Below are positions 1 to 64,000 of a stretch of DNA of 64,000 nucleotides, piece by piece. Both the position numbers and the translations under genes were made by a program. Numbering within the stretch: position 1 is the stretch's first letter; the number at the start of each line of letters is the position of its first letter. The notes under the pieces are model-generated. The model did no database searches. It saw only the letters and a list, made by a program, of their open reading frames with translations, and had not been told where the DNA came from. The stretch is from Anaerolineae bacterium (GTDB lineage: Bacteria > Chloroflexota > Anaerolineae > S140-20): assembly GCA_027021705.1 (NCBI GenBank), contig JALUTT010000144.1, positions 1 to 64,000 on the forward strand. Reading direction: 5' to 3'.

Positions 1-97
1 CGAGCACCTGCGGGACACGCTGGAGATGCTGCGGGGACAGTTGCACCGTTTCTTTGAGGACCTGGCTGCCCGGGAGGAGGAGGATGACCGCGACTGA
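1..97 (+). CDS. 3' end of an upstream gene, probably a HepT-like HEPN protein (partial)
   Basis: Frame 2 reads EHLRDTLEMLRGQLHRFFEDLAAREEEDDRD*, resembling the C-terminal helix of the HEPN at 440-952; it overlaps the next MNT start. Confidence 0.45.
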   Translation, partial: EHLRDTLEMLRGQLHRFFEDLAAREEEDDRD

Positions 98-443
98 GGC
101 AGCCTATCTGCGCACGGCTCGCCGCCGAGCGCGGGCAGAACGTCAGGCCCTCACCGAGCGGCGACAACGGGCCTGGGAAGTCGCCCGCAGAGCTGCCCAC
201 TTGTTGCGGGAGCGCTATCGGGCGAGGCGGGTTGTCGTCTTCGGTTCCCTGATCCACGAAGGGCGTTTCACCCTGCGCTCGGATGTAGATTTGGCCGTTT
301 GGGACCTTCCGTGGCCGGACTACCTGCATGCCCTTGGTGAAGTGCTGGACATGGATCCAGAGATCGAGGTCAATCTGGTAGACGTGGCTCTCTGCCACCC
401 GCTGCTCCGGGAGGCGATTGAGCGGGAAGGAGTTGAGCTATGA
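84..443 (+). CDS. Minimal nucleotidyltransferase (MNT) antitoxin
   Basis: FGS...SDVDLAV motif; ATG at 84 follows a GGAGGAGG RBS; ATGA overlap with HEPN. Confidence 0.88.
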   Translation: MTATEAAYLRTARRRARAERQALTERRQRAWEVARRAAHLLRERYRARRVVVFGSLIHEGRFTLRSDVDLAVWDLPWPDYLHALGEVLDMDPEIEVNLVDVALCHPLLREAIEREGVEL

Positions 444-952
444 TCCCTCGCCATTATGTTCTGGCTGACCGCATCGAACATGAGTTGACGCTGCTGGGCG
501 AGGTGGTTCAGAAGTGTGAGCAAGCGGTGGCCCGTGCGACTCAGCACCCGGCCGACCAGGAGTTCTACATCGCTGCCGCAGCGCTGCACTTGCACGACTT
601 CTACAACGGCTTGGAGCGGTTGTTCGAGATGATTGCCACGGAGATGGATCAGAGGGTACCAAGCGGTCGGGCGTGGCACCGAGAGTTGTTGACCCAAATG
701 ACTTTTCCTGTGACGGAGGTGCGACCGGCCGTGCTCGACCGAGAGACGGCCCGGCTCCTGGACGAGTACCTGCGGTTCCGCCACGTCGTGCGCCGGGTGT
801 ACGCGCTGCACTTGGACGCAGAACGGGTGGGCGTTCTGGTGACCCGGTTGCGCCCGACCTACGAACGCGCCCGGAAGGACCTGGAGCGATTCGCCCGTTT
901 TCTGCGGCGTTTGGCGCGGGCAGATGAGGAGACGCCGGGGGGAGAGAGATGA
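440..952 (+). CDS. HepT-like HEPN domain protein (toxin of MNT-HEPN pair)
   Basis: LHDFYNGLERLF, WHRELL and FRHVVRRVY motifs; coupled to upstream MNT. Confidence 0.85.
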   Translation: MIPRHYVLADRIEHELTLLGEVVQKCEQAVARATQHPADQEFYIAAAALHLHDFYNGLERLFEMIATEMDQRVPSGRAWHRELLTQMTFPVTEVRPAVLDRETARLLDEYLRFRHVVRRVYALHLDAERVGVLVTRLRPTYERARKDLERFARFLRRLARADEETPGGER

Positions 953-1323
953 CCACCCGCATGGAGGAGTTTGCGCCCTACATCGCCGGCCTGGTGGCCC
1001 GGGAGCGGGCGCGGCGACGACGGATGCGCCGGCGGGCAGCCCAAGCCGTAGAAGCGGCCCGAGCGGCGGCCCGGTTGCTGCGCCGGCGTTTCGGTGCGAC
1101 CCGGGTGCGCCTCTTCGGTTCGGCGCTGTACCCGGAGCGCTTCTACGAGCACTCCGATGTGGACCTGGCCGTCGAGGGACTGGACCCCAAGGACTATCTG
1201 CGGGCTTGGGTGGCCGTTAACGAGCCGGACATCTGCGGCGACTTCGAGTTCGACCTGGTCACGCCGGATATGTGCCGGCCGGCCATCTGAGAGAGTGTCG
1301 AGCGGGAAGGAGTGGACCTGTGA
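949..1323 (+). pseudogene. Second MNT antitoxin with premature TGA at 1288-1290
   Basis: FGS...SDVDLAV; reading through TGA gives ESVEREGVDL*, matching the paralog's EAIEREGVEL*; no HEPN partner follows. Confidence 0.75.
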
Positions 1324-2126
1324 CCCCCTTGTACCGGATCACAGCAGTAATTCCCGCCTACAATGAGGCCCCCCGCATTGGGGAGACGGTGCGGCGGGTG
1401 GCCGCTTTCGTGGATGAGGTCATCGTTGTGGACGACGGCAGCCACGACGGGACCGCCGAGGCCGCCCAGAAGGCCGGGGCGCGAGTGCTGCGGCAGCCGG
1501 TCAACCAGGGCTACATCGCCGCCATCAAGCGGGGCTTCGCCGAGGCCACAGGCGACGTGGTCGTGACCATAGACGCCGACGGTGAGTTCCCGGCCGAGGC
1601 GATCCCTGCCCTCGTCGCCCCCATCGAGCGCGGTGAGGCCGATATGGTGCAGGGGGCGCGGGACCGGGTGCCCCGGCCATCGGAGCGGTTCCTGAACTGG
1701 CTGGCCAACCGGGTGGCGCCGGTCGGGGATTCGGGTACGGGGCTGCGGGCCCTGCGGACGGACCTGGCCCGGCAGATGGAGATTCGGGGGGCCTGCATCT
1801 GTGGCGTCTTCGCCCTGGAGGCGGTCTGGCGAGGAGGACGCCTCGCCAACGTGCCGGTCCGGTTGGAGCGGGTGGCGAAGCCCCGGCGCATCGCCTGGTA
1901 TCACCTGCGTCAGCTCTTCTACCTGCTGCCCTGGCTGTGGCGGGTTCGCCGCCGGGGGAAGCGCTATGGGGGAGGAGAAGGGTGCGGGAATACTGGCTGG
2001 TGGGCCCGGACCATCGGTGGGCGGAGTTCTACCGGCTGGACGAAGAGGGCCGGTATCGGCGGGCCTTCGCCGGGACCGAGGGCGTCTACCGGAGTGAGGT
2101 CTTGTCAGGATTCTGGTTGCGAGTAG
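1320..2126 (+). CDS. Glycosyltransferase family 2 (DPM-synthase-like); C-terminus runs into the Uma2 remnant
   Basis: VIPAYNEA, VVDDGS-DGT and TIDADG motifs; GTG at 1320 overlaps the MNT TGA (GTGA). Confidence 0.85.
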   Translation: MTPLYRITAVIPAYNEAPRIGETVRRVAAFVDEVIVVDDGSHDGTAEAAQKAGARVLRQPVNQGYIAAIKRGFAEATGDVVVTIDADGEFPAEAIPALVAPIERGEADMVQGARDRVPRPSERFLNWLANRVAPVGDSGTGLRALRTDLARQMEIRGACICGVFALEAVWRGGRLANVPVRLERVAKPRRIAWYHLRQLFYLLPWLWRVRRRGKRYGGGEGCGNTGWWARTIGGRSSTGWTKRAGIGGPSPGPRASTGVRSCQDSGCE

Positions 2127-2278
2127 AGTGGCTGTGGCAGGATCCACTGCCCGAAGTGGAACGGACGGCTTGGGAGGTCCTCGGCTACGAGCAGGTCGTG
2201 CGCCGTTTGGTCCAGGCCGCCGGCATCGAAGAAGTGCGTCGCTTGCTACAACAATGGGAGGAACAGGGAGGTTCATAA
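1955..2278 (+). pseudogene. 5'-truncated Uma2 (DUF820) family endonuclease remnant
   Basis: VREYWLV.PD...AEFYRL...YRSEVL.GFWLRVEWLWQ is the Uma2 C-terminal half; N-terminal half and a proper start are missing. Confidence 0.7.
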
Positions 2279-3477
2279 TGCGCGTTTTCATCGCTGGTGT
2301 GGATGGCTATCTGGGATGGTCCCTGGCCCAGTACTTGGCTGCACGAGGCCACGAGGTTGCCGGGGCCGACATCTTCTTCCGCCGGAAGTGGGTGGAGGAG
2401 ATGGGCTCCTGGAGCGCTACCCCTATCCGACCGATGAAAGAGCGGCTGCAAGCCTTCAAGGAGCGCTTTGGCCGGGAGTTGCGCTTCTGGGAGGGCGACC
2501 TGCGGGAGTACGGGCTGGTGGAGCAGATCTTCCGGGAGTTCCAGCCTGATGCCATCGTCCACTTTGGCGAGTGCCCCTCGGCCCCCTACTCGATGATTGA
2601 CGTGCACCACGCCGTCTTCGTGCAGACCAACAACATCACCACGACCTTCAACCTGCTCTTTGCGATGCGGGACATTCGGCCGGAGGCCCACCTGGTGAAG
2701 CTGGGGACGATGGGGGAGTACGGGACGCCCAACGTGGACATCCCGGAGGGGTTCTTCGAGGTTGAGTACCGGGGCCGGCGGGATCGGCTGCCCTTCCCCC
2801 GGCAGGCGGGGTCGTGGTATCACTGGAGTAAGGTGCACGGGTCGAACAACATTATGTTCGCCTGCAACATCTGGGGGTTGCGGGCGACGGACATTATGCA
2901 GGGGGTGGTCTTCGGGACGCGAATCGAGGAGATGGGAGAAGACGAGCGGCTGCTGACGCGGCTGGACTTTGACCAGGCTTTCGGGACGGCGGTGAACCGG
3001 TTCTGCTGCCAGGCGGTGATCGGCCATCCGCTGACGCCCTTTGGGAAGGGGCATCAGAAGCGGGGCTTCCTGCCGTTGCGGGATTCGATGCAGTGTCTGA
3101 CGCTGGCGTTGGAGAACCCGGCGGCGAGGGGGGAGTATCGGGTCTTCAACCAGTTTCAGGAGGTGTACGACGTCACCGAGTTGGCGTTGAAGGTGCAGAA
3201 GGTGGCGGGGGAGTTGGGGCTAGAGGTGGAGGTGAGGAACCTGGAGAATCCGCGCAAGGAGATGGAGGAGCACTACTACAACCCGGACCATCAGTACCTG
3301 TTGGACCTGGGGTATCAGCCAACCCACGATGTGGAGGCGGAGATGCGGCTGATGATCCAGGACCTGATGAAGTATCGGGAGCGGATCGAGGCGAAGCGGG
3401 AGGTGTTGATCCCGGATGTGCGGTGGGATGGGCGGCGGGAGAAGGTGCGCTTCTTGGAGCCGACCCCCGTCCGCTGA
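2278..3477 (+). CDS. sqdB: UDP-sulfoquinovose synthase (SqdB/Agl3-like)
   Basis: GVDGYLGW, PSAPYSM, KLGTMGEYGTPN, YHWSKVH, RATDIMQGVVFG, NRFC.QA..GHPLT..GKG.Q.RG; RBS GGGAGG and TAATG coupling. Confidence 0.88.
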   Translation: MRVFIAGVDGYLGWSLAQYLAARGHEVAGADIFFRRKWVEEMGSWSATPIRPMKERLQAFKERFGRELRFWEGDLREYGLVEQIFREFQPDAIVHFGECPSAPYSMIDVHHAVFVQTNNITTTFNLLFAMRDIRPEAHLVKLGTMGEYGTPNVDIPEGFFEVEYRGRRDRLPFPRQAGSWYHWSKVHGSNNIMFACNIWGLRATDIMQGVVFGTRIEEMGEDERLLTRLDFDQAFGTAVNRFCCQAVIGHPLTPFGKGHQKRGFLPLRDSMQCLTLALENPAARGEYRVFNQFQEVYDVTELALKVQKVAGELGLEVEVRNLENPRKEMEEHYYNPDHQYLLDLGYQPTHDVEAEMRLMIQDLMKYRERIEAKREVLIPDVRWDGRREKVRFLEPTPVR

Positions 3478-3531
3478 GCATCGCCGGTCGGACGAATCCG
3501 CTGGGGGGTGAAGAGTTGTGAGGGTGGGAGA

Positions 3532-4494
3532 ATGAAGGTTCTCGTCACAGGCGGAGCCGGCTTCATCGGAGCCAACCTGGTGCGCTTGCTCCTGGAACAG
3601 GGCCACGCCGTCACCGTGCTGGACAACTTGAGCGCCGGGCGGCGGGCCTATCTGGAGGGGGTACCGCTCACCTTCGTCGAAGGGGACATCCTGGAGGCGG
3701 CGTTGGTGGAGCGGGTGGTTGCTGGGCACGACGGTGTGGTCCACCTGGCTGCCCAGACGGGGGTGCCCGGCTCGCTAGCGGATCCTCGGCGGGACTGCGA
3801 GGTCAACGTGATCGGAACGCTCAACGTTCTGGAAGCGTGTCGGCAGGCCGGCGTGGAGCGGTTCGTCTTCGCCTCGTCCAACGCCCCGTTGGGCCGTCAG
3901 TCGCCGCCGGCGACCGAGGAGAAGGCGCCGCTGCCCATCTCGCCGTATGGGGCCAGCAAGCTGGCGGGGGAGGGGTACAGTCTGGCCTACCACGGTTCGT
4001 GGGGGTTGGGGACGGTGGTGTTGCGCTTTGCCAACGTCTACGGGCCCTATTCGGCGCACAAGGGCAGCGTGGTGGCGAAGTTCTTCAAGGACATTCTGGC
4101 GGGTCGGGGGCTCACCATAGACGGGGATGGGGGGCAGACGCGGGACTTCATCTACGTGGGGGATCTGTGCCGGGCCATCCTGTTGGCGTTGGAAAGTGGG
4201 GTGAGCGGGGAGGTCTTTCAGATCGCCACCGGGGTGGAGACGAGCATTCGGTCGCTGGCGGGGATGGTCCAGGAGATTGTAGGGAGGGATGTGGGGGTTC
4301 AGTATGGTCCACCGCGCCAGGGGGATATTCGCAAGAACTATTCGGCGATCCGTAAGGCGCGGAGAATCCTGGGATGGTATCCCCAGGTCTCCCTGGAAGT
4401 GGGCCTGCGGGATACCTGGGCCTGGTTCTCGACCCATTGGAGTGAGAAGAGGGCGGGAGCGGATGCAGGAGTGGAGCCCGTACAGACAGGCTGA
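3532..4494 (+). CDS. NAD-dependent nucleotide-sugar epimerase/dehydratase
   Basis: VLVTGGAGFIG, YGASK, RFANVYGP, GDGGQTRDFIYV. Confidence 0.9.
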   Translation: MKVLVTGGAGFIGANLVRLLLEQGHAVTVLDNLSAGRRAYLEGVPLTFVEGDILEAALVERVVAGHDGVVHLAAQTGVPGSLADPRRDCEVNVIGTLNVLEACRQAGVERFVFASSNAPLGRQSPPATEEKAPLPISPYGASKLAGEGYSLAYHGSWGLGTVVLRFANVYGPYSAHKGSVVAKFFKDILAGRGLTIDGDGGQTRDFIYVGDLCRAILLALESGVSGEVFQIATGVETSIRSLAGMVQEIVGRDVGVQYGPPRQGDIRKNYSAIRKARRILGWYPQVSLEVGLRDTWAWFSTHWSEKRAGADAGVEPVQTG

Positions 4495-4530
4495 GTAGCT
4501 GACGGCCCTGGCGAGTTGGAGCAGCGGAAG

Positions 4531-6069
4531 ATGGCTAGAGGGAAGCGATGGTTGGTTGTGCTGGTTGCCGTCCTGATCGGCCTACGCTATCTGGTTACAC
4601 TGCCCTATCTGACGAGGCCCCTACCGGCCTCCTACCATCCGGGTAACGAGGCTGTTGTGACCTCAGCGGCTCTCCTCCGCTACCGGTATGGACTGGCGGC
4701 CCTCCAGGTAGTCGCTCCCCTCGAGGGCCGGGTAGAGGCACGTTTGCATTCCTGGTTGACCGTTCCACTGCTCGCCTTGGGGTATGTGGAAGGCGGTCGT
4801 CTGGTCTCCTGGCTGGCCTCTCTGGCGAGCTTGGCAGTGCTCTTCCTCGTGGGCCGACGGGGGTGGGGTACCAGCGTTGGAGCATTGGGGGCGTTCTTGC
4901 TCTCTATGTCCCCCACCTTTGTGCTCTTCAGCTATCATATCCTCCCGGCAAATCTTTCCATCCTCTTCACATCCCTGGCTGTGCTCCTGGCTATGTCGCC
5001 TTCCTCCCTAACCCGATGGCGGGGAGCGCTCCTGCTGGCCGCCTTCACCCTTGGGGCCCTCAACCACATCTGGGAAGCAGCGATCCTTCTGCCCCTTCTG
5101 GTCCTGCTCTACAAAAAGCAAGCCCGGGGCTGGATGGTGGGTCTGCTCATCCTTGGTGTGTTGGTCAGCGGGGTCAATATCTTTGTCTTCGGTACCAACT
5201 ACTTCCAGGTCCCCTTGGGCCAGCAGCACCATATCCGGCAGTACTCCTTTCTCCACAACGCCGATCTCTTCCTCTCCCCCCGCTGGTGGCTGCCTGTGGA
5301 CCGTACAGGGTCATTTCCCGACCTGGTGGCCAGCGTCTACTTCCTGCTGGCTCTGGGAGGGATGCTTTACGCAGCCTACCGCTGGCTCCGAGGTGATGGC
5401 GGTGATCGGGCCTTGCTGCTGGCGAGTTGGCTCGTAGCGGGCCTGGTGCCCATCTTCCTCCTCCCGCGCCACTACGTTTCCCATGACTACAGTGTGTGGG
5501 GAACGCTGGTGCCCGTCAGCCTGGGCCTGGCCATCGTGGCCGATCGGATTGTGAAGCGCCTGGACAATCGCTTTGTGGTCCTTCTGCTCTTGGGAGGAAC
5601 GCTGCTGGGAGCGGGACTCCCGATCGTGGCCGAGCGGCGGCTGCAGGATCAACCCTATCCCTTGAGGGAGAAGCTGGCAATTCGCGAGGCCGGCCTCAAG
5701 CTGTCCCAATTCCTGGCTGCATCGGACGTGAAGCCGAGCGAGATCACCTTCCTCGTCGAGCCAGACCGGGCTACGGAGACGGCCCGCCATTACTTCAGTG
5801 TGCGCCCTCGTCTCGCTTCCTTCTTGCTCTACGCCGGTGTGGTCCCGGTCTACCACAACGGGTTGCAACAGCGCGTGGTGGACAACGTGCCGCCGGACCG
5901 GTTTCCGGCCCCTGATGTCGTTGACGACCCGGCGGGGGTCTCTGAGCAGACTCGCCTTCTCGTCGGCACGCGGGAAGCGCTGGCGCAAGGTTCTATGGGG
6001 TCGGTGTGGGGTGACCGCTACGAGTGGTGGCTGGATCTCGAGGACGTGGTCGTGCTGGTGAGGCGGTGA
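4531..6069 (+). CDS. Polytopic membrane protein, GT-C/ArnT-PMT-like glycosyltransferase
   Basis: Many hydrophobic segments, N-terminal loop (HPGNE), GRLVS...LLSMSP pattern; glycan locus context. Confidence 0.55.
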   Translation: MARGKRWLVVLVAVLIGLRYLVTLPYLTRPLPASYHPGNEAVVTSAALLRYRYGLAALQVVAPLEGRVEARLHSWLTVPLLALGYVEGGRLVSWLASLASLAVLFLVGRRGWGTSVGALGAFLLSMSPTFVLFSYHILPANLSILFTSLAVLLAMSPSSLTRWRGALLLAAFTLGALNHIWEAAILLPLLVLLYKKQARGWMVGLLILGVLVSGVNIFVFGTNYFQVPLGQQHHIRQYSFLHNADLFLSPRWWLPVDRTGSFPDLVASVYFLLALGGMLYAAYRWLRGDGGDRALLLASWLVAGLVPIFLLPRHYVSHDYSVWGTLVPVSLGLAIVADRIVKRLDNRFVVLLLLGGTLLGAGLPIVAERRLQDQPYPLREKLAIREAGLKLSQFLAASDVKPSEITFLVEPDRATETARHYFSVRPRLASFLLYAGVVPVYHNGLQQRVVDNVPPDRFPAPDVVDDPAGVSEQTRLLVGTREALAQGSMGSVWGDRYEWWLDLEDVVVLVRR

Positions 6070-7532
6070 TGGGCTTGCAGGCGCGGGAGGTTGCTGCACG
6101 GGCCGTCCAGGGCTCCCTGTTCAACGTAGGTGCCTCGCTCATCACGGCCACCAGCGGCTTTGCCCGCTCGGTGCTCTTGGCTCGGCTGCTGGCCCCGGAG
6201 CAGTTCGGGGTGATGACCCTGGCCCTCTTCTTCCTCTCGCTGGTCACCCAAGCCCAGCGCCTGGGGTTCAATCGGGCCTTCATCCACCGTCAGGACGACT
6301 CACCGGATAACCTGGCGACCTTTGCGACGCTGCGCATTGGGTTGACCGGGGTGGCCGTGCTCCTGGCCCTGGCCGGAGCGCCCATCCTGGGGCATCTCTA
6401 TCCAGACCATCCCGGTCTGGCTTCCGTATTGGCTGTGCTTGCCCTGCTGGAGGTGGCGCGGGCCTTCAACGGCGTGGCCGAGACCCTGCTGACGCGGGCG
6501 TTGCAGTTCCGTCGGCTGGCTGCCATCAATGTGGCCAGTTCCCTGACGATGACCGTGGTGGCCCCTCTGGTCGCCCTGGCCGGCGGCGGTATCTGGGCGC
6601 TGGTGGCGGAGCAGGCCACGGGCGTCTTGGTGAGGATGGCAGGATTGTGGCTCTACCGTCGGCCCTGGCGGCCCCGGTTCGGCCTGAACCGTGACCTGGC
6701 GCGGTGGTACTTCCGATTTGGAACGTTCGTCTTCGCCAACACGAACCTGACCTTTCTTCTGGATCGCTTTGACGACTTCTGGACGGGGACATACCTGGGC
6801 GCGACGGCACTGGGCTTCTACTCGCGGGCCTATGAGTTCGCTCGTTACCCGCGCCGCCTGCTCTCCGGTCCCTTGGTGCAAGTCTTCTTCCCCACTTTCG
6901 CCTTGCTGCAGCGGGATCGGCTGCGCCTTTCCAGGGCGTTCTATCGGATCAGCAGCCTCATCATCCGTGTGGGGTTCCTGGTCTTTGGCGTGGCCTCCTT
7001 GGTCGCTCCCGAGTTCATCCGGCTCATCCTGGGGCCGCGCTGGATGCCTATGGCCGTCACGTTTCAGTTGATGTTGGTCTACACTCTGTTTGATCCTCTG
7101 GTGACGGTTTGCGGCAACCTACTGTCCGCTCTCGGGCAGCCCCAGCGTCTGACCCGAATCCAGTTCGTCCGCGTGGTGGTCTTCATCCCAGCCGTTATCC
7201 TCTTTTCAAAAGTGTCGCGTGACATCAACGGGGTAGCATTGGCCGTGGATTTGATGTTGCTGGTAGGCATCATCTTGCTGTTCCATCAGGTCAGGGAGCA
7301 CGTGGATTTCTCCCTCAAGCGCTTGTTGCTGGTGCCCTCCTTGGGATTGGGGGTAGGCGTTGGGGGTGCGCTTGGAACGGCCACCCTGTTTGCCTGGAGC
7401 AGCGACTGGGCCTCGTTGGTCGGCAAGTTCACGGTTGCTGCCGGACTCTACCTGGCGGTCTCGCTGGCCCTGGAGGGGCAGCAGTACGTCTACGGAGTTC
7501 GCACGCTATGGCATCATCTGCATTCAGGGTGA
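6069..7532 (+). CDS. Polysaccharide flippase (Wzx/MOP family)
   Basis: LARLLAPEQFG, ALGFYSRA, many TM helices. Confidence 0.88.
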   Translation: MGLQAREVAARAVQGSLFNVGASLITATSGFARSVLLARLLAPEQFGVMTLALFFLSLVTQAQRLGFNRAFIHRQDDSPDNLATFATLRIGLTGVAVLLALAGAPILGHLYPDHPGLASVLAVLALLEVARAFNGVAETLLTRALQFRRLAAINVASSLTMTVVAPLVALAGGGIWALVAEQATGVLVRMAGLWLYRRPWRPRFGLNRDLARWYFRFGTFVFANTNLTFLLDRFDDFWTGTYLGATALGFYSRAYEFARYPRRLLSGPLVQVFFPTFALLQRDRLRLSRAFYRISSLIIRVGFLVFGVASLVAPEFIRLILGPRWMPMAVTFQLMLVYTLFDPLVTVCGNLLSALGQPQRLTRIQFVRVVVFIPAVILFSKVSRDINGVALAVDLMLLVGIILLFHQVREHVDFSLKRLLLVPSLGLGVGVGGALGTATLFAWSSDWASLVGKFTVAAGLYLAVSLALEGQQYVYGVRTLWHHLHSG

Positions 7533-8350
7533 AGGCCCCGTTCTCCGGGACAGGCCCGCTTATCATCATCGGGATGCACCGCTCGGGTACCTCGTTCATC
7601 ACCCGCCTCCTGTCAGAATTGGGAGTCTATGTGGGCCGCGCCTTGGACAGCCACCACGAGTCCATATGTTTCAAGCGGGTTAACCGGCAGCTTCTGTGGG
7701 ATCAGGGGGCGCATTGGGCACGACCAGAACCTTTTCTCCGACGGCTGGCCGATCCGCAGTTCGTGCGTGAGGGGGCTCAACGGGCCGTCGCGCTGCTGGA
7801 GCAATGGAGGGATTTGTACGGCGAAGTGGCGGAAGGGGAGTTGTGGGGATGGAAGGACCCCAGAAACACCCTGACGCTGCCGATCTGGCTTAAGGTGTTC
7901 CCCTCCGCCCGCGTCCTCCACGTCGTCCGCCACGGCATTGACGTGGCCTTGAGTCTCTACAGGCGCGAGTGGAGACGGTATCTCCGGTCATCGCGGGAGC
8001 GGCGGATGTTCCCTCCTACCATCGGAGCCGGCTACAGGCTCTGGCGCACCTACGTGGAGGTGGGCTTGCGCTTGGAGCAAGAGGCCCCCGGTGCGGGGGT
8101 GATGCGTCTACGCTACGAAGATATGCTCGCCCACCCCCGGCAAAGCATCGAGTCGTTGGTCCGCTTCGTGGGGCTGGAAGTGGATGCGGAAACGGCGAGC
8201 GCCCTGGTAGGGCGTATTGCCAGAAGCCCCACCAAGCCATCCCGGTGGGAAGCCCTGTGGGTGCGTCTGTTGCTCGGGCTGAGGGGGATAGATCCCACCC
8301 CCTTGGTCCGCCTTGGGTACGACGTGAGTTGGCCGGATAGACGCCTGTAG
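7508..8350 (+). CDS. Sulfotransferase
   Basis: IIGMHRSGTS PAPS loop, WGWKDPR, VRHGIDVALS, LRYED. Confidence 0.9.
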   Translation: MASSAFRVKAPFSGTGPLIIIGMHRSGTSFITRLLSELGVYVGRALDSHHESICFKRVNRQLLWDQGAHWARPEPFLRRLADPQFVREGAQRAVALLEQWRDLYGEVAEGELWGWKDPRNTLTLPIWLKVFPSARVLHVVRHGIDVALSLYRREWRRYLRSSRERRMFPPTIGAGYRLWRTYVEVGLRLEQEAPGAGVMRLRYEDMLAHPRQSIESLVRFVGLEVDAETASALVGRIARSPTKPSRWEALWVRLLLGLRGIDPTPLVRLGYDVSWPDRRL

Positions 8351-8363
8351 GTTGAGATGGGCT

Positions 8364-9404
8364 ATGCCTGACCTGCTCTTTGTCCCTTCAGGGACGGTGC
8401 TCAGTGCCAGCAGCCGCTATCGGGTGTATCAGTACCTAGAGCCCTTGCGTCGCCGTGGTTTCAGAAGCAGGTTGTTGCGCTATCCTGATACGCCATCGCC
8501 GATACGACGGCTGGCCTACTTTGCCCGGCTGGCCTGCATCGCGCCGCGGGTGGACGTTGTGGTGGTGCAGAAGCGGCTCTTCCCCCGCTTCCTGCCGATG
8601 TTGCGCCGTCTGAACCCTCGGATCGTCTACGACTTCGACGATGCGCTCTTCGCCCGCTCATCGGCGGCACGGCAGGCCGGTGTGGGGCACCGCCCATCCG
8701 GTGACGGTGCCCAACTCCTGGATATGACGCTCCGGCTGGCGCGCCACATCGTGGCCGGCAACGAGTATCTGGCGGCTTACGCCCGTCGGCTGAATCCCAA
8801 CGTGACCGTCATCCCAACGGTTGTAGACCTCTCCCGCTACCCACCTCGGCCCATCCCCCCACAGCAGGCCGAGAGGCCTGTGACGCTGGGATGGGTGGGC
8901 AACAGCGAGAACTTGATCTACCTTCAGGACCTGGTTCCTGTCTTCCTGCGGCTGGTGGACCGTCTCGGCGGGGGCTTTCGCCTGCACGTGATCAGCGATC
9001 GCCGCCCTGCGATGCCGGAGGCGATCCCGCTGCACTTCCAACCCTGGCGACTGGAGAGCGAGGTCGAAGACCTCTACGCTTTCGACGTGGGCCTGATGCC
9101 CCTGCGGGACAATGAGTGGACGCGGGGCAAGTGTGCCTTCAAGGCGATCCAGTATATGGCGTTGGGCATTCCCACCGTGGCCTCGCCCGTCGGGGCCAAC
9201 GTGGACCTGATCGAGCACCGGGTCAATGGCCTGCTGGCAGCAGGGGAGGAGGAGTGGGTGGAGAGTCTGATAAGCCTGATTCAGGATGGGCAGCTTCGGC
9301 GCAGACTGGGGATGGCCGGGCGCAGAACCGTCGTCGAGCGGTACTCTCTGGATGTGGCGTTGCCGAAGTTGATCTGCGTGTTGCGTGAGGTGATGGCGTC
9401 GTGA
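8364..9404 (+). CDS. Glycosyltransferase family 4
   Basis: SSRYRVYQY, YDFDDA, GKCAFKAIQYMA.GIP.VASPVG. Confidence 0.88.
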   Translation: MPDLLFVPSGTVLSASSRYRVYQYLEPLRRRGFRSRLLRYPDTPSPIRRLAYFARLACIAPRVDVVVVQKRLFPRFLPMLRRLNPRIVYDFDDALFARSSAARQAGVGHRPSGDGAQLLDMTLRLARHIVAGNEYLAAYARRLNPNVTVIPTVVDLSRYPPRPIPPQQAERPVTLGWVGNSENLIYLQDLVPVFLRLVDRLGGGFRLHVISDRRPAMPEAIPLHFQPWRLESEVEDLYAFDVGLMPLRDNEWTRGKCAFKAIQYMALGIPTVASPVGANVDLIEHRVNGLLAAGEEEWVESLISLIQDGQLRRRLGMAGRRTVVERYSLDVALPKLICVLREVMAS

Positions 9405-10585
9405 GGGATGTGCGCATCGTGATGCTCACCACCCGTTTCCCCCCCGACTACGGCGGCGGGGCCCGCCACGCCCTGGGGCTTTGCCACAAGCTGGCAGCGC
9501 GAGGGGTGACCACCTTCGTCGTCACCGGCCACCGGGGGCAAGGCGTTGTCCACGACCGGGTGGAAGGCATTCCCGTCACCCGCTTGCCCCTGCCCCGGCA
9601 AGGGGGAACCGGAGTCCTGCCCTTCTACCTCCGGCTGCTGCGGCTGCTTCTGGCCCGCCGGCACGACTACGACCTGATCCACGCCCACGCCGTGCACCAC
9701 CACGCCTACGCCGGCTTCCTGATCGGTCGGCTGCTGGGCAAGCCCGCCATCGCCAAGATCGCCCTGCTGGGCCACGACGACCCGGCCTCCTTCGCCCGCC
9801 GACGGTTGGGGCGCGTGCAGATGGGCCTGATCCGCCAGGCCAGCACCCTCGTCGCTACCAGCCGGGAGATGGTCGAAGCGGTCCAGGCCACCGGCTGGCC
9901 CGCCGACCGGTTGGTCTACATCCCCAACGGCGTGGATGCCGACCGTTTCTGTCCCTTGGACGGTCGGGAGCGGCCGGCGTTGCGCCGTCGCCTGGACCTG
10001 CCCGAGGACGCTTTCGTCCTCCTCTTCGTCGGCCTCGTCGTCCGTCGCAAGGGGGTTGACCTCTTGGCCCAAGCCTGGCCGCAGATCAGGAAGGCCCAGC
10101 CCCAGGCTCACCTGGTGCTCGTCGGACCCCATTCGGGGCGGGAGCACTGGGGTGTGGATGAGCGATACGTTGCCGAGGTGAAGGCATCGTTGGCCCAGGG
10201 GGGCGACGGAGCCCCCGTGCGCTTTGTGGGGATGGTCGCCGATCCGATCCCCTACCTGCAGGCCGCCGACCTCTTCGTCTTTCCATCCCGCCAGGAGGGG
10301 ATGCCCAATGCCCTGCTGGAAGCGATGGCCTGTGGCCTCCCCTTCGTCGCCACCCGGCTGGGCTGCATCGAAGAGATGGCCCCCTCGGAGCAGCGTCCGT
10401 ATCTGGTCCCCACCGACGATGTTGGGGCCCTAGCCGAGGCCATCATCTCCCTGGCCCGGGACGCCAACGCACGCCGCGAACTCAGCATCGCCGTCCGCCG
10501 CACCGTCGAGACGCACTTCTCTTTGGACGCCGTCGCCGATCAATACCGGACGCTTTACCGGCAGCTTCTGGAGGAAAGAGGATGA
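9401..10585 (+). CDS. Glycosyltransferase family 4
   Basis: IPNGVD, RKG, PSRQEGMPNALLEAMACG. Confidence 0.9.
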   Translation: MRDVRIVMLTTRFPPDYGGGARHALGLCHKLAARGVTTFVVTGHRGQGVVHDRVEGIPVTRLPLPRQGGTGVLPFYLRLLRLLLARRHDYDLIHAHAVHHHAYAGFLIGRLLGKPAIAKIALLGHDDPASFARRRLGRVQMGLIRQASTLVATSREMVEAVQATGWPADRLVYIPNGVDADRFCPLDGRERPALRRRLDLPEDAFVLLFVGLVVRRKGVDLLAQAWPQIRKAQPQAHLVLVGPHSGREHWGVDERYVAEVKASLAQGGDGAPVRFVGMVADPIPYLQAADLFVFPSRQEGMPNALLEAMACGLPFVATRLGCIEEMAPSEQRPYLVPTDDVGALAEAIISLARDANARRELSIAVRRTVETHFSLDAVADQYRTLYRQLLEERG

Positions 10586-12156
10586 GTCGAACGATCGTAC
10601 TGGGCCTCGACGGGGCCAACTGGCCCCTGCTGGAGCCCTGGCTGGAAATCGGTGACCTGCCTAACCTGGCTCTCCTGCGCGAGCAGGCCGCCTGGGGCCC
10701 GCTCACCAGCCAACTCCCCCCCGTTACCTCGCCCAACTGGCGCTGCTACGCCACCGGACGCAATCCGGCCAAGCTGGGCGTCTTCTGGTGGGAGATCGTG
10801 GACCGAGAGCGCCGAACTATCCGCCATCCCACGGCCCGCGACTTCCACACCCGCCCCTTCTGGCACGACCTGGCCGAGGCCGGGCACCGGGTCGCCGTGA
10901 TCAACTTCCCCACCGGCTACCCGCCCGATCCCATCCCCAACGGGCGCTTCACCGCCGGTGGCCCAGGGGCTCGGGATACCGGCTTCGCCTTTCCTACCTC
11001 GTGGGAGGCCGACCTGCGCCGCCGCTATGCCTACCGCGTCCACCCCACCGACGTGCTTCGCAGCGCCGCCCAGGTTCGGGCTCGCCTCGACGAGATCCTC
11101 GCCCTGATGCAGTCCCGCTTCGACGTCGCCTTCGACCTGCTGAGAGAAGGAGTGGACTTCCTGCACATCACCCTCTTCTACACCAACGTGCTCCAACACT
11201 TCTGGTATCGGGGCGAACCGACCCGGACTGGCTGGAAGCTGGTGGACCTCAACCTGGGCCGGCTGCGTCGGATGGCGGCCGAGGGCGGCTACAACCTGCT
11301 CCTGATGTCCGACCACGGCTGCGCCCCTGTGGACACCGTCTTCTATGTCAACACCTGGCTGGCCCAGGAGAGCTACCTGGCGGTTACCCTCCCGGCGACT
11401 GCCTCTCGCCTCGATCGCTGGGGGCTGGATCGGCAGCGGCTCATCGGGCTGGCCCGCCGCACCGGGTTGGCCCCCCTGCTCCGGCGGCTGGTGCCGGAGC
11501 GCTGGCAACGGGCGATCCCCGGCCGAGGGGGCACCTTTGCCAAAGAGGCCAAGGCCGAGCACGTGGACTGGGAGCGCAGTCGCGCCATCGCCAGCGGTCA
11601 GGGCCCCATCTACCTGCTCCTGCCGCCCGACCACCCCGACTACGAACCGCTGCGGGAGGAGATCGCGACCAAGCTGGCTGCTCTGCGCAATCCCCGCACC
11701 GGTCAGCCCGTCGTTGCCCGCGTGCTCCGGCGGGAAGAGGTCTATGAAGGTCCCTTCTTCCACCAAGCCCCCGATCTTATCTTCGAGCAGGGGCCGGGCA
11801 TCCACACCAGTGGCAGCGTGGGGCATCCCCGCGTCTTCGCGCCGCCGGAGAAGTGGGCCGCCGACAACGTCGTCGAGGGGCTCTTCCTGGCCTGGGGGCC
11901 GGATTTCACGCCCCAAGGCCACGTCGAAGGCACCCGCATCTTGGACTTGGCCCCTACCATCCTGCACCTGATGGGGGTGCCGATTCCCGATGACGTGGAC
12001 GGACGAGTGCTCGATCACCTCTTCGCCCCCGATAGCGAGGCCGCCCGTCGTCCTGTGGCCTTCCGCCCCGCCGACGCTCAGGCCGATGCTACCTACACGG
12101 CCGAGGATGAAGCCCAGATCGCCGATCGGCTGGCCGCTTTGGGATACCTGGAGTGA
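10582..12156 (+). CDS. Alkaline-phosphatase superfamily (nucleotide pyrophosphatase/phosphodiesterase-type) protein
   Basis: VLGLDGA, PPVTSPNW, SDHG, DLAPTIL, C-terminal RLAALGYL. Confidence 0.85.
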   Translation: MSRTIVLGLDGANWPLLEPWLEIGDLPNLALLREQAAWGPLTSQLPPVTSPNWRCYATGRNPAKLGVFWWEIVDRERRTIRHPTARDFHTRPFWHDLAEAGHRVAVINFPTGYPPDPIPNGRFTAGGPGARDTGFAFPTSWEADLRRRYAYRVHPTDVLRSAAQVRARLDEILALMQSRFDVAFDLLREGVDFLHITLFYTNVLQHFWYRGEPTRTGWKLVDLNLGRLRRMAAEGGYNLLLMSDHGCAPVDTVFYVNTWLAQESYLAVTLPATASRLDRWGLDRQRLIGLARRTGLAPLLRRLVPERWQRAIPGRGGTFAKEAKAEHVDWERSRAIASGQGPIYLLLPPDHPDYEPLREEIATKLAALRNPRTGQPVVARVLRREEVYEGPFFHQAPDLIFEQGPGIHTSGSVGHPRVFAPPEKWAADNVVEGLFLAWGPDFTPQGHVEGTRILDLAPTILHLMGVPIPDDVDGRVLDHLFAPDSEAARRPVAFRPADAQADATYTAEDEAQIADRLAALGYLE

Positions 12157-12164
12157 GACCCGCC

Positions 12165-12551
12165 ATGAACCGATCCCAAGACTGGTTTCGGCAGGCAGAG
12201 CGAGACCTGGAACAGGCAGAGGATGCCCGTCGGGCCGGACGCCACGAGTGGGCCTGCTTCGCCGCCCAGCAGGCGGCCGAGAAGGCGGTCAAGGCCCTGC
12301 ACCTCTTCCTGGGCCAGGAGGCGTGGGGGCACGTTGTGGCCCGTTTGCTCCGAGAGCTTCCCGACCACATCCCCGTCTCCGACCATCTCATGGACCAGGC
12401 CAAGGTGCTGGACAACTTTTACATCCCTACCCGCTACCCCAATGGTCACCCGGAGGGCGCTCCCTTCGAGCACTACGGCCCCCTCCAAAGCCAGGAGGCG
12501 ATCCGGCATGCCCGTGCGATCCTTGAGTTCGTCCGTCTTCAAATGGCCTGA
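12165..12551 (+). CDS. HEPN domain protein
   Basis: DWFRQAERDL...FAAQQAAEKAVKA...GH...LDNFYIPTRYP. Confidence 0.9.
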   Translation: MNRSQDWFRQAERDLEQAEDARRAGRHEWACFAAQQAAEKAVKALHLFLGQEAWGHVVARLLRELPDHIPVSDHLMDQAKVLDNFYIPTRYPNGHPEGAPFEHYGPLQSQEAIRHARAILEFVRLQMA

Positions 12552-12906
12552 TGCCCATCAGGTGGACGAGGCCGTGCGCCGATGGGCAGAAACGGTGGGG
12601 CCGGCCCACGCGGAGGTGCTGCGCATCGGTTACATCGGCTCCTACGCCCGAGGGGATTGGGGCGTTGGCAGTGACCTCGACCTCTTCATCCTGGTGGAAC
12701 GGAGTGACCTGCCCTTTGACCAGAGGGCTTCGCACTGGGATACCACAGCCCTGCCGGTCCCCACCGATGTGTGGGTCTACACCCGTGAGGAGTGGGAGCG
12801 GATGGCCGCTCAGGAGCGTCGTTTCTACCGAGAGGTCACGCGCGAGGCCGTCTGGGTCTACGAGCGATCAGGGCACCCCCTACACGAGGAGCACGATGAA
12901 CCTTGA
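12508..12906 (+). CDS. MNT nucleotidyltransferase (partner of the HEPN)
   Basis: IGSYARGDWGVGSDLDL; DVWVYT.EEW. Confidence 0.88.
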   Translation: MPVRSLSSSVFKWPDAHQVDEAVRRWAETVGPAHAEVLRIGYIGSYARGDWGVGSDLDLFILVERSDLPFDQRASHWDTTALPVPTDVWVYTREEWERMAAQERRFYREVTREAVWVYERSGHPLHEEHDEP

Positions 12907-13747
12907 GGCCATCACCCCCCGGCTGGCGATCCCCGCCCAGGCGCTGGTCCTGGAGATCGGCAGCGGTCATCGCCCTCACCCCTGTGCCGACGTGCTGACG
13001 GACAAGTACCTGGAGGACATCGAACGGGGAGGGCGGCTGGTGACCGATCGGCCCTTCGTCCAGGCCGATGCGGAGCGGCTGCCTTTCAAGCCCCAGGTCT
13101 TCGACTACGCCATCTGCCGCCACGTGTTGGAGCACCTGGAGGACCCTGGGGCCTTCTTCCAGGAGGTCAGCCGGGTGGCGCGGGCCGGCTACATCGAAGC
13201 CCCCACGGCCATCTGGGAGCGGCTTCACCCCTCCCGCCCTTACCATCGCTGGTACGTGCTGGAGGTGGATGGAGAACTGCTCCTGATGCCCAAGCCACCG
13301 TCCGATGCCCGCTCTCCCCTGGGCCGCCTCTTCGAGACGCTGAACCGCTACAGCCCGGAGTACCGCCTCTTCATCCGGCGCTATGCCGACCTCTTCTACG
13401 TTCGTCATCGGTGGCGGGGGCGGGTCCGGTATCGCATAGTCTCCCCCGACGCCGAGGCTCGGGCCTGGTTCCTGGAGCCCTGGGATGCCGAACGGATCGC
13501 CCGGTTTGTGCCCCCTCGCAGCCCGCTTCGGCAGGCGCTGGACCTGCTGGTGGGAGCGGTGGGTAGCGTGATCGGGGGCGGGCTGCGCCGGCTCCCCCGC
13601 CCCTCGCTCCCGCGCCGGCGGCGCCCCATGGACCTGGCCGCCCTGATGCAGTGCCCCCACTGCGCCCACCAGACCATTGTGGTCGAGGAGGGGCATGCCC
13701 GTTGTCCGACCTGCGGATGGCAGACCGTCGTCGTCTTGCCCTCGTGA
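12896..13747 (+). CDS. Class I SAM-dependent methyltransferase with C-terminal Zn-ribbon
   Basis: VLEIGSG, QADAERLPF, HVLEHLEDP; CPHC...CPTC. Confidence 0.8.
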   Translation: MNLEAITPRLAIPAQALVLEIGSGHRPHPCADVLTDKYLEDIERGGRLVTDRPFVQADAERLPFKPQVFDYAICRHVLEHLEDPGAFFQEVSRVARAGYIEAPTAIWERLHPSRPYHRWYVLEVDGELLLMPKPPSDARSPLGRLFETLNRYSPEYRLFIRRYADLFYVRHRWRGRVRYRIVSPDAEARAWFLEPWDAERIARFVPPRSPLRQALDLLVGAVGSVIGGGLRRLPRPSLPRRRRPMDLAALMQCPHCAHQTIVVEEGHARCPTCGWQTVVVLPS

Positions 13748-13750
13748 ACG

Positions 13751-14878
13751 ATGACCCGAGTCCTCCTCTTCACCAACACCGTCGCCCCCTATCGGCTGCC
13801 CCTCTTCCAGCGGTTGGCCCAGGAGGTGGACCTGCACGTCCTCTTCGCCCGGAGCCGGGAGGCGGATCGCCGGTGGACCGTTGCGCTGGAGGCCTACCGC
13901 TTCCACCGCACCTTTCTCCCCCATCGGACCCTGCGGCTGGGGAACGCGACCCAGGTCTTCCACCCCGGGCTGCTGGCCCACCTACGCCGTCATCCTTTCG
14001 ACGTAGCCATCCTGGGTGACAACCGCCAGACCGCCTTGAGCGGGCTTTTGATCGTGCTGGTCGCCCGGCTCCGACGGCGTCCCTGGATCGTTTGGACGGG
14101 GATCACCTCCGGCGAGGAGCGGGTGGCCCGCAGCGCCCGGGCGCTCCAGCGGCTTCTTGCCCGCTATCGGCGCCGGCTCTTCCGACGGGCGGCGGCGGTG
14201 GTGGCCTACGGAACGGCCACCCGGCGTTACCTGGTCGAGATGGGCGTTCCCGAAACCCGATGCTTCGCCGGCACCCAGGTCGTTCCGGCGGAACAGCTCC
14301 CCCCACCCCTGGCCGATCGTGCGGCGCTGGGGGTGGCCGGCAAGCGGGTCGTCCTCAGCGTTAGCTACCTGGTGCCCCGCAAGGGGCTGGACCGGCTCAT
14401 CCGGGCCTTTCAGCGGGTTGCCGGCCCCGAGGATCGGCTGATCCTGGTGGGAAGCGGTCCAGAGGAAGCCCCGCTCCGGGCGCTGGCCGGCGACGACCCT
14501 CGCATTCGCTTCCCCGGCTACCTGGAAGGAGGCCACAAGACCGCCTGGTATGCGGCGGCCGACCTCTTCGTCCTGCCGACGCTCCACGATCCGTGGGGGC
14601 TGGTGGTCAACGAGGCGATGGCCTTTGGCCTGCCCATCGTGACCACCGATGCGGCCGGCTGTGCCCCCGACCTGGTGCAGGATAACGGCCTCGTCGTCCC
14701 CGCCGGCGATGAAAGGGCGCTGGCCGACGCCCTGGCCCGGCTGCTCTCCGATGAGCCGTTGCGCCGCCGGATGGGCGCACGGTCGCGGGAGATCATCGCC
14801 GGATACACCGTGGACTGGGCCGGCCAGACCTTCCTGCGAGCCATCCACCACGCCCTGGAGCAGGGGAGGCGGGGATGA
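13751..14878 (+). CDS. Glycosyltransferase family 4
   Basis: APYR, RKG, DPWGLVVNEAMA.GLP. Confidence 0.9.
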   Translation: MTRVLLFTNTVAPYRLPLFQRLAQEVDLHVLFARSREADRRWTVALEAYRFHRTFLPHRTLRLGNATQVFHPGLLAHLRRHPFDVAILGDNRQTALSGLLIVLVARLRRRPWIVWTGITSGEERVARSARALQRLLARYRRRLFRRAAAVVAYGTATRRYLVEMGVPETRCFAGTQVVPAEQLPPPLADRAALGVAGKRVVLSVSYLVPRKGLDRLIRAFQRVAGPEDRLILVGSGPEEAPLRALAGDDPRIRFPGYLEGGHKTAWYAAADLFVLPTLHDPWGLVVNEAMAFGLPIVTTDAAGCAPDLVQDNGLVVPAGDERALADALARLLSDEPLRRRMGARSREIIAGYTVDWAGQTFLRAIHHALEQGRRG

Positions 14879-15663
14879 GCGTCGTCCTCACCGGGGATGT
14901 GCACCACGCCCTTGGCTCCGCCGACCAGCGGTTCGTCCGCCTCAGCGAGGCCGCCCTGGCGGTGGAGTACGCCCACATTGCGGACCGCTATGGCTTGAAG
15001 GTCACCCTCTTCCTCACCGGACGGGCCGTCGTCGAGGATGAGGCCGACGCCGCGCCCCTGGTGACGATGGACCACGTGGAGATCGGCGGCCACGGTTGGG
15101 ATGCCCTCCGGCCCCGCTGGTGGCATGGCCTGCTGAACCGCCTCCTCGGCTCGCCGCACGGCCTTCCGTGGCTCCAGCGCCGGATGATCCGGCGCACCTG
15201 TGAGACCCTCGCAGCCTTCACCGGACGGCCGGTGCGGAGTTGGCGCAACCACGCCTACCGTCACGACCGGCACACCCCCCGCCTGCTGGCCGAGGCCGGC
15301 GTGCTCGCCTGGTCCGACCAGGTGAGCGCCGACCACCATCGGCCCTGGCGTCATCCTGCGGGCATCGTGGTGTTGCCCCTCAACACCCTGTCCGATCACG
15401 AGCACCTTTACCACGGCGTGCGAACGCCCGCCTTCGTCGCCGCCGAGGGGCGCGGTCCCTCCTACACGCCGGAACGGTGGCTGGAACGGGTCTGCGCCCA
15501 GGTGGACCGAATCGTCGGGGCCGGAGGGGTAGCGACCCTCCTGGCCCATCCCATCTGCATGAAGGTGGCCGACGACTTTGCCACCTTTGAGCGGCTGTGC
15601 GCCTTCCTCGCCCGCTATCCCAGCCTGTTCGCCCGGGAGGCTGCCGAACGATGCACCTGCTGA
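14875..15663 (+). CDS. Polysaccharide deacetylase family protein
   Basis: TGDVHH, TLFLTG, EIGGHGW, LLAHP. Confidence 0.7.
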   Translation: MSVVLTGDVHHALGSADQRFVRLSEAALAVEYAHIADRYGLKVTLFLTGRAVVEDEADAAPLVTMDHVEIGGHGWDALRPRWWHGLLNRLLGSPHGLPWLQRRMIRRTCETLAAFTGRPVRSWRNHAYRHDRHTPRLLAEAGVLAWSDQVSADHHRPWRHPAGIVVLPLNTLSDHEHLYHGVRTPAFVAAEGRGPSYTPERWLERVCAQVDRIVGAGGVATLLAHPICMKVADDFATFERLCAFLARYPSLFAREAAERCTC

Positions 15664-16742
15664 TCCTCACCGCCCTCTACCCGCCCGCCGTCGGGGGGGC
15701 GGCCACCTACTTTGGCGACATCGTCCCCCGCCTGCTCCAGCGCCCGGAGATCACCCGGCTGACGGTGCTGACGGAGCGCCTGCCGGGGCAGCCCCGCCGC
15801 CACGTCCGGGGAAAACTCCAGGTCCTGCGCCTCCTGCCCACCCGCGTCAGCCTGCCGCGACGTTCCTGGCCGATCCACGCGGCCACCTACGGGGTGACCC
15901 AACTCTGGTTCATGGCCTATCTGCCGGCCCTGGTCCGACGCCAAGGGGCGGACCTGATCCACTTCCACACCCGCTACCGGGGGCGGCTTTTCTACGCCGC
16001 CCTGCGCCGCTGCAGGGTGCCCGTCGTCGCCGACCTGCGGGATAAGATGAGCGATCCGGCCCGGCTCGCCCGCGTCGCCGATCGGTTGCTCTGCTGTGCC
16101 GAAGGGGTGCAACGCTTCGCCGTCGCCAACGGCTTTCCCGCCGAGCGGACGGCGCTCGTGCCCATCCCCTTCACGCCGCCCGAAGCGCCTTCACCGCAGC
16201 GGGTAGACACCATCCGTCGGCAACACGGGGTGGGCCGGGAGCCCTACCTGCTCTTCGTCGGCGATATGACCTACAACAAGGGCGTCTACGACCTCCTGGA
16301 AGCCTACCGCCGCTGGCGGCCGACGCATCCCCAGGCCCGGCTCCTCTTCGTCGGCGTGAACCGCGAGGGAGATCGCTTCCTCCGGCAGGTCCGGCAGACG
16401 CGCGGGGCGGCCTACCTGGGCCATCGGCCCCACCAAGAGGTCCTGGCCTTAATGCGGGGAGCCGAGGTCGTCGTCCTCCCCTCCCGTTCCGAGGGGCTGC
16501 CCCGGGTCATCCTGGAAGCGGTGGCCTTGGGCACCAAGGTGATCTGCCCGCCGGGCATCCCGGAGTTCGAGCGGCATCTGGCCGAGTATGCGCTGCCCGG
16601 CGTGGACGCGGATGCCATCCTGGAGAAACTGGATGCCCTCTGGGAATCGGACAGCGTGCCCGCCTACCCCTTCTCAGAACACGACCCCGACCGGGTGGCG
16701 GAGATGCTTTTGGAGGTCTACACCACCTTCCGCAAGAAGTAG
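15651..16742 (+). CDS. Glycosyltransferase family 4
   Basis: YPPAVGGA, NKG, PSRSEGLPRVILEA. Confidence 0.88.
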   Translation: MHLLILTALYPPAVGGAATYFGDIVPRLLQRPEITRLTVLTERLPGQPRRHVRGKLQVLRLLPTRVSLPRRSWPIHAATYGVTQLWFMAYLPALVRRQGADLIHFHTRYRGRLFYAALRRCRVPVVADLRDKMSDPARLARVADRLLCCAEGVQRFAVANGFPAERTALVPIPFTPPEAPSPQRVDTIRRQHGVGREPYLLFVGDMTYNKGVYDLLEAYRRWRPTHPQARLLFVGVNREGDRFLRQVRQTRGAAYLGHRPHQEVLALMRGAEVVVLPSRSEGLPRVILEAVALGTKVICPPGIPEFERHLAEYALPGVDADAILEKLDALWESDSVPAYPFSEHDPDRVAEMLLEVYTTFRKK

Positions 16743-16757
16743 GGAGAGGGTCCCTCG

Positions 16758-18146
16758 ATGACCGGGCTGATGCGCATCGCCGCGATCTCCAAGGGGGATC
16801 GCCTTATCCTGGCCCTGACCGGCTTCTGCCTGCTGGTCTTCCTGCTCACCATCCCCCTGCCTCGTGCTGACAACCAGCTCGTCGGCTCCGATGGGGTCTA
16901 CTACTACGTCTACCTGCCCTCGCTGCTGTTGGACGGAGACCTGGATTTCCGCGATGAGTACGCCCATTTCTTCGCCTACGATCCGACGAAGGTCGAGCGG
17001 CTTCTCTCGAACCGGACCCCCGTAGGGCGGCTCCCCAACCAGTGGCCCATCGGCCCGGCCATCCTCTGGTCCCCCTTCTTCCTGCTGGCCCACTTGCTGG
17101 CCTCTCTCTTGCGCTGGCTGGGATTCCCCGTCGCCACCGACGGGTACGGCTATCTCTACCAGACCTTCGTCCTCTCCGGGAGTATCCTCTACGGCGGGGC
17201 CGGCTTGCTCCTCGTCTACCGCTTTGCGCGGGCGATGGTCTCCGAGCAGGCCGCCCTGGTTGCCACCGGACTGATCGCCTTGGCCGGCAACCTGATCTAC
17301 TACCTGACCGCCGAGCCCTACATGGCCCACACCCTCTCCGTCTTCGCCAGCGGGCTCTTCTTCCACACCTGGCTTCGCCGCCGGGGCCGGCCTGGGATCC
17401 GAACCGCGCTGCTGTACGGCCTGTTGGGGGGGCTGATGGCCCTGATCCGCCCCCAGGATGGCCTCTTCATGGCCCTCCCCTTCCTGGCCCGGCTCCCCCC
17501 GGCCTGGCGCGGCCTGCGAGGTGGGGACAGAAGGCCGGCTATCGGGCTGCTACGGGATGTGTTGATTGCCGGATCGGTTGCTCTCCTCGTCTTCAGCCCT
17601 CAGATGGTGGTCTGGGGGGTACTCTACGGCAACCCCTTCCGCAGCCCCTACACCTACCATCCGGGCACCGACTTCTACTGGCTCTCCCCCCGGCTGGGGG
17701 CCGTCCTCTTCTCCGCCTTCCGGGGCCTCTTCACCTGGCACCCCATCTTCTTGCCGGCCTTGGTGGGATTGTTCCCCGCCTACCGTCGGGATCGCACCTT
17801 TGCCCTCCTGGGGGGGCTGGGCTTCGTCGCCCAGTGGTACATCATCAGCAGTTGGCATAATTGGATGCAGGGGGATGCCTTCGGGGGGCGGATGTTCCTC
17901 GTCTGCACTCCCATCTTCGTGATGGGACTGGCCCATCTCATCGAGGAGACGGCGAAGCGCTGGTCCTGGCCGGCCGTCTACGCCCTGGGCGGCCTGCTCC
18001 TGGTCTGGAATTTCCTGCTTTTCGTCGAGTACCGCTTTGACCTGGTGACCGCCCAACGTCCTTCCACGTGGTACGATCTGACGATTGGCCGGGTCACCTT
18101 TCTCCTCACCTTCCTCCAACGCCTGCTGAGGAGACTTGCCACCTGA
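16758..18146 (+). CDS. Polytopic membrane GT-C-like glycosyltransferase
   Basis: SDGVYYYVYLPS..LDGDLDF, many TM helices, W.G.AFGGR. Confidence 0.65.
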   Translation: MTGLMRIAAISKGDRLILALTGFCLLVFLLTIPLPRADNQLVGSDGVYYYVYLPSLLLDGDLDFRDEYAHFFAYDPTKVERLLSNRTPVGRLPNQWPIGPAILWSPFFLLAHLLASLLRWLGFPVATDGYGYLYQTFVLSGSILYGGAGLLLVYRFARAMVSEQAALVATGLIALAGNLIYYLTAEPYMAHTLSVFASGLFFHTWLRRRGRPGIRTALLYGLLGGLMALIRPQDGLFMALPFLARLPPAWRGLRGGDRRPAIGLLRDVLIAGSVALLVFSPQMVVWGVLYGNPFRSPYTYHPGTDFYWLSPRLGAVLFSAFRGLFTWHPIFLPALVGLFPAYRRDRTFALLGGLGFVAQWYIISSWHNWMQGDAFGGRMFLVCTPIFVMGLAHLIEETAKRWSWPAVYALGGLLLVWNFLLFVEYRFDLVTAQRPSTWYDLTIGRVTFLLTFLQRLLRRLAT

Positions 18147-18171
18147 TGGCGGTGGCCGTCTGTTTCGACAC

Positions 18172-18259
18172 CGGCGGTTATCCACATTCGTGCATTTGTG
18201 AGAGATTCGTGGGCGGCCTGCTACGGACCACTCTCTCGCTCACTTGTGGGTAATCACCG
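18172..18259. mobile_element. MITE family A, internally deleted copy
   Basis: Right ~75 bp nearly identical to 33661-33738 and 41630-41706; degenerate left TIR CGGCGGTTATCCACA. Confidence 0.7.
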
Positions 18260-18272
18260 CAATCACCAGACC

Positions 18273-18301
18273 TTGACAGCTTGGCCGGATCGTGCTACAA
18301 T
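18273..18301 (+). promoter_or_regulatory. Sigma70 promoter of the lys operon
   Basis: TTGACA-17 bp-TACAAT with extended TG. Confidence 0.8.
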
Positions 18302-18345
18302 CTGGATCGTTCCAGCTACCCCCTCAAACGGCAGAGAGCGGCACG

Positions 18346-18411
18346 ATGACCACCTCCCTTCTTCTCAAGCGGAGCAAGCAGATCAAGAAGCCAGACCCGG
18401 GGTCTGGGTAG
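18346..18411 (+). CDS. Lys-rich attenuator leader peptide MTTSLLLKRSKQIKKPDPGSG
   Basis: Four AAG codons within eight codons; lies between the promoter and a terminator upstream of lysW. Confidence 0.75.
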   Translation: MTTSLLLKRSKQIKKPDPGSG

Positions 18412-18451
18412 GTCTGCTTGTCCCTTGCCGTACCTGCTGCCATCGGTTCCC

Positions 18452-18494
18452 AAGCCGCTCCCAGGCCCCCAGGACCTGGGAGCGGCTTTTTTTT
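18452..18494 (+). terminator. Attenuator terminator
   Basis: AAGCCGCTCCCAGG / CCTGGGAGCGGCTT stem running into T8. Confidence 0.88.
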
Positions 18495-18510
18495 GTCCCA
18501 TCACGTAACT

Positions 18511-18619
18511 GTTCATCCTCCGCAGGTTGGGCGCGTTTCCGACGCGAAACCGTGCTTCCAATAGCCCATCGGGACTGAAAGCGCCCTCGACCGGTGACCT
18601 GCGGGAGGGTAGGCTGAAT
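18511..18619. repeat. Palindromic-ended repeat family B
   Basis: (A)CCCTCCCGCAGG...CCTGCGGGAGGGT-type ends; near-identical to 45622-45730 and the inverted copy at 20944-21045. Confidence 0.85.
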
Positions 18620-18660
18620 AGATACTCCACCACAACGTTTGTGCACAAGGAGGTGTTCCG

Positions 18661-18828
18661 ATGAGTCCCTACTGTCCTGAATGCGAGGCCGAGATCACCC
18701 TGCCTGACGACGTCCTGGTCGGCGAGATCGTCGTCTGCGACGAGTGCGGCGTCGAACTGGAGGTGATCGCCCTCGATCCGGTCCGCCTGGACCTGGCCCC
18801 CGAGGTGGAAGAGGATTGGGGGGAGTGA
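18661..18828 (+). CDS. lysW: Amino-group carrier protein LysW (missing from the ORF track)
   Basis: [12 protein letters not shown]...[10 protein letters not shown]...EVEEDWGE*; two CxxC, EDWGE terminus, RBS AAGGAGGT. Confidence 0.97.
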
Positions 18829-18829
18829 G

Positions 18830-19681
18830 ATGAGCATCCGGGTGGGCATCCTGCACTCCCGCATCCGGGTGGAGGAGAAGCTGATCTTGGCGGCCCTGGA
18901 GGCGCGGGGCATCGCCTACGAGATGATAGACGACCGACGGGTGATCTTCGACCTCCACGAGAACGGCTTCCGGCGCTTCGACGTGGTGCTGGAGCGGTGC
19001 ATCAACCACTCCCGCGCCCTCTACGCCCTGCGCATCCTCAACGACTGGGGGGTGCGGACGGTCAACACCTACCCGGTGGCGCTGACCTGCGGCAACAAGC
19101 TGGAGACGACCTCGGCGCTGATTCGGGCCGGCGTTCCCACTCCCCGCACCCGCGTCGCTTTCACCCCCCAGTCCGCCCTGGAGGCCATCGAGGAGATGGG
19201 CTATCCGGTGGTGCTCAAGCCTGCCGTCGGCTCCTGGGGCCGGCTCCTGGCCAAGGTGAACGACCGGGAAGCTGCCGAGGCCCTGCTGGAGCACAAGCAG
19301 GTCCTGGGCAGCTACCACCACTCCATCTTCTACATCCAGGAGTACATCCCCAAGCCGAAGCGGGACATCCGTGCCTTCGTCATCGGCGACGAGACGGTGG
19401 CTGCCATCTACCGTCACGCCGACCACTGGATCACCAACACCGCCCGGGGCGGGCGGGCTGCACCCTGCCCGGTGACGCCGGAGCTCAATGCCCTCTGCGT
19501 CCAGGCGGCCCGCGCCGTCGGCGGCGGCATCCTGGGCGTGGACCTGCTGGAGGACCCGGAGCGGGGGCTGCTGGTCAACGAGGTGAACTACACCATCGAG
19601 TTCCGCAACAGCATCCGCACCACCGGCGTGGACATCCCCGCCCTGATGGTGGACTACTTGGTCCGGGTGGCCTGGGGGTAG
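18830..19681 (+). CDS. lysX: Alpha-aminoadipate-LysW ligase (ATP-grasp)
   Basis: [45 protein letters not shown]. Confidence 0.95.
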
Positions 19682-19685
19682 GTCG

Positions 19686-20747
19686 GTGGTGGTTGAGGGA
19701 GGCCCCATCACCGTCTCCATCGTGGGGGGGACGGGGTACGCCGGCGGGGAGTTGCTGCGGCTGCTCCTCGGCCACCCCCACGTCCGGGTGGGCCAGGTGA
19801 CCTCCCGGCAGCAGGCCGGCCGTCCCATCCACGCCGTCCACCCCAACCTGCGGGGGGTGACGGGCCGCCCACCCCTCCGCTTCGTCGCGCCGGAGGCGCT
19901 GGAGCCCTGCGACCTGCTCTTCCTGGCCCTGCCCCACGGCGAGGCCCAGACCCGCATCGCCGCCTTCGCCGCCCTGGCCCCCCGGCTGGTGGACCTCTCG
20001 GCCGACTTCCGGCTGCGGGACCCGGCCCTCTACCGGCGCTGGTACGGCGCGGACCACCGGGCCCCCGACTGGTTGCCCCGCTTCGTCTACGGGCTGCCGG
20101 AGGTGAACCGGGCGGCGATCCAGGCGGCCCGCTACGTCAGCGGCGTGGGCTGCAACGCCACGGCTACCATCCTGGCCCTGCTCCCCTTCGTCCGCGCCGG
20201 CCTGCTGGATCCGACGCGCCCGATCGTCGTAGACCTCAAGGTGGGCTCCTCCGAGGGGGGGAGCCGGCCCACCCCGGCCTCCCACCATCCCGAGCGCAGC
20301 GGCGTCGTCCGCTCCTACGCCCCCGTCGGCCATCGCCACACCGCCGAGGTGATCCAGGCCCTGGGGCTGGAGGAGGTCCACCTCTCGGCGACGGCCGTGG
20401 AGATGGTGCGGGGGGTCCTGGCGACGGCCCACCTCTGGGTGCGGGAGCCGGTCACGGAGCGGGACCTGTGGCGCGTCTACCGGGAGTGCTACGCCGGGGA
20501 GCCCTTCGTGCGCATCGTCCACGAGCGGCGGGGCCTCTACCGCCACCCGGAGCCCAAGCTCCTGGTCGGGAGCAACTTCTGCGACGTGGGCTTCGCCCTG
20601 GCGGAGGACGGCCGGCGGGTGGTGGCCCTGGCGGCGTTGGACAACCTGGTGAAGGGGGCGGCCGGCACCGCCGTCCAGGCGATGAACCTGATGATGGGCT
20701 GGCCGGAGACGACAGGCCTGACCTTCCCCGGCCTGCATCCGGTGTAA
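19686..20747 (+). CDS. lysY: LysW-aminoadipyl-phosphate reductase (ArgC family)
   Basis: GGTGYAGGELLRLL, DLSADFRL, GCNATA, HHPERSG, DNLVKGAAG. Confidence 0.93.
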   Translation: MVVEGGPITVSIVGGTGYAGGELLRLLLGHPHVRVGQVTSRQQAGRPIHAVHPNLRGVTGRPPLRFVAPEALEPCDLLFLALPHGEAQTRIAAFAALAPRLVDLSADFRLRDPALYRRWYGADHRAPDWLPRFVYGLPEVNRAAIQAARYVSGVGCNATATILALLPFVRAGLLDPTRPIVVDLKVGSSEGGSRPTPASHHPERSGVVRSYAPVGHRHTAEVIQALGLEEVHLSATAVEMVRGVLATAHLWVREPVTERDLWRVYRECYAGEPFVRIVHERRGLYRHPEPKLLVGSNFCDVGFALAEDGRRVVALAALDNLVKGAAGTAVQAMNLMMGWPETTGLTFPGLHPV

Positions 20748-20754
20748 GGGGGAG

Positions 20755-20920
20755 GTCCTCAGTCCTCGGTCCTCAGTCCTCAGTCCGTCCTTCGGTCGGG
20801 TGGTCGCTTGGTCGGGTGGTCGCTTGGTCAGGTGGTCCTCAGTCCTCGGTCCTCAGTCCGCCGCTAGGCCGCTATGCCGCTAGGCCGCTAGGCCGCCGGT
20901 CGCTAAGCCGCTGAGCCGCT
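20755..20920. repeat. Composite 7/8-mer tandem array (CCTCAGT, GGTCGCTT, GCCGCTAG); inverted copy at 23153-23382
   Basis: Direct reading; block order is mirrored in the second copy. Confidence 0.9.
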
Positions 20921-20943
20921 TGATCGGCGGTCTGCGGTCGGTA

Positions 20944-21045
20944 TACCCTCCCGCAGGTCAACGGCCGAGGGCGCTTTCAGCCCCGACGGGCTGTTTGAAG
21001 CACGGTTTCGCGTCGGAAACGCGCCCAACCTGCGGAAGGGTGAAC
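20944..21045. repeat. Repeat family B, inverted copy
   Basis: Reverse complement of 18511-18612 with some substitutions. Confidence 0.85.
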
Positions 21046-21065
21046 GACAAGAGGAGGAGAACGCA

Positions 21066-21911
21066 ATGACCCTTTTGGTAGTCAAGGTGGGAGGGAGCGC
21101 CGGGATTGACCTGGAGGCGGTCTGCGACGACGTGGCGGCGCTGGTGGCCGACGGCCGGCCGCTGGTCCTGGTCCACGGCGGCTCCCACCGGACCAACGAG
21201 GTGGCGGAGCAACTGGGCCATCCCCCCCAGTTCGTCACCTCCCCCTCCGGCCACGTGAGCCGGCGCACCGACCGCCGGACGCTGGAGATCTTCGAGATGG
21301 TCTACTGCGGCCAGGTGAACAAGGGGCTGGTCGAAGCTCTCCAGCGGCGGGGGGTCAATGCCCTGGGCCTCTCCGGGCTGGACGGGCGGCTCTGGGTCGG
21401 GCCGCGCAAGAAGGTGCTGCGCATCGTGGACGAGCGGGGCCGACGGCGGGTGCTGCGGGACGACTACACGGGGCGCGTCCGGGAGGTGAACGCCGACCTG
21501 CTCAGGATGCTCTTGGCGGCCGGCTACACCCCCGTCCTCACCCCGCCGGCCCTCAGCGACGAGGGGGAGGCGATCAACGTGGACGGGGACCGGGCGGCGG
21601 CGGCCACGGCGGTCGCCCTGGGGGCGGAACGGCTCATCATCCTCTCCAACGTCCCCGGCCTGCTGCGGGCCTTCCCCGACGAGAGCACCCTCATTCGCTC
21701 GGTGCCCGCCGATCGGGTCGAGGCCCTCTTCGAGGTGGCCCAAGGGCGGATGAAGAAGAAGGTCCTGGGCGCTCAAGAGGCCCTGGCCGGCGGCGTGCGC
21801 CAGGTCATCTTCGCCGATGGCCGGGTGGCCCACCCCATCCGCCGGGCGCTGGCGGGGGAGGGGACGGTGATTGGGGGGGACGGTGAGGCGACGGGGGGGG
21901 TGAGGGGATGA
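21066..21911 (+). CDS. lysZ: LysW-aminoadipate kinase (ArgB family)
   Basis: VVKVGGS, VHGGS, SRRTDRRTLE, NVDGDRAAA, GRMKKK. Confidence 0.95.
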   Translation: MTLLVVKVGGSAGIDLEAVCDDVAALVADGRPLVLVHGGSHRTNEVAEQLGHPPQFVTSPSGHVSRRTDRRTLEIFEMVYCGQVNKGLVEALQRRGVNALGLSGLDGRLWVGPRKKVLRIVDERGRRRVLRDDYTGRVREVNADLLRMLLAAGYTPVLTPPALSDEGEAINVDGDRAAAATAVALGAERLIILSNVPGLLRAFPDESTLIRSVPADRVEALFEVAQGRMKKKVLGAQEALAGGVRQVIFADGRVAHPIRRALAGEGTVIGGDGEATGGVRG

Positions 21912-23152
21912 GGCAACGAGGAGGAGGTGAGGGGATGAGGCAACGAGGCAATGGGTACGCGGTGGGGCCGGGGCACCGGGCTGCGGAGCTGGCCTCGGGG
22001 GTCTACCCGCAGCGGGGGATCACGCTGGTTCGGGGGGAGGATGTCTGGGTGTGGGACGACACGGGGCGGGCCTATCTGGACTGCCTGGCCGGCCACGGCG
22101 TCGCCATCCTGGGCCACGGCCACCCGGCCCTGGTCGCCGCCATCGCCGAGCAGGCGGAACGGCTCATCACCTGCCCGGGCACCTTCGCCAACGATGTGCG
22201 GACCCGCCTGATGGCGGCGCTGATCCGTCGGGCTCCGCCGGGCATCGAGCGGGTCTTCCTCTGCAACTCCGGGGCCGAGGCGGTGGAAGCGGCCCTCAAG
22301 TTCGCCCGGCTGAGGACGGGGCGGCCCGGCATCGTCGCAGCCCGGGGCAGCTTCCACGGGCGGACGCTGGGAGCCCTCTCCGTGACCGGACGGCGGGTCT
22401 ACCGGGAGCCCTTCGAGCCGCTGCTTCCCGGCGTCACCTTCGTGCCCTACAACGACTCGGCGGCCCTGGAGGCGGCGGTGGACGAGGGGACGGCGGCGGT
22501 GATCCTGGAGCCGATCCAAGGGGAGGGGGGCGTCCGACCGGGCGACGATGCCTACCTCCGCCGGGCCGAGGCCCTCTGTCGGGAGCGGGGTGCCCTCTTC
22601 ATCCTGGACGAGGTGCAGACGGGGATGGGGCGGACAGGCCGCTTCCTGGCGGGGGAGCACGCCGGCCTGAGGCCCGACCTGGTCTGTCTGGCCAAGGGGT
22701 TGGCCGGCGGGGTGCCGATGGGGGCGGTCCTCATCGGCGAGCGGGTGGGCCGGCTGCCTCCCCTCAGCCACGGGTCCACCTTCGGCGGCAACCCCCTAGC
22801 CTGCGCCGCAGCCCTGGCCACGCTGGAGACGCTGGAGCAGGAGGACCTGGTCGCCCGGGCCGACCGCCTGGGTCGCTGGTTCCAGGGGGCGCTCCGGCAG
22901 GTCGTGGCTGACTACCCGGCCCTCCTGCGGGAGGTGCGGGGGCGGGGGCTGATGGTGGGCGTTGTGCTGCGCCGGCGGGTCACCCCGCTGCTGCGGGCCC
23001 TCCAGGAGGGGGTGGACGGTGCGACGCCGGTGCTGGCCCTGCCGGCCGGCAAGACCGTCCTCCGTTTCCTCCCCCCCCTCATCGTCGGCCAGGGGGAGCT
23101 GGCCCAGGTGGTTGAGGCCCTGCGCCGGGCCTGTGCCCGAATGACCGCCGAT

Positions 23153-23155
<3 letters not shown>
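21908..23155 (+). CDS. lysJ: LysW-aminoadipate semialdehyde aminotransferase (class III PLP); alternative start 21935
   Basis: NSGAEAVEAA.K, SFHGRTLG, EPIQGEGG, DEVQTGMGRTG, AKGLAGG, HGSTFGGNP. Confidence 0.9.
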
Positions 23156-24599
<1,444 letters not shown>

Positions 24600-24609
24600 G
24601 CTTCATCCC

Positions 24610-25197
24610 ATGCCTCTGAGCGATGCGGAACGATGGGACGCCCGCTACCGCCAACGGGGCTCCCTCTACACCCGAACAGAACCGGTCCCCTTCTTGGTGG
24701 CCTGTGCCCCTCACCTGCCAACGGAGGGCCGGGCGCTGGACCTCGCCTGCGGGGCCGGGCGAAACGCCCTCTTCCTGGCCCGGCGGGGGTTCCAGGTGCT
24801 GGGGGTGGACATCTCCGAGGCCGGATTGCGGCTGGCCCAAGCACGGGCCCGCGCCCAAGGGCTCTCCCTCTGGCTGGTCCGGGCCGACCTCACCCGTTTC
24901 GGCCTCCCGCCGGCCACCTTCGACGTCGTGGTCAACCTCTACTACCTGGAACGCCGGCTCTTCCCCCTCATCCGTTCCGTCCTGCGGCCTGGGGGCTGGA
25001 TCGTCTTCGAGAGCTTCACCCAGGAGGAGCGGAAGCAGCGCCCGGAGATCCCGCCGGCCTACCTGCTGGCCCCTGGGGAGCTGCGGGCGGCCTTCGCCGA
25101 TTGGGAGATCGTCGTCTATCGGGAGGGGATCGTGCGCGGGCGCAGCGGGCGGCTCAAGGCCGTCGCCAGCCTGCTGGCCCGGGTGCCTGAACGGTGA
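24610..25197 (+). CDS. Class I SAM methyltransferase (TehB-like)
   Basis: WDARY, ALDLACGAGRNALFLA, YLER, LRPGG. Confidence 0.85.
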   Translation: MPLSDAERWDARYRQRGSLYTRTEPVPFLVACAPHLPTEGRALDLACGAGRNALFLARRGFQVLGVDISEAGLRLAQARARAQGLSLWLVRADLTRFGLPPATFDVVVNLYYLERRLFPLIRSVLRPGGWIVFESFTQEERKQRPEIPPAYLLAPGELRAAFADWEIVVYREGIVRGRSGRLKAVASLLARVPER

Positions 25198-25244
25198 GGT
25201 GCAGGGTGCGACCCGCTTCGACAGAGCCTCGCTCCGAATCCCGA

Positions 25245-28151
25245 ATGGCCTCCATAGCCTCCCTGGGCCTCTTCCTCCTCTTCGCCCTCTTGGTCTACGC
25301 GCCCCTGGTGCTGACCAACCGCATCGTGGGGCGGGGGGACCTGCTCACCTACTTCTACCCCTACCGCGACTACGCCTCTTCGGTTCTTCGCTCCGGTCGT
25401 CTGCCCCTCTGGAACCCCTACCTGTTTATGGGCGTTCCCTTCCTGGCCAACTCCCAGGCCGGCGTCCTTTACCCCCTCAACCTCCTGCTCGTCGGGCTGC
25501 CCGTCACCCGGGCCGTGAACCTGAGCATCGCCGGCCACGCCTTCCTGGCCGCGTTGGGGAGCTTCCTGCTGGCCCGGCGGCTGGGCCTGGGGCGGTCGGC
25601 AGCGGTTCTCTCCGGCCTCCTCTTCGGCTTCGGCGGCACCCTCACCGCCCAGGCGGAGCACCTGAACCAGCTCCAGGGGCTGGCCTGGCTCCCCTGGCTC
25701 CTCTGGCTCTACGGGCGCACCCGGCGTTCCCCCGGCCGGGGAGGCCTCGGTGCGGGCCGCATCGCCCCCGCTGCCGTGGTCCTGGCCCTCCAGCTCTTGG
25801 CCGGCCACACCCAGTCCGCCTTCATCAGCCTGGTCGGGCTGACGGCCTGGGCACTGGCCGAGGGGTGGGACGACTTCCGGCGCGGTGCCGGCCTCCGCCG
25901 GGGGCCGGGGGAGCGGCTGGTGGCGGTGGGAGGGATCGCCGGGCTAGGGGGGCTGCTGGCGGCGGCCCAGGTGCTGCCCACCTGGGAGCTCTCCCGGCTC
26001 TCCATCCGGGCGGGGGGGCTTCCCTACCGGGAGGCAGCTTCCTTCTCGTTGCGGCCCGGCCTGGTGGGGCTGGCGCTGCTCCCCGACTGGAGCGGGACCC
26101 TCTTCCCGGAGTTCGTCGCCTATCTGGGCGTCGTCGGCCTGGCCCTCGCCGTCGTCGGAGCCCTGGCCCGGCCAAGGGACGGTGCCGCCGACCGGACGCA
26201 AGGGAGGTCGTGGCGACCGGTCCTGGGGCTGACCTTCCTGGGTCTCTTCCTGGCTCTGGGAGGCTACAACCCGGCCTACTTCCTCCTGTACAAGCTGGTG
26301 CCCGGCTTCGCCCTCTTCCGGGCCCCGGCCCGCTGGCTGGTCCTCTACAGCCTGGGGGCGGCGCTCCTGGCTGGTCGGGGGGCCGAGAGCCTGCTGCGGG
26401 GGGAGGGGCTGGACCGCCGCCGGTGGCGAGGGCTGGCCCTGGTCGCGCTGGGGCTGGCCCTGCTGGTCGGCGTGGGCGAGCGGCCGGCCGCCGTCTCACT
26501 GCGCGGCTGGGGGATCGCGGCCCTGCTGGCCCTGGGGTTGCTCCTGGCCCTGGACCGCCTTCTTCGCCCTCCTTCGCCGCGCCTTCGCCCGATGGGAGTC
26601 GCCTTGCTGCTCCTGGCCGTCGGCGGCGAGCTCCTCCTGGCCTCCCGCCGTCTTCCCATCCACCGGGCCACCGCTCCCGAGGCCCTCACCGGCCTGCGAC
26701 CGGCCATCGCCACCCTCCTGGCCCATCAGCCCGCGTCGCCGGAGCCCCCGGCCCGCTTTCTCAGCCTCTCCGACATCTTCTTCGACCCCGGCGACCTGGC
26801 CGAGATCCACGCCGCCCTGGACCCCCAATTGCCCCCCGAGGCCGTCTACGACTACGTCATTGCCACCAAGCAGAAGGAAGTTCTGGCCCCCAACCTGCCC
26901 CTCTACTTCCGGGTACCGGCCGCCGACGGCTACGACGGCGGGGTGCTCCCCCTGCGGGCCTACGTCACCCTGGAACGGCTCTTCCTGCCCGAGGAGGCGG
27001 TGTCCATAGACGGGCGGCTGCGGGAGAACCTGGACCGGGTGCCGCCGGGGCGCTGGCTCAGCCTCTTCAACGTCCGCTACGTCATCACCGACAAGACGGG
27101 CGACGCCTGGTACGATGACGTCTTCTACGACCTGCAGCACGGGGCACGGCTGGGGGAGGGGGGCGTCGCCGAGGCGGCGGTCGGGTACGTGCCCACCTTC
27201 CCGGCGACGGCGCTGGGGGTGGTCTACCGCCCGGCGGAGCCCGTCGAAGCAACCCGCCGGTCGGCCCCCATGGTCGAGGCCGTTGTCACCTTCCGCGATG
27301 GGGGGGAGGTCCGGCTGCCGCTCCGGGCCGGCGACGGTCAGCCGGCCGGGCCGGATTGGGTGGCCCGGCTGCGCTGGGGGGAGGCCCGTCAGCCCACCGC
27401 CATCCGCTTCCGGGCCAGCGACGGCCTGCCCGTCCTCCTGCGGGGGGTGAGCCTGGTGGACGAGCGGACCGGGGCCTTCCTCTCCCTGGTCCTCTCCGAT
27501 CGGGGGCGCTACCGGCTGATCCACTCGGGCGACGTGAAAATCTACGAGAATCTGGAGGTGCTGCCCCGCGCCTTCTGGGTCTGCCGGGCCGTCTCGGCCC
27601 CCGATGAGGCGGCGGCCCTGTCCCAGATGCGGGCGCCTGACTTCGATCCCCGGCGAGAGGTGGTGCTGATGGGAGCCTCGGAGCCGGGGAGGGGCTGTTC
27701 GGAGGATGCCCCAACGGCCCGTGTGACCTTCGTGGACTACGAGCCGGAGCGGGTGGAGGTACTGGTCGAAGCCCCGGTCTCCGGTTGGCTGGTGCTGACC
27801 GACGGCTGGTATCCGGGCTGGCAGGCCCGGGTGGATGGTGAGCGAGTGACCGTGGAGCGGGCTAACATCCTCTTTCGGGCGGTCGCCGTGCCCGCCGGTC
27901 GGCACCGGGTCACCTTTGCCTATCGTCCTGGTAGCGTCTTGGCGGGGTTCGTGGTCAGCCTGATGGGGTGGGGTGGGCTGGGTGGGGTGTGGTGGCGGTT
28001 ACGGGGGCGGAAGGGTAAGTGTTCCCCCGGTCCGCGATCGCCTGAAGCAGTTCCTCCCGCGCGGCAAGAAGGGCTTTTCGCTGGTTCTGGCGGTGCCGCC
28101 GGTCCCCCGCCGTCAGCGTCGGGGAGCGCTCCAGGACCTCCAAGACGGTGA
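25245..28151 (+). CDS. YfhO-family membrane protein
   Basis: D...YFYP, LPLWNPYLFMG.PFLAN.Q, ENL.VLPRAF, YPGWQARVDG, G.HRV.F.YRP. Confidence 0.85.
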   Translation: MASIASLGLFLLFALLVYAPLVLTNRIVGRGDLLTYFYPYRDYASSVLRSGRLPLWNPYLFMGVPFLANSQAGVLYPLNLLLVGLPVTRAVNLSIAGHAFLAALGSFLLARRLGLGRSAAVLSGLLFGFGGTLTAQAEHLNQLQGLAWLPWLLWLYGRTRRSPGRGGLGAGRIAPAAVVLALQLLAGHTQSAFISLVGLTAWALAEGWDDFRRGAGLRRGPGERLVAVGGIAGLGGLLAAAQVLPTWELSRLSIRAGGLPYREAASFSLRPGLVGLALLPDWSGTLFPEFVAYLGVVGLALAVVGALARPRDGAADRTQGRSWRPVLGLTFLGLFLALGGYNPAYFLLYKLVPGFALFRAPARWLVLYSLGAALLAGRGAESLLRGEGLDRRRWRGLALVALGLALLVGVGERPAAVSLRGWGIAALLALGLLLALDRLLRPPSPRLRPMGVALLLLAVGGELLLASRRLPIHRATAPEALTGLRPAIATLLAHQPASPEPPARFLSLSDIFFDPGDLAEIHAALDPQLPPEAVYDYVIATKQKEVLAPNLPLYFRVPAADGYDGGVLPLRAYVTLERLFLPEEAVSIDGRLRENLDRVPPGRWLSLFNVRYVITDKTGDAWYDDVFYDLQHGARLGEGGVAEAAVGYVPTFPATALGVVYRPAEPVEATRRSAPMVEAVVTFRDGGEVRLPLRAGDGQPAGPDWVARLRWGEARQPTAIRFRASDGLPVLLRGVSLVDERTGAFLSLVLSDRGRYRLIHSGDVKIYENLEVLPRAFWVCRAVSAPDEAAALSQMRAPDFDPRREVVLMGASEPGRGCSEDAPTARVTFVDYEPERVEVLVEAPVSGWLVLTDGWYPGWQARVDGERVTVERANILFRAVAVPAGRHRVTFAYRPGSVLAGFVVSLMGWGGLGGVWWRLRGRKGKCSPGPRSPEAVPPARQEGLFAGSGGAAGPPPSASGSAPGPPRR

Positions 28152-31100
28152 GGGCCTGGTCGTAGTAGTGCAGCGCTTCCACGTCGGCGTAGAGGGCCCG
28201 AGCCTTGCGCCCGCTCCACAGGAGATAGTTCAGCGCCTTGTCGTGCTCACCGGCCTGGATGAAGTGGTGGGCTAGGTCGGGGATCACCTGTTCCAGGACG
28301 TTGGCCGGCTTCCGCTCCAGGGCGTGCCCCACGTGGCGGTGCAGCCGAGAGCGGACGATGGAAAGCATCTCGGCGTAGAGGACCTGGCGCACCAGGGGGT
28401 GGGTGAAGCGTAGCACCACCCGGGTGCCGCCGTTCAGCTCTTCTTCGCTTACTCGCAGGACCTGCAGGTCCAGCACTTCGTCCAGGCCCAGCAGCACTTC
28501 TTCTTCCTTGCGGCCCGTCGCGGCGATCAGCAGGTTCATCTCGAACTCGAAGCCCAAGACGGCGGCGTGGCGCAGCAAGTCCAGGGCCTCCTCAGAGAGG
28601 GATTCCAGACGATGCAGGACCAGCTCGTCCAAGGTGGCCGGGGTGAGGGATTCCACCTGGCGGCGGTTGCGCCCCTGCTGGGGACGCTGGAGGTAAGCCC
28701 GCACCATCTCTTCGATGTAGAGGGGGTTGCCCTCTGTCTCCCCGTACAGCCAGAGGGCGAAATCGGGGGGCACCTGGCCGGGACCGGTGATCTCCAGCGT
28801 CATCTGGTGGACGGCGACGGGACCCAGCCGGGAGAGGCGGATGAGATCCACACCCGGCAATCCTGTCACTCGGTTCAGCCATTCTTGCAGCGGGCGATCT
28901 TCTTCCAGGTCGTCCCGATAGGTGACGCAGAAGAGGACCCGGGGGAGGTTGGCCCGGACCAGGTACTCCAGCAGGGCCAGGGTGGAGAGGCTGGCTGCTT
29001 CCAAGTCTTCAAGGATGAAGAGGACCGGTTGACGCTCGGCCAACTGTTCGAGGAAGTGCTTCATCCCCTCGAAGAGGCGTTGCTGCCCTGATGTGGGGTA
29101 GCCAGCGGTGTTGCCCTCGGGGTGGGAGGGCCTGGGCGCGGCCTGGGCTTCGGGGATGAGCCGGGGCAGTTCGGGGCTGGAGGCGAGGAAATCGCTCAGC
29201 AGTAGGATGTCTCCCGGATTGCGGCGCAGGTGGTGGCGGATGGCGTCAATGAAGGGACGGTAGGGGAAGAGGCTCCCCGGTTCCACCTCGCGCCCCGTCA
29301 GGATGGTGTAGCCCTGGACTCGGGCGATCATCTCTTGGAGGAGGCGGGTCTTGCCGATGCCCGGCTCCCCGGTGATCAGGACCAGTCCCCCGCCGCCCAG
29401 GAGGGTGTCCTGGACCCGCTCCAGGAGCCGGGCGATCTCTGCCTCGCGGCCCAGGAGGGGAAGCATCGGCCCGACGGAGAGCAGTCCCTCCAGCACCCGG
29501 CGCAAGGAGGCCGCCGAGGGGTAGCGAGCGTCGGGGTCCCGAGCCATCAGCCGCAGGACGACGTGGGCCAGGGGGGCGGCCAGATCGGGTCGCCGGCGTC
29601 GTGGGTCGGGCGGAGCCTGATGCAGCTTGGCTGTGAGGAGCGCCTCCTCGCTGGAAGAGGCGGCGAAGGGGCTGTGGCCGGTCAGCATCTCGTATAGGAG
29701 GGCCCCCAGCGCGTAGAGGTCAGAGGCCGGCCCCACAGTGCGTCCCTGAAGCTGCTCTGGCGAAAGGTAGATGGGCGAGCCGACGTAGGCGGGCACCTTG
29801 TCGAGAGGGCGGTCGGTCAGGGGGCGGTTCAGCCCAAAGTCCAGCAGGCGGACCTGACCGTTCTCCTGGATCAGGATCGTCTCCGGGGCCAGGCCCCGGT
29901 GGAGGGCCCCCCGCTGATGGGCGTGCTCCAGCGCCGAGGTGATCTCCAGGGCGATTTGGAAGGCCTGGCGGACCGGCAGAGGGCGGTGATCCTCCAGCAT
30001 CTCCCGCAGCGAGCGCCCCGGCGTGTACTCCATCACCAGGTAGTGCAGCTCCTCCGCCTTCCCCATTTCGTACAGGGTGGCGATGTGGGGATGTCGCAGG
30101 CTGCGGCACGCCTCGGCGGCGGCGAGGAAGCGCTTGATCGCCCGTTCTCCCCAGGAGGGGGAGAGCACCTTGAGGGTGACCAGCCGGTTGAGGTGGTGGT
30201 CCAGGGCCTTGTAGGTGGTGCCCCACAGGTCCCGGCTGATCAGGGCCTGGACCTCGTACCGCTCGTCCAGCGTCTGGCCGGGGACGAGGGGGATGCGGTG
30301 GCGCATCGCCTCCTTGGCCTCATCAACGGTCTCGTAGAGGGCCAGGATTCCCTCGCTGTCCATCCGCCGGAGGGCGCGGCGCACGTCCCAGGAAGGGTTG
30401 GCCAGGGCTAGGGCCTCCAGGTGCTGGCAACTACGCAGGATGGCCTGCAGGCCGGCAGCGTCCAGGTGAACCACTTCCCCCAGGTCCAGGATCACCCGGG
30501 AGGGCTCTCGGGTGCTCACCTCCTGTAGCGCCTGTTCCAGTTGGGGGGCCCGCTGGGCGTTGAGCCGGCCCGCGAGGGCCAGGATGGTGAACGGTCCCTC
30601 CTGCCGCCGGTCAATGGTCAGCCGGGCCTCCCGGTAGAGGTCCAACTCCAGGCCGTCGTAGGCGACCATGATCTCGCAGGGGGAGCGGGAGTAGTCCTTG
30701 GCTTGGTAGTTCTGGGCATCCTGCAGGATGGTCCAGATCTCCTCGTCGGTGTAGGTGGGGTCGTGGTGGAAGAGGAGCAGACGGCGCACGTTGGCCAGTG
30801 TGGCGATGTCCACGCCGATGATGGCGTTGCTGTGCCCCCAGTCTTCCTTGATCAGGGACTCCCGCAGGGTGAACATCGCATCGAAGATGAGGACGTCAGC
30901 GTCCCGGAAGAATTCAACGAAGTGGCGGGTGCCTGCCTGGTCCAAACGCTTATACTCGTTGTCGGCCGCGTAGACGACGCAGGCTTCGTCGTCCTCGATG
31001 CGGTAGCCGTAGGAGTTCCCCGGATGGTTGAGGCGGATGTTGCGGATGCGGGTGTTCCCCAAGGTGACGGTCTCTCCCTCCTGGAGGGAGATGAAGTGGA

Positions 31101-31584
31101 TCTCCGCCTGCATGTAGTCCAGGCCGACGGGGAACCAGACGGGGTTCTGCTGGCCTCGGAAGCGGCCTTCCAGGTCGTCGTGGACGCCGTAGATGTAGAG
31201 GCGGTTTCCTCGGACGAAGGCGGGGCGGAAGAAGGGGAACCCCTGGATGTGATCCCAGTGGGTGTGGCTGATGAAGATGTGGGCCACGCCCTTTCCTTGA
31301 CCAAACTCTTCCTTCATCAGTTCGATGCCCAGGCGGCGCAGCCCCGACCCCGCGTCCAGGATGATCAAGTTCTTGCCGCTACGAACCTCGACGCAAGGGG
31401 TATCGCCGCCGGCGGTGCCACGGATGGGGAAGGGCAGGGTCTCTACATAGGCGTGGACCTCGGTGGGGTCGCTAAGATTGATGCCTTCAGCTTGTAACAG
31501 TGCTTGGATGATCTTCTCGGTGATGGTCTCAGACGTGATCGGTGAGGGAATGGATCCGCGCGTGCCCCATAACTTAAGCTTCAT
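27955..31584 (-). CDS. Multidomain protein: MBL-fold hydrolase + STAS + kinase-like domain + P-loop (AAA_16-type) ATPase
   Basis: WGTRGSIP / SHTHWDHIQG / FHHDP; LAGRLNA..LDAAGL; VTLKVL, HRGL, DFG, YLSPEQ; GEPGIGKT, GNPLYIEE, FTHPLVR. Confidence 0.85.
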   Translation of the reverse strand: MKLKLWGTRGSIPSPITSETITEKIIQALLQAEGINLSDPTEVHAYVETLPFPIRGTAGGDTPCVEVRSGKNLIILDAGSGLRRLGIELMKEEFGQGKGVAHIFISHTHWDHIQGFPFFRPAFVRGNRLYIYGVHDDLEGRFRGQQNPVWFPVGLDYMQAEIHFISLQEGETVTLGNTRIRNIRLNHPGNSYGYRIEDDEACVVYAADNEYKRLDQAGTRHFVEFFRDADVLIFDAMFTLRESLIKEDWGHSNAIIGVDIATLANVRRLLLFHHDPTYTDEEIWTILQDAQNYQAKDYSRSPCEIMVAYDGLELDLYREARLTIDRRQEGPFTILALAGRLNAQRAPQLEQALQEVSTREPSRVILDLGEVVHLDAAGLQAILRSCQHLEALALANPSWDVRRALRRMDSEGILALYETVDEAKEAMRHRIPLVPGQTLDERYEVQALISRDLWGTTYKALDHHLNRLVTLKVLSPSWGERAIKRFLAAAEACRSLRHPHIATLYEMGKAEELHYLVMEYTPGRSLREMLEDHRPLPVRQAFQIALEITSALEHAHQRGALHRGLAPETILIQENGQVRLLDFGLNRPLTDRPLDKVPAYVGSPIYLSPEQLQGRTVGPASDLYALGALLYEMLTGHSPFAASSSEEALLTAKLHQAPPDPRRRRPDLAAPLAHVVLRLMARDPDARYPSAASLRRVLEGLLSVGPMLPLLGREAEIARLLERVQDTLLGGGGLVLITGEPGIGKTRLLQEMIARVQGYTILTGREVEPGSLFPYRPFIDAIRHHLRRNPGDILLLSDFLASSPELPRLIPEAQAAPRPSHPEGNTAGYPTSGQQRLFEGMKHFLEQLAERQPVLFILEDLEAASLSTLALLEYLVRANLPRVLFCVTYRDDLEEDRPLQEWLNRVTGLPGVDLIRLSRLGPVAVHQMTLEITGPGQVPPDFALWLYGETEGNPLYIEEMVRAYLQRPQQGRNRRQVESLTPATLDELVLHRLESLSEEALDLLRHAAVLGFEFEMNLLIAATGRKEEEVLLGLDEVLDLQVLRVSEEELNGGTRVVLRFTHPLVRQVLYAEMLSIVRSRLHRHVGHALERKPANVLEQVIPDLAHHFIQAGEHDKALNYLLWSGRKARALYADVEALHYYDQALTVLEVLERSPTLTAGDRRHRQNQRKALLAAREELLQAIADRGNTYPSAPVTATTPHPAHPTPSG

Positions 31585-31758
31585 ATCCCAGAACCTCGTT
31601 CGCTCTCTCCAATGCAGGCAAACACCGAGGTTAATTATACCATACTGTGCTGGGGAAAGAAAGGGCACGGGTCACACAGGGATTTCGCGCTCCCCGAGGC
31701 TTCCCGGCATCTTACGATCCGTCTGGAGCGCCAAGGAGAACATCGGGGGGAGAAGGGT

Positions 31759-33441
31759 TCAGTCACGCCCCTGGCGCACCTTGGAGGGCTCGATCTCGAC
31801 CACCACGGCGAAGGTCATTGGCCGGCGTCGAGTCTCATTGTAGAAGAACTTACTCAGCGCATTTTGGATGACCGATTGCAATTCATCGCGGCTGCGGTGT
31901 CCGTTCTGGCGGAGCAGGTCCAGTACCTGGCTGCGGGCATTCTCCAGCAGGTCGCTGGCCTCCCGCAGGTAGACGAACCCCCGGGAGAGGATCTCCGGCT
32001 CGGCCAGCGGACGGTGAGTTCGGGCGTCTACCGGCACCACGACGATGACGAAGCCCTCTTCGGCCAGCACCTCTCGGTCCCGGATTACCGCCGGCCCGAT
32101 GTCCCCCACGCCGGAGCCGTCCACGAAGACGTAGCCACCGGGCACCCGATCCCCGATGGTCATCGTCTTCTCGTCCAGCTCGATCACCGTCCCGTTCTCG
32201 ACCACAGCGATCCGGTCGGGTGGGATCCCCAGCTCCTGGGCCATCAGCGCGTGCTGCTTCAGGTGGCGCAGTTCGCCGTGGATAGGGATGAAGTAGCGGG
32301 GACGGATGAGGTTGATCAGTAGCTTCTGCTCTTCCTGGCTGGCGTGACCGGAGACGTGGACGGGGGCGATGGGGTCGTAGAGGACGTTGGCCCCTCGTTG
32401 GAAGAGCCGGTTGATGATGCGGTGGACCATCTCCTCGTTTCCGGGGATGGGGTGGGCCGACATCACGACGGTATCCCCCTCCTGGATGCGCAGGTGACGG
32501 TGTCGGCCCAGGGCCAGCCGGCCCAGGACCGCTGTAGGTTCCCCCTGGGTGCCCGTCGCCATAATGGCCACCTGGCGGGGTGGCAGCCGATTCACCTGGT
32601 TCAGGTCAATGAGCAGCTCTTGGGGGATCTCCAGATACCCCAGGGAGCGGGCCATCTTCACGTTCTCCAGCATCGTGTGGCCGGCGATGGCCAGCTTCCG
32701 CCCGTGCCGCTGGGCGGCGTTGGCCACCTGTTGCACCCGCGAGATGAGGGAGGCGAAGGTGGCGACGATGATCCGGCCCGGGGCCTCGCGGAAGACCCGG
32801 TCGAAGGCGTCGTCAATGACCGCCTCCGAGGGGGTCCAGCCCGGTTTGTCGGCGTTGGTGCTGTCGGCCAGGAGGGCCAGGACGCCTCGGCCCGCGAACT
32901 CGGCCAGCTTGGCGAAGTCAGGTGGACGGCCATCCACCGGCGTGTGGTCGAACTTGTAGTCGCCGGAGTGGACGATGAGCCCCACCGGCGTGGTGATGCC
33001 CAGCCCCACGCTGTCGGGGATGCTGTGGCAGACGTGGAAGGGTTCAATGGTGAAGGGGCCGAGGGTGAAGCGGTCCCCGGCCTCCATCAGGCGGACGTCG
33101 GCCATGTCCTGGAGCTTGGCGTTGCGAAGCTTGACTTCGATCAGCCCCTTGGTGAGCCGGGTGGCGTAGATAGGGGCTTGGATCTCCCGTAGGATGTAGG
33201 GGAGGGCTCCCGTATGGTCCTCGTGACCGTGGGTGACGAGGATCGCCCGCACCCGGTCCTTCTTGTCCAACAGGTAGTTGAAGTCGGGGATGATGAAGTC
33301 CACCCCCAGCATATCGTTTTCGGGGAACATAATGCCCCCATCCACGATCAGGATGTTGCGGCCATACTCGATGCTCATCATATTCTTGCCGATCTCCCCC
33401 AGGCCGCCCAGGGGAACGATGCGGAGTTTTCGGCTTGCCAT
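31759..33441 (-). CDS. rnj: Ribonuclease J
   Basis: PLGGLGEIGKNM, THGHEDH, HSIPD, GTQGEP, HVSGHA, PIHGE, RRPM. Confidence 0.97.
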   Translation of the reverse strand: MASRKLRIVPLGGLGEIGKNMMSIEYGRNILIVDGGIMFPENDMLGVDFIIPDFNYLLDKKDRVRAILVTHGHEDHTGALPYILREIQAPIYATRLTKGLIEVKLRNAKLQDMADVRLMEAGDRFTLGPFTIEPFHVCHSIPDSVGLGITTPVGLIVHSGDYKFDHTPVDGRPPDFAKLAEFAGRGVLALLADSTNADKPGWTPSEAVIDDAFDRVFREAPGRIIVATFASLISRVQQVANAAQRHGRKLAIAGHTMLENVKMARSLGYLEIPQELLIDLNQVNRLPPRQVAIMATGTQGEPTAVLGRLALGRHRHLRIQEGDTVVMSAHPIPGNEEMVHRIINRLFQRGANVLYDPIAPVHVSGHASQEEQKLLINLIRPRYFIPIHGELRHLKQHALMAQELGIPPDRIAVVENGTVIELDEKTMTIGDRVPGGYVFVDGSGVGDIGPAVIRDREVLAEEGFVIVVVPVDARTHRPLAEPEILSRGFVYLREASDLLENARSQVLDLLRQNGHRSRDELQSVIQNALSKFFYNETRRRPMTFAVVVEIEPSKVRQGRD

Positions 33442-33542
33442 AGACGTGATCCTCCCAGGATAACAAAAAAACCGCCGACGCCGTGGCTGGCCCAGCGGTT
33501 CCCCCCAAAGACCTCTCTTGAACGATCCAACGGTGCCTCGGT

Positions 33543-33571
33543 ATGGTAACACAACTTGCCCATTCCGTCAA
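33543..33571 (-). promoter_or_regulatory. Sigma70 promoter of rnj
   Basis: Minus strand TTGACG-17-TACCAT with extended TG. Confidence 0.65.
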
Positions 33572-33583
33572 GGAGAGGGAATC

Positions 33584-33738
33584 CGGTGATTACCCATATC
33601 TTTGGAGATAGGGAGACGAGCCGTCCACGAATGGGGCACGAATACACGAATTAAGGACCGCCACATTCGTGCATTTGTGAGAAATTCGTGGACGGCCTGC
33701 TACGGACCACTCTCGCGCTCACTTGTGGGTAATCACCG
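33584..33738. mobile_element. MITE family A, full copy (~155 bp)
   Basis: TIRs CGGTGATTACCCA / TGGGTAATCACCG; flanking duplication (a/c)GAGGGAATC; internal GCCGTCCACGAAT...ATTCGTGGACGGC hairpin. Confidence 0.85.
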
Positions 33739-33768
33739 CGAGGGAATCCGAATCCCGGCAAAAGGGCC

Positions 33769-33797
33769 TTGACATCTGCTCCCTTTTGGTGTATACT
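33769..33797 (+). promoter_or_regulatory. Sigma70 promoter of the tetR/acyl-CoA operon
   Basis: TTGACA-17-TATACT. Confidence 0.8.
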
Positions 33798-33830
33798 GAC
33801 TGCGAGTCAGTAACTGACCGACGGTTAGTA
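33794..33830. promoter_or_regulatory. Tandem palindromic operator (putative TetR sites)
   Basis: TACTGACTGCGAGTCAGTA and AACTGACCGACGGTTAGTA overlapping the -10/+1 region. Confidence 0.7.
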
Positions 33831-33843
33831 GAAAGGGGGAGCG

Positions 33844-34491
33844 GTGGCCACAGCAGCACGCCGGCGGCGGGAGCGGGAGCAACGCCGGGAATCCATCCTC
33901 CGGGCAGCTCGGGAGGTCTTCTTCCGGCGGGGCTTTCACCGGGCCACCGTGGACGAGGTCGCCGAAGTCGCCGAGGTCAGCAAAGGGACCGTCTACCTCT
34001 ACTTCGAGAGCAAAGAGACCATCCTGGCCCATCTCCTCCTGGAGGGATTGAACGAATTGGTGAAGCGCCTGGAACGGGCCTTCGCCCCCGAAGAAGCCCT
34101 GGCAGCCGATGTGCGAATTCGCAGGCTGGCCAGGGCTTATCTTTCTTTCTTCCAGGAGGAGCCTGACTACTTCCGGCTGCTCATGGCCCTGGACCGGGGG
34201 CGGTTCCAGGAGACGGTGCCCGAGGAGGTCTACCAGCAGGTCCTGACCCAGAGCCTGCGCGGGCTCCACTGGCTGGTGCAGGCCGTCCAACAAGGGGCGG
34301 ACGAAGGCCGCTTCCAGGTGGAGGATGCCCGGCAGGCTGCCGGTGTCCTCTGGGCGGCTCTTAACGGCGTCCTCGTCCTGCTGGGCCACCCTCTCCGCCG
34401 CGAGATCTTGGCTTCTGAGCTGGAAACCCTCTACGAAGCCGCCCTGGAGACCGTGCTGCGCGGGTGGCAGTGCGAAGGGCGTAAAACGTAG
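33844..34491 (+). CDS. TetR/AcrR family transcriptional regulator
   Basis: ILRAAREVF...ATVDEVAEVAEVSKGTVYLYFESKE. Confidence 0.95.
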   Translation: MATAARRRREREQRRESILRAAREVFFRRGFHRATVDEVAEVAEVSKGTVYLYFESKETILAHLLLEGLNELVKRLERAFAPEEALAADVRIRRLARAYLSFFQEEPDYFRLLMALDRGRFQETVPEEVYQQVLTQSLRGLHWLVQAVQQGADEGRFQVEDARQAAGVLWAALNGVLVLLGHPLRREILASELETLYEAALETVLRGWQCEGRKT

Positions 34492-34532
34492 GGCGTAAAC
34501 GTAAGGCGTAAAACGTAAGGCGTAAAACGTGA
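34477..34532. repeat. Heptamer tandem array (CGTAAAA/CGTAAGG)
   Basis: Direct reading; spans the tetR stop codon. Confidence 0.85.
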
Positions 34533-34547
34533 CCGAGAGAGGAGGAT

Positions 34548-35762
34548 ATGATGCGCGACGTCGTTCTCATCGGCCCGGTGCGCACACCGGTGGGTTCCCA
34601 CGGTGGGGCGCTGCGGGACCTGCGGGCCCAGGACCTGGCCAAGATCGTCTTCGAGGCGGTGTTGGGACGGACGGGCCTGGAGCCGGCCTTGCTGGACGAG
34701 GTGATCCTGGGCAACATCGGGCAGCCCTCCGACGCGGCCAATATCGCCCGTGTCGCTGCGCTGATGGCCGGCATCCCTAAAGAGGTGCCCGGCTTCACCG
34801 TCCAGCGCAACTGCGCCTCCGGCCTTCAGGCCATCACCTCGGCCTATCAGGTGATCCAGGCCGGCGATGGTGAACTCTTCCTGGTCGGGGGGACGGAGAG
34901 TATGAGCAACATCCCCTACATCATCAAGAAGGCCCGCTGGGGGCTGAAGCTGCGCCATGCCGAGCTGACCGATGCCCTCTGGGAGGGGCTGACGGATCCC
35001 ATTGCCGGCCAGATCATGGGCCGCACCGCCGAGAACTTGGTGGAGCGCTACGAGATCAGCCGCGAGGAGCAGGACGAGTACGCCGTCAACTCTCACAAGA
35101 AAGCCTTCCGGGCCACCCGGATGGGCAAGTTCCGGGACGAGATCGTGCCCGTCGAGGTGATCAAGCGGGCCGCCGGCCGCGAGGTCGCCAAGGAGGTCAT
35201 CACCGAGGACGAGAGCATCAACCCGGCCCTGACCGTCCAGAAGGCGGCCCTCTACCCGGCCATCTTCAAGGAGGGGGGCTCGGTGACCCCGGCCAACTCC
35301 TGCCCCATCAACGACGGTGCGGCGGCGATGCTCGTCGCCACGGCGGAGAGGGCGGCCGAGTTGGGGCTGGAGCCGATGGCCCGCATCGTCTCCTACGCCT
35401 ACGCCGGGGTGGACCCCGCCTACATGGGCATCGGCCCGGCCTATGCCATCCCCAAGGCGCTCCAGCGGGCCGGTCTCTCGCTGGACGACATTGACCTCAT
35501 CGAGCTCAACGAGGCCTTCGCCGCCCAGGTCCTGGCCGTCGCCATCGAGATGGAACGCCAGGGGCACAACTGGGACTGGGAGAAGGTGAACGTCAACGGC
35601 GGGGCCATCGCCCTGGGCCATCCCGTGGGCGCGACGGGGGCCAAGATCACCACGACCCTGCTCCACGAGATGAAGCGCCGCAAGGTCCGCTACGGTCTCT
35701 CCACGATGTGCGTGGGCGGTGGGCAGGGCGGCGCGATGATCGTCGAGAACCTGATGCTCTGA
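34548..35762 (+). CDS. Acetyl-CoA C-acyltransferase (thiolase)
   Basis: [26 protein letters not shown]. Confidence 0.95.
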
Positions 35763-35816
35763 GCGCGGCCGACGGTCGGTCACCGGCCGCCGGTTGTCCA
35801 GCCTAAGGAGGGAGCG

Positions 35817-37040
35817 ATGTACATCTTCAAGGTCGCTGTGGTGGGCGCCGGCATTATGGGCGCCGAGATCACCCAGGTGGTCAGCTACGCCGGGTTGCCG
35901 GTCGTGATGAAGGACATAGACCAGGCGATCCTGGACAAGGCGATGGATCACATCCGGGGCATCTACCAGCGCCGGGTGGACAAGGGGAAGATGAGCCCCG
36001 GCGATATGGCCTCCAAGATGGACCTCATCACCCCCACGCTGACCTACGACGAGTTCGGCGACGTGGACCTGGTCATCGAGGCCGTCCCGGAGCGGGTGGA
36101 GATCAAGAAGCGGGTCTTCCAGGAATTGCACGAGGTTTGCCCGGAGTCCACCATCTTCGCCAGCAACACCTCCGCCCTCTCCATCTCGGAGATGGGAACG
36201 GCCAGCGGGCGGCCGGAGAAGATGATCGGGATGCACTTCTTCAACCCGGCCCACGTGATGAAGCTGGTCGAGGTGATCCCCGGTCTGGACACCTCCCAGG
36301 AGACGGTGGACGACATCGTGATGTTCAGCGAGACGCTGCGCAAGATCCCCGTCGTGGTCAAGGAATGCCCCGGCTTCCTGGTCAATCGGCTGTTGCTGCC
36401 CTACCTCAACGAGGCCGTGATGGCGCTGGAGGAGGGGGCGGCCTCGGCACCGGAGATTGACAAGGCGATGGTCGAGTTCGGCATGCCGATGGGCCCCTTC
36501 ACCCTGATGGATATGCTGGGGCTGGATGTGGCCTACGACGTGGGCCAGTACATGGGCGAGGAGTATGGAGAACGGATGAAGGGAGCGCCCCTCTTCGCCA
36601 AGCTGGTGGAACGGGGCCGGCTGGGGGAGAAGAGCGGCGCCGGCTTCTACGACTACCCCGGCGGCGAGACGGAGACGCTGGAGCAGATCATCCGGGAGCT
36701 CCAGGAGAGCGGTGAGGTGCCGACGGGGACCGAGTTCAGCGTGGACCGACTGATCCTGCCGATGATCAACGAAGCGACCCTCTGCCTCCAGGAAGGCATC
36801 GCCAGCGCTTCGGACATTGATATGGCGATGATCGCCGGCACGGGCATGACCTACCACGGGGAGCGGATGGGACCGCTGGCCGTGGCCGACGAGATGGGGC
36901 TGGACGTGGTGCTGGAGAAGCTGGAGGCGCTGCGGGAGCGCCTGGGCGAGCGTTTCCGCCCCACCTGGTCGCTGCGGCTCAAGGTGCGGGCCGGCCACCT
37001 GGGCAAGAAGGTCGGCCGTGGATTCCACGAGTATGCCTAA
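35817..37040 (+). CDS. 3-hydroxyacyl-CoA dehydrogenase with duplicated C-terminal domain
   Basis: GAGIMG, IEAVPE, ASNTS, GMHFFNP, PGFLVNR; second GPL..D..GLD. Confidence 0.93.
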
Positions 37041-37067
37041 CCGGTGCAAGAGAACGAGGAGCGGAAA

Positions 37068-37856
37068 ATGGCCGAGTACCAGAACGTGCGCATTGCCATC
37101 GAGGACCGGGTGGCGACTTTGACCATTGACCACCCGCCGGTGAACGCTTTCAACCGCCAGACCCTCCAGGAGCTGGATGCGGCGCTGGACGAGCTGCTGG
37201 AGAACCCCGAGGTGAAGGCCATCGTCATCGCCGGCGCGGGCCAGTACGCCTTCGTCGCCGGGGCCGACATCAACGAGATCGCGGCCATCAAGTCCCGCGA
37301 GGAAGCGGAGGAGATGCTGCGGCTGGGCCATCGCGTCTTCAACAAGATCGAGCGCAGCCCCAAGCCGGTCATCGCCGCCATCCACGCCGCCTGCCTGGGC
37401 GGGGGGCTGGAGATGGCGATGGCTTGCCACTTCCGCATCGCCGGCGACCGGGCCCGCCTGGGCCAGCCGGAGATCAACCTGGGCATCATCCCCGGCTGGG
37501 GCGGCACCCAGCGCCTCCCCCGGCTGGTGGGCAAGGCGAAGGCCCTGGAGATGATCCTGACCGGCGATCCCATCACCGCCCAGGAGGCCTACCGCATCGG
37601 CTTGGTCAACAAGGTCGTGCCCGGCAACGCGGTGCTTAAGACGGCCCGCGACCTGGCCCGCAAGATCGCCAGCAAAGGGGCCATCGCCGTCCAGGCCGGG
37701 ATGACCGCCGTCAGCGAGGGACTGGAAGCTCCCACGCTGGAGGAGGGGCTGGAGGTGGAGTTGGCCCAGTTCCTGCGCCTGACGGAGACCGAGGACATGC
37801 GTGAGGGCGTGACCGCTTTCCTCGAGAAACGCCAGCCCAAGTTCCAGGATCGGTGA
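37068..37856 (+). CDS. Enoyl-CoA hydratase
   Basis: [33 protein letters not shown]. Confidence 0.95.
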
Positions 37857-37997
37857 GGCGGTTGCGGCCGGAATGGCCGTCGGGAGACCGGGCGGTCGCG
37901 GGCCTGCCCCCCGGCGGGCAGCCCGCGCCGCCAAAGGGATCTCCCCGTAGGCCGGAATCCCTATTCCGGCGGGCTGAGCATCAAGGAGCACAGGCCG

Positions 37998-39161
37998 ATG
38001 GATTTCCACTGGAGTGAAGAACAGGAGATGTTCCTCTCCCTCTTCCGCGATTTCGCCCAGAAGGAGGTGGCACCCTGCGCGGAAGAGACCGACCACCAGG
38101 AGAAGCCTCCGATGGAGGTCCTGCGGAAGGCGGCGATGCAGGGCTTCCTGGGGGCGACGCTCCCCGAGGAGCAGATGGGGGCCGGCCTGGACCACGTGAG
38201 CTACGGCCTCCTGATCGAGGAGCTGGCCAAAGCCTGCCTCTCCACGGCCCTCATCGTCGCCATCCACAACAGCCTGGTGGCCGAGACCATCCTGGCCTTC
38301 GGCAGCCCGGAGCAGCAGGAGACCTACCTGCCGATGCTGGCCGCCGGTGAGGCCATCGGGGCCTTCGCCCTCAACGAGGCCGATGCCGGGGCCGACTTCT
38401 CCCGGCTGACGACCCAGGCCGTCCGCCAGGACGACGGCTACCTGCTTCGGGGGAGCAAGTGGTGGGTCGCCAACGGCGAGATCGCGGGCCTCTTCATCGT
38501 CTTCGCCGCCTCGGACCCGACGGCCAACGGGCGGGGGCTCAGTGCCTTCTTGGTGGAAGCGGACACACCGGGCTTGAAGGTGGCCCACCGGGAGCCCACC
38601 CTAGGGCTGCGGGGGTTGCCCCTGAACGTCCTCTACCTGGATGACTGCCGGGTGCCGGCCGCCAATCGGCTGGGCGCGGAAGGGGAGGGCTACGCCATCG
38701 CCGCGGCGGCCTTGGACCGCTTCCGCATCGCCCTGGGCTCCGCCGCCCTGGGCATCTCCGAGGCGGCCCTGGCAGCCGGCGTCCGCTTCGCCTCCGAGCG
38801 CAAGCAGTTCGACGCCCTCATCGCCCAGAAGCAGGCGATCCAGAACTTCATCGCCGAGGCGAAGGCCCGGATCGAAGGGCTGCGCTACCTGGTCTATCAC
38901 GCCGGCTGGCTCCTGGACCAGGGGGCCGACGTGGAGGAGGCCGCTGCCCTGGTCAAGCTCTGGGCCGGGGAGGTCGCCCGCTTCGTCACCGACAAGATGG
39001 TCCAGGTCCACGGCGGCTACGGCTACATGGAGGAGTACCCCATCGTCCGGATGTACCGGGATGCCCGCGCCCTGGGCCTGATCGGTGGCCCCACGGAGCT
39101 GCAGCGGGTGACCATTGCCCGCTCTCTCTTCGCCCCGCTGGGCGTGGAGATCCTGCCCTAA
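37998..39161 (+). CDS. Acyl-CoA dehydrogenase-like subunit lacking the usual catalytic Glu
   Basis: ACAD fold motifs (GSKWW, QVHGGYGY, YRDAR) but LIGGPTE in place of IYEGTNE. Confidence 0.88.
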   Translation: MDFHWSEEQEMFLSLFRDFAQKEVAPCAEETDHQEKPPMEVLRKAAMQGFLGATLPEEQMGAGLDHVSYGLLIEELAKACLSTALIVAIHNSLVAETILAFGSPEQQETYLPMLAAGEAIGAFALNEADAGADFSRLTTQAVRQDDGYLLRGSKWWVANGEIAGLFIVFAASDPTANGRGLSAFLVEADTPGLKVAHREPTLGLRGLPLNVLYLDDCRVPAANRLGAEGEGYAIAAAALDRFRIALGSAALGISEAALAAGVRFASERKQFDALIAQKQAIQNFIAEAKARIEGLRYLVYHAGWLLDQGADVEEAAALVKLWAGEVARFVTDKMVQVHGGYGYMEEYPIVRMYRDARALGLIGGPTELQRVTIARSLFAPLGVEILP

Positions 39162-39178
39162 GTCAGGAGGGATGTCCG

Positions 39179-40345
39179 ATGGACTTCACCCTATCCCCTG
39201 AACACGAGGCCCTGCGCCGACTGGTGCGGGAGTTCGCCGAGAACGAGGTCCGGCCCGTGGCCAAGGCGATAGACCGGGAGCACCGGGTGCCGATGGAGAA
39301 CCTGAAGAAGGCGGCCAAGCTGGGGCTGCTGGGCGTCCCCTTTCCCCAGGAGTACGGGGGGATGGGGGCCGGCGAGACGGGCTACTGCATCCTGATGGAG
39401 GAGCTGGGCCGCGTCTGCACCAGCACCGCCACCTGCATCGGCGCTCACATCGGCATCGGGGCCATGTCCATCTACCTGGACGGGACCGAGGAGCAGAAGC
39501 GGAAGTACCTGACCCCCCTGGCCCAGGGGGAGAAGATCGCCGCCTTCGCCCTCACCGAGCCCGGGGCCGGCTCCGACGCCGCCGCCATCCGCACCCGCGC
39601 CGTCCGCGAAGGGGACAGCTACATCCTCGACGGGATGAAGCACTTCATCACCAACGGTGGCTTCGCCGACATCGTCACCGTTCTCGCCGTCACCAACCCC
39701 GCCCTGGGGGCTCGGGGTGGGATCACCGCCTTCATCGTCGAGACCCACTGGGAAGGCTTCAAGGTGGCGGGGGCGGCCAACAAGATGGGCATCCGAGGCA
39801 CCGACACGGCGGAGCTGGTCTTCGAGGACCTGCGGGTGCCGGAGGAGAACGTGTTGGGCCGGGTGGGCGAGGGCTTCGCCACCTTTATGAAGGCCCTAGA
39901 CCTGGGCCGGCTGACCCTGGGGGCTGCCTGTCTGGGTGGGGCTCAGGCCGCCCTGGAGGCCAGCATCGCCTGGGCCAAGGCCAGGACCGCCTTCGGACGC
40001 CCGCTGGCTCATATGCAGACCATCCAGTGGATGATCGCGGACATGGCCACGGAGATCGAGGCGCTGCGCTCGTTGGTCTACCGGACCGCCTGGCTGGTGG
40101 ACACCGGCCGGCCCTTCAGCCGGGAGGCGGCGATGTGCAAGCTCTACGGCTCCGAGGTCGCTTCCCGGGCCATTGACCGGACGCTGCAGATCTACGGGGC
40201 GCTGGGCTACAGCCGCGAGGCGGAGATCGAGCGGATGTTCCGTGACGCCCGCATCGCCGAGATCTTCGAGGGGACCAACGAGATCCAGCGCTTCGTCATC
40301 GCCGCCCAGATCTTCCGGGAGGCCGGCGTCCGCATCCGACCGTAA
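39179..40345 (+). CDS. Acyl-CoA dehydrogenase
   Basis: ALTEPGAGSD, KMGIRG, RDARIAEIFEGTNEIQR. Confidence 0.95.
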   Translation: MDFTLSPEHEALRRLVREFAENEVRPVAKAIDREHRVPMENLKKAAKLGLLGVPFPQEYGGMGAGETGYCILMEELGRVCTSTATCIGAHIGIGAMSIYLDGTEEQKRKYLTPLAQGEKIAAFALTEPGAGSDAAAIRTRAVREGDSYILDGMKHFITNGGFADIVTVLAVTNPALGARGGITAFIVETHWEGFKVAGAANKMGIRGTDTAELVFEDLRVPEENVLGRVGEGFATFMKALDLGRLTLGAACLGGAQAALEASIAWAKARTAFGRPLAHMQTIQWMIADMATEIEALRSLVYRTAWLVDTGRPFSREAAMCKLYGSEVASRAIDRTLQIYGALGYSREAEIERMFRDARIAEIFEGTNEIQRFVIAAQIFREAGVRIRP

Positions 40346-40411
40346 CGCTCTACAACACGCGACACACAACCCGCGATACGTATCACGCCTTTGCGCGGAG
40401 AGGAACCTGCC

Positions 40412-41215
40412 ATGCGCATCCTTGTCGCCATCAAGCGGATTCTCGACCCTTCGGGTATGGTGGTCAACCGGCGTCGGGAGCGGATCTTCATCAACCGGGA
40501 GGAGTACTTCATCAACCCGGCGGACCGACACGCCCTGGAGATGGCCCTGCAGCTCAAGGACCGCGAGGGGGCCGAGGTGATCGTCGTCAGTCGGGGACCG
40601 GCCCGACCGGGGGCGGAGGCGCAGTCCGATGCTTCGGCCCGCTGGGCGCTGGCGATGGGGGCCGACCGGGCCATCCATCTCCAGGACGAAGCGCTCCTTC
40701 AGGCCGACGGCACGGTGGTCGCCCGGGTGCTGGCCGCCGTCGTCGAGCGGCTGGGGGCGGTGGACCTGGTGCTGATGGGGCGGCAGGCTCTGGACGGGAT
40801 GACGGGGGAGGAGGGGCCCCGCCTGGCCGAGGTGTTGGGCTGGCCCTCGGTGGTGGGGGCGGTTGCCCTGGAGCCGGTCAACGGCTCCCTTCGCGTAGTC
40901 ATCCGGTCGGGTGAGGGGTTCCAGGGGCTGGAGGTGCCGCTGCCCGCCCTCGTCACCGTGGACCGGGAGGTCAACAAGCCTCGCTATCCCCAGGGCCGCC
41001 GCCTGATCAACGTCTACCGCGACCCCGAGGCCGTGGAGCACTGGACGGCGGAGATGTTGGGGCTGGAGGTCGGGCAACTGACCCCGCTGGTTCAGTCCCG
41101 GGGGCGGGCTTTTCCCGCGCCCCGGACGCTGGGGAGCCGGGCCGAGAGCGTCGAGGAGCTGGCTCAAGCTCTGGCCCGGTACATCTCTCCGTTCAATCCG
41201 CTTGGAAACGGATAG
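40412..41215 (+). CDS. etfB: Electron transfer flavoprotein beta subunit
   Basis: INPAD..ALEMALQLK, ALAMGADRA, GRQALDG.TG, PRYP. Confidence 0.9.
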   Translation: MRILVAIKRILDPSGMVVNRRRERIFINREEYFINPADRHALEMALQLKDREGAEVIVVSRGPARPGAEAQSDASARWALAMGADRAIHLQDEALLQADGTVVARVLAAVVERLGAVDLVLMGRQALDGMTGEEGPRLAEVLGWPSVVGAVALEPVNGSLRVVIRSGEGFQGLEVPLPALVTVDREVNKPRYPQGRRLINVYRDPEAVEHWTAEMLGLEVGQLTPLVQSRGRAFPAPRTLGSRAESVEELAQALARYISPFNPLGNG

Positions 41216-41740
41216 CTGTCAGCGGATTTGAGAACGGATTGAGCGGATGGGGGACGGCGGCTCTCTGTAGGCGGTTCACCGAAATCCGCTTGAGGGGGTG
41301 CCGGCTCCGTTCAATCCGCTCCCCTAATCCGTTGACAGCAAGCCGTTTGGGAACGGATAGCTGTCAGCGGATTTGAGAACGGATTGAGCGGATGGGGGGC
41401 GGCGGCTCTCCGTAGGCGGTTCATCGAAATCCGCTTGAGAGGGTGCCGGTTCCGTTCAATCCGCTCCCCTAATCCGTTGACAGCAGTCCGCTTGGGAAGG
41501 GATTGAGCGGATGGGAGGCAACGCCTCTCCGTTCAATCCGCTTCCCTAATCCGGTGATTGCCCATATCTTTGGAGATAGGGGGACGAGCCGTCCACGAAT
41601 GGGGCACGAATACACGAATTAGGGGCCGCCTCATTCGTGCATTCGTGGGAAATTCGTGGACGGCCCGCTACGGACCACTCTCTCGCTCACTTGTGGGTAA
41701 TCACCGCTCCCCTAATCCGTTGACAGCAGTCCGCTTGGAA
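41188..41740. repeat. Tandem ~145-bp imperfect palindromic repeat (about 2.5 units) with nested MITE A
   Basis: AACGGATAGCTGTCAGC at 41207 and 41352; GCGGATT.../...AATCCG(C/T) inverted arms. Confidence 0.88.
41552..41706. mobile_element. MITE family A, full copy
   Basis: TIRs CGGTGATTGCCCA / TGGGTAATCACCG; flanks CTTCCCTAATC / CTCCCCTAATC. Confidence 0.85.
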
Positions 41741-41754
41741 TCGGGAGCACGAAC

Positions 41755-42825
41755 ATGGACCTGGAATACCTCCAGAGGTTGATGGGAGAAGAAGAGGCCG
41801 TCGTTGAGGAGGCGGCCGGCGGGGCCGGCGGCATCTGGACCGTCGCCGAGATCGAAGTCGGGGAGCTGACTCCCCTGAGCCTGGCCCTGGTGGGGAAGGC
41901 GCGGGAGTGGGGGGACGCCCTGGGCACCTACGTGCGGGTGGCGCTGCTGGGCGCTCCTGAGGGAGCCGAGGGCGGCTCCCATCGCCCCTACGCCGACCTG
42001 GCCGGCGACCTCATCGCCGCCGGGGCCGACACCGTCCACTGGATCGCCGATCCGGCGCTGTCCGGCTACCCCCTGGAGCCCACCCTGCACGCCCTGACCA
42101 CCCTCTTCGACGAGCGTCGGCCGGAGTTCATCCTGCTGGGCGCGACGGCGGCCAATGAGAACCTGGCTCCCCGGCTGACCCAGCGGCTGGGGACGGCCCT
42201 CCTGGCCAACTGCGTCGCCATCCGGTTGGACGAGGTGGAGCGGGTGCTCATCGGCCACCGGCCGGCCTACGAGGGGGAGTACTACGAGGTCGTCGTCGCC
42301 CCCCAGGCCCAGCCCCAGATCGCCACGGTGCAGCCGGAGGCCCTGGCGGAGCCCTACCTGGACCGCTCCCGGAGCGGCGGGGTAGAGGAAGTCCTGCTCT
42401 CGCTGGAGGAGGTCACGCCTCGGATTCGCCCCGTCGGCGCGGTCTCCGTGGACCTGCCGCCGGTGCCCTTGCGCCGGGCCCGGCGCATCGTCGCCGGCGG
42501 GCGGGACGTGGGCAACTTCGGCCTGGTGGAGAGGCTGGCCGGGATGCTGGGGGCCCACGTGGCCGGTGACCGGGGGGCCTGGCACGAGGGCTGGATCGAG
42601 GAGGAGCAGGTCATCGGCCTCACGGGCGCCCGCGTGGCCCCCGACCTCTACGTGGCCTGTGGCATCCGAGGGGACACCGCCCACCTCTTCGGCATCCAGG
42701 ACGCCCGCTTCGTCGTCGCCATCCACCCCGACCCCACCGCTCCCATCTTCCAGGCGGCCGACTTGGGGCTGGTGGCCGATCCGCAAGAGGCGCTGCCCGC
42801 CCTGATCGAGGCGCTGTCCTCCTGA
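41755..42825 (+). CDS. etfA: Electron transfer flavoprotein alpha subunit
   Basis: AGAD, LAPRL..RL, ATVQP, IVAGGR, IGLTGARVAPDLYVACGI.G, DP.APIF.AAD. Confidence 0.9.
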   Translation: MDLEYLQRLMGEEEAVVEEAAGGAGGIWTVAEIEVGELTPLSLALVGKAREWGDALGTYVRVALLGAPEGAEGGSHRPYADLAGDLIAAGADTVHWIADPALSGYPLEPTLHALTTLFDERRPEFILLGATAANENLAPRLTQRLGTALLANCVAIRLDEVERVLIGHRPAYEGEYYEVVVAPQAQPQIATVQPEALAEPYLDRSRSGGVEEVLLSLEEVTPRIRPVGAVSVDLPPVPLRRARRIVAGGRDVGNFGLVERLAGMLGAHVAGDRGAWHEGWIEEEQVIGLTGARVAPDLYVACGIRGDTAHLFGIQDARFVVAIHPDPTAPIFQAADLGLVADPQEALPALIEALSS

Positions 42826-42830
42826 TAGCG

Positions 42831-42931
42831 GCACCCTCCCGCAGGTTTCCGCCACGGCCTGAAGCGCGTCCTAGGCGATCTCCGGTAGACCATTGCGGTC
42901 GCCCGGCACCGGGTGGCCTGCGGGAGGGTGC
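42831..42931. repeat. Family B-related element (same ends, different interior)
   Basis: GCACCCTCCCGCAGG ... CCTGCGGGAGGGTGC perfect 15-bp inverted ends. Confidence 0.8.
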
Positions 42932-42941
42932 ACACCTCCTC

Positions 42942-42970
42942 TTGCTTTTCCTCCCAAGATGGGGTAAACT
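42942..42970 (+). promoter_or_regulatory. Putative sigma70 promoter of the V4R gene
   Basis: TTGCTT-17-TAAACT. Confidence 0.5.
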
Positions 42971-43054
42971 AGGCATACCCTTGGCGCAAATAGGGTCCAG
43001 GCCCTGTTTGCCTCCGTGTTGAGAGAGGTTGGACAGCGAGGAGGAGGGTGCGTT

Positions 43055-43720
43055 ATGGAGATTCGCCTCAAGCCGGATGACCCTATGCTGGGTCTCCCGA
43101 TGACGGACGCCTACCTACGGTGGGCGTTGCAGGCGGTGGAGGAGGTGGCCGGCGACAAGGGGATGCGGGTGATCCTGCGGCAGGCGGGCCTGGAACACCT
43201 TATTGGCAATTATCCTCCTAACCAGATGGTCTTCACCGGGCACACCTTCAAGGAATATGCCGACCTCAACCGGGCGATCCTGGAGTTCTACGGACGGGCA
43301 GGAGCCAGTTTCGTCCGCCGCATCGGTCGCCTCTCGGCCCGCCGCTCTATCGAAGAGCAGGATCGGCTCTTCGGCCTAGGGCGTCTGGCCCTCAAGCTGA
43401 TGTCCACCAACGTCCAGCTCAAGATGGGGCTGATCAGCATGGCCCATGGCTTCAAGACGCTGTACAAAGAGGCAGGCGTCGAGGTGGACCATCGGGTCGA
43501 GGAGCACGAGGACCATTTCACCTACTCCATCGTTCACTGCCCCTGCTGTGCCGGAATGGAGGCCGATCGCCCCATCTGTGGGATGTGGCTGGGTGCCCTC
43601 TATGAGGGCGGGCTCTACATCACCGGGGGCAAGGTCTTCGAGTACCGGGAGATCGCCTGCCGGGCGCTGGGAGACCCGGCCTGTGTCTTCTGGATCAGTA
43701 AGACCCCTGTGAGCGGATGA
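43055..43720 (+). CDS. V4R domain protein
   Basis: CPCC...PIC...G...EIACRALGDPACVF. Confidence 0.85.
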   Translation: MEIRLKPDDPMLGLPMTDAYLRWALQAVEEVAGDKGMRVILRQAGLEHLIGNYPPNQMVFTGHTFKEYADLNRAILEFYGRAGASFVRRIGRLSARRSIEEQDRLFGLGRLALKLMSTNVQLKMGLISMAHGFKTLYKEAGVEVDHRVEEHEDHFTYSIVHCPCCAGMEADRPICGMWLGALYEGGLYITGGKVFEYREIACRALGDPACVFWISKTPVSG

Positions 43721-44577
43721 TGACGACAGGCGGGCGTGGCAGGCAGGCCCTGCCCTCTGGGAGGGGAGCTGGTGCCTCCCCCAGGGACAAGCGGATCTCG
43801 CTGGCGGAAGCGGCCGCCCTGGTCCGAGAGGGGGACACGTTGGCCTTGGGCGGCCTGACCCTCTACCGGCGGCCTGTGGCCTTCGTCCGGGCCCTCCTTC
43901 GGCGTCCCGATCCCCCCCGTCACCTAACGCTGCTGGCCCTCACGGCCGGCTTCGAGTCCGACCTGCTGGTCGGGGCCGGCTTGGTCGAGCGGGTGCGCAC
44001 CTGCTACTTCGGCCTGGAGGTCTTCGGCCTGGCCCCGATGTTCACCCAGGCGGCCGGCGAAGGTCGCTTGACCATCGTGGAGGAGACGGAGGCCAGCATC
44101 GCCTTTGGGCTGCGGGCCACCCTGGCCGGCGTTAGCTTTATGCCCGGCCTGGGCTGGCTGGGCACCGAGATGCTCTCCGTCCGTCCCGACGTCAAGGTGG
44201 TCCAGGACCCCTACGGCGAGGGGGAGTACGTCGCCTTCCCCGCCATTGCCTGCGACGTCGCGGTGCTCCACGCCCTGCGGGCCGACCGGGAGGGAAACGC
44301 CGTCCTGGGGGGCAACTTGGGGATAGACCAAGAGCTGGCGATGGCGGCGCGGCGGGTGATCGTGACGGCCGAGGAGGTCGTGGAGCGGCTGGATGAGCCG
44401 CTGGACCTGGCCGGCCTGGTGGTAGATGGGGTCGTGCTGGCCCCGAGAGGTGCTTGGCCCACCTCCTGCTACCCCTTCTACCCCCTCGATGGCGAGGCGT
44501 TGCTCCGTTACGTGGAAGCCTGTCCGGTCCACTTTGCGGACTATCTGGATGCGTGGCTGCGAGGGGATGACGAATGA
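43717..44577 (+). CDS. CoA-transferase family subunit A (GctA-like)
   Basis: ISLAEAAALVREGD.LALGG, LRATLAGV.FMP, HA.RAD.EGN, P.GAWPTSCYP.Y. Confidence 0.85.
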   Translation: MMTTGGRGRQALPSGRGAGASPRDKRISLAEAAALVREGDTLALGGLTLYRRPVAFVRALLRRPDPPRHLTLLALTAGFESDLLVGAGLVERVRTCYFGLEVFGLAPMFTQAAGEGRLTIVEETEASIAFGLRATLAGVSFMPGLGWLGTEMLSVRPDVKVVQDPYGEGEYVAFPAIACDVAVLHALRADREGNAVLGGNLGIDQELAMAARRVIVTAEEVVERLDEPLDLAGLVVDGVVLAPRGAWPTSCYPFYPLDGEALLRYVEACPVHFADYLDAWLRGDDE

Positions 44578-44602
44578 CAGGGGGAGAGGGGACGAACGAC
44601 TA

Positions 44603-44631
44603 TTGACCGACCCTTGCGAGGGTGCTACAAT
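44603..44631 (+). promoter_or_regulatory. Internal sigma70-like promoter between subunits A and B
   Basis: TTGACC-17-TACAAT with extended TG. Confidence 0.6.
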
Positions 44632-44732
44632 GGTTGGTACAGGCGATGCGGGGGGGCAGACGTTGACTTTCGGTCTCCCTCTCGCTCGAACGGACTTTGA
44701 GATGCCAACGGTGGTGTAGCAGGGGAGGGGGT

Positions 44733-45575
44733 GTGGAGACCACAAAGTTTGCCGACGACTTCACCGTAGATGAATTGATCTCCGTCTGCATTGCCCGCCA
44801 GATCGCCAACGGGGAGCTGATCGTCCAGGGATTGGCGACCCCGCTGGTGATGGCGGGCTACATTTTGGCCAAGCTGACCCACGCTCCCGACATCCTCTTC
44901 GCCTCGGCCATTGGCCAGTCCCTTTGCCGGGATTGGGCGCCGCCGAGCCTGAGCCACGCTGAAGCGATGTGGATGGACAAGGCCCTCATCACCTTCGGCT
45001 TCACCCGCGTGGCGACGGAGTTGCTCCCCCGCTTCCGCCCCAAGGAGTTCTTCCGCCCGGCCCAGGTGGACCCCTATGGCAACACCAACAACGTCTTCAT
45101 CGGCCAGGACTACCGCCGTCCACGTCTGCGCCTGCCCGGCTCCGGCGGCATCGCCGACGTGACCACCTACGGAGACCAGGCTTACTTGTATGTGCCTCGT
45201 CACAGCCGCATCATCTTCGTGGAGCGGCTGGACTTTCGCAGCGGCCTGGGGCACCATCCGGCCCGCAAGCGGGGTCGGGGTCCCCGTTACTTGGTCTCCG
45301 ACCTGGGCCAGTTCGACTTCGAGGGGCCGGAGGGCCGAATGCGGCTGGTGACCCTGCATCCCGGCGTTACCCTGCGGCGGGTGCAGCGGAAGACCGGTTT
45401 CCCCCTGGAGGTCGCGCCAGACCTCCACGAGACGCCACCTCCGACGGCTGAGGAAGTCCGCCTGCTGCGGGAGGTCGTTGACCCCTTAGGCATCCGCCGT
45501 CTGGAGCTGCTTAGCGGCCAGGCCCGCCGTCAGATGTTGCGGGAGATTTTGGCCCGGGAATCGGGAGGGGCGTGA
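44733..45575 (+). CDS. CoA-transferase family subunit B (GctB-like)
   Basis: AQVDPYGN.N, RLPGSGG..D, H..RIFVERLDF, LHPGVT, PPTAEE..LLREVVDP. Confidence 0.85.
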   Translation: METTKFADDFTVDELISVCIARQIANGELIVQGLATPLVMAGYILAKLTHAPDILFASAIGQSLCRDWAPPSLSHAEAMWMDKALITFGFTRVATELLPRFRPKEFFRPAQVDPYGNTNNVFIGQDYRRPRLRLPGSGGIADVTTYGDQAYLYVPRHSRIIFVERLDFRSGLGHHPARKRGRGPRYLVSDLGQFDFEGPEGRMRLVTLHPGVTLRRVQRKTGFPLEVAPDLHETPPPTAEEVRLLREVVDPLGIRRLELLSGQARRQMLREILARESGGA

Positions 45576-45596
45576 CCTATCACGCCCCTCTTTTTT
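45565..45596 (+). terminator. Intrinsic terminator
   Basis: GAGGGGCGTGA-CCTA-TCACGCCCCTC followed by T6. Confidence 0.85.
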
Positions 45597-45621
45597 CGTC
45601 CGATGAACCAGCTACCTGACC

Positions 45622-45730
45622 GTTCACCCTCCCGCAGGTTAGGCGCGTTTCCGACGCGAAACCGTGCTTCCAATAGCCCATCGGAGCTGAAGGCGCCCTC
45701 GATCGGTGACCTGCGGGAGGGTAGGCTGAA
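45622..45730. repeat. Repeat family B copy
   Basis: Near-identical to 18511-18619. Confidence 0.85.
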
Positions 45731-45771
45731 CAGGAGAAAGCCGTCTTTGTAGTCTCTTCTAGGAGGGAACG

Positions 45772-47013
45772 ATGATTGGAGAAGCCGCGATTCCAGGGAT
45801 GGCCCCACCGGTGGATTGGGACCTCTACCTGGCCGGTCGAACCTCTCAGATGGAAAGCTCGGTCATCCGTGAACTGCTGAAGCTGACTGCCCAACCCGAT
45901 GTCATCTCCTTCGCCGGCGGCCTGCCTGCCCCGGAGTTCTTCCCCATCCGGGAGTTCGAGGAGGCTTGCCGCTACATCCTGCGCCACGAAGGCCGGGTTG
46001 CCCTCCAGTACAGCCCCACGGAGGGGTACATGCCCCTCAAAGAGTACCTGGCCGAGGCGATGGCCAAGTACGGCATCGAGGAGAAGCCGGAGAACATCCT
46101 GCTGACCAACGGATCCCAGCAGGCTCTAGACCTGTTGGGCAAGATCTTCCTCGATCCGGGGGACTACGTGCTGACCAGCCGCCCTACCTACGTGGGGGCG
46201 ATCCAAGCCTGGCGGGCCTATGAGGCCAACTTCCTCACCGTCCCTCTGGATGACGATGGCATGGTGGTGGACGAGGTGGATAAAGTGGTGGTGGCCCAGC
46301 CGGTCAAGTTCGTCTACGTCCTCCCCAACTTCCACAACCCGGCCGGCACGACACTCCCCTTGGAGCGCCGCCAGCGCCTGGTGGAGATCGCCCGTCGTCA
46401 CAACCTGATCATCGTCGAAGACGATCCCTACGGCGAGCTTCGCTACGAGGGCGAGGACATCATCCCCATCTGGGCCCTGGCTCCGGAGCGGACCATCTAC
46501 CTGAGCACCTTCTCCAAGACGCTGGCGCCGGGCATCCGGTTGGGCTGGATCGTCGCGCCGCAGCCGATTATGCGGCGGTTCGTCCAGGCCAAGCAGGGGA
46601 CGGACCTGCACACGGGCACCTTCGTCCAGATGATCGCCAACGACATCTGTCAGCGGGGCATCCTGCGCCAGCACGTCAAGCGGCTGCGCAAGGTCTACGG
46701 GGAGCGCCGGGACGTGATGCTGGCCTCGATGGAGCGATACTGGCCCGAGGAGGCTCGGTGGACCCACCCCCAGGGCGGGCTCTTCCTCTGGGCGCGGGTG
46801 CCCTCATCCATTGACACGGCCGACTTCCTGAAGAAGGCAGTGGCCGAGAAGGTTGCCTACGTGCCCGGTTTCGCCTTCTACCCCTCGGGGGACGATGGGC
46901 ACAACGCGATGCGCCTCAACTTCTCCAACGCCACGCCGGAGAAGATCGAGGAAGGCATCCGCCGGCTGGGCGCGGCCCTGAAGAAGGAGCTGGCCGGCAG
47001 CCTTTCCCTCTGA
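45772..47013 (+). CDS. lysN: PLP-dependent aminotransferase class I/II, LysN (2-aminoadipate transaminase)-like
   Basis: SS.IRELLKLT..P.VISFAGGLPAPE, NGSQQALDL, PNFHNPAG, EDDPY, TFSK.LAPG.RLG; substrate inferred. Confidence 0.7.
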   Translation: MIGEAAIPGMAPPVDWDLYLAGRTSQMESSVIRELLKLTAQPDVISFAGGLPAPEFFPIREFEEACRYILRHEGRVALQYSPTEGYMPLKEYLAEAMAKYGIEEKPENILLTNGSQQALDLLGKIFLDPGDYVLTSRPTYVGAIQAWRAYEANFLTVPLDDDGMVVDEVDKVVVAQPVKFVYVLPNFHNPAGTTLPLERRQRLVEIARRHNLIIVEDDPYGELRYEGEDIIPIWALAPERTIYLSTFSKTLAPGIRLGWIVAPQPIMRRFVQAKQGTDLHTGTFVQMIANDICQRGILRQHVKRLRKVYGERRDVMLASMERYWPEEARWTHPQGGLFLWARVPSSIDTADFLKKAVAEKVAYVPGFAFYPSGDDGHNAMRLNFSNATPEKIEEGIRRLGAALKKELAGSLSL

Positions 47014-47062
47014 ATGGGGAAGCCGCCGGCCGCGCGCTCCGGGAAAATCTGGGTTGAAGCAG

Positions 47063-47091
47063 GGTGGCGAAGGGCACAGCCCTTCGCCACC
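47063..47091. terminator. Strong hairpin after the aminotransferase gene
   Basis: GGTGGCGAAGGGC-ACA-GCCCTTCGCCACC; only a weak U tract. Confidence 0.5.
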
Positions 47092-47108
47092 TGTTATTCG
47101 GCCTAGCG

Positions 47109-47160
47109 CGGTGATTACCCATAAGGGCCGGGCAGATTCCCGAGATGTGGGTAATCACGA
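47109..47160. mobile_element. MITE family A, minimal ~52-bp copy
   Basis: CGGTGATTACCCATA...TGTGGGTAATCAC; degenerate flank duplication cGGCCTaGCg / aGGCCTgGCc. Confidence 0.7.
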
Positions 47161-47172
47161 AGGCCTGGCCCC

Positions 47173-47201
47173 TTGCGATGGAAAAGGGCTCGCGTTATAA
47201 T
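47173..47201 (+). promoter_or_regulatory. Sigma70 promoter for thioesterase (and probably the NLR)
   Basis: TTGCGA-17-TATAAT. Confidence 0.7.
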
Positions 47202-47254
47202 GGCGGTGTCGGCGGCCTTCGTCCGCCCAGGCAATCCCATCCCAGGAGGTGGCT

Positions 47255-47674
47255 ATGGACCCGGCTTCCGTCGTCGAAACGACCTTCCACGTCCGCTACG
47301 CCGAGACGGACCAGATGGGGGTCGTGCACCACAGCGTCTACGTCATTTGGTTTGAGGAGGGGAGGAGTGCCTGGTTGCGCGCCCGGGGCACCAGCTACGC
47401 CGAGGTGGAGGCCGGCGGTCACTTCTTCGCCGTCAGCGAGGTCCACGTGCGCTACCTGGCCCCGGCCCGCTACGACCGTGCCGTGACCGTGCGCACCTGG
47501 CCCTCCCGTCTCGGCAGCCGGGGCTTCACCCTGGAGTACGAGGTGGTGGACACGGAGAGCGGCCAACTCTTGGCCACCGGCTCCACCCGCCACATCTGCC
47601 TGGACCGGGAGGGCCGGGTGACGCGCATCCCGGGGGCTTGGCGGAAGGTCCTCGCCTCTGTTGACCGTTCGTAG
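47255..47674 (+). CDS. Acyl-CoA thioesterase (YbgC/FadM hotdog family)
   Basis: VRYAETDQMGVVHH..Y..WFEEGR, RYLAPARYD. Confidence 0.92.
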   Translation: MDPASVVETTFHVRYAETDQMGVVHHSVYVIWFEEGRSAWLRARGTSYAEVEAGGHFFAVSEVHVRYLAPARYDRAVTVRTWPSRLGSRGFTLEYEVVDTESGQLLATGSTRHICLDREGRVTRIPGAWRKVLASVDRS

Positions 47675-47683
47675 GAGGGTTCG

Positions 47684-50600
47684 GTGAACCAACCCAACCT
47701 TGCAGCCGCCCTGGAGCGCATCCGCCGGGGCCGGGAGAGGCCGGAGGACCTGGCCCTGCTGGCCCGGGCCGTGCGGGAGGGCCGTGTGGTGCTGGCCACC
47801 GGCGAACGGGCCGTGGCGTTGGGCGGCGACGCTCAGGACGTGGTCATCGTCACCGGCGACAAGAACGTGGTCACCGTGCTGCGAGGGGTGGAGCGGGAGC
47901 GGCTGTACCGGAGGCTCCCCCTGTTTAACGTTCCCGAACTCCCCACCCACTACCTCCCCCGTGAGGAGGAGCTGGCCCACGTGCGAGAGCGGTTGCTCCG
48001 CTCCGAGGGGGAGGTGGTGGGCATCGTGGGGGTGCGGGGGATGGGCGGCATCGGCAAAACGGTGCTGGCCGCGGCCCTGGCCCGCGATTCCGCTGTGCGG
48101 GCCGCTTTCCCCGACGGCGTCGTCTGGCTCTCCTTGGGCCGGGAGCCAAAGCTGGTTGCCCGCCAGGAAGACCTGGCTCTGGCTCTCACCGGACGGCGGG
48201 AACGGTTCCGCGATTCCGTTCAGGGCAAGGGGTTGCTACGCTCGCTGGTGGGGGACAAGGCAGCCCTGGTGGTGTTGGACGACGTGTGGGAGGCCCGCCA
48301 TGTGGAAGCCTTCCAGGTGCTGGGCGAGAGGGGCCGTCTGCTCCTCACCACCCGCAACCAGGACGTGCTGGACACCGTGGGGGCGCAGACCTATCCCCTG
48401 GATGTCCTCTCCAAGGAGCAAGCGTGGCAGCTCCTGGCCGACTGGGCCGGCCGGCCGGTGGAGGCCCTCCCCGTCGAGGCCAAACAAGTGGCCCACGAGT
48501 GCGGCTACCTTCCCTTGGCCCTGGCGATGGTGGGCGCTGCTGTGCGGTATGGTATATCTTGGAAGAGGGTTCTCCACCGCCTGCAAAAGGCTGACTTGGA
48601 GAAGCTGAAGACCCGCTTCCCCGGCTATCCCTACCCCAACCTGTTGGTCGCGCTGGAGGTCAGCGTCGAGGCGCTGGACGAAGAGGCCCGCGAGCGCTAC
48701 CACGACCTGGCCGTCTTCCCCGAGGAGGAGCCCATCCCCCTGGATGTACTAGCGATCTTTTGGGCCTCGTTGGAGTTGGATGAGGATGACATATGGGACC
48801 TGGCTGAAGGGTTCGTAAACCGCTCCCTGGCCCGCTGGGCCGACAAAGCACGGAGCGCCCTCACCCTGCATGATCTCCAGCACGACTACCTGCGCACGGT
48901 AAACAAGGCCCGGCTGCCTAATCTGCACCGGGGCCTGCTACGGGCTTATGCTTTCTCCCTGGGTGCGACAGATTACCCTCGCACCTCCATCCCTTGGGTA
49001 GAAATGCAACGCGCTTCGCTTCTACAATATTTCCGGGACCCCGATTTGTCTCCCGACTCTCGACACAGACACTTGGCACAGCACACTGTGCCCCTACGGT
49101 ATTTCTGGAACCACCTGGTGTACCATCACATCGGGGCCAGGTGGTGGACCCCCCTCTACGCAGTGCTGGCCGATTTTGATTTCCTGGAGGCCCGCTGTTG
49201 GGTGACGAGCCCTTACAACTTGGAGGCGGACTACCGCCGGGCCCTGGCTGCCTGGCCGGAAGGGGATGGGGAACGGCGCGGGGTGCTGGCCGCCTTCGAG
49301 GAGCGGGTGCGGCTGGAAGCCCCCCACATCGCCCGGGCTCCCGAGTGGCTCTTCCCCGCCCTCTACAACCACCTGACCTGGCTCGACGCACCCGACGGCC
49401 CCCTGCACCGCCTGTGCGAGGCGGCGGCCGAGGGGCGGCGGAACTGGCTGCGCAGCCGGCTGGACCCCCGCCCCGAGCCCCCCCTCTGGCTCTGCTCCCT
49501 GGAGGGGCACACCGAACCGGTGTTGGCTGTGGCGGTGAGCCCCGACGGGCGGTTCGTCGTCAGCGGGTCGTCGGACAAGACGGTGAAGGTGTGGGAGGCG
49601 GAGAGCGGCCGGCTGCTGCGCTCCCTGGAGGGGCACACCGATGTGGTGTGGGCCGTGGCAGTAAGCCCTGACGGGCAGTTCGTCGTCAGCGGGTCGTCCG
49701 ATGGGACGGTGAAGGTGTGGGAGCTGGAAAGCGGCCGGCTGCTGCGCTCCCTGGAGGGGCACACCGATGGTGTGAACGCCGTGGCGGTGAGCCCAGACGG
49801 GCGGTTCGTCGTCAGCGGGTCGTCCGACGGGACGGTGAGGGTGTGGGAGTTGGCCGGCGGCCGGCTGCTCCGCTCCCTGGAGGGGCACACCGATGGTGTG
49901 AACGCCGTGGCGGTGAGCCTGGATGGGCGGGTCGTCGTCAGCGGGTCGTCGGACAGAACGGTGAAGGTGTGGGAGATGGGGAGTGGCCGGCTGCTCCGCT
50001 CCCTAGAGGGGCACACCGAACCGGTGTGGACCGTGGCGGTGAGCCCCGACGGGCGGTTCCTCGTTAGCGGGTCAAGAGACGGGACAGTCAAGGTGTGGGA
50101 GATGGGGAGTGGCCGGCTGCTCCGCTCCCTGGAGGGGCACACCGGACCGGTGCGGGCCGTGGCGGTGAGCCCGGACGGGCAGTTCGTCGTTGGCGGGTCA
50201 TGGGACGGAACGGTGAAGGTGTGGGAGATGGCGAGCGGCCGACTGGTGTGTTCTCTGGAGGGTCATACTGGGGGGGTGAATGCCGTGGCGGTCAGCCCCG
50301 ATGGGCGGTTCGTCGTCGGCGGGTCGGATGATGGAACGGTGAAGGTGTGGGAGATGGCGAGCGGCCGACCGGTGTGTTCTCTGGAGGGTCATACTGGGGG
50401 GGTGAATGCCGTGGCGGTCAACCCCGACGGGCGAACCATCGTTAGCGGGTCGTCTGACTGCACCGTTAAGCTCTGGGAGGTGGTGAGCGGCCGACTACTG
50501 CGCTCCCTAAAGGATCATACCGGGGGAGTGAATGCTGTGGCAGTGTGCGGACGTTTCATCGCCAGCGGCTCAGCTGACGGCACGGTTAAGGTATGGGGAG

Positions 50601-52108
50601 TGGAAGGCGGCTGGTTGCTTCGTTCTCTGGAGGGCCATACTGGTTGGGTGTTGGCCGTGGCAGTGAACCCCAACGGGCAGCTTATCGTCAGTGGGTCGAA
50701 TGACGGCACAGTGAAGGTGTGGGAGGCGGCCAGTGGCCGTCCGGTGCGCTCCCTGGAGGGGCACACCGATTGGGTGAACGCCGTGGCGGTGAGCCCGGAC
50801 GGGCGGTTCGTCGTCAGCGGGTCGTCGGACGGGACGGTGAAGGTGTGGGAGATGGGGAGCGGCCGGCTGCTCCGCTCCCTGGAGGGGCACACCGGTTGGG
50901 TGAACGCCGTGGCGGTGAGCCCGGACGGGCGGTTCGTCGTCAGCGGGTCGTCGGATGGGACGGTGAAGGTGTGGGAGGTGGAGAGCGGCCGGCTGCTCCG
51001 CTCCCTGGAGGGGCACACCGATGATGTGACCGCCGTGGCGGTGAGCCCGGACGGACAGTTCGTCGTCAGCGGGTCGAGAGACCGGACGGTGAAGGTGTGG
51101 GAGTTGGGGAGCGGCCGGCTGCTGCGCTCCCTGGAAGGGCACACCGGAGGGGTGAGGGTCGTGGTGGTGAGCCCCGACGGGCAGTTCATTGTCAGTGGAT
51201 CGGAAGACCGGACGGTGAAGATGTGGGATGTAGAAGGCGATCGGCTGCTGCGCTCCTCAGAGGGCCACATAGGGGGAGTGAAGGCTGTAGCGGTGCATGG
51301 GCAGTTCATTGTTAGTGGATCGGCTGACGGGACGGTGAAGGTGTGGGGGGCGGAGAACGGCCGGCTGCTGCGAACCCTGGAGGGACATACTTGGGCGGTG
51401 TGGGCCGTGGTGGTGAGCTCCGACGGGCAGTTCGTCGTCGGCGGGTCGGAGGACAAGGCGGTGAAGGTGTGGGAGGCGGCCAGCGGCCGGCTGCTCCGCT
51501 CCCTGGAGGGGCACACCGATGCGGTGTGGGCCGTGGCGGTGAGCCCCGATGGGCGGTTCGTCGTCAGCGGGTCGAGAGACGGGACGGTCAAGGTGTGGGA
51601 GATGGGGAGCGGCCGGCTGCTCCGCTTCCTGGAGGGGCACACCGGGGGGGTGAGGGCCGTGGCGGTGTACGGGCGGTTCGTCGTCAGCGGGTCGAGAGAC
51701 GGGACGGTGAAGGTGTGGGAGGTGGAGAGCGGCCGGCTGCTCCGCTCCCTGGAGGGGCACACCTGGGGGGTGAGCGCCGTGGCGGTGAGCCTGGACGGGC
51801 GGGTCGTCGTCAGCGGGTCGGGAGACGGGACGGTGAAGGTGTGGGAGTTGGGGAGCGGCCGGCTGCTCCGCTCCCTGGAGGGGCACACCGATGATGTGAC
51901 CGCCGTGGCGGTGAGCCCGGACGGACAGTTCGTCGTCAGCGGGTCGGACGACCGGACGGTGCGGGCTTGGGACCCGGAGGATGGCACCTCACGGGTGCTC
52001 TTCTGGAACGACGCCCCCGTTCTCGGTCTGGCCCTCTCCCTCGATGGCCGCCTCCTGGCCTGCGGCGACGGCGTGGGGCGGGTGTGGATCTTCGAGTGGG
52101 TGCGGTAG
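47684..52108 (+). CDS. NLR-like STAND protein: short N-terminal domain + amyloid-like motif + NB-ARC + 21 WD40 repeats
   Basis: GMGGIGKT, LVVLDDVW, CGYLPLAL, LHDL; LEGHT...SGS.D.TVKVW repeats. Confidence 0.92.
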   Translation: MNQPNLAAALERIRRGRERPEDLALLARAVREGRVVLATGERAVALGGDAQDVVIVTGDKNVVTVLRGVERERLYRRLPLFNVPELPTHYLPREEELAHVRERLLRSEGEVVGIVGVRGMGGIGKTVLAAALARDSAVRAAFPDGVVWLSLGREPKLVARQEDLALALTGRRERFRDSVQGKGLLRSLVGDKAALVVLDDVWEARHVEAFQVLGERGRLLLTTRNQDVLDTVGAQTYPLDVLSKEQAWQLLADWAGRPVEALPVEAKQVAHECGYLPLALAMVGAAVRYGISWKRVLHRLQKADLEKLKTRFPGYPYPNLLVALEVSVEALDEEARERYHDLAVFPEEEPIPLDVLAIFWASLELDEDDIWDLAEGFVNRSLARWADKARSALTLHDLQHDYLRTVNKARLPNLHRGLLRAYAFSLGATDYPRTSIPWVEMQRASLLQYFRDPDLSPDSRHRHLAQHTVPLRYFWNHLVYHHIGARWWTPLYAVLADFDFLEARCWVTSPYNLEADYRRALAAWPEGDGERRGVLAAFEERVRLEAPHIARAPEWLFPALYNHLTWLDAPDGPLHRLCEAAAEGRRNWLRSRLDPRPEPPLWLCSLEGHTEPVLAVAVSPDGRFVVSGSSDKTVKVWEAESGRLLRSLEGHTDVVWAVAVSPDGQFVVSGSSDGTVKVWELESGRLLRSLEGHTDGVNAVAVSPDGRFVVSGSSDGTVRVWELAGGRLLRSLEGHTDGVNAVAVSLDGRVVVSGSSDRTVKVWEMGSGRLLRSLEGHTEPVWTVAVSPDGRFLVSGSRDGTVKVWEMGSGRLLRSLEGHTGPVRAVAVSPDGQFVVGGSWDGTVKVWEMASGRLVCSLEGHTGGVNAVAVSPDGRFVVGGSDDGTVKVWEMASGRPVCSLEGHTGGVNAVAVNPDGRTIVSGSSDCTVKLWEVVSGRLLRSLKDHTGGVNAVAVCGRFIASGSADGTVKVWGVEGGWLLRSLEGHTGWVLAVAVNPNGQLIVSGSNDGTVKVWEAASGRPVRSLEGHTDWVNAVAVSPDGRFVVSGSSDGTVKVWEMGSGRLLRSLEGHTGWVNAVAVSPDGRFVVSGSSDGTVKVWEVESGRLLRSLEGHTDDVTAVAVSPDGQFVVSGSRDRTVKVWELGSGRLLRSLEGHTGGVRVVVVSPDGQFIVSGSEDRTVKMWDVEGDRLLRSSEGHIGGVKAVAVHGQFIVSGSADGTVKVWGAENGRLLRTLEGHTWAVWAVVVSSDGQFVVGGSEDKAVKVWEAASGRLLRSLEGHTDAVWAVAVSPDGRFVVSGSRDGTVKVWEMGSGRLLRFLEGHTGGVRAVAVYGRFVVSGSRDGTVKVWEVESGRLLRSLEGHTWGVSAVAVSLDGRVVVSGSGDGTVKVWELGSGRLLRSLEGHTDDVTAVAVSPDGQFVVSGSDDRTVRAWDPEDGTSRVLFWNDAPVLGLALSLDGRLLACGDGVGRVWIFEWVR
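49499..52105 (+). repeat. Intragenic 126-bp (some 120-bp) WD40 tandem repeats
   Basis: 20 near-identical units plus one divergent terminal unit. Confidence 0.95.
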
Positions 52109-52155
52109 GTCGAAGGGACGTTTTGACCGACTTCTGGGAAGGAGCTGCTTTTCCG

Positions 52156-52854
52156 ATGGGCGCTAACCATCCGGCCGAGGGGATCCGCGTCGTGATCGTA
52201 GACGATCACCCCATCGTCCGGGCCGGTATGCGTGCGGTGCTGGAGGGGGCGGAGGGGATCACCGTCGTGGCCGAGGGGGCCGACGGCGACGACGCCCTCC
52301 GCCTGACGGCCCACCACCGGCCCGACGTGCTGGTCCTGGACGTGCACCTGCCCGATCTGAACGGCCTGGAGGTGGTCCGACGCCTCCGCGCAGGGGGCAG
52401 CACTACCGCCATCCTCGTCCTGACCGCCTACGACGACCGGCAGACCGTCTTCGGCCTGTTGGAGGGCGGCGCGACCGGCTACGTCCTCAAGGACGAGGCG
52501 CTGGAGACGTTGGTCCGGGCGGTGCGGGCGGCCGCCCGGGGGGAGAGCTGGCTCAGCCCCTCCGTGGCCCGTCAGGTCGTGCGCCGGGCCGTCGGCGAGG
52601 CGGGGGGGGAGCCCGAGCCGCTTCTCTCCTCGCTCACCCCGCGCGAGCGCGAGGTGCTCGTCCTCCTGGCCCAGGGCCTCGACAACGCCGCCATCGCCCG
52701 CCGGCTGGGGGTGACCAAACGGACGGTGCAGAACCACGTGAGCAACATCTACGGCAAGCTGGACGTCTCCTCCCGCACGGAGGCCGCCCTCCTCGCCATC
52801 CGCCACGGGGTGGTCGAACTCCCGCCGCCCGAGGATGGGCGGTATGCACCCTAA
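52156..52854 (+). CDS. NarL/LuxR family response regulator
   Basis: IVDDH, VLDVHLP, YVLK; LTPREREVL...TVQNHVSNIYGKL. Confidence 0.95.
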   Translation: MGANHPAEGIRVVIVDDHPIVRAGMRAVLEGAEGITVVAEGADGDDALRLTAHHRPDVLVLDVHLPDLNGLEVVRRLRAGGSTTAILVLTAYDDRQTVFGLLEGGATGYVLKDEALETLVRAVRAAARGESWLSPSVARQVVRRAVGEAGGEPEPLLSSLTPREREVLVLLAQGLDNAAIARRLGVTKRTVQNHVSNIYGKLDVSSRTEAALLAIRHGVVELPPPEDGRYAP

Positions 52855-55156
52855 ACCGGGCCGCCGGGATCGTTTCGTGCGCTGGGCGCTGGCCCTGCTG
52901 GTGCCCCTGGTGCCCGTGTTGGCGGGGTACGTCTTCTACGTCCAGCGGCACACGCCCGTGCTGGATTTTCGCCTGGATGGGCGCACGGGGCGGGTGCTCA
53001 GCGTTCCTCAAGAGAGCTTCGCCGACTGGGCCGGCCTCCAGCCCGGAGACCTCATCCTGTCGGTGGACGGCGTGCCCTTCTCGGAGTGGCTCGAGCCGGC
53101 TCCGGGGAACTACGCCGTGGAGATCGAACGGGCCGGCCATTGCCTGACGCTGGAGCTGCCGCTCATCCCCCTCGTGAAGGTCAACGCCGGCTCCCTGATC
53201 GGCGGCGTCCTCGTTGCCCTGGTCTTCTGGGGGGCCGGCGTGTTGCTCCTCTGGCGGCGCTCCTGGCGGTCGGACGTGCGCATTCTCTTCCTGCTCTCCC
53301 AGGTCTTCGCCGTCGCCGCGCTGTTTCTGCTGGCCCATCCGACCGGGGTGCGCCCCCTCTGGATGTCGCAGGCGTGCGTCGCCTGCTTCCACCTGGCCGG
53401 CCCCTTGCTGGTGCACCACAGCCTGACCTTCCCCCACCCGCTGGGTTCCCCGGCCCGGCGGCGTTGGGGGATGGGCCTGGTCTACGGGCTGGCGCTGGTT
53501 GTGTTGACCGGCCTGCTCTGGGGGAGGCTCCTCTGGACCCGCCTGGGGGTGCTCTACCCCACCGTCGAGGTGGCCGTCGCCATCGGCGTGATGGTCTACG
53601 TCTACGTCCGTCGGGCCACACCCGATGGGCGCCGCCGGTTGCGCCTCCTCCTCTTCGGCAACGCGGTGGCGGGGGTGCCTTCCGTCCTCTTCTACCTCCT
53701 GCCCTCCGTCGTCGGCCTCCCCTCCCGGATGCCGGGGTGGGTGATGGGCCTCTTCTTGGTCGCCGCGCCGCTGAGCTACCTCTACGCGATGACGCGGCAC
53801 AACCTGTTCGGCGTGGACCGGCTGCTCAACCGGGCGCTGGTCTACGCGCTCCTCTCGCTGGGGATCCTGCTCCTCTACCTGGGGCTGTTCGTGGGGATCT
53901 ACCGCTTCCTGCCCGGCGATCCCCTGCTGGAGATGATGGCCGCCACCGGGCTGACGTTGCTGGTGGGCTTCTCCTTCAACGAGCTGCGGGTGCGGGTGCA
54001 GCGGCTGGTGGACCGCCTCTTCTACGGCGGCTGGTACGACTACGCCAGCGTGGTCGAGGCGGTCAGCGATGCCCTGGCCCGCACCCTCGACCGCGACCGG
54101 CTGACCGAGGTGCTCACCCGTCGGGTGCCGGCGATGATGCGCCTGCACCCCGGCCGGCTGGAGATCGGCGAGCCCGGGGAGTTGCCCTCCGACGACCTGC
54201 CTCCCTCCCCGACGACGGCCCGGTTTCGGCTGAGCTTCCGAGGGCAGGCGCGGGCCGTGTGGACGGCCGGACCGCGCCGGGATGGGGACGATCTGACCGA
54301 GACCGACCGGCGCATCCTCCAGACGCTGGCCCGGCAGGCGGAGGTGGCGCTGGGCAACGTGCTGTTGATCGAGGCGCTGCGCCACCGGTTGGACGAGATT
54401 CGCGCCGTGCAAAACCGGCTCCTCCGCTCCCGTGAGGAGGAGCGGGCCCGTCTGGCCCGGGAGCTGCACGACAGCCCCGTCCAACTGCTGGTGGGGCTGA
54501 ACCTCCAGTTGGGGCTCCTGCTGGCCGGGATGCCGTCCGATGAGCCGGACACCTCCGGCCTGGTGCGGGAACTGACGGCCGTGCGTGCCCAGGTCCGCCG
54601 GCTGCTGGCCGACCTGCGGCAGGTGTGCGCCGAGCTGCGTCCGCCGATGCTGGATACCCTGGGGTTGGGGGCGGCCTTCCGCGCCCTCCTCGACGAGTGG
54701 TCGGCCCAGAGCGGTGTGGAGGCGCACGCCGACCTGCTCCCCGATGAGGCGCTGCGTGCTCTGCCGGACGAGGTCGCCGTCAACCTCTACCGCGTGGTGC
54801 AGGAGGCGCTGTCCAACGTCGCCCGCCACGCCGACGCCCGGAGGGTCACCCTCCGGTTGACCGAGGAGGGGGACCGCCTGGTCCTGACCGTCCGGGATGA
54901 TGGACGGGGCTTCGTGCCCGCCGCTCCCCGCGATCTGGTCGCGCGGGGTCACTTCGGCCTGGCCGGGATGCAGGAGCGGGTCGCCCTCATCGGCGGCACG
55001 CTGGCGGTGGAGTCGGCTCCCGGCCGGGGGACGACGGTGCGCGTGGTCTGGGGGGGCGAGTCGGCGATGGAGCGAGTCAGCGAGTCAGCGATGGAGCGAG
55101 TCAGCGAGTCAGCGATGGAGCGAGTCAGCGATAAGGAGGGGCTCAATGACGTATGA
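52844..55156 (+). CDS. Membrane sensor histidine kinase (PDZ-like, multi-TM, GAF-like, HisKA_3, HATPase)
   Basis: AGLQPGDLI; EEERARLARELHD; QEALSNVARHA; DDGRGF; GLAGMQER; tail extended by repeats (ESAMERVS). Confidence 0.93.
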   Translation: MHPKPGRRDRFVRWALALLVPLVPVLAGYVFYVQRHTPVLDFRLDGRTGRVLSVPQESFADWAGLQPGDLILSVDGVPFSEWLEPAPGNYAVEIERAGHCLTLELPLIPLVKVNAGSLIGGVLVALVFWGAGVLLLWRRSWRSDVRILFLLSQVFAVAALFLLAHPTGVRPLWMSQACVACFHLAGPLLVHHSLTFPHPLGSPARRRWGMGLVYGLALVVLTGLLWGRLLWTRLGVLYPTVEVAVAIGVMVYVYVRRATPDGRRRLRLLLFGNAVAGVPSVLFYLLPSVVGLPSRMPGWVMGLFLVAAPLSYLYAMTRHNLFGVDRLLNRALVYALLSLGILLLYLGLFVGIYRFLPGDPLLEMMAATGLTLLVGFSFNELRVRVQRLVDRLFYGGWYDYASVVEAVSDALARTLDRDRLTEVLTRRVPAMMRLHPGRLEIGEPGELPSDDLPPSPTTARFRLSFRGQARAVWTAGPRRDGDDLTETDRRILQTLARQAEVALGNVLLIEALRHRLDEIRAVQNRLLRSREEERARLARELHDSPVQLLVGLNLQLGLLLAGMPSDEPDTSGLVRELTAVRAQVRRLLADLRQVCAELRPPMLDTLGLGAAFRALLDEWSAQSGVEAHADLLPDEALRALPDEVAVNLYRVVQEALSNVARHADARRVTLRLTEEGDRLVLTVRDDGRGFVPAAPRDLVARGHFGLAGMQERVALIGGTLAVESAPGRGTTVRVVWGGESAMERVSESAMERVSESAMERVSDKEGLNDV
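55056..55131. repeat. Octamer array upstream of the four-helix-bundle gene (GCGAGTCA/GCGATGGA)
   Basis: Direct reading. Confidence 0.9.
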
Positions 55157-55544
55157 GGAGTGGGAGGCGAAGGTTCACAAACGGATGGCAAGAGAACCGA
55201 TATGGCGATTCTTGGGCTATCGCAAGGCTCTCTTTCTCTACGACCTGGCCTGGGAAGATTGCGGGCGACTGATGCGCGATGTGCGCGGCCGAGCTGTGGC
55301 TGAACAGCTGATTCGCAGCGCCGGCTCGATCTGTGCCAATCTTGAAGAAGGGCATGGACGGGGCTATGGGAAGCAAAGGAACTGGTTTTTCACGGTCGCC
55401 ATTGGGTCAGCCCGTGAGAGCAAAGGATGGTATTGGCGCGCCAGAAAGCTCTTGCCGTCCCAAGTCCTGGACCACCGCCTGGCCCTGGTTGACGAGGTGA
55501 TCTCTTTGCTGGTCAGCGAACTCGCCCACCAGCGTTCCCGCTGA
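55146..55544 (+). CDS. Four-helix-bundle protein (23S rRNA IVP / Avd-like family)
   Basis: QLIRSAGSICANLEEGHGR...F..AIGSARESKGW; RBS AAGGAGG. Confidence 0.9.
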   Translation: MTYEEWEAKVHKRMAREPIWRFLGYRKALFLYDLAWEDCGRLMRDVRGRAVAEQLIRSAGSICANLEEGHGRGYGKQRNWFFTVAIGSARESKGWYWRARKLLPSQVLDHRLALVDEVISLLVSELAHQRSR

Positions 55545-55664
55545 CCCGCCGACCCGCCGACCCGCCAACCCGCCGCCTCGCCGACTCGCAGACTCGCCGC
55601 CTCGCCGACCCGCTGCCTCGCCGATTCGCTGACCCGCTGACCCGCTGACTCGCCGATTCGCTCC
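55538..55664. repeat. Octamer array downstream of the four-helix gene, inverse of the upstream array (TGACTCGC/CGACCCGC)
   Basis: Direct reading. Confidence 0.9.
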
Positions 55665-55741
55665 AGTACCCCGGTACCGATTTTTCCCCCGCAAAAACAG
55701 TACCCCGCCCCGATGACACCCCCCCGGTTCTGTGCTACACT
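55664..55741 (+). promoter_or_regulatory. Promoter with upstream direct repeats (possible response-regulator sites)
   Basis: CAGTACCCCG at 55664 and 55698; ATGACA-17-TACACT with extended TG. Confidence 0.5.
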
Positions 55742-55803
55742 GTTGGGCAGGTAGCGCTCTGCACGCCCTGTCTCCCCCCATAACACGCCCTACGGAGCCT
55801 TCG

Positions 55804-56190
55804 ATGACCCGCGTTCTGATCGTGGACGACCGGCCCGCCTTCCGGCACCAACTGCGCCTGCTGCTGACCGCCGCCGGGCTGACGGTCGTCGGCGAGGCGG
55901 GGGACATTCCCCAGGCGGAGGCGATGGTGGAGGAGCTGAGGCCGGACCTGGCAGTCGTGGACGTGATGCTGCCGGGGGTCAACGGGGTGGAAGGCGTGCC
56001 TCGCCTCAAGGCCCTGGCTCCCAACCTGCGGGTGATCCTGGTCAGCGCCTACCGTGACCGAGCCGACCTCTTCCGCACGGCGGCGCAAGAGGCGGGCGCC
56101 GAGGCGTTCATCCCCAAGGATGCGCTAGACCTGGACGTGGTGCAAGCGTGGCGCTCGAAGGGAGGTAGTGCGAGAAAGGGGGAAACGTAG
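55804..56190 (+). CDS. Stand-alone receiver (REC) protein
   Basis: VLIVDD, VVDVMLPG.NG, VSAY, FIPK. Confidence 0.9.
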   Translation: MTRVLIVDDRPAFRHQLRLLLTAAGLTVVGEAGDIPQAEAMVEELRPDLAVVDVMLPGVNGVEGVPRLKALAPNLRVILVSAYRDRADLFRTAAQEAGAEAFIPKDALDLDVVQAWRSKGGSARKGET

Positions 56191-56246
56191 GAAGTGAAGC
56201 GTGATCCTCAAGCTCCGTTCCAATCCATTGAACCAGGAGGTCAGCG

Positions 56247-57278
56247 ATGAAAAAAGGGAAGTATCTCATTGGTGCGGGCATGGTGGTGCTCTTGTTGGCT
56301 CTGGCAGCCGGCTTCGTCCTGGCTCAGGGGCCGGAACCCCAGGACGAGACGGCCCCGGACGAAGCGGCGGCAGTAAACACCATCGTGCCCATCCAGGGGC
56401 GGTTGACCGACGCCGGCGGCAGCCCGCTCAACGGCGATCACAGCATCAGGGCGCGCCTCTATGACGCCGATACCGGCGGCACCGCGCTCTGTGAGGACAC
56501 GGACACCGTGACGGTGGAAGACGGCCTGTTCAACATGGAGATGAACTGGTGCTCGGCCTCGGACATTGACGGCAAGTCGCTCTGGCTGGGCATCGCGGTG
56601 GACGGCGACCCGGAGATGGAACCCCGCCAGCCCATCTACCCTGTTCCCTACGCCTGGAGTCTGAGACCGGGGGCGATCATCAGTGACACGTCGAGTTCTA
56701 CGGCGCTGACCGTGTCCAACTACGGCAGCGGCACGGGGCTGCACGCCTCCAGTGAGAGCGGCGTTGCCCTTCGCGTCGCCGGGACCGGCGTCATCCAAAG
56801 CACGGCCAGTACCAGCATTTGGATTCCGGGCAGCGCCGCCGTCGTGCGGATCGGCACCAGCGGACTGGACATCTTGTATCACGGTGACGGCATCGCCCGG
56901 TTGGACGCGACCACCGATGGGACCAAGCAGATCGTGATCCCCCTCTCGGTGCCGGCCGTGCTCTATGGGCAACAGGTGCAGGTAAAGGGAGTCACGTTCC
57001 GATACAAGTGTGCCGGCGCCAGCGGCAGTTACATTGACCAAGTGAAGGTGTACCGCCACGATGGTTTGGGGAATTCCCGTACCATATTCGATGCCACGAC
57101 CGACCTCCTGTGCGGGGATGCCACGTGGCATTCGATGTACTACGCCCCTTCCACCGACAATGTGCTTTCCAGCGACGACGGGATTCTCACCTTCGAGGTC
57201 ACGGCGAGCATGAACGCTGCTGCCGGCTCCGAAATCTGGATCGCGGGTGTGGGGGTATACCTGGGCCATGACGGGTAG
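56247..57278 (+). CDS. Secreted/surface protein of unknown function
   Basis: Signal peptide; IPIQGRLTD..G.PLNG...LWLGIAV..D.EM.PRQ...VPYA domain. Confidence 0.75.
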   Translation: MKKGKYLIGAGMVVLLLALAAGFVLAQGPEPQDETAPDEAAAVNTIVPIQGRLTDAGGSPLNGDHSIRARLYDADTGGTALCEDTDTVTVEDGLFNMEMNWCSASDIDGKSLWLGIAVDGDPEMEPRQPIYPVPYAWSLRPGAIISDTSSSTALTVSNYGSGTGLHASSESGVALRVAGTGVIQSTASTSIWIPGSAAVVRIGTSGLDILYHGDGIARLDATTDGTKQIVIPLSVPAVLYGQQVQVKGVTFRYKCAGASGSYIDQVKVYRHDGLGNSRTIFDATTDLLCGDATWHSMYYAPSTDNVLSSDDGILTFEVTASMNAAAGSEIWIAGVGVYLGHDG

Positions 57279-57288
57279 GAGGGCAGCT

Positions 57289-57573
57289 ATGGACAAGCGA
57301 TTCACCACCACGCTGTTAGCGGCCATCCTTTGTGTCGCGCTGATCACCGGGATTGCCCAGGCCATGTCGTCCACCAACTACCGGCTGGACTGGTTCACCC
57401 CGTTGACCGGCACCGGCGGGTCGGCCAACTCCACCAACTATGCCGTCAGCTTCACCGTTGGGCAATCGGCCTCCGGCGCTTTCACCGGCACGAACTATGG
57501 GGCTTGCCTGGGCTACTGGTGCGAGTCGGCGGTCGAGTACAGCGTCTACCTGCCCGTGGTGCTACGGAACTAG
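57289..57573 (+). CDS. Small secreted protein with C-terminal YLPVVLRN motif
   Basis: Signal peptide, S.NY repeats, YSVYLPVVLRN*; RBS AGGAGG. Confidence 0.75.
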   Translation: MDKRFTTTLLAAILCVALITGIAQAMSSTNYRLDWFTPLTGTGGSANSTNYAVSFTVGQSASGAFTGTNYGACLGYWCESAVEYSVYLPVVLRN

Positions 57574-57579
57574 CGTTGA

Positions 57580-57612
57580 GACCTCCGAGGCCTCCTACAG
57601 GCCTCGGAGGTC
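57580..57612. repeat. REP-like palindrome
   Basis: GACCTCCGAGGCCT / AGGCCTCGGAGGTC. Confidence 0.7.
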
Positions 57613-57637
57613 GAATCGCGTACTTCAAAAGGAGTGA

Positions 57638-59245
57638 GTGGACGTGAACGGGCGATGGGTTCTCAGGGTCACCGTGTCGGGCCTGATCGCCGTGGGCCTT
57701 TTGGGCGTTCTGGCCTCTGCTCTGTCTCCGCGAGCCGGCGGTGCAGCGGTTCCCCAGGCGGGCGCGGCAACGGCGGCCATTGACCGGGCGGCGACGCTGG
57801 CCCAGGTGGACGATGACTTCGACGGCGACGCGCGGCCCGTCGGCGCAGCCCCGGACGTGGGGGCCGACGAGTACGGTGTCCTGTCCTTCACTCCCACCGT
57901 CACGGTCTCCCTACCCCTTGTGGTCAACAACTATGCCACGGGTGGCCTGGTTCAGCCGGCCGACTTCACCTACCTGGGGGCCTTTCGCCTCCCCGGGGGC
58001 GAGGAGCCACCCCGAACCTTTGCCTACGGCGGCAACGCGATGACCTTCAACCCCGACGGCGACCCCGGCAACGCCGATGCCTACCCCGGCTCGCTCTTCA
58101 TCACCGGTCACGACCGGATCGCCTACGGTGGCCTGCCGGACGGCGACCAGATCGCCGAGGTGAGCATCCCCGCCCCCGCCGTCGCCGCCAACCCCGCCGA
58201 CCTACCCCAGGCGAGTTTCATCCAGGGGTTTCACGACGTGTTGGCCGGCCACTTCACCGACCTGGAGGAGATCCCCCGCATCGGGATGCAGTACCTCAAC
58301 CACCCCGCCACCGGCCCGCTGATCCACCTCTGCTGGGGGCAGCATCTCCAGGAGGAGGCCCCCTCCCACGCCTGGTTCAGCCCGACGTTGGACGCCCCGA
58401 ACGTCCAGGGTACGTGGTACATCGGCCACCAGAACCCCTACAGCGTCAACGGCTACATGTTCGACATCCCCACCGCCTGGGCCGACGCGCACGCCCAGGG
58501 GCGCTACCTGGCGACGGGCCGCTTCCGGGACGGCGGGATGGGGGGGATGGGGCCGGCGCTCTTCGCCTACCGCCCCTGGCTGGCCGATGGGTCTCCGCCC
58601 GCCTCGGGGACGCGCCTCTCGGAGACGGTGCTGTTGCTCTACGAGAGCTCCTACAACACCGAGGAGATCACCCGATGCCTCAACGGCTACCAGCACCCCG
58701 ACGAGTGGGAGGGGGGCGCGTGGATCACCACCCCCTCCGGCAAGGCGGCGGTGCTCTTTGCCGGCACCAAGGGCACCGGGGCCAAGTACTGGTACGGCTA
58801 CATCAACCCCGCCGGCCCGGACCGGCCCTGTGTCGAAGAGGCGATGAACAACGACTTTCCCACCTGTCGTCTGGCCGATGGTTCCATCTGTCCGCCGGAG
58901 GACCTGGTGGGCTGCTGCGACCCGGACGTGGACTGCGTCAGCAACCGGGGCTGGTGGTCCAGCCGCTTCGACGCCCAGTTCATCCTCTACGACCCGGCGG
59001 ACCTGGCGCGGGTGGCTGCCGGCGAGATCGCGGCGTGGGAGCCGCAGCCCTACGCGGTGATAGACATTGACGAGCACCTCTACCTCGACCCGCCCGATGG
59101 GGACGAGATCGAGCTGGGGTGGGGGGACCAACGGCGGTCGCGCATCGGTGCGGTGGCCTACGACCGTCAGAACGGCTACCTTTACGTGCTGGAGCTGTAC
59201 GCTGACGGCGCGAAGCCGGTGGTGCACGTGTGGCGGGTGGGGTAG
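57638..59245 (+). CDS. Secreted protein with internal SLPLVVNN motif and putative beta-rich C-terminal domain
   Basis: Signal peptide; D.DG..RP.GAAPDVGADEY; DF.YLGAFRLP...; typical codon usage. Confidence 0.7.
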   Translation: MDVNGRWVLRVTVSGLIAVGLLGVLASALSPRAGGAAVPQAGAATAAIDRAATLAQVDDDFDGDARPVGAAPDVGADEYGVLSFTPTVTVSLPLVVNNYATGGLVQPADFTYLGAFRLPGGEEPPRTFAYGGNAMTFNPDGDPGNADAYPGSLFITGHDRIAYGGLPDGDQIAEVSIPAPAVAANPADLPQASFIQGFHDVLAGHFTDLEEIPRIGMQYLNHPATGPLIHLCWGQHLQEEAPSHAWFSPTLDAPNVQGTWYIGHQNPYSVNGYMFDIPTAWADAHAQGRYLATGRFRDGGMGGMGPALFAYRPWLADGSPPASGTRLSETVLLLYESSYNTEEITRCLNGYQHPDEWEGGAWITTPSGKAAVLFAGTKGTGAKYWYGYINPAGPDRPCVEEAMNNDFPTCRLADGSICPPEDLVGCCDPDVDCVSNRGWWSSRFDAQFILYDPADLARVAAGEIAAWEPQPYAVIDIDEHLYLDPPDGDEIELGWGDQRRSRIGAVAYDRQNGYLYVLELYADGAKPVVHVWRVG

Positions 59246-59391
59246 ATCGGTGGGGTGGGGGCCGGATGTCCTGGTCAACGAGTGTGGTCAACGAATGGGG
59301 GAACGAATAAACGAATGGTGCTTTCGTCGGGTGTTGGTTCTCGTCAACGGGTGGGGGAACGGATGAGCGGATAACGGATGGTTGGGGCCTG

Positions 59392-59563
59392 TTCGTGCCG
59401 GCCTGGGGTAGGGGCGCAATTGGAATTGCGCCCTTTCGGTGATTCGGTGATTCAGGGGGGCTCGGATTAGAAGGTCCAGGCCGGGCAAAGGGGGGCAGCC
59501 ACTGGTGCTGCTCCCGCTTCGTGCCGGCCTGGGGTAGGGGCGCAATTGGAATTGCGTCCCTAC
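59392..59563. repeat. Two direct copies of a GTAG-REP-like palindrome (59392-59434 and 59518-59563)
   Basis: TTCGTGCCGGCCTGGGGTAGGGGCGCAATTGGAATTGCG(C/T)CC. Confidence 0.8.
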
Positions 59564-59579
59564 TTGTGGGTAATCGCCA
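59562..59579. mobile_element. Right end of MITE family A
   Basis: ACTTGTGGGTAATCGCC. Confidence 0.55.
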
Positions 59580-59592
59580 GAGGGGCATCCCT

Positions 59593-59620
59593 TTGACATT
59601 GGACGACAACGACGTATAAT
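59593..59620 (+). promoter_or_regulatory. Consensus sigma70 promoter of the STAND island
   Basis: TTGACA-16-TATAAT. Confidence 0.75.
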
Positions 59621-59713
59621 GGGGATGTACATCCGCAATGCCGACCGCCGTTTTGGGTGAAGGCTTTAATGCGGGCAAGATGACGAAGTGTGTGTTCAAG
59701 TATGAGGCAAGCA

Positions 59714-60970
59714 ATGAGCGAAGAGGCAGATCGCAAGCGTCGGGAGGATCTGGAGGAGCACATCCGTGAGACGCTGGACCTCATCAGAGAGTACGAGGAG
59801 AAACGCAGGCTCTCGGATGATCCCAAGGAGCAACGGGACTACGAACAGGAAATCACCGACCTGCGCCGGTTGTTGGCGAGGTATCAGGCTGAATTGGATG
59901 AACTGGAGAAAAGAGCGGAAGCGCCATCGGGTACATTGTGGCCTCCTAATATCCCCAACGAACGCTATTACCCTTTGCCTGGCCGGGAGCGGGATTTGGA
60001 CACCCTGTTAGATGTGCTGGCAGCCCCTCAGGCTCCTCCAGTGGTCGTCATTGATGGGCTGGGCGGTTTGGGCAAGACGGCGATGGCCGTGGAGCTAGCT
60101 CGACGTGCCTTGCGCCGGGGGATGTTCGAGGGTGTGGTCGGTGATAGCGCGAAACGGGAACTCTTCACTGCCGGAGAGGTCGTGCCGATACGCGAAGCAA
60201 CCCTCGACTTCGATAGCTTGTTGAATGCCATTGCTTGCCAGTTGGGACGTTGGGAGATACCTACTCTGAAGAGGGAGGAAAAGCAAGCAGTCTTGGCCCG
60301 CATTCTCCGTCAACACCGCTACCTAGTGTTAGTGGATAACCTCGAAACGGCTGAGAATGCCAACGCTCTGGTCGCTTACCTACCAAGCTTCCTCAACGGC
60401 AGCCGAGCCATTGTCACCAGTCGTAAGAGGCTACGTCAAGGTTTTGTTCGTTCTCTCTCCCTGCAAGGGCTCGATGTGGAGGATTCCTTGTTCTTTCTGC
60501 GGACAGATGCAGAGCAGCGTGGAGTGCGACAGATTCTGGAGGCACCAGAAGAGAGATTGATCGAAATCCACAGTATCACTGGCGGAGCACCCCTTGCATT
60601 GAAGTTGGTCGTAGCCCAGGCAGGGTTCCTGGACCTGGACCTGGTGTTGAGGCGGTTGCGGCAGGCCAAGGGTGACCTGTACCCATTTATCTTTCTCCAG
60701 AGTTGGAACCAGCTCTCACCAGCGGCCCAACGGGCACTCATCTATATCGGTAGGACAGTGGTGACAACTGTGAGTTGGGAGGAGTTGAGTGGTGTGGGTA
60801 TTGCTGAAGACGAAGAGGAGTTGGTGGAAGCGATCGACCAGTTGGTCGCTTACTCCCTGCTGGAGGTCTCTTCCAGTGCAGGTCAGATCCGTTATGGAAT
60901 TCATCAGCTCACGCGCCATTTCGTGGACAACGACCTTCCGAAATTGTGGCAAGAACAGGGGTTACTGTAG
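59714..60970 (+). CDS. STAND/NB-ARC ATPase with N-terminal EAD-like helical domain and no fused sensor repeats
   Basis: GLGGLGKT, LVLVDNLE, VTSR, GGAPLAL, YGIHQLTR then stop. Confidence 0.85.
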   Translation: MSEEADRKRREDLEEHIRETLDLIREYEEKRRLSDDPKEQRDYEQEITDLRRLLARYQAELDELEKRAEAPSGTLWPPNIPNERYYPLPGRERDLDTLLDVLAAPQAPPVVVIDGLGGLGKTAMAVELARRALRRGMFEGVVGDSAKRELFTAGEVVPIREATLDFDSLLNAIACQLGRWEIPTLKREEKQAVLARILRQHRYLVLVDNLETAENANALVAYLPSFLNGSRAIVTSRKRLRQGFVRSLSLQGLDVEDSLFFLRTDAEQRGVRQILEAPEERLIEIHSITGGAPLALKLVVAQAGFLDLDLVLRRLRQAKGDLYPFIFLQSWNQLSPAAQRALIYIGRTVVTTVSWEELSGVGIAEDEEELVEAIDQLVAYSLLEVSSSAGQIRYGIHQLTRHFVDNDLPKLWQEQGLL

Positions 60971-61002
60971 TTGTATAGTAGGCTTACCAGGCTGTGTCTG
61001 AG

Positions 61003-62211
61003 ATGGTTAAAAGCTCTAGGAATCAGGTTGTTCATCACTGGAGATCGTCAGACCGCTTGGCAGCGGAGACACGCCTAAGGTTGGCTCGCCGCTATCGCGA
61101 TCGATACGAGCGGCTAGATGATGAATTCGCCAACTTACGGGCAACCTGGTTCTGGTTAAGCACTCAGACCGATAAGGAAGCGACACAACTCTTGCTCGCC
61201 TATCTCGACACCCTATCGGCCTACCTGCGGCAGAGGGGACTCCATGCCGAGTTGCTGCGATGGTGCGGGGTCGGCCTACGGGCTTGTGCGAGGCTACAGC
61301 AGAACCCCGGTCGACTGCTGCTATTACGCAGCGAAGCAGAAAACGCCCTTGGCCGATGGGACGAGGCGGCTGTCAGCATCCAGGCTGCAATCGAGGCAAG
61401 CAAGGGAGTGGACCCAGGCACTTATGCACGGGCTGTCTTTGCTCTTGGGCGCTTGCAGGTAAATCAAGGAAATTATAGGGAGGGCCTTGAAGCCCTGTCC
61501 AGAGCCGAAAGGCTGCTGTCCGAGCAATCTGACTATGAGGGAGTGGCTGCTGTCCGCTTAGAGTTGGCGACATACCAACTTAACTGTGGGGAGTTGGATG
61601 AGGCACTTTCGCTCTATCGCAGCGTGGATCAACTCCGAAAGCAGGCGGGGGCTACCGAGACATCAGACTACATCTTGCTGATGCTGGGAGTCGTCCATCG
61701 TAAGAAAAGGGAGTATGAACAGGCAATAACATATCTGCAAAGCCTACTCGATCGGAGCGAAGAGCGGCGTGCACGTGGGGCTGCTGCCGCAGCGGCTCAT
61801 CATCTGGCATGGGTCTATCTGAATCTGGGTGATCTGGAGCAGGCCAGACGTCTGTGCGGACGCGCCATATCGTTATACGAGAGGATCGGAGACACGAGAG
61901 GCGCCTCCGATGCTTACGAACAACTAGGACTCATTGCCTACGCCGAAGGTGGGCAGGAGGAGGCTTTGTATCATCTAGAGCGGTCGCTGGTAATTCGCCG
62001 CCGGTTGGGCAACCAGCATGGCATGGCCAGTAGCCTGCGCCGTCTTGCTGTAATTCACATCCGAATGGGTCGCCTACTGACTGGTGCACGTGAATTGTGG
62101 CAGAGTCTGGCTCTCTATCGACGTCTGGGCGTACTCACCCGCCATCGAATCGCTGCGGTCCTGCGCGAACTTCTCGACTGGACGGTAGGGAAACAACGAT
62201 GGACAGTGTAG
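61003..62211 (+). CDS. Stand-alone TPR protein
   Basis: RLDDEFANLRA helix followed by TPR-like repeats (A..LG....G...A......SL); alternative GTG start at 60994. Confidence 0.85.
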   Translation: MVKSSRNQVVHHWRSSDRLAAETRLRLARRYRDRYERLDDEFANLRATWFWLSTQTDKEATQLLLAYLDTLSAYLRQRGLHAELLRWCGVGLRACARLQQNPGRLLLLRSEAENALGRWDEAAVSIQAAIEASKGVDPGTYARAVFALGRLQVNQGNYREGLEALSRAERLLSEQSDYEGVAAVRLELATYQLNCGELDEALSLYRSVDQLRKQAGATETSDYILLMLGVVHRKKREYEQAITYLQSLLDRSEERRARGAAAAAAHHLAWVYLNLGDLEQARRLCGRAISLYERIGDTRGASDAYEQLGLIAYAEGGQEEALYHLERSLVIRRRLGNQHGMASSLRRLAVIHIRMGRLLTGARELWQSLALYRRLGVLTRHRIAAVLRELLDWTVGKQRWTV

Positions 62212-63428
62212 AGGTTTCTAAGCAGCAGGCCGAAACCGTTACATTCTACTGTGATTCGCCTGCCAGAGCGGTTGCCTACCGTCTCTCTCTTGCCCAACGA
62301 GCGGCCGACGACCATCTGACGCTAGCACGCGAACTGTCCAACCTTCTTGAGGCGGCACGGCTGTGCTATGAGATGCGAGATTGGGAACGAGTAGCAGCCT
62401 TCCGGGATGCCCTTCATCCCTTCCTCGACCTGCGAGGCCACTGGAACGTGAGCCTTACTTTGAACGAATGGGCCCGTCACGCAGCGCAGGCCCTTGGAGA
62501 TCTGCTCAGCGCTGCTCGGTGGACGCACGACCGGGCCGACATCTTGCATCAGCAAGGCGATTATCGGGAAGCGGAGGAACTGTACAGAGCTGCGGAGGAA
62601 GCTTACCGGGCGTTGGATGAGCACGCGATGGCTCTAAGAAGCCGCCATATGCGATCACTGGTCGTGCGTGCCCAAGGGCGGTTGACCGAGGCGGAACGCC
62701 TCTGCGAGACGACCATTACCGAGGCCAGGAGATTGGAACTGGGATGTTGGCTGGCTCATCCTCTCTATGTGCGGGGCCTCCTGGCCCGCGATCGAGGTGA
62801 CTTTCGTAAAGCCAGGAGGTTCGTTCAGGAAGGCTTGGCGCTTTTGATAGATACCGATGAACAGGCGATGATTGCCCAGTGCTACCATTTTCTTGGCGAG
62901 GTGGCTTTGTTGGAGGGCAATCTTGCCGAGGCTCGGGAGCAGTTGGAGAACAGTCTCCGACTGAGCCAGCAGGTTGGCATTCTGCGCCGGGTAGCAGCTA
63001 CCCAGCGTCTCCTAGGGGACCTGGCACGGATCGAGGGACGCTATAAGCAAGCTGAGAGACTTTATCGTGATGCGTTGGAGATAGCCGACCGCCTTGGGGA
63101 TCGCCCCCAATTTGCACGACTTCTTCTCTCCAGGTCTCAGTTGATGGCCCGACTGGGAAGAATTCAGGAAGCAATTGATTTACTGGAAGGCGCGGTGTCC
63201 ATTTACGAAGAGATTGGGGATATGAGGGGAGTGGCAGGAACCTCTGTGCTTTTGGCTCGGTTATACTTTTCTCAAAGGCGAGGATGGCAGGCAATTCGAG
63301 TGGCCACCCGAGCGCTTAAAGTGGCTGGATCGGCCGGGTTGCTCCGCCCGTATGTCCTCGTGGGAGCGATGCGAAGATGGCACGTAGAGAGGACCTTGAA
63401 GGTTATATCTGCGAATCTTACAGGCTGA
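62199..63428 (+). CDS. Second stand-alone TPR protein
   Basis: ELSNLLEAA...FLDLRGHW followed by TPR repeats. Confidence 0.85.
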   Translation: MDSVEVSKQQAETVTFYCDSPARAVAYRLSLAQRAADDHLTLARELSNLLEAARLCYEMRDWERVAAFRDALHPFLDLRGHWNVSLTLNEWARHAAQALGDLLSAARWTHDRADILHQQGDYREAEELYRAAEEAYRALDEHAMALRSRHMRSLVVRAQGRLTEAERLCETTITEARRLELGCWLAHPLYVRGLLARDRGDFRKARRFVQEGLALLIDTDEQAMIAQCYHFLGEVALLEGNLAEAREQLENSLRLSQQVGILRRVAATQRLLGDLARIEGRYKQAERLYRDALEIADRLGDRPQFARLLLSRSQLMARLGRIQEAIDLLEGAVSIYEEIGDMRGVAGTSVLLARLYFSQRRGWQAIRVATRALKVAGSAGLLRPYVLVGAMRRWHVERTLKVISANLTG

Positions 63429-63709
63429 TTCGCGAGTACGAGGGTATCCTGCGCCTTTCCTCCGACCTACAGGAAAAGGCGCGTGCTCGGCGTGCCATCG
63501 AAGAGCAATGGGTGCTGATCGAGGGGTACCTGGAGCAGCATACTCCCCACCGCGCCCCGGTCATTGGGACCGGCTCAGCGATTCGTAGAGGCGGACGGTC
63601 TCCGGGGTCGGCTCGACCTGGAGTTCCTCCCTCAGCCGCCGGACACAGCGCCGGTAGGTGCGCATGGCCTGAGCCCGGTTGCCCAGCTCGGCGTAGGCAA
63701 CCATCATGA
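63377..63709 (+). CDS. Small ORF or remnant with EAD-like domain paralogous to the STAND N-terminus
   Basis: RREDLEGYICESYRLIREYEGILRLSSD vs RREDLEEHIRETLDLIREYEEKRRLSDD; tail after ~63545 is antisense to the next gene. Confidence 0.6.
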   Translation: MARREDLEGYICESYRLIREYEGILRLSSDLQEKARARRAIEEQWVLIEGYLEQHTPHRAPVIGTGSAIRRGGRSPGSARPGVPPSAAGHSAGRCAWPEPGCPARRRQPS

Positions 63710-64000
63710 GCCGGTACGCCTGCTCCCAGCACGGATCCCGCCCCAAAATGGCCTGACAGACCTCGATGACTTCTTCCCACCGCTCCCCCTCGGCCAAGGC
63801 CCGGGCCAGCCGGTCGGCGGTGCGCAGGTAGAGGGTGAGCAGCCGCTCCCGCTCCTCACTGCACCACTCCTCGTAGAGGCGCTCTTCCAGGTAGTTCCCC
63901 CGGTAGAGGCGGAGGGCCTGCCGGTATCGCTCGATCCTCCCCTCCGGGTCGCTCCCGGCGAGCCGGTCTCCCTCGACGATGGCCCGCTCGAAGGCCTCCG
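63561..64000 (-). CDS. BTAD-domain (SARP/AfsR-like) transcriptional regulator, 3' part
   Basis: ALRLYRGNYL...W...ERERL...DP.WEQAYRLMM.AY...GNRAQAMRTY...L.EEL.VEP.PET..LY. Confidence 0.9.
   Translation of the reverse strand, partial: EAFERAIVEGDRLAGSDPEGRIERYRQALRLYRGNYLEERLYEEWCSEERERLLTLYLRTADRLARALAEGERWEEVIEVCQAILGRDPCWEQAYRLMMVAYAELGNRAQAMRTYRRCVRRLREELQVEPTPETVRLYESLSRSQ

Follow-up and report, generated by a model that had tools for sequence, protein, structure and literature searches.

The last few kilobases of the window (the whole 64,000-nucleotide stretch of Anaerolineae DNA analysed here) are best explained as a horizontally acquired, conserved three-gene STAND cassette followed by the remnant of a fourth gene (Table 1). 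Because it combines an ATPase switch, separate repeat sensors and a helical hairpin that otherwise occurs on proteases and cell-killing enzymes, the cassette has the look of a modular immune receptor of bacteria whose own effector gene has been cut off. We hypothesize that it is a STAND (NLR-like) conflict system assembled in trans, with binding, ligand and immune role all postulated, and assign this reading a probability of roughly 0.6.

Table 1 Features of the cassette and its borders, in window coordinates
Feature	Position	Strand	Remarks
34-nt dispersed repeat copy	59285..59318	+	Repeat family D1; left edge of low-GC segment
Diverged second copy of 34-nt dispersed repeat	59343-59372		Repeat family D1
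42-nt repeat, two copies	59392..59559 (59392-59433, 59518-59559)	+
Putative sigma-70-type promoter, TTGACA-16-TATAAT	59593..59620	+	Consensus match only, 12/12 positions
STAND ATPase, 418 aa	59714..60970	+	Pfam NB-ARC; ORF opens 59690, ATG 59714
N-terminal hairpin adaptor of ATPase	Residues about 9-69, nt 59738-59920	+
TPR-A, 405 aa	60994..62211	+	Pfam TPR_12 and TPR_MalT
TPR-B, 409 aa from ATG 62199	62199..63428	+	Pfam TPR_12 and TPR_MalT; ORF opens 62097
ORF4, 110-aa ORF	63377-63709	+	Homologous part 63377..63532, about 52 codons
Convergent host gene, 3' end	63561..64000	-	Outside cassette; right boundary marker

Borders and gene content of the cassette

The first-pass annotation had described an AT-richer segment with its own consensus promoter, and both features are borne out. 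GC content is 0.52–0.62 across about 59400–63600, compared with 0.65–0.74 in the flanks, and the cassette stays below background in two different high-GC settings (the window and the closest related locus, L045); the promoter agrees with the consensus throughout. On the left, the 34-nt repeat has 14 genome copies at five or fewer mismatches. Read depth spikes and many contigs end at the left-edge copy. The 42-nt repeat is restricted to the present locus in the genome searched, and each copy contains the palindrome GGGCGCAATTGGAATTGCGCCC, which could act as an operator or an insulating hairpin. On the right, the convergent host gene, whose ORF extends past the window on the contig, encodes at least 1051 amino acids with a MalT-like ATPase, TPRs, a winged HTH and a BTAD domain (Pfam, E 1.6e-28); its stop lies at 63561 and its GC content is 0.64–0.70. 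The cassette's flanks in the window are two-component and regulator genes.

An ORF check of the window confirmed all four ORFs on the plus strand. Translation of the ATPase from ATG 59714 gives a length that matches its own cluster and 417-aa homologues. The protein has an NB-ARC domain (Pfam, E 4.5e-13; 49.5 bits against a cut-off of 23.5) with Walker A (GLGGLGKT), Walker B (VLVDNLE) and GGAPLAL motifs, and retains 73 of the 73 invariant columns of the family alignment. Its winged helix bears an MHD-like IHQL (His397), and the chain ends 21 residues past that histidine with no repeat arm, in keeping with the earlier reading that the ATPase stops right after the winged helix. Domain searches detected no DNA-binding domain in it. 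Roq1, AfsR and Sr35 are its closest relatives of solved structure; its best NCBIfam matches, which include AfsR, are weak, and no PADLOC model matched the ATPase.

TPR-A begins with an N-terminal helical segment, ARRYRDRYERLDDEFANLRA, followed by a TPR solenoid. From residue 31 onward it aligns to residues 461–788 of a fused relative, P0272 (hhalign probability 95), and is thus collinear with the arm that follows the winged helix in that protein. Homology between TPR-A and TPR-B spans the entire proteins, shared N-terminal segment included (hhalign probability 98.8). These alignments uphold the proposal that both proteins open with the segment that normally follows the winged helix, and the two are ancient paralogues that both correspond to the C-terminal arm found in fused NB-ARC–TPR proteins. 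Orthologues were found for TPR-A (n = 12, 39–78% identity, each directly 3' of the ATPase) and for TPR-B (n = 12, 45–66% identity). The likely start of TPR-B is ATG 62199, which has an AGGGA box upstream, so that the two reading frames share 13 nt at the TPR-A stop; 62178 was rejected as a start, the codon there being CTG. We predict that TPR-A is a trans-acting sensor arm and TPR-B a second one.

Conservation and distribution of the split cassette

We surveyed 77 related loci whose match extends to the winged helix. The ATPase has at most 15 amino acids after the winged helix in 75 of these and is fused to its repeats in only two, which shows that the split of ATPase from TPRs is real and conserved and is not an error; homologues are not always fused. 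Synteny points the same way. A TPR-A/B-like gene lies directly downstream of the short ATPase (start within −200 to +300 nt of the ATPase stop) in 50 of 60 loci with room for one (at least 1150 nt downstream), by an HMM criterion that generic TPR similarity can pass. The ten loci with room that lack this neighbour all have ATPases of 38% identity or less, whereas all 23 loci at 44% or more have it, eight of them with both TPR-A and TPR-B in the same order. Loci with TPR-A alone or TPR-B alone also occur, which fits the initial idea of alternative or cooperating sensors. Over a range of 30–83% ATPase identity the adjacency is kept, and the frames overlap or abut. Two paralogous pairs elsewhere in the genome are split likewise and have N termini resembling the sigma-70 region 4 HTH. 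Rough dN/dS values against L045 are 0.076, 0.10 and 0.12 for the three genes, with dS saturated, and the genes are under purifying selection.

The neighbourhoods of related loci are mixed, some lying among defence genes and others among housekeeping genes. L045 is complete, with a hairpin–nSTAND1 gene upstream and a 471-aa hairpin-effector gene downstream; L047 has no fourth hairpin gene. HsdR, AAA_13 and Metallophos-NACHT-FGS are neighbours at L036, and Cas1/2/4/6, Csx3, ThiF/JAB and NYN at L038 and L048, while housekeeping genes surround L039, L052 and L057. Distribution of the cassette is patchy: the query used here found no orthologue in three other genomes of the family (86, 64 and 91% complete). 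One contig from run X3 (depth 5.3) joins 59635 to 63449, and other X3 contigs cover the cassette. The joint is seen in one contig of low depth, on one side over 57 nt at 90% likeness, and gives a hint that a related population includes a version lacking the three genes.

The N-terminal hairpin and the truncated fourth gene

The N-terminal domain of the ATPase is predicted to be a 75-aa hairpin of two helices (model pLDDT 92.7). A Pfam search with it gave no match to any family, the effector-associated domain (EAD) and bDLD models of the version used among them, and 30 hairpin family members compared with the EAD models likewise gave none at E ≤ 1. In protein P0204, the hairpin (residues 1–74) adjoins a separate EAD9 domain (100–148). 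Because the two stand side by side in one protein, the hairpin is not EAD9, and the resemblance to that class suggested in the first-pass annotation is not supported.

Its broader description as an EAD-type module agrees with the architectures of the family, which comprises 906 cluster representatives at E ≤ 1e-3 (339 at E ≤ 1e-10). The hairpin is N-terminal in about 140 of the 150 matches listed. We scanned the 89 of these 150 with a length of at least 205 aa for fusion partners, and found caspase (9), FGE-sulfatase (9), bDLD1 (5), EAD7 (5), CHAT (4), TIR (4), PNP (2), trypsin (1) and TRADD-N (1) domains as well as STAND/AAA NTPases (14). By architecture, the hairpin thus behaves like an EAD. 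The genome has 11 copies, of which one sits on a CHAT protease (contig C120) and two belong to a type III CRISPR locus (C85). Adjacent copies share 39% identity, compared with up to 48% to copies elsewhere; neighbouring hairpins are not mutually closest, which counts against one stated EAD regularity. Among the 120 close ATPase homologues listed (58–83% identity), 31 have the hairpin, and precomputed Pfam assignments place XRE-type HTH (48), TIR (9), PNP_UDP_1 (7), DUF4062 (2) or bDLD1 (2) at the N terminus. Homologues at 58–67% identity swap TIR, PNP or bDLD1 into the slot of the hairpin, and this slot is thus variable even among close relatives.

EAD-coupled STAND and ternary conflict systems are described for multicellular bacteria (Kaur, Burroughs, Iyer, Aravind, eLife 2020, PMC7159879; Kaur et al., eLife 2021, PMC8195603). 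The cassette resembles the systems covered in the parts of these papers used here in its AP-ATPase core, in a small, non-enzymatic, all-helical terminal domain common to the core NTPase and to effector or signalling proteins, in the multiple copies of that domain per genome and in its partners (caspase/CHAT, TIR, PNP, FGS, trypsin, Death-like, TRADD-N and STAND). It differs from them, on the same footing, in a domain that lies outside the EAD and bDLD models and whose predicted fold is a hairpin of two helices instead of a Death-like bundle, in adjacent copies that are not the most similar pair and in having no MoxR-vWA or GTPase core. Those parts also note one AP-ATPase encoded apart from TPRs (PMC7159879, PMC8195603); here, throughout an entire NB-ARC clade, one or two proteins distinct from the ATPase carry the sensor repeats.

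ORF4 repeats the N terminus of the ATPase, as had been noticed from the sequence (19 of 32 residues identical, BLASTP E 3e-7), and the two align gap-free over about 52 residues in the genome's 11-member family. Of the adaptor, ORF4 retains helix 1 complete and helix 2 for the most part. Homology to anything is confined to the first ~52 codons; the alignment leaves the family between GYLEQ and HTP, and the rest reads through unrelated high-GC DNA, antisense across the 3' end of the convergent host gene. DNA homology to L045 (8142–8297) stops at window position 63529, and the L045 gene there encodes 471 aa. ORF4 is the truncated 5' stump of a hairpin-effector gene. The partner had been called truncated or adaptor-only; the first description stands, and the full length of the L045 gene speaks against the second.

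Proposed mechanism and alternative explanations

We hypothesize that the ATPase is a nucleotide-driven oligomerization switch without a sensor arm. TPR-A and TPR-B, translated from the tightly packed downstream genes, would dock by their N-terminal helical segment on its winged-helix end, rebuilding a receptor in trans that would be kept off until the TPR solenoid binds a ligand, a protein or peptide that most likely comes from an invader. Oligomerization would cluster the N-terminal hairpins, which may pair with identical-type hairpins of other proteins and thereby recruit effectors and activate them by proximity. At L045, the candidate effector is the hairpin protein just downstream.

Avs/AVAST antiviral STAND NTPases, reportedly single polypeptides with a fused effector, have the same order of N-terminal effector or adaptor, STAND NTPase and TPR-type sensor, and ligand-induced oligomerization would be expected to activate both; here, however, the sensor is encoded separately and in two copies, an adaptor would recruit the effector and the ATPase has no PADLOC match. 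AfsR, MalT and GutR share the NB-ARC/AP-ATPase core and TPR arm, and many members of the ATPase family carry an HTH, whereas this ATPase lacks a DNA-binding domain, has its TPR arm on separate proteins and bears an effector-type adaptor. The CARD of APAF-1 pairs with caspase-9, and in NAIP/NLRC4 the sensing and oligomerizing proteins are separate. There, caspase-type proteases are recruited through homotypic adaptor domains displayed by oligomerized NOD modules, as proposed here, but adaptor fold and repeat type differ, and any ring or filament assembly of the cassette proteins would be conjectural; beyond the NB-ARC core, the kinship would be one of analogy. A similar analogy to animal apoptosome and inflammasome logic is drawn in the part of PMC7159879 used here.

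The cassette could instead be a decaying, dead remnant that was transferred in, lost its effector by a right-edge deletion and is now neutral and on its way out, possibly already missing from part of the population. ORF4 breaks off at about codon 52, exactly at the end of the low-GC DNA, and the X3 contig and the three sister genomes without a detected orthologue would also fit. We nevertheless consider this unlikely: the three remaining genes are intact with every invariant family residue kept, a full-consensus promoter lies upstream, the genome encodes ten further hairpin proteins as possible partners and the X3 joint is one low-depth, short-armed contig of imperfect likeness. Moreover, because related loci such as L047 exist without a fourth hairpin gene, the three core genes may suffice by themselves.

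A signalling or regulatory module outside immunity, comparable to MalT, AfsR or GutR, in which the TPR proteins would respond to a metabolite or peptide while the ATPase signals to housekeeping partners through the hairpin, with no cell-death or anti-invader role, would account for the XRE-type HTH on so many of the closest homologues listed, the label 'LuxR family glucitol operon transcriptional activator' given to homologues by some sources, the HTH N termini of the two paralogous split pairs, the appearance of AfsR among weak NCBIfam matches and solved relatives, and the loci amid housekeeping genes. It becomes improbable in view of the missing DNA-binding domain, the fusions of the hairpin to caspase, CHAT, TIR, PNP, Death-like and EAD domains, the TIR, PNP or bDLD1 in the same slot of close homologues and the other hairpin–STAND genes that flank L045. 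TPR proteins are generic interaction modules and their binding to the ATPase is postulated, such that the TPR genes might merely be co-transcribed neighbours encoding chaperones or scaffolds for something else; this is very unlikely given the adjacency kept over a wide range of ATPase identity, the collinearity of TPR-A with the fused arm from the winged helix on and an ATPase clade that consistently lacks its own repeat arm.

Much of the ATPase family may be transcriptional regulators, because XRE-type HTH is its commonest N terminus in that list. For the trans-assembled conflict system that we favour in the present genome, output may be absent because the cognate effector gene is broken. With that gene truncated, any output would have to pass through hairpin proteins encoded elsewhere, and candidate trans partners include the CHAT protease on C120 and the hairpin proteins of the type III CRISPR locus on C85.

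Gene content and edges of the cassette

Between 59.6 and 63.7 kb of the window, ORF calling places four tightly packed ORFs on the plus strand, in a segment with a GC content of 0.52–0.62 against 0.65–0.74 on either side. This cassette encodes an NB-ARC ATPase, two TPR proteins (TPR-A and TPR-B) and a fourth ORF (ORF4; Table). A TTG start for TPR-B at 62178 was ruled out, as the codon there is CTG. Upstream of the predicted promoter lies a 42-nt repeat, the second copy of which ends 34 nt before the −35 box; within this genome it occurs at the cassette locus only. It contains a perfect palindrome, GCGCAATT-GG-AATTGCGC, and could serve as an operator or as a terminator-like insulator. A dispersed 34-nt repeat lies at the left edge of the segment, and at ≤5 mismatches 14 copies of it are present genome-wide. 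Contig depth spikes at this edge, and many contigs end there. A search of Rfam over 59150–63800 returned one sub-threshold chance match, to a lncRNA (26.9 bits; cut-off, 50). The window genes upstream of the cassette also include two-component regulators. Among the other genes of the window, the one at 56247–57278 appears, by eye, to resemble the gene that adjoins the split paralogue pair on contig C140 of the same genome (Table).

Features of the cassette, its surroundings and related genes in the same genome (window coordinates unless a contig, C, is named)
Feature	Position	Strand	Remarks
ATPase gene	59714–60970	+	418 aa from the ATG that follows a GAGG box, matching its own database cluster and 417-aa homologues
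TPR-A gene	60994–62211	+	
TPR-B gene	62199–63428	+	start codon ATG; 13-nt overlap with the end of TPR-A
ORF4	63377–63709	+	110 aa
Consensus promoter, predicted	59593–59620		TTGACA-16-TATAAT, perfect match
42-nt repeat, two copies	59392–59433; 59518–59559		upstream of promoter
34-nt dispersed repeat	59285–59318; diverged copy 59343–59372		left edge of low-GC segment
Convergent high-GC gene	stop at 63561		abuts right side of cassette; at least 1051 aa: MalT-like ATPase, TPR, winged HTH, BTAD
WD40 protein gene	47684–52108		upstream; 1474 aa, 600-aa N terminus without assignment
Avd-like 23S_rRNA_IVP protein gene	54897–55544		upstream; local GC dip, strong GC skew
Split paralogue pair	C140:10420–13252		NB-ARC 517 aa, 40% identical, sigma-70 region 4-like HTH head
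Split paralogue pair	C24:22287–24916		NB-ARC 494 aa, 36% identical, sigma-70 region 4-like HTH head
Hairpin copy	C92		N terminus of 1046-aa NB-ARC-repeat protein
Hairpin copy	C75		N terminus of 1035-aa AAA_16-TPR protein
Hairpin copy	C8		N terminus of 631-aa ORC/CDC6-like ATPase
Hairpin copy	C36		N terminus of TM-SH3_3 protein
Hairpin copy	C40		N terminus of small protein
Hairpin copy	C120		C terminus of CHAT protease
Hairpin copy	C50		C terminus of small protein
Hairpin copies, two adjacent genes	C85		C terminus

Separate genes for the predicted switch and sensor

Judged from its sequence, the ATPase is a bona fide NB-ARC protein of the AP-ATPase clade of STAND proteins. Pfam NB-ARC (PF00931) matches residues 100–307 of the 426-aa ORF (E = 4.5e-13; 49.5 bits; cut-off, 23.5), and the nearest solved sequences in profile matches are Roq1, AfsR and Sr35. 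All 73 columns that are invariant across 35 aligned homologues are kept. Invariant in these homologues are GLGGLGKT (with K121), D208-N209-L210-E211, GGAPLA (290–295) and H397 of IHQL, which we take to be the Walker A, Walker B and GxP-type motifs and the MHD-like histidine of the winged helix; the second acidic residue of the Walker B motif is Asn. Only 21 aa follow His397, and the chain has no repeat (sensor) arm of its own.

The repeats are encoded by the next two genes. TPR_12 scores 71.7 bits on TPR-A and 104 bits on TPR-B (cut-off, 30.1), TPR_MalT scores 61.1 bits on TPR-B (cut-off, 45), and mean column identity is 61% for TPR-A and 65% for TPR-B (13 sequences each). The two proteins are only about 23% identical, yet they are homologous over their full length (hhalign probability, 98.8), including the N-terminal RL.LA.R...L..E..NL segment. 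TPR-A aligns from its residue 31 with residues 461–788 of a fused EAD7–NB-ARC–TPR protein (P0272; probability, 95), beginning about 40 residues past the winged-helix motif of that protein; for TPR-B only the repeat part aligned (probability, 90.9). This alignment, together with the homology of the two TPR proteins, points to TPR-A as the missing sensor arm and to TPR-B as an old duplicate. Protein identity to the closest related locus (L045) drops in gene order, from 83% for the ATPase to 78% for TPR-A and 67% for TPR-B, with dN/dS values of 0.076, 0.10 and 0.12, respectively, which are rough owing to saturated dS.

Two scans of the collection yielded 88 loci, with the window's own contig as one of them. 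In 75 of the 77 other loci in which the match reaches the winged helix, the ATPase ends at most 15 residues past it; the only fused exceptions (L091 and L095) each have a 358-aa tail. Sixty of the short loci have at least 1150 nt downstream, and in 50 of these a gene that matches a TPR-A/B profile, a test that generic TPR similarity can also pass, starts between −200 and +300 nt from the ATPase stop. The ten that lack such a neighbour all have ATPases of ≤38% identity, and at ≥44% identity a TPR-A/B-like gene lies directly downstream in every locus (23/23). Both TPR genes occur in the same order in eight of these 23 (L036, L037, L039, L040, L042, L045, L047 and L049), and frame overlaps in two-TPR loci are usually 25 nt and 34 nt. 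Other loci have room for a second gene and carry a B-type gene alone (for example, L038, L048, L052 and L062) or an A-type gene alone (L041, L054, L057 and L058). A search for longer proteins returned six matches only, and the fused NB-ARC–TPR forms among them are 29–38% identical.

The nearest paralogues in the genome itself, on contigs C140 and C24, have the same form: a short NB-ARC gene followed immediately by one TPR gene of 405–430 aa. The first-pass annotation had proposed a split NLR, to be given up if homologues were always single fused genes. The short ATPases, their neighbouring TPR genes and the two in-genome pairs establish that homologues are not always fused, and the split is real and recurrent.

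The core carries exchangeable heads. Among the 120 best ATPase homologues (56–99% identical, all short), precomputed Pfam entries give XRE-type HTH (48), TIR (9), PNP_UDP_1 (7), DUF4062 (2) and bDLD1 (2) domains at the N terminus, and a separate count adds 31 with the domain of the window's ATPase. A conserved core on which effector, adaptor and DNA-binding heads are swapped in this way is, as far as domain composition indicates, typical of conflict systems.

A hairpin domain family and a truncated, putative effector gene

The first ~70 residues of the ATPase are similar to the first ~52 of ORF4 (E = 3e-7), as had been noticed at first pass. AlphaFold2 models this ~75-aa domain as a two-helix antiparallel hairpin (helices 3–33 and 37–69; pLDDT, 92.7). 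Foldseek searches with it returned generic helical hairpins only, all at E > 0.4, and its profile met only coiled-coil noise among PDB sequences. The genome has 11 hairpin copies at E ≤ 0.06, those of the ATPase and ORF4 included. At E ≤ 1e-3 a profile of these 11 copies matches 906 cluster representatives, of which 339 remain at E ≤ 1e-10. In the 150 matches listed from the 906, the hairpin usually sits right at the N terminus (about 140), and most of the others have it at the C terminus. We scanned with Pfam the 89 of these 150 proteins that have at least 205 aa. The partners include Peptidase_C14 (caspase; 9), FGE-sulfatase (9), bDLD1 (5), EAD7 (5), CHAT (4), TIR (4), PNP_UDP_1 (2), Trypsin_2 (1), TRADD-N (1) and EAD9 (1) as well as STAND or AAA NTPases (14); 37 proteins had no Pfam family, and in none of the 89 did a Pfam family cover the hairpin itself.

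The suggestion that this N terminus belongs to the EAD9 class did not hold. No Pfam EAD family matched the ATPase and ORF4 hairpins at E ≤ 10 in HMMER, whose filters can suppress matches that are very weak, and EAD models matched none of 30 hairpin family members at E ≤ 1. In the database protein P0204 the hairpin (1–74) is followed in the same chain by a separate EAD9 (100–148) and an EAD7 and, across the Pfam scan, EAD9, EAD7 and bDLD1 stand beside the hairpin in single chains. By sequence-to-profile matching, we rejected its assignment to EAD9 (PF19962) or to any other EAD or bDLD family in the Pfam release searched.

By the criteria of Kaur et al. (PMC7159879), EADs are small, non-enzymatic, mostly all-helical terminal domains found in several proteins per genome. 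A core NTPase bears one copy, and an effector or signalling protein, in many cases encoded by a neighbouring gene, bears another; copies bind each other homotypically, and those from adjacent genes are mutually closest relatives. The hairpin has most of the architecture of an EAD by these criteria: it is small, terminal, all-helical and non-enzymatic, occurs in several proteins of this genome and, in L045, sits on an NTPase and an effector at one locus. It differs in that the adjacent copies in the window are not the closest pair. The ATPase and ORF4 hairpins are 39% identical, whereas the ATPase copy is 45% identical to that of the CHAT protein and the ORF4 copy is 48% identical to those of the CHAT and C92 proteins; an adjacent pair is close only on C85 (72%). 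A complex prediction for the ATPase and CHAT-protein hairpins, each with its alignment and run without controls, gave a score of 0.02 (mark, 0.32).

Comparison with L045 clarifies the nature of ORF4. The DNA of the window aligns with this locus over 59713–63265 at 75% identity and again over 63374–63529. L045 holds hairpin–nSTAND1, hairpin–NB-ARC and hairpin–effector genes, and the second aligned block marks the beginning of a gene whose 471-aa product comprises a hairpin, a linker and a 330-aa domain. The ORF4 protein departs from the hairpin family between ...GYLEQ and HTP, and its remainder reads antisense through the 3′ end of the convergent neighbour. DNA homology ends at 63529. ORF4 is thus a stump, missing the last part of helix 2 and all that follows. 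Of the two forms proposed earlier, truncated or adaptor-only, the truncated one stands and the adaptor is set aside; the window's copy of the cassette has lost its cognate effector.

The 330-aa domain (L045:8562–9557; proteins P0277–P0396) has 741 homologues at E ≤ 1e-5, is strongly conserved and occurs elsewhere alone or fused to bDLD1, EAD7, AAA_35 or nSTAND2. Its profile matched no Pfam family at E ≤ 1 and no PDB sequence at E ≤ 10. Its invariant positions include an N-C-x-D-G motif, a His and a Glu (Cys231, His257 and Glu275), and resemble those of transglutaminase-like cysteine peptidases. The Atlas gives no more than a weak lead to transglutaminase-like clusters (score, 0.92–0.93), in which 10–58% of the members carry the family. 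In the AlphaFold2 model (mean pLDDT, 57) the N-terminal beta-sandwich is modelled confidently and the putative catalytic half falls below 50. The domain is probably a new effector family. Several pairs of ATPase and effector-domain homologues have longest contigs of identical size (14216, P0005/P0293; 8098, P0015/P0285; 40842, P0020/P0325), which hints that the four-gene arrangement recurs.

Genomic setting, alternatives and implications

The related loci have varied neighbours, and for some, such as L036, L038, L045 and L048, these are defence genes. L036 lies with HsdR, AAA_13, YgjP, DUF4062 and a Metallophos–NACHT–FGS gene, and L045 with two nSTAND1 genes; L039, L052 and L057 are set among housekeeping genes. 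In L038 and L048, which are separate records, the ATPase has an XRE-HTH head and only one TPR gene, of type B, accompanies it; next to them are Cas1/Cas2/Cas4, Cas6, Csx3, a group II intron-type RT, ThiF/JAB and an NYN nuclease. In the window's own genome, the C85 hairpin genes (433 aa, with weak TPR matches, and 158 aa) lie within a type III CRISPR–Cas locus (L025:4294–13031), with three RAMP genes upstream, and a DUF4062–Cas_NE0113 gene and two Cas6 genes downstream. This pair and the C120 hairpin–CHAT protein suggest that CRISPR immunity has an accessory arm linked through the hairpin.

We found no orthologue of the ATPase in three sister genomes, all incomplete, at E ≤ 1e-60 with the ATPase as query; in one of them (G003) the orthologues of the two genes flanking the cassette are on different contigs. 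A single contig from sequencing run X3 joins window positions 59635 and 63449 (depth, 5.3; shorter side, 57 nt; similarity, 90%) and skips 3813 nt that hold the ATPase, TPR-A, TPR-B and codons 1–24 of ORF4. The cassette is covered by other contigs of the run, and the joint may reflect either a presence/absence polymorphism or a chimeric contig.

We favour, with a probability of roughly 60%, a STAND conflict system that is assembled in trans. TPR-A and TPR-B would be detachable sensor arms, the NB-ARC core would act as the switch, and the hairpin would recruit effectors through homotypic pairing; all of the binding steps are inferred. That the cassette is a dead remnant in this genome is unlikely, with the truncation of ORF4 and the low-depth X3 joint both in its favour and the retained invariant columns of the ATPase against it. 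A non-immune, regulatory STAND, which we also think rather improbable, is kept alive for the family by the HTH heads on 48 of the 120 homologues listed; both in-genome paralogues carry an HTH as well. Against this reading, no HTH family in Pfam or NCBIfam matched the ATPase of the cassette, whereas regulators of the MalT, AfsR and GutR type carry their DNA-binding domain on the NTPase. Very improbable is a reading of the TPR genes as unrelated, co-transcribed neighbours, set beside the alignment of TPR-A with the arm of a fused protein.

The split architecture differs from that of Avs (AVAST), in which effector, STAND and sensor repeats share a single polypeptide. No known-system model of PADLOC matches the ATPase beyond a 13.9-bit match to LmuC, and the TPR genes matched its generic ‘TPR’ model. 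To our knowledge, the bacterial NLR-like receptors so far studied have the switch, the sensor and usually the effector on one chain. The general principles, from STAND switches and EAD coupling to Death-like adaptors, have been published. Among the titles and abstracts returned by full-text searches, and in supplementary files of two eLife papers, we found neither such a hairpin, which may go by another name, nor a conserved NB-ARC clade with one or two separate TPR-paralogue sensors; a search for the hairpin motif in supplementary files of PMC7159879 and PMC8195603 found none.

A wider reading, which we offer tentatively and hold to be doubtful, joins an NB-ARC clade of trans-assembled NLRs to a hairpin adaptor network that acts as an inflammasome-like hub of innate (NLR) and adaptive (CRISPR) immunity. 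One core would take one or two separate paralogous sensors (A and/or B), so that recognition specificities could be added, swapped and combined with the switch left untouched, and the network would link the ATPase to the CHAT protease, to other STANDs and to accessory proteins of type III CRISPR–Cas.

If this is true, sensor arm, switch and effector would be three separable proteins in a natural system, and auto-inhibition by the repeat arm, as well as the question of one switch with two sensors, could be tested by mixing components. The large, so far unnamed adaptor family represented by the hairpin would extend the ‘EAD principle’ beyond the Pfam families and provide a handle for new effectors such as the 330-aa domain. 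It may also physically link NLR-type with type III CRISPR immunity.
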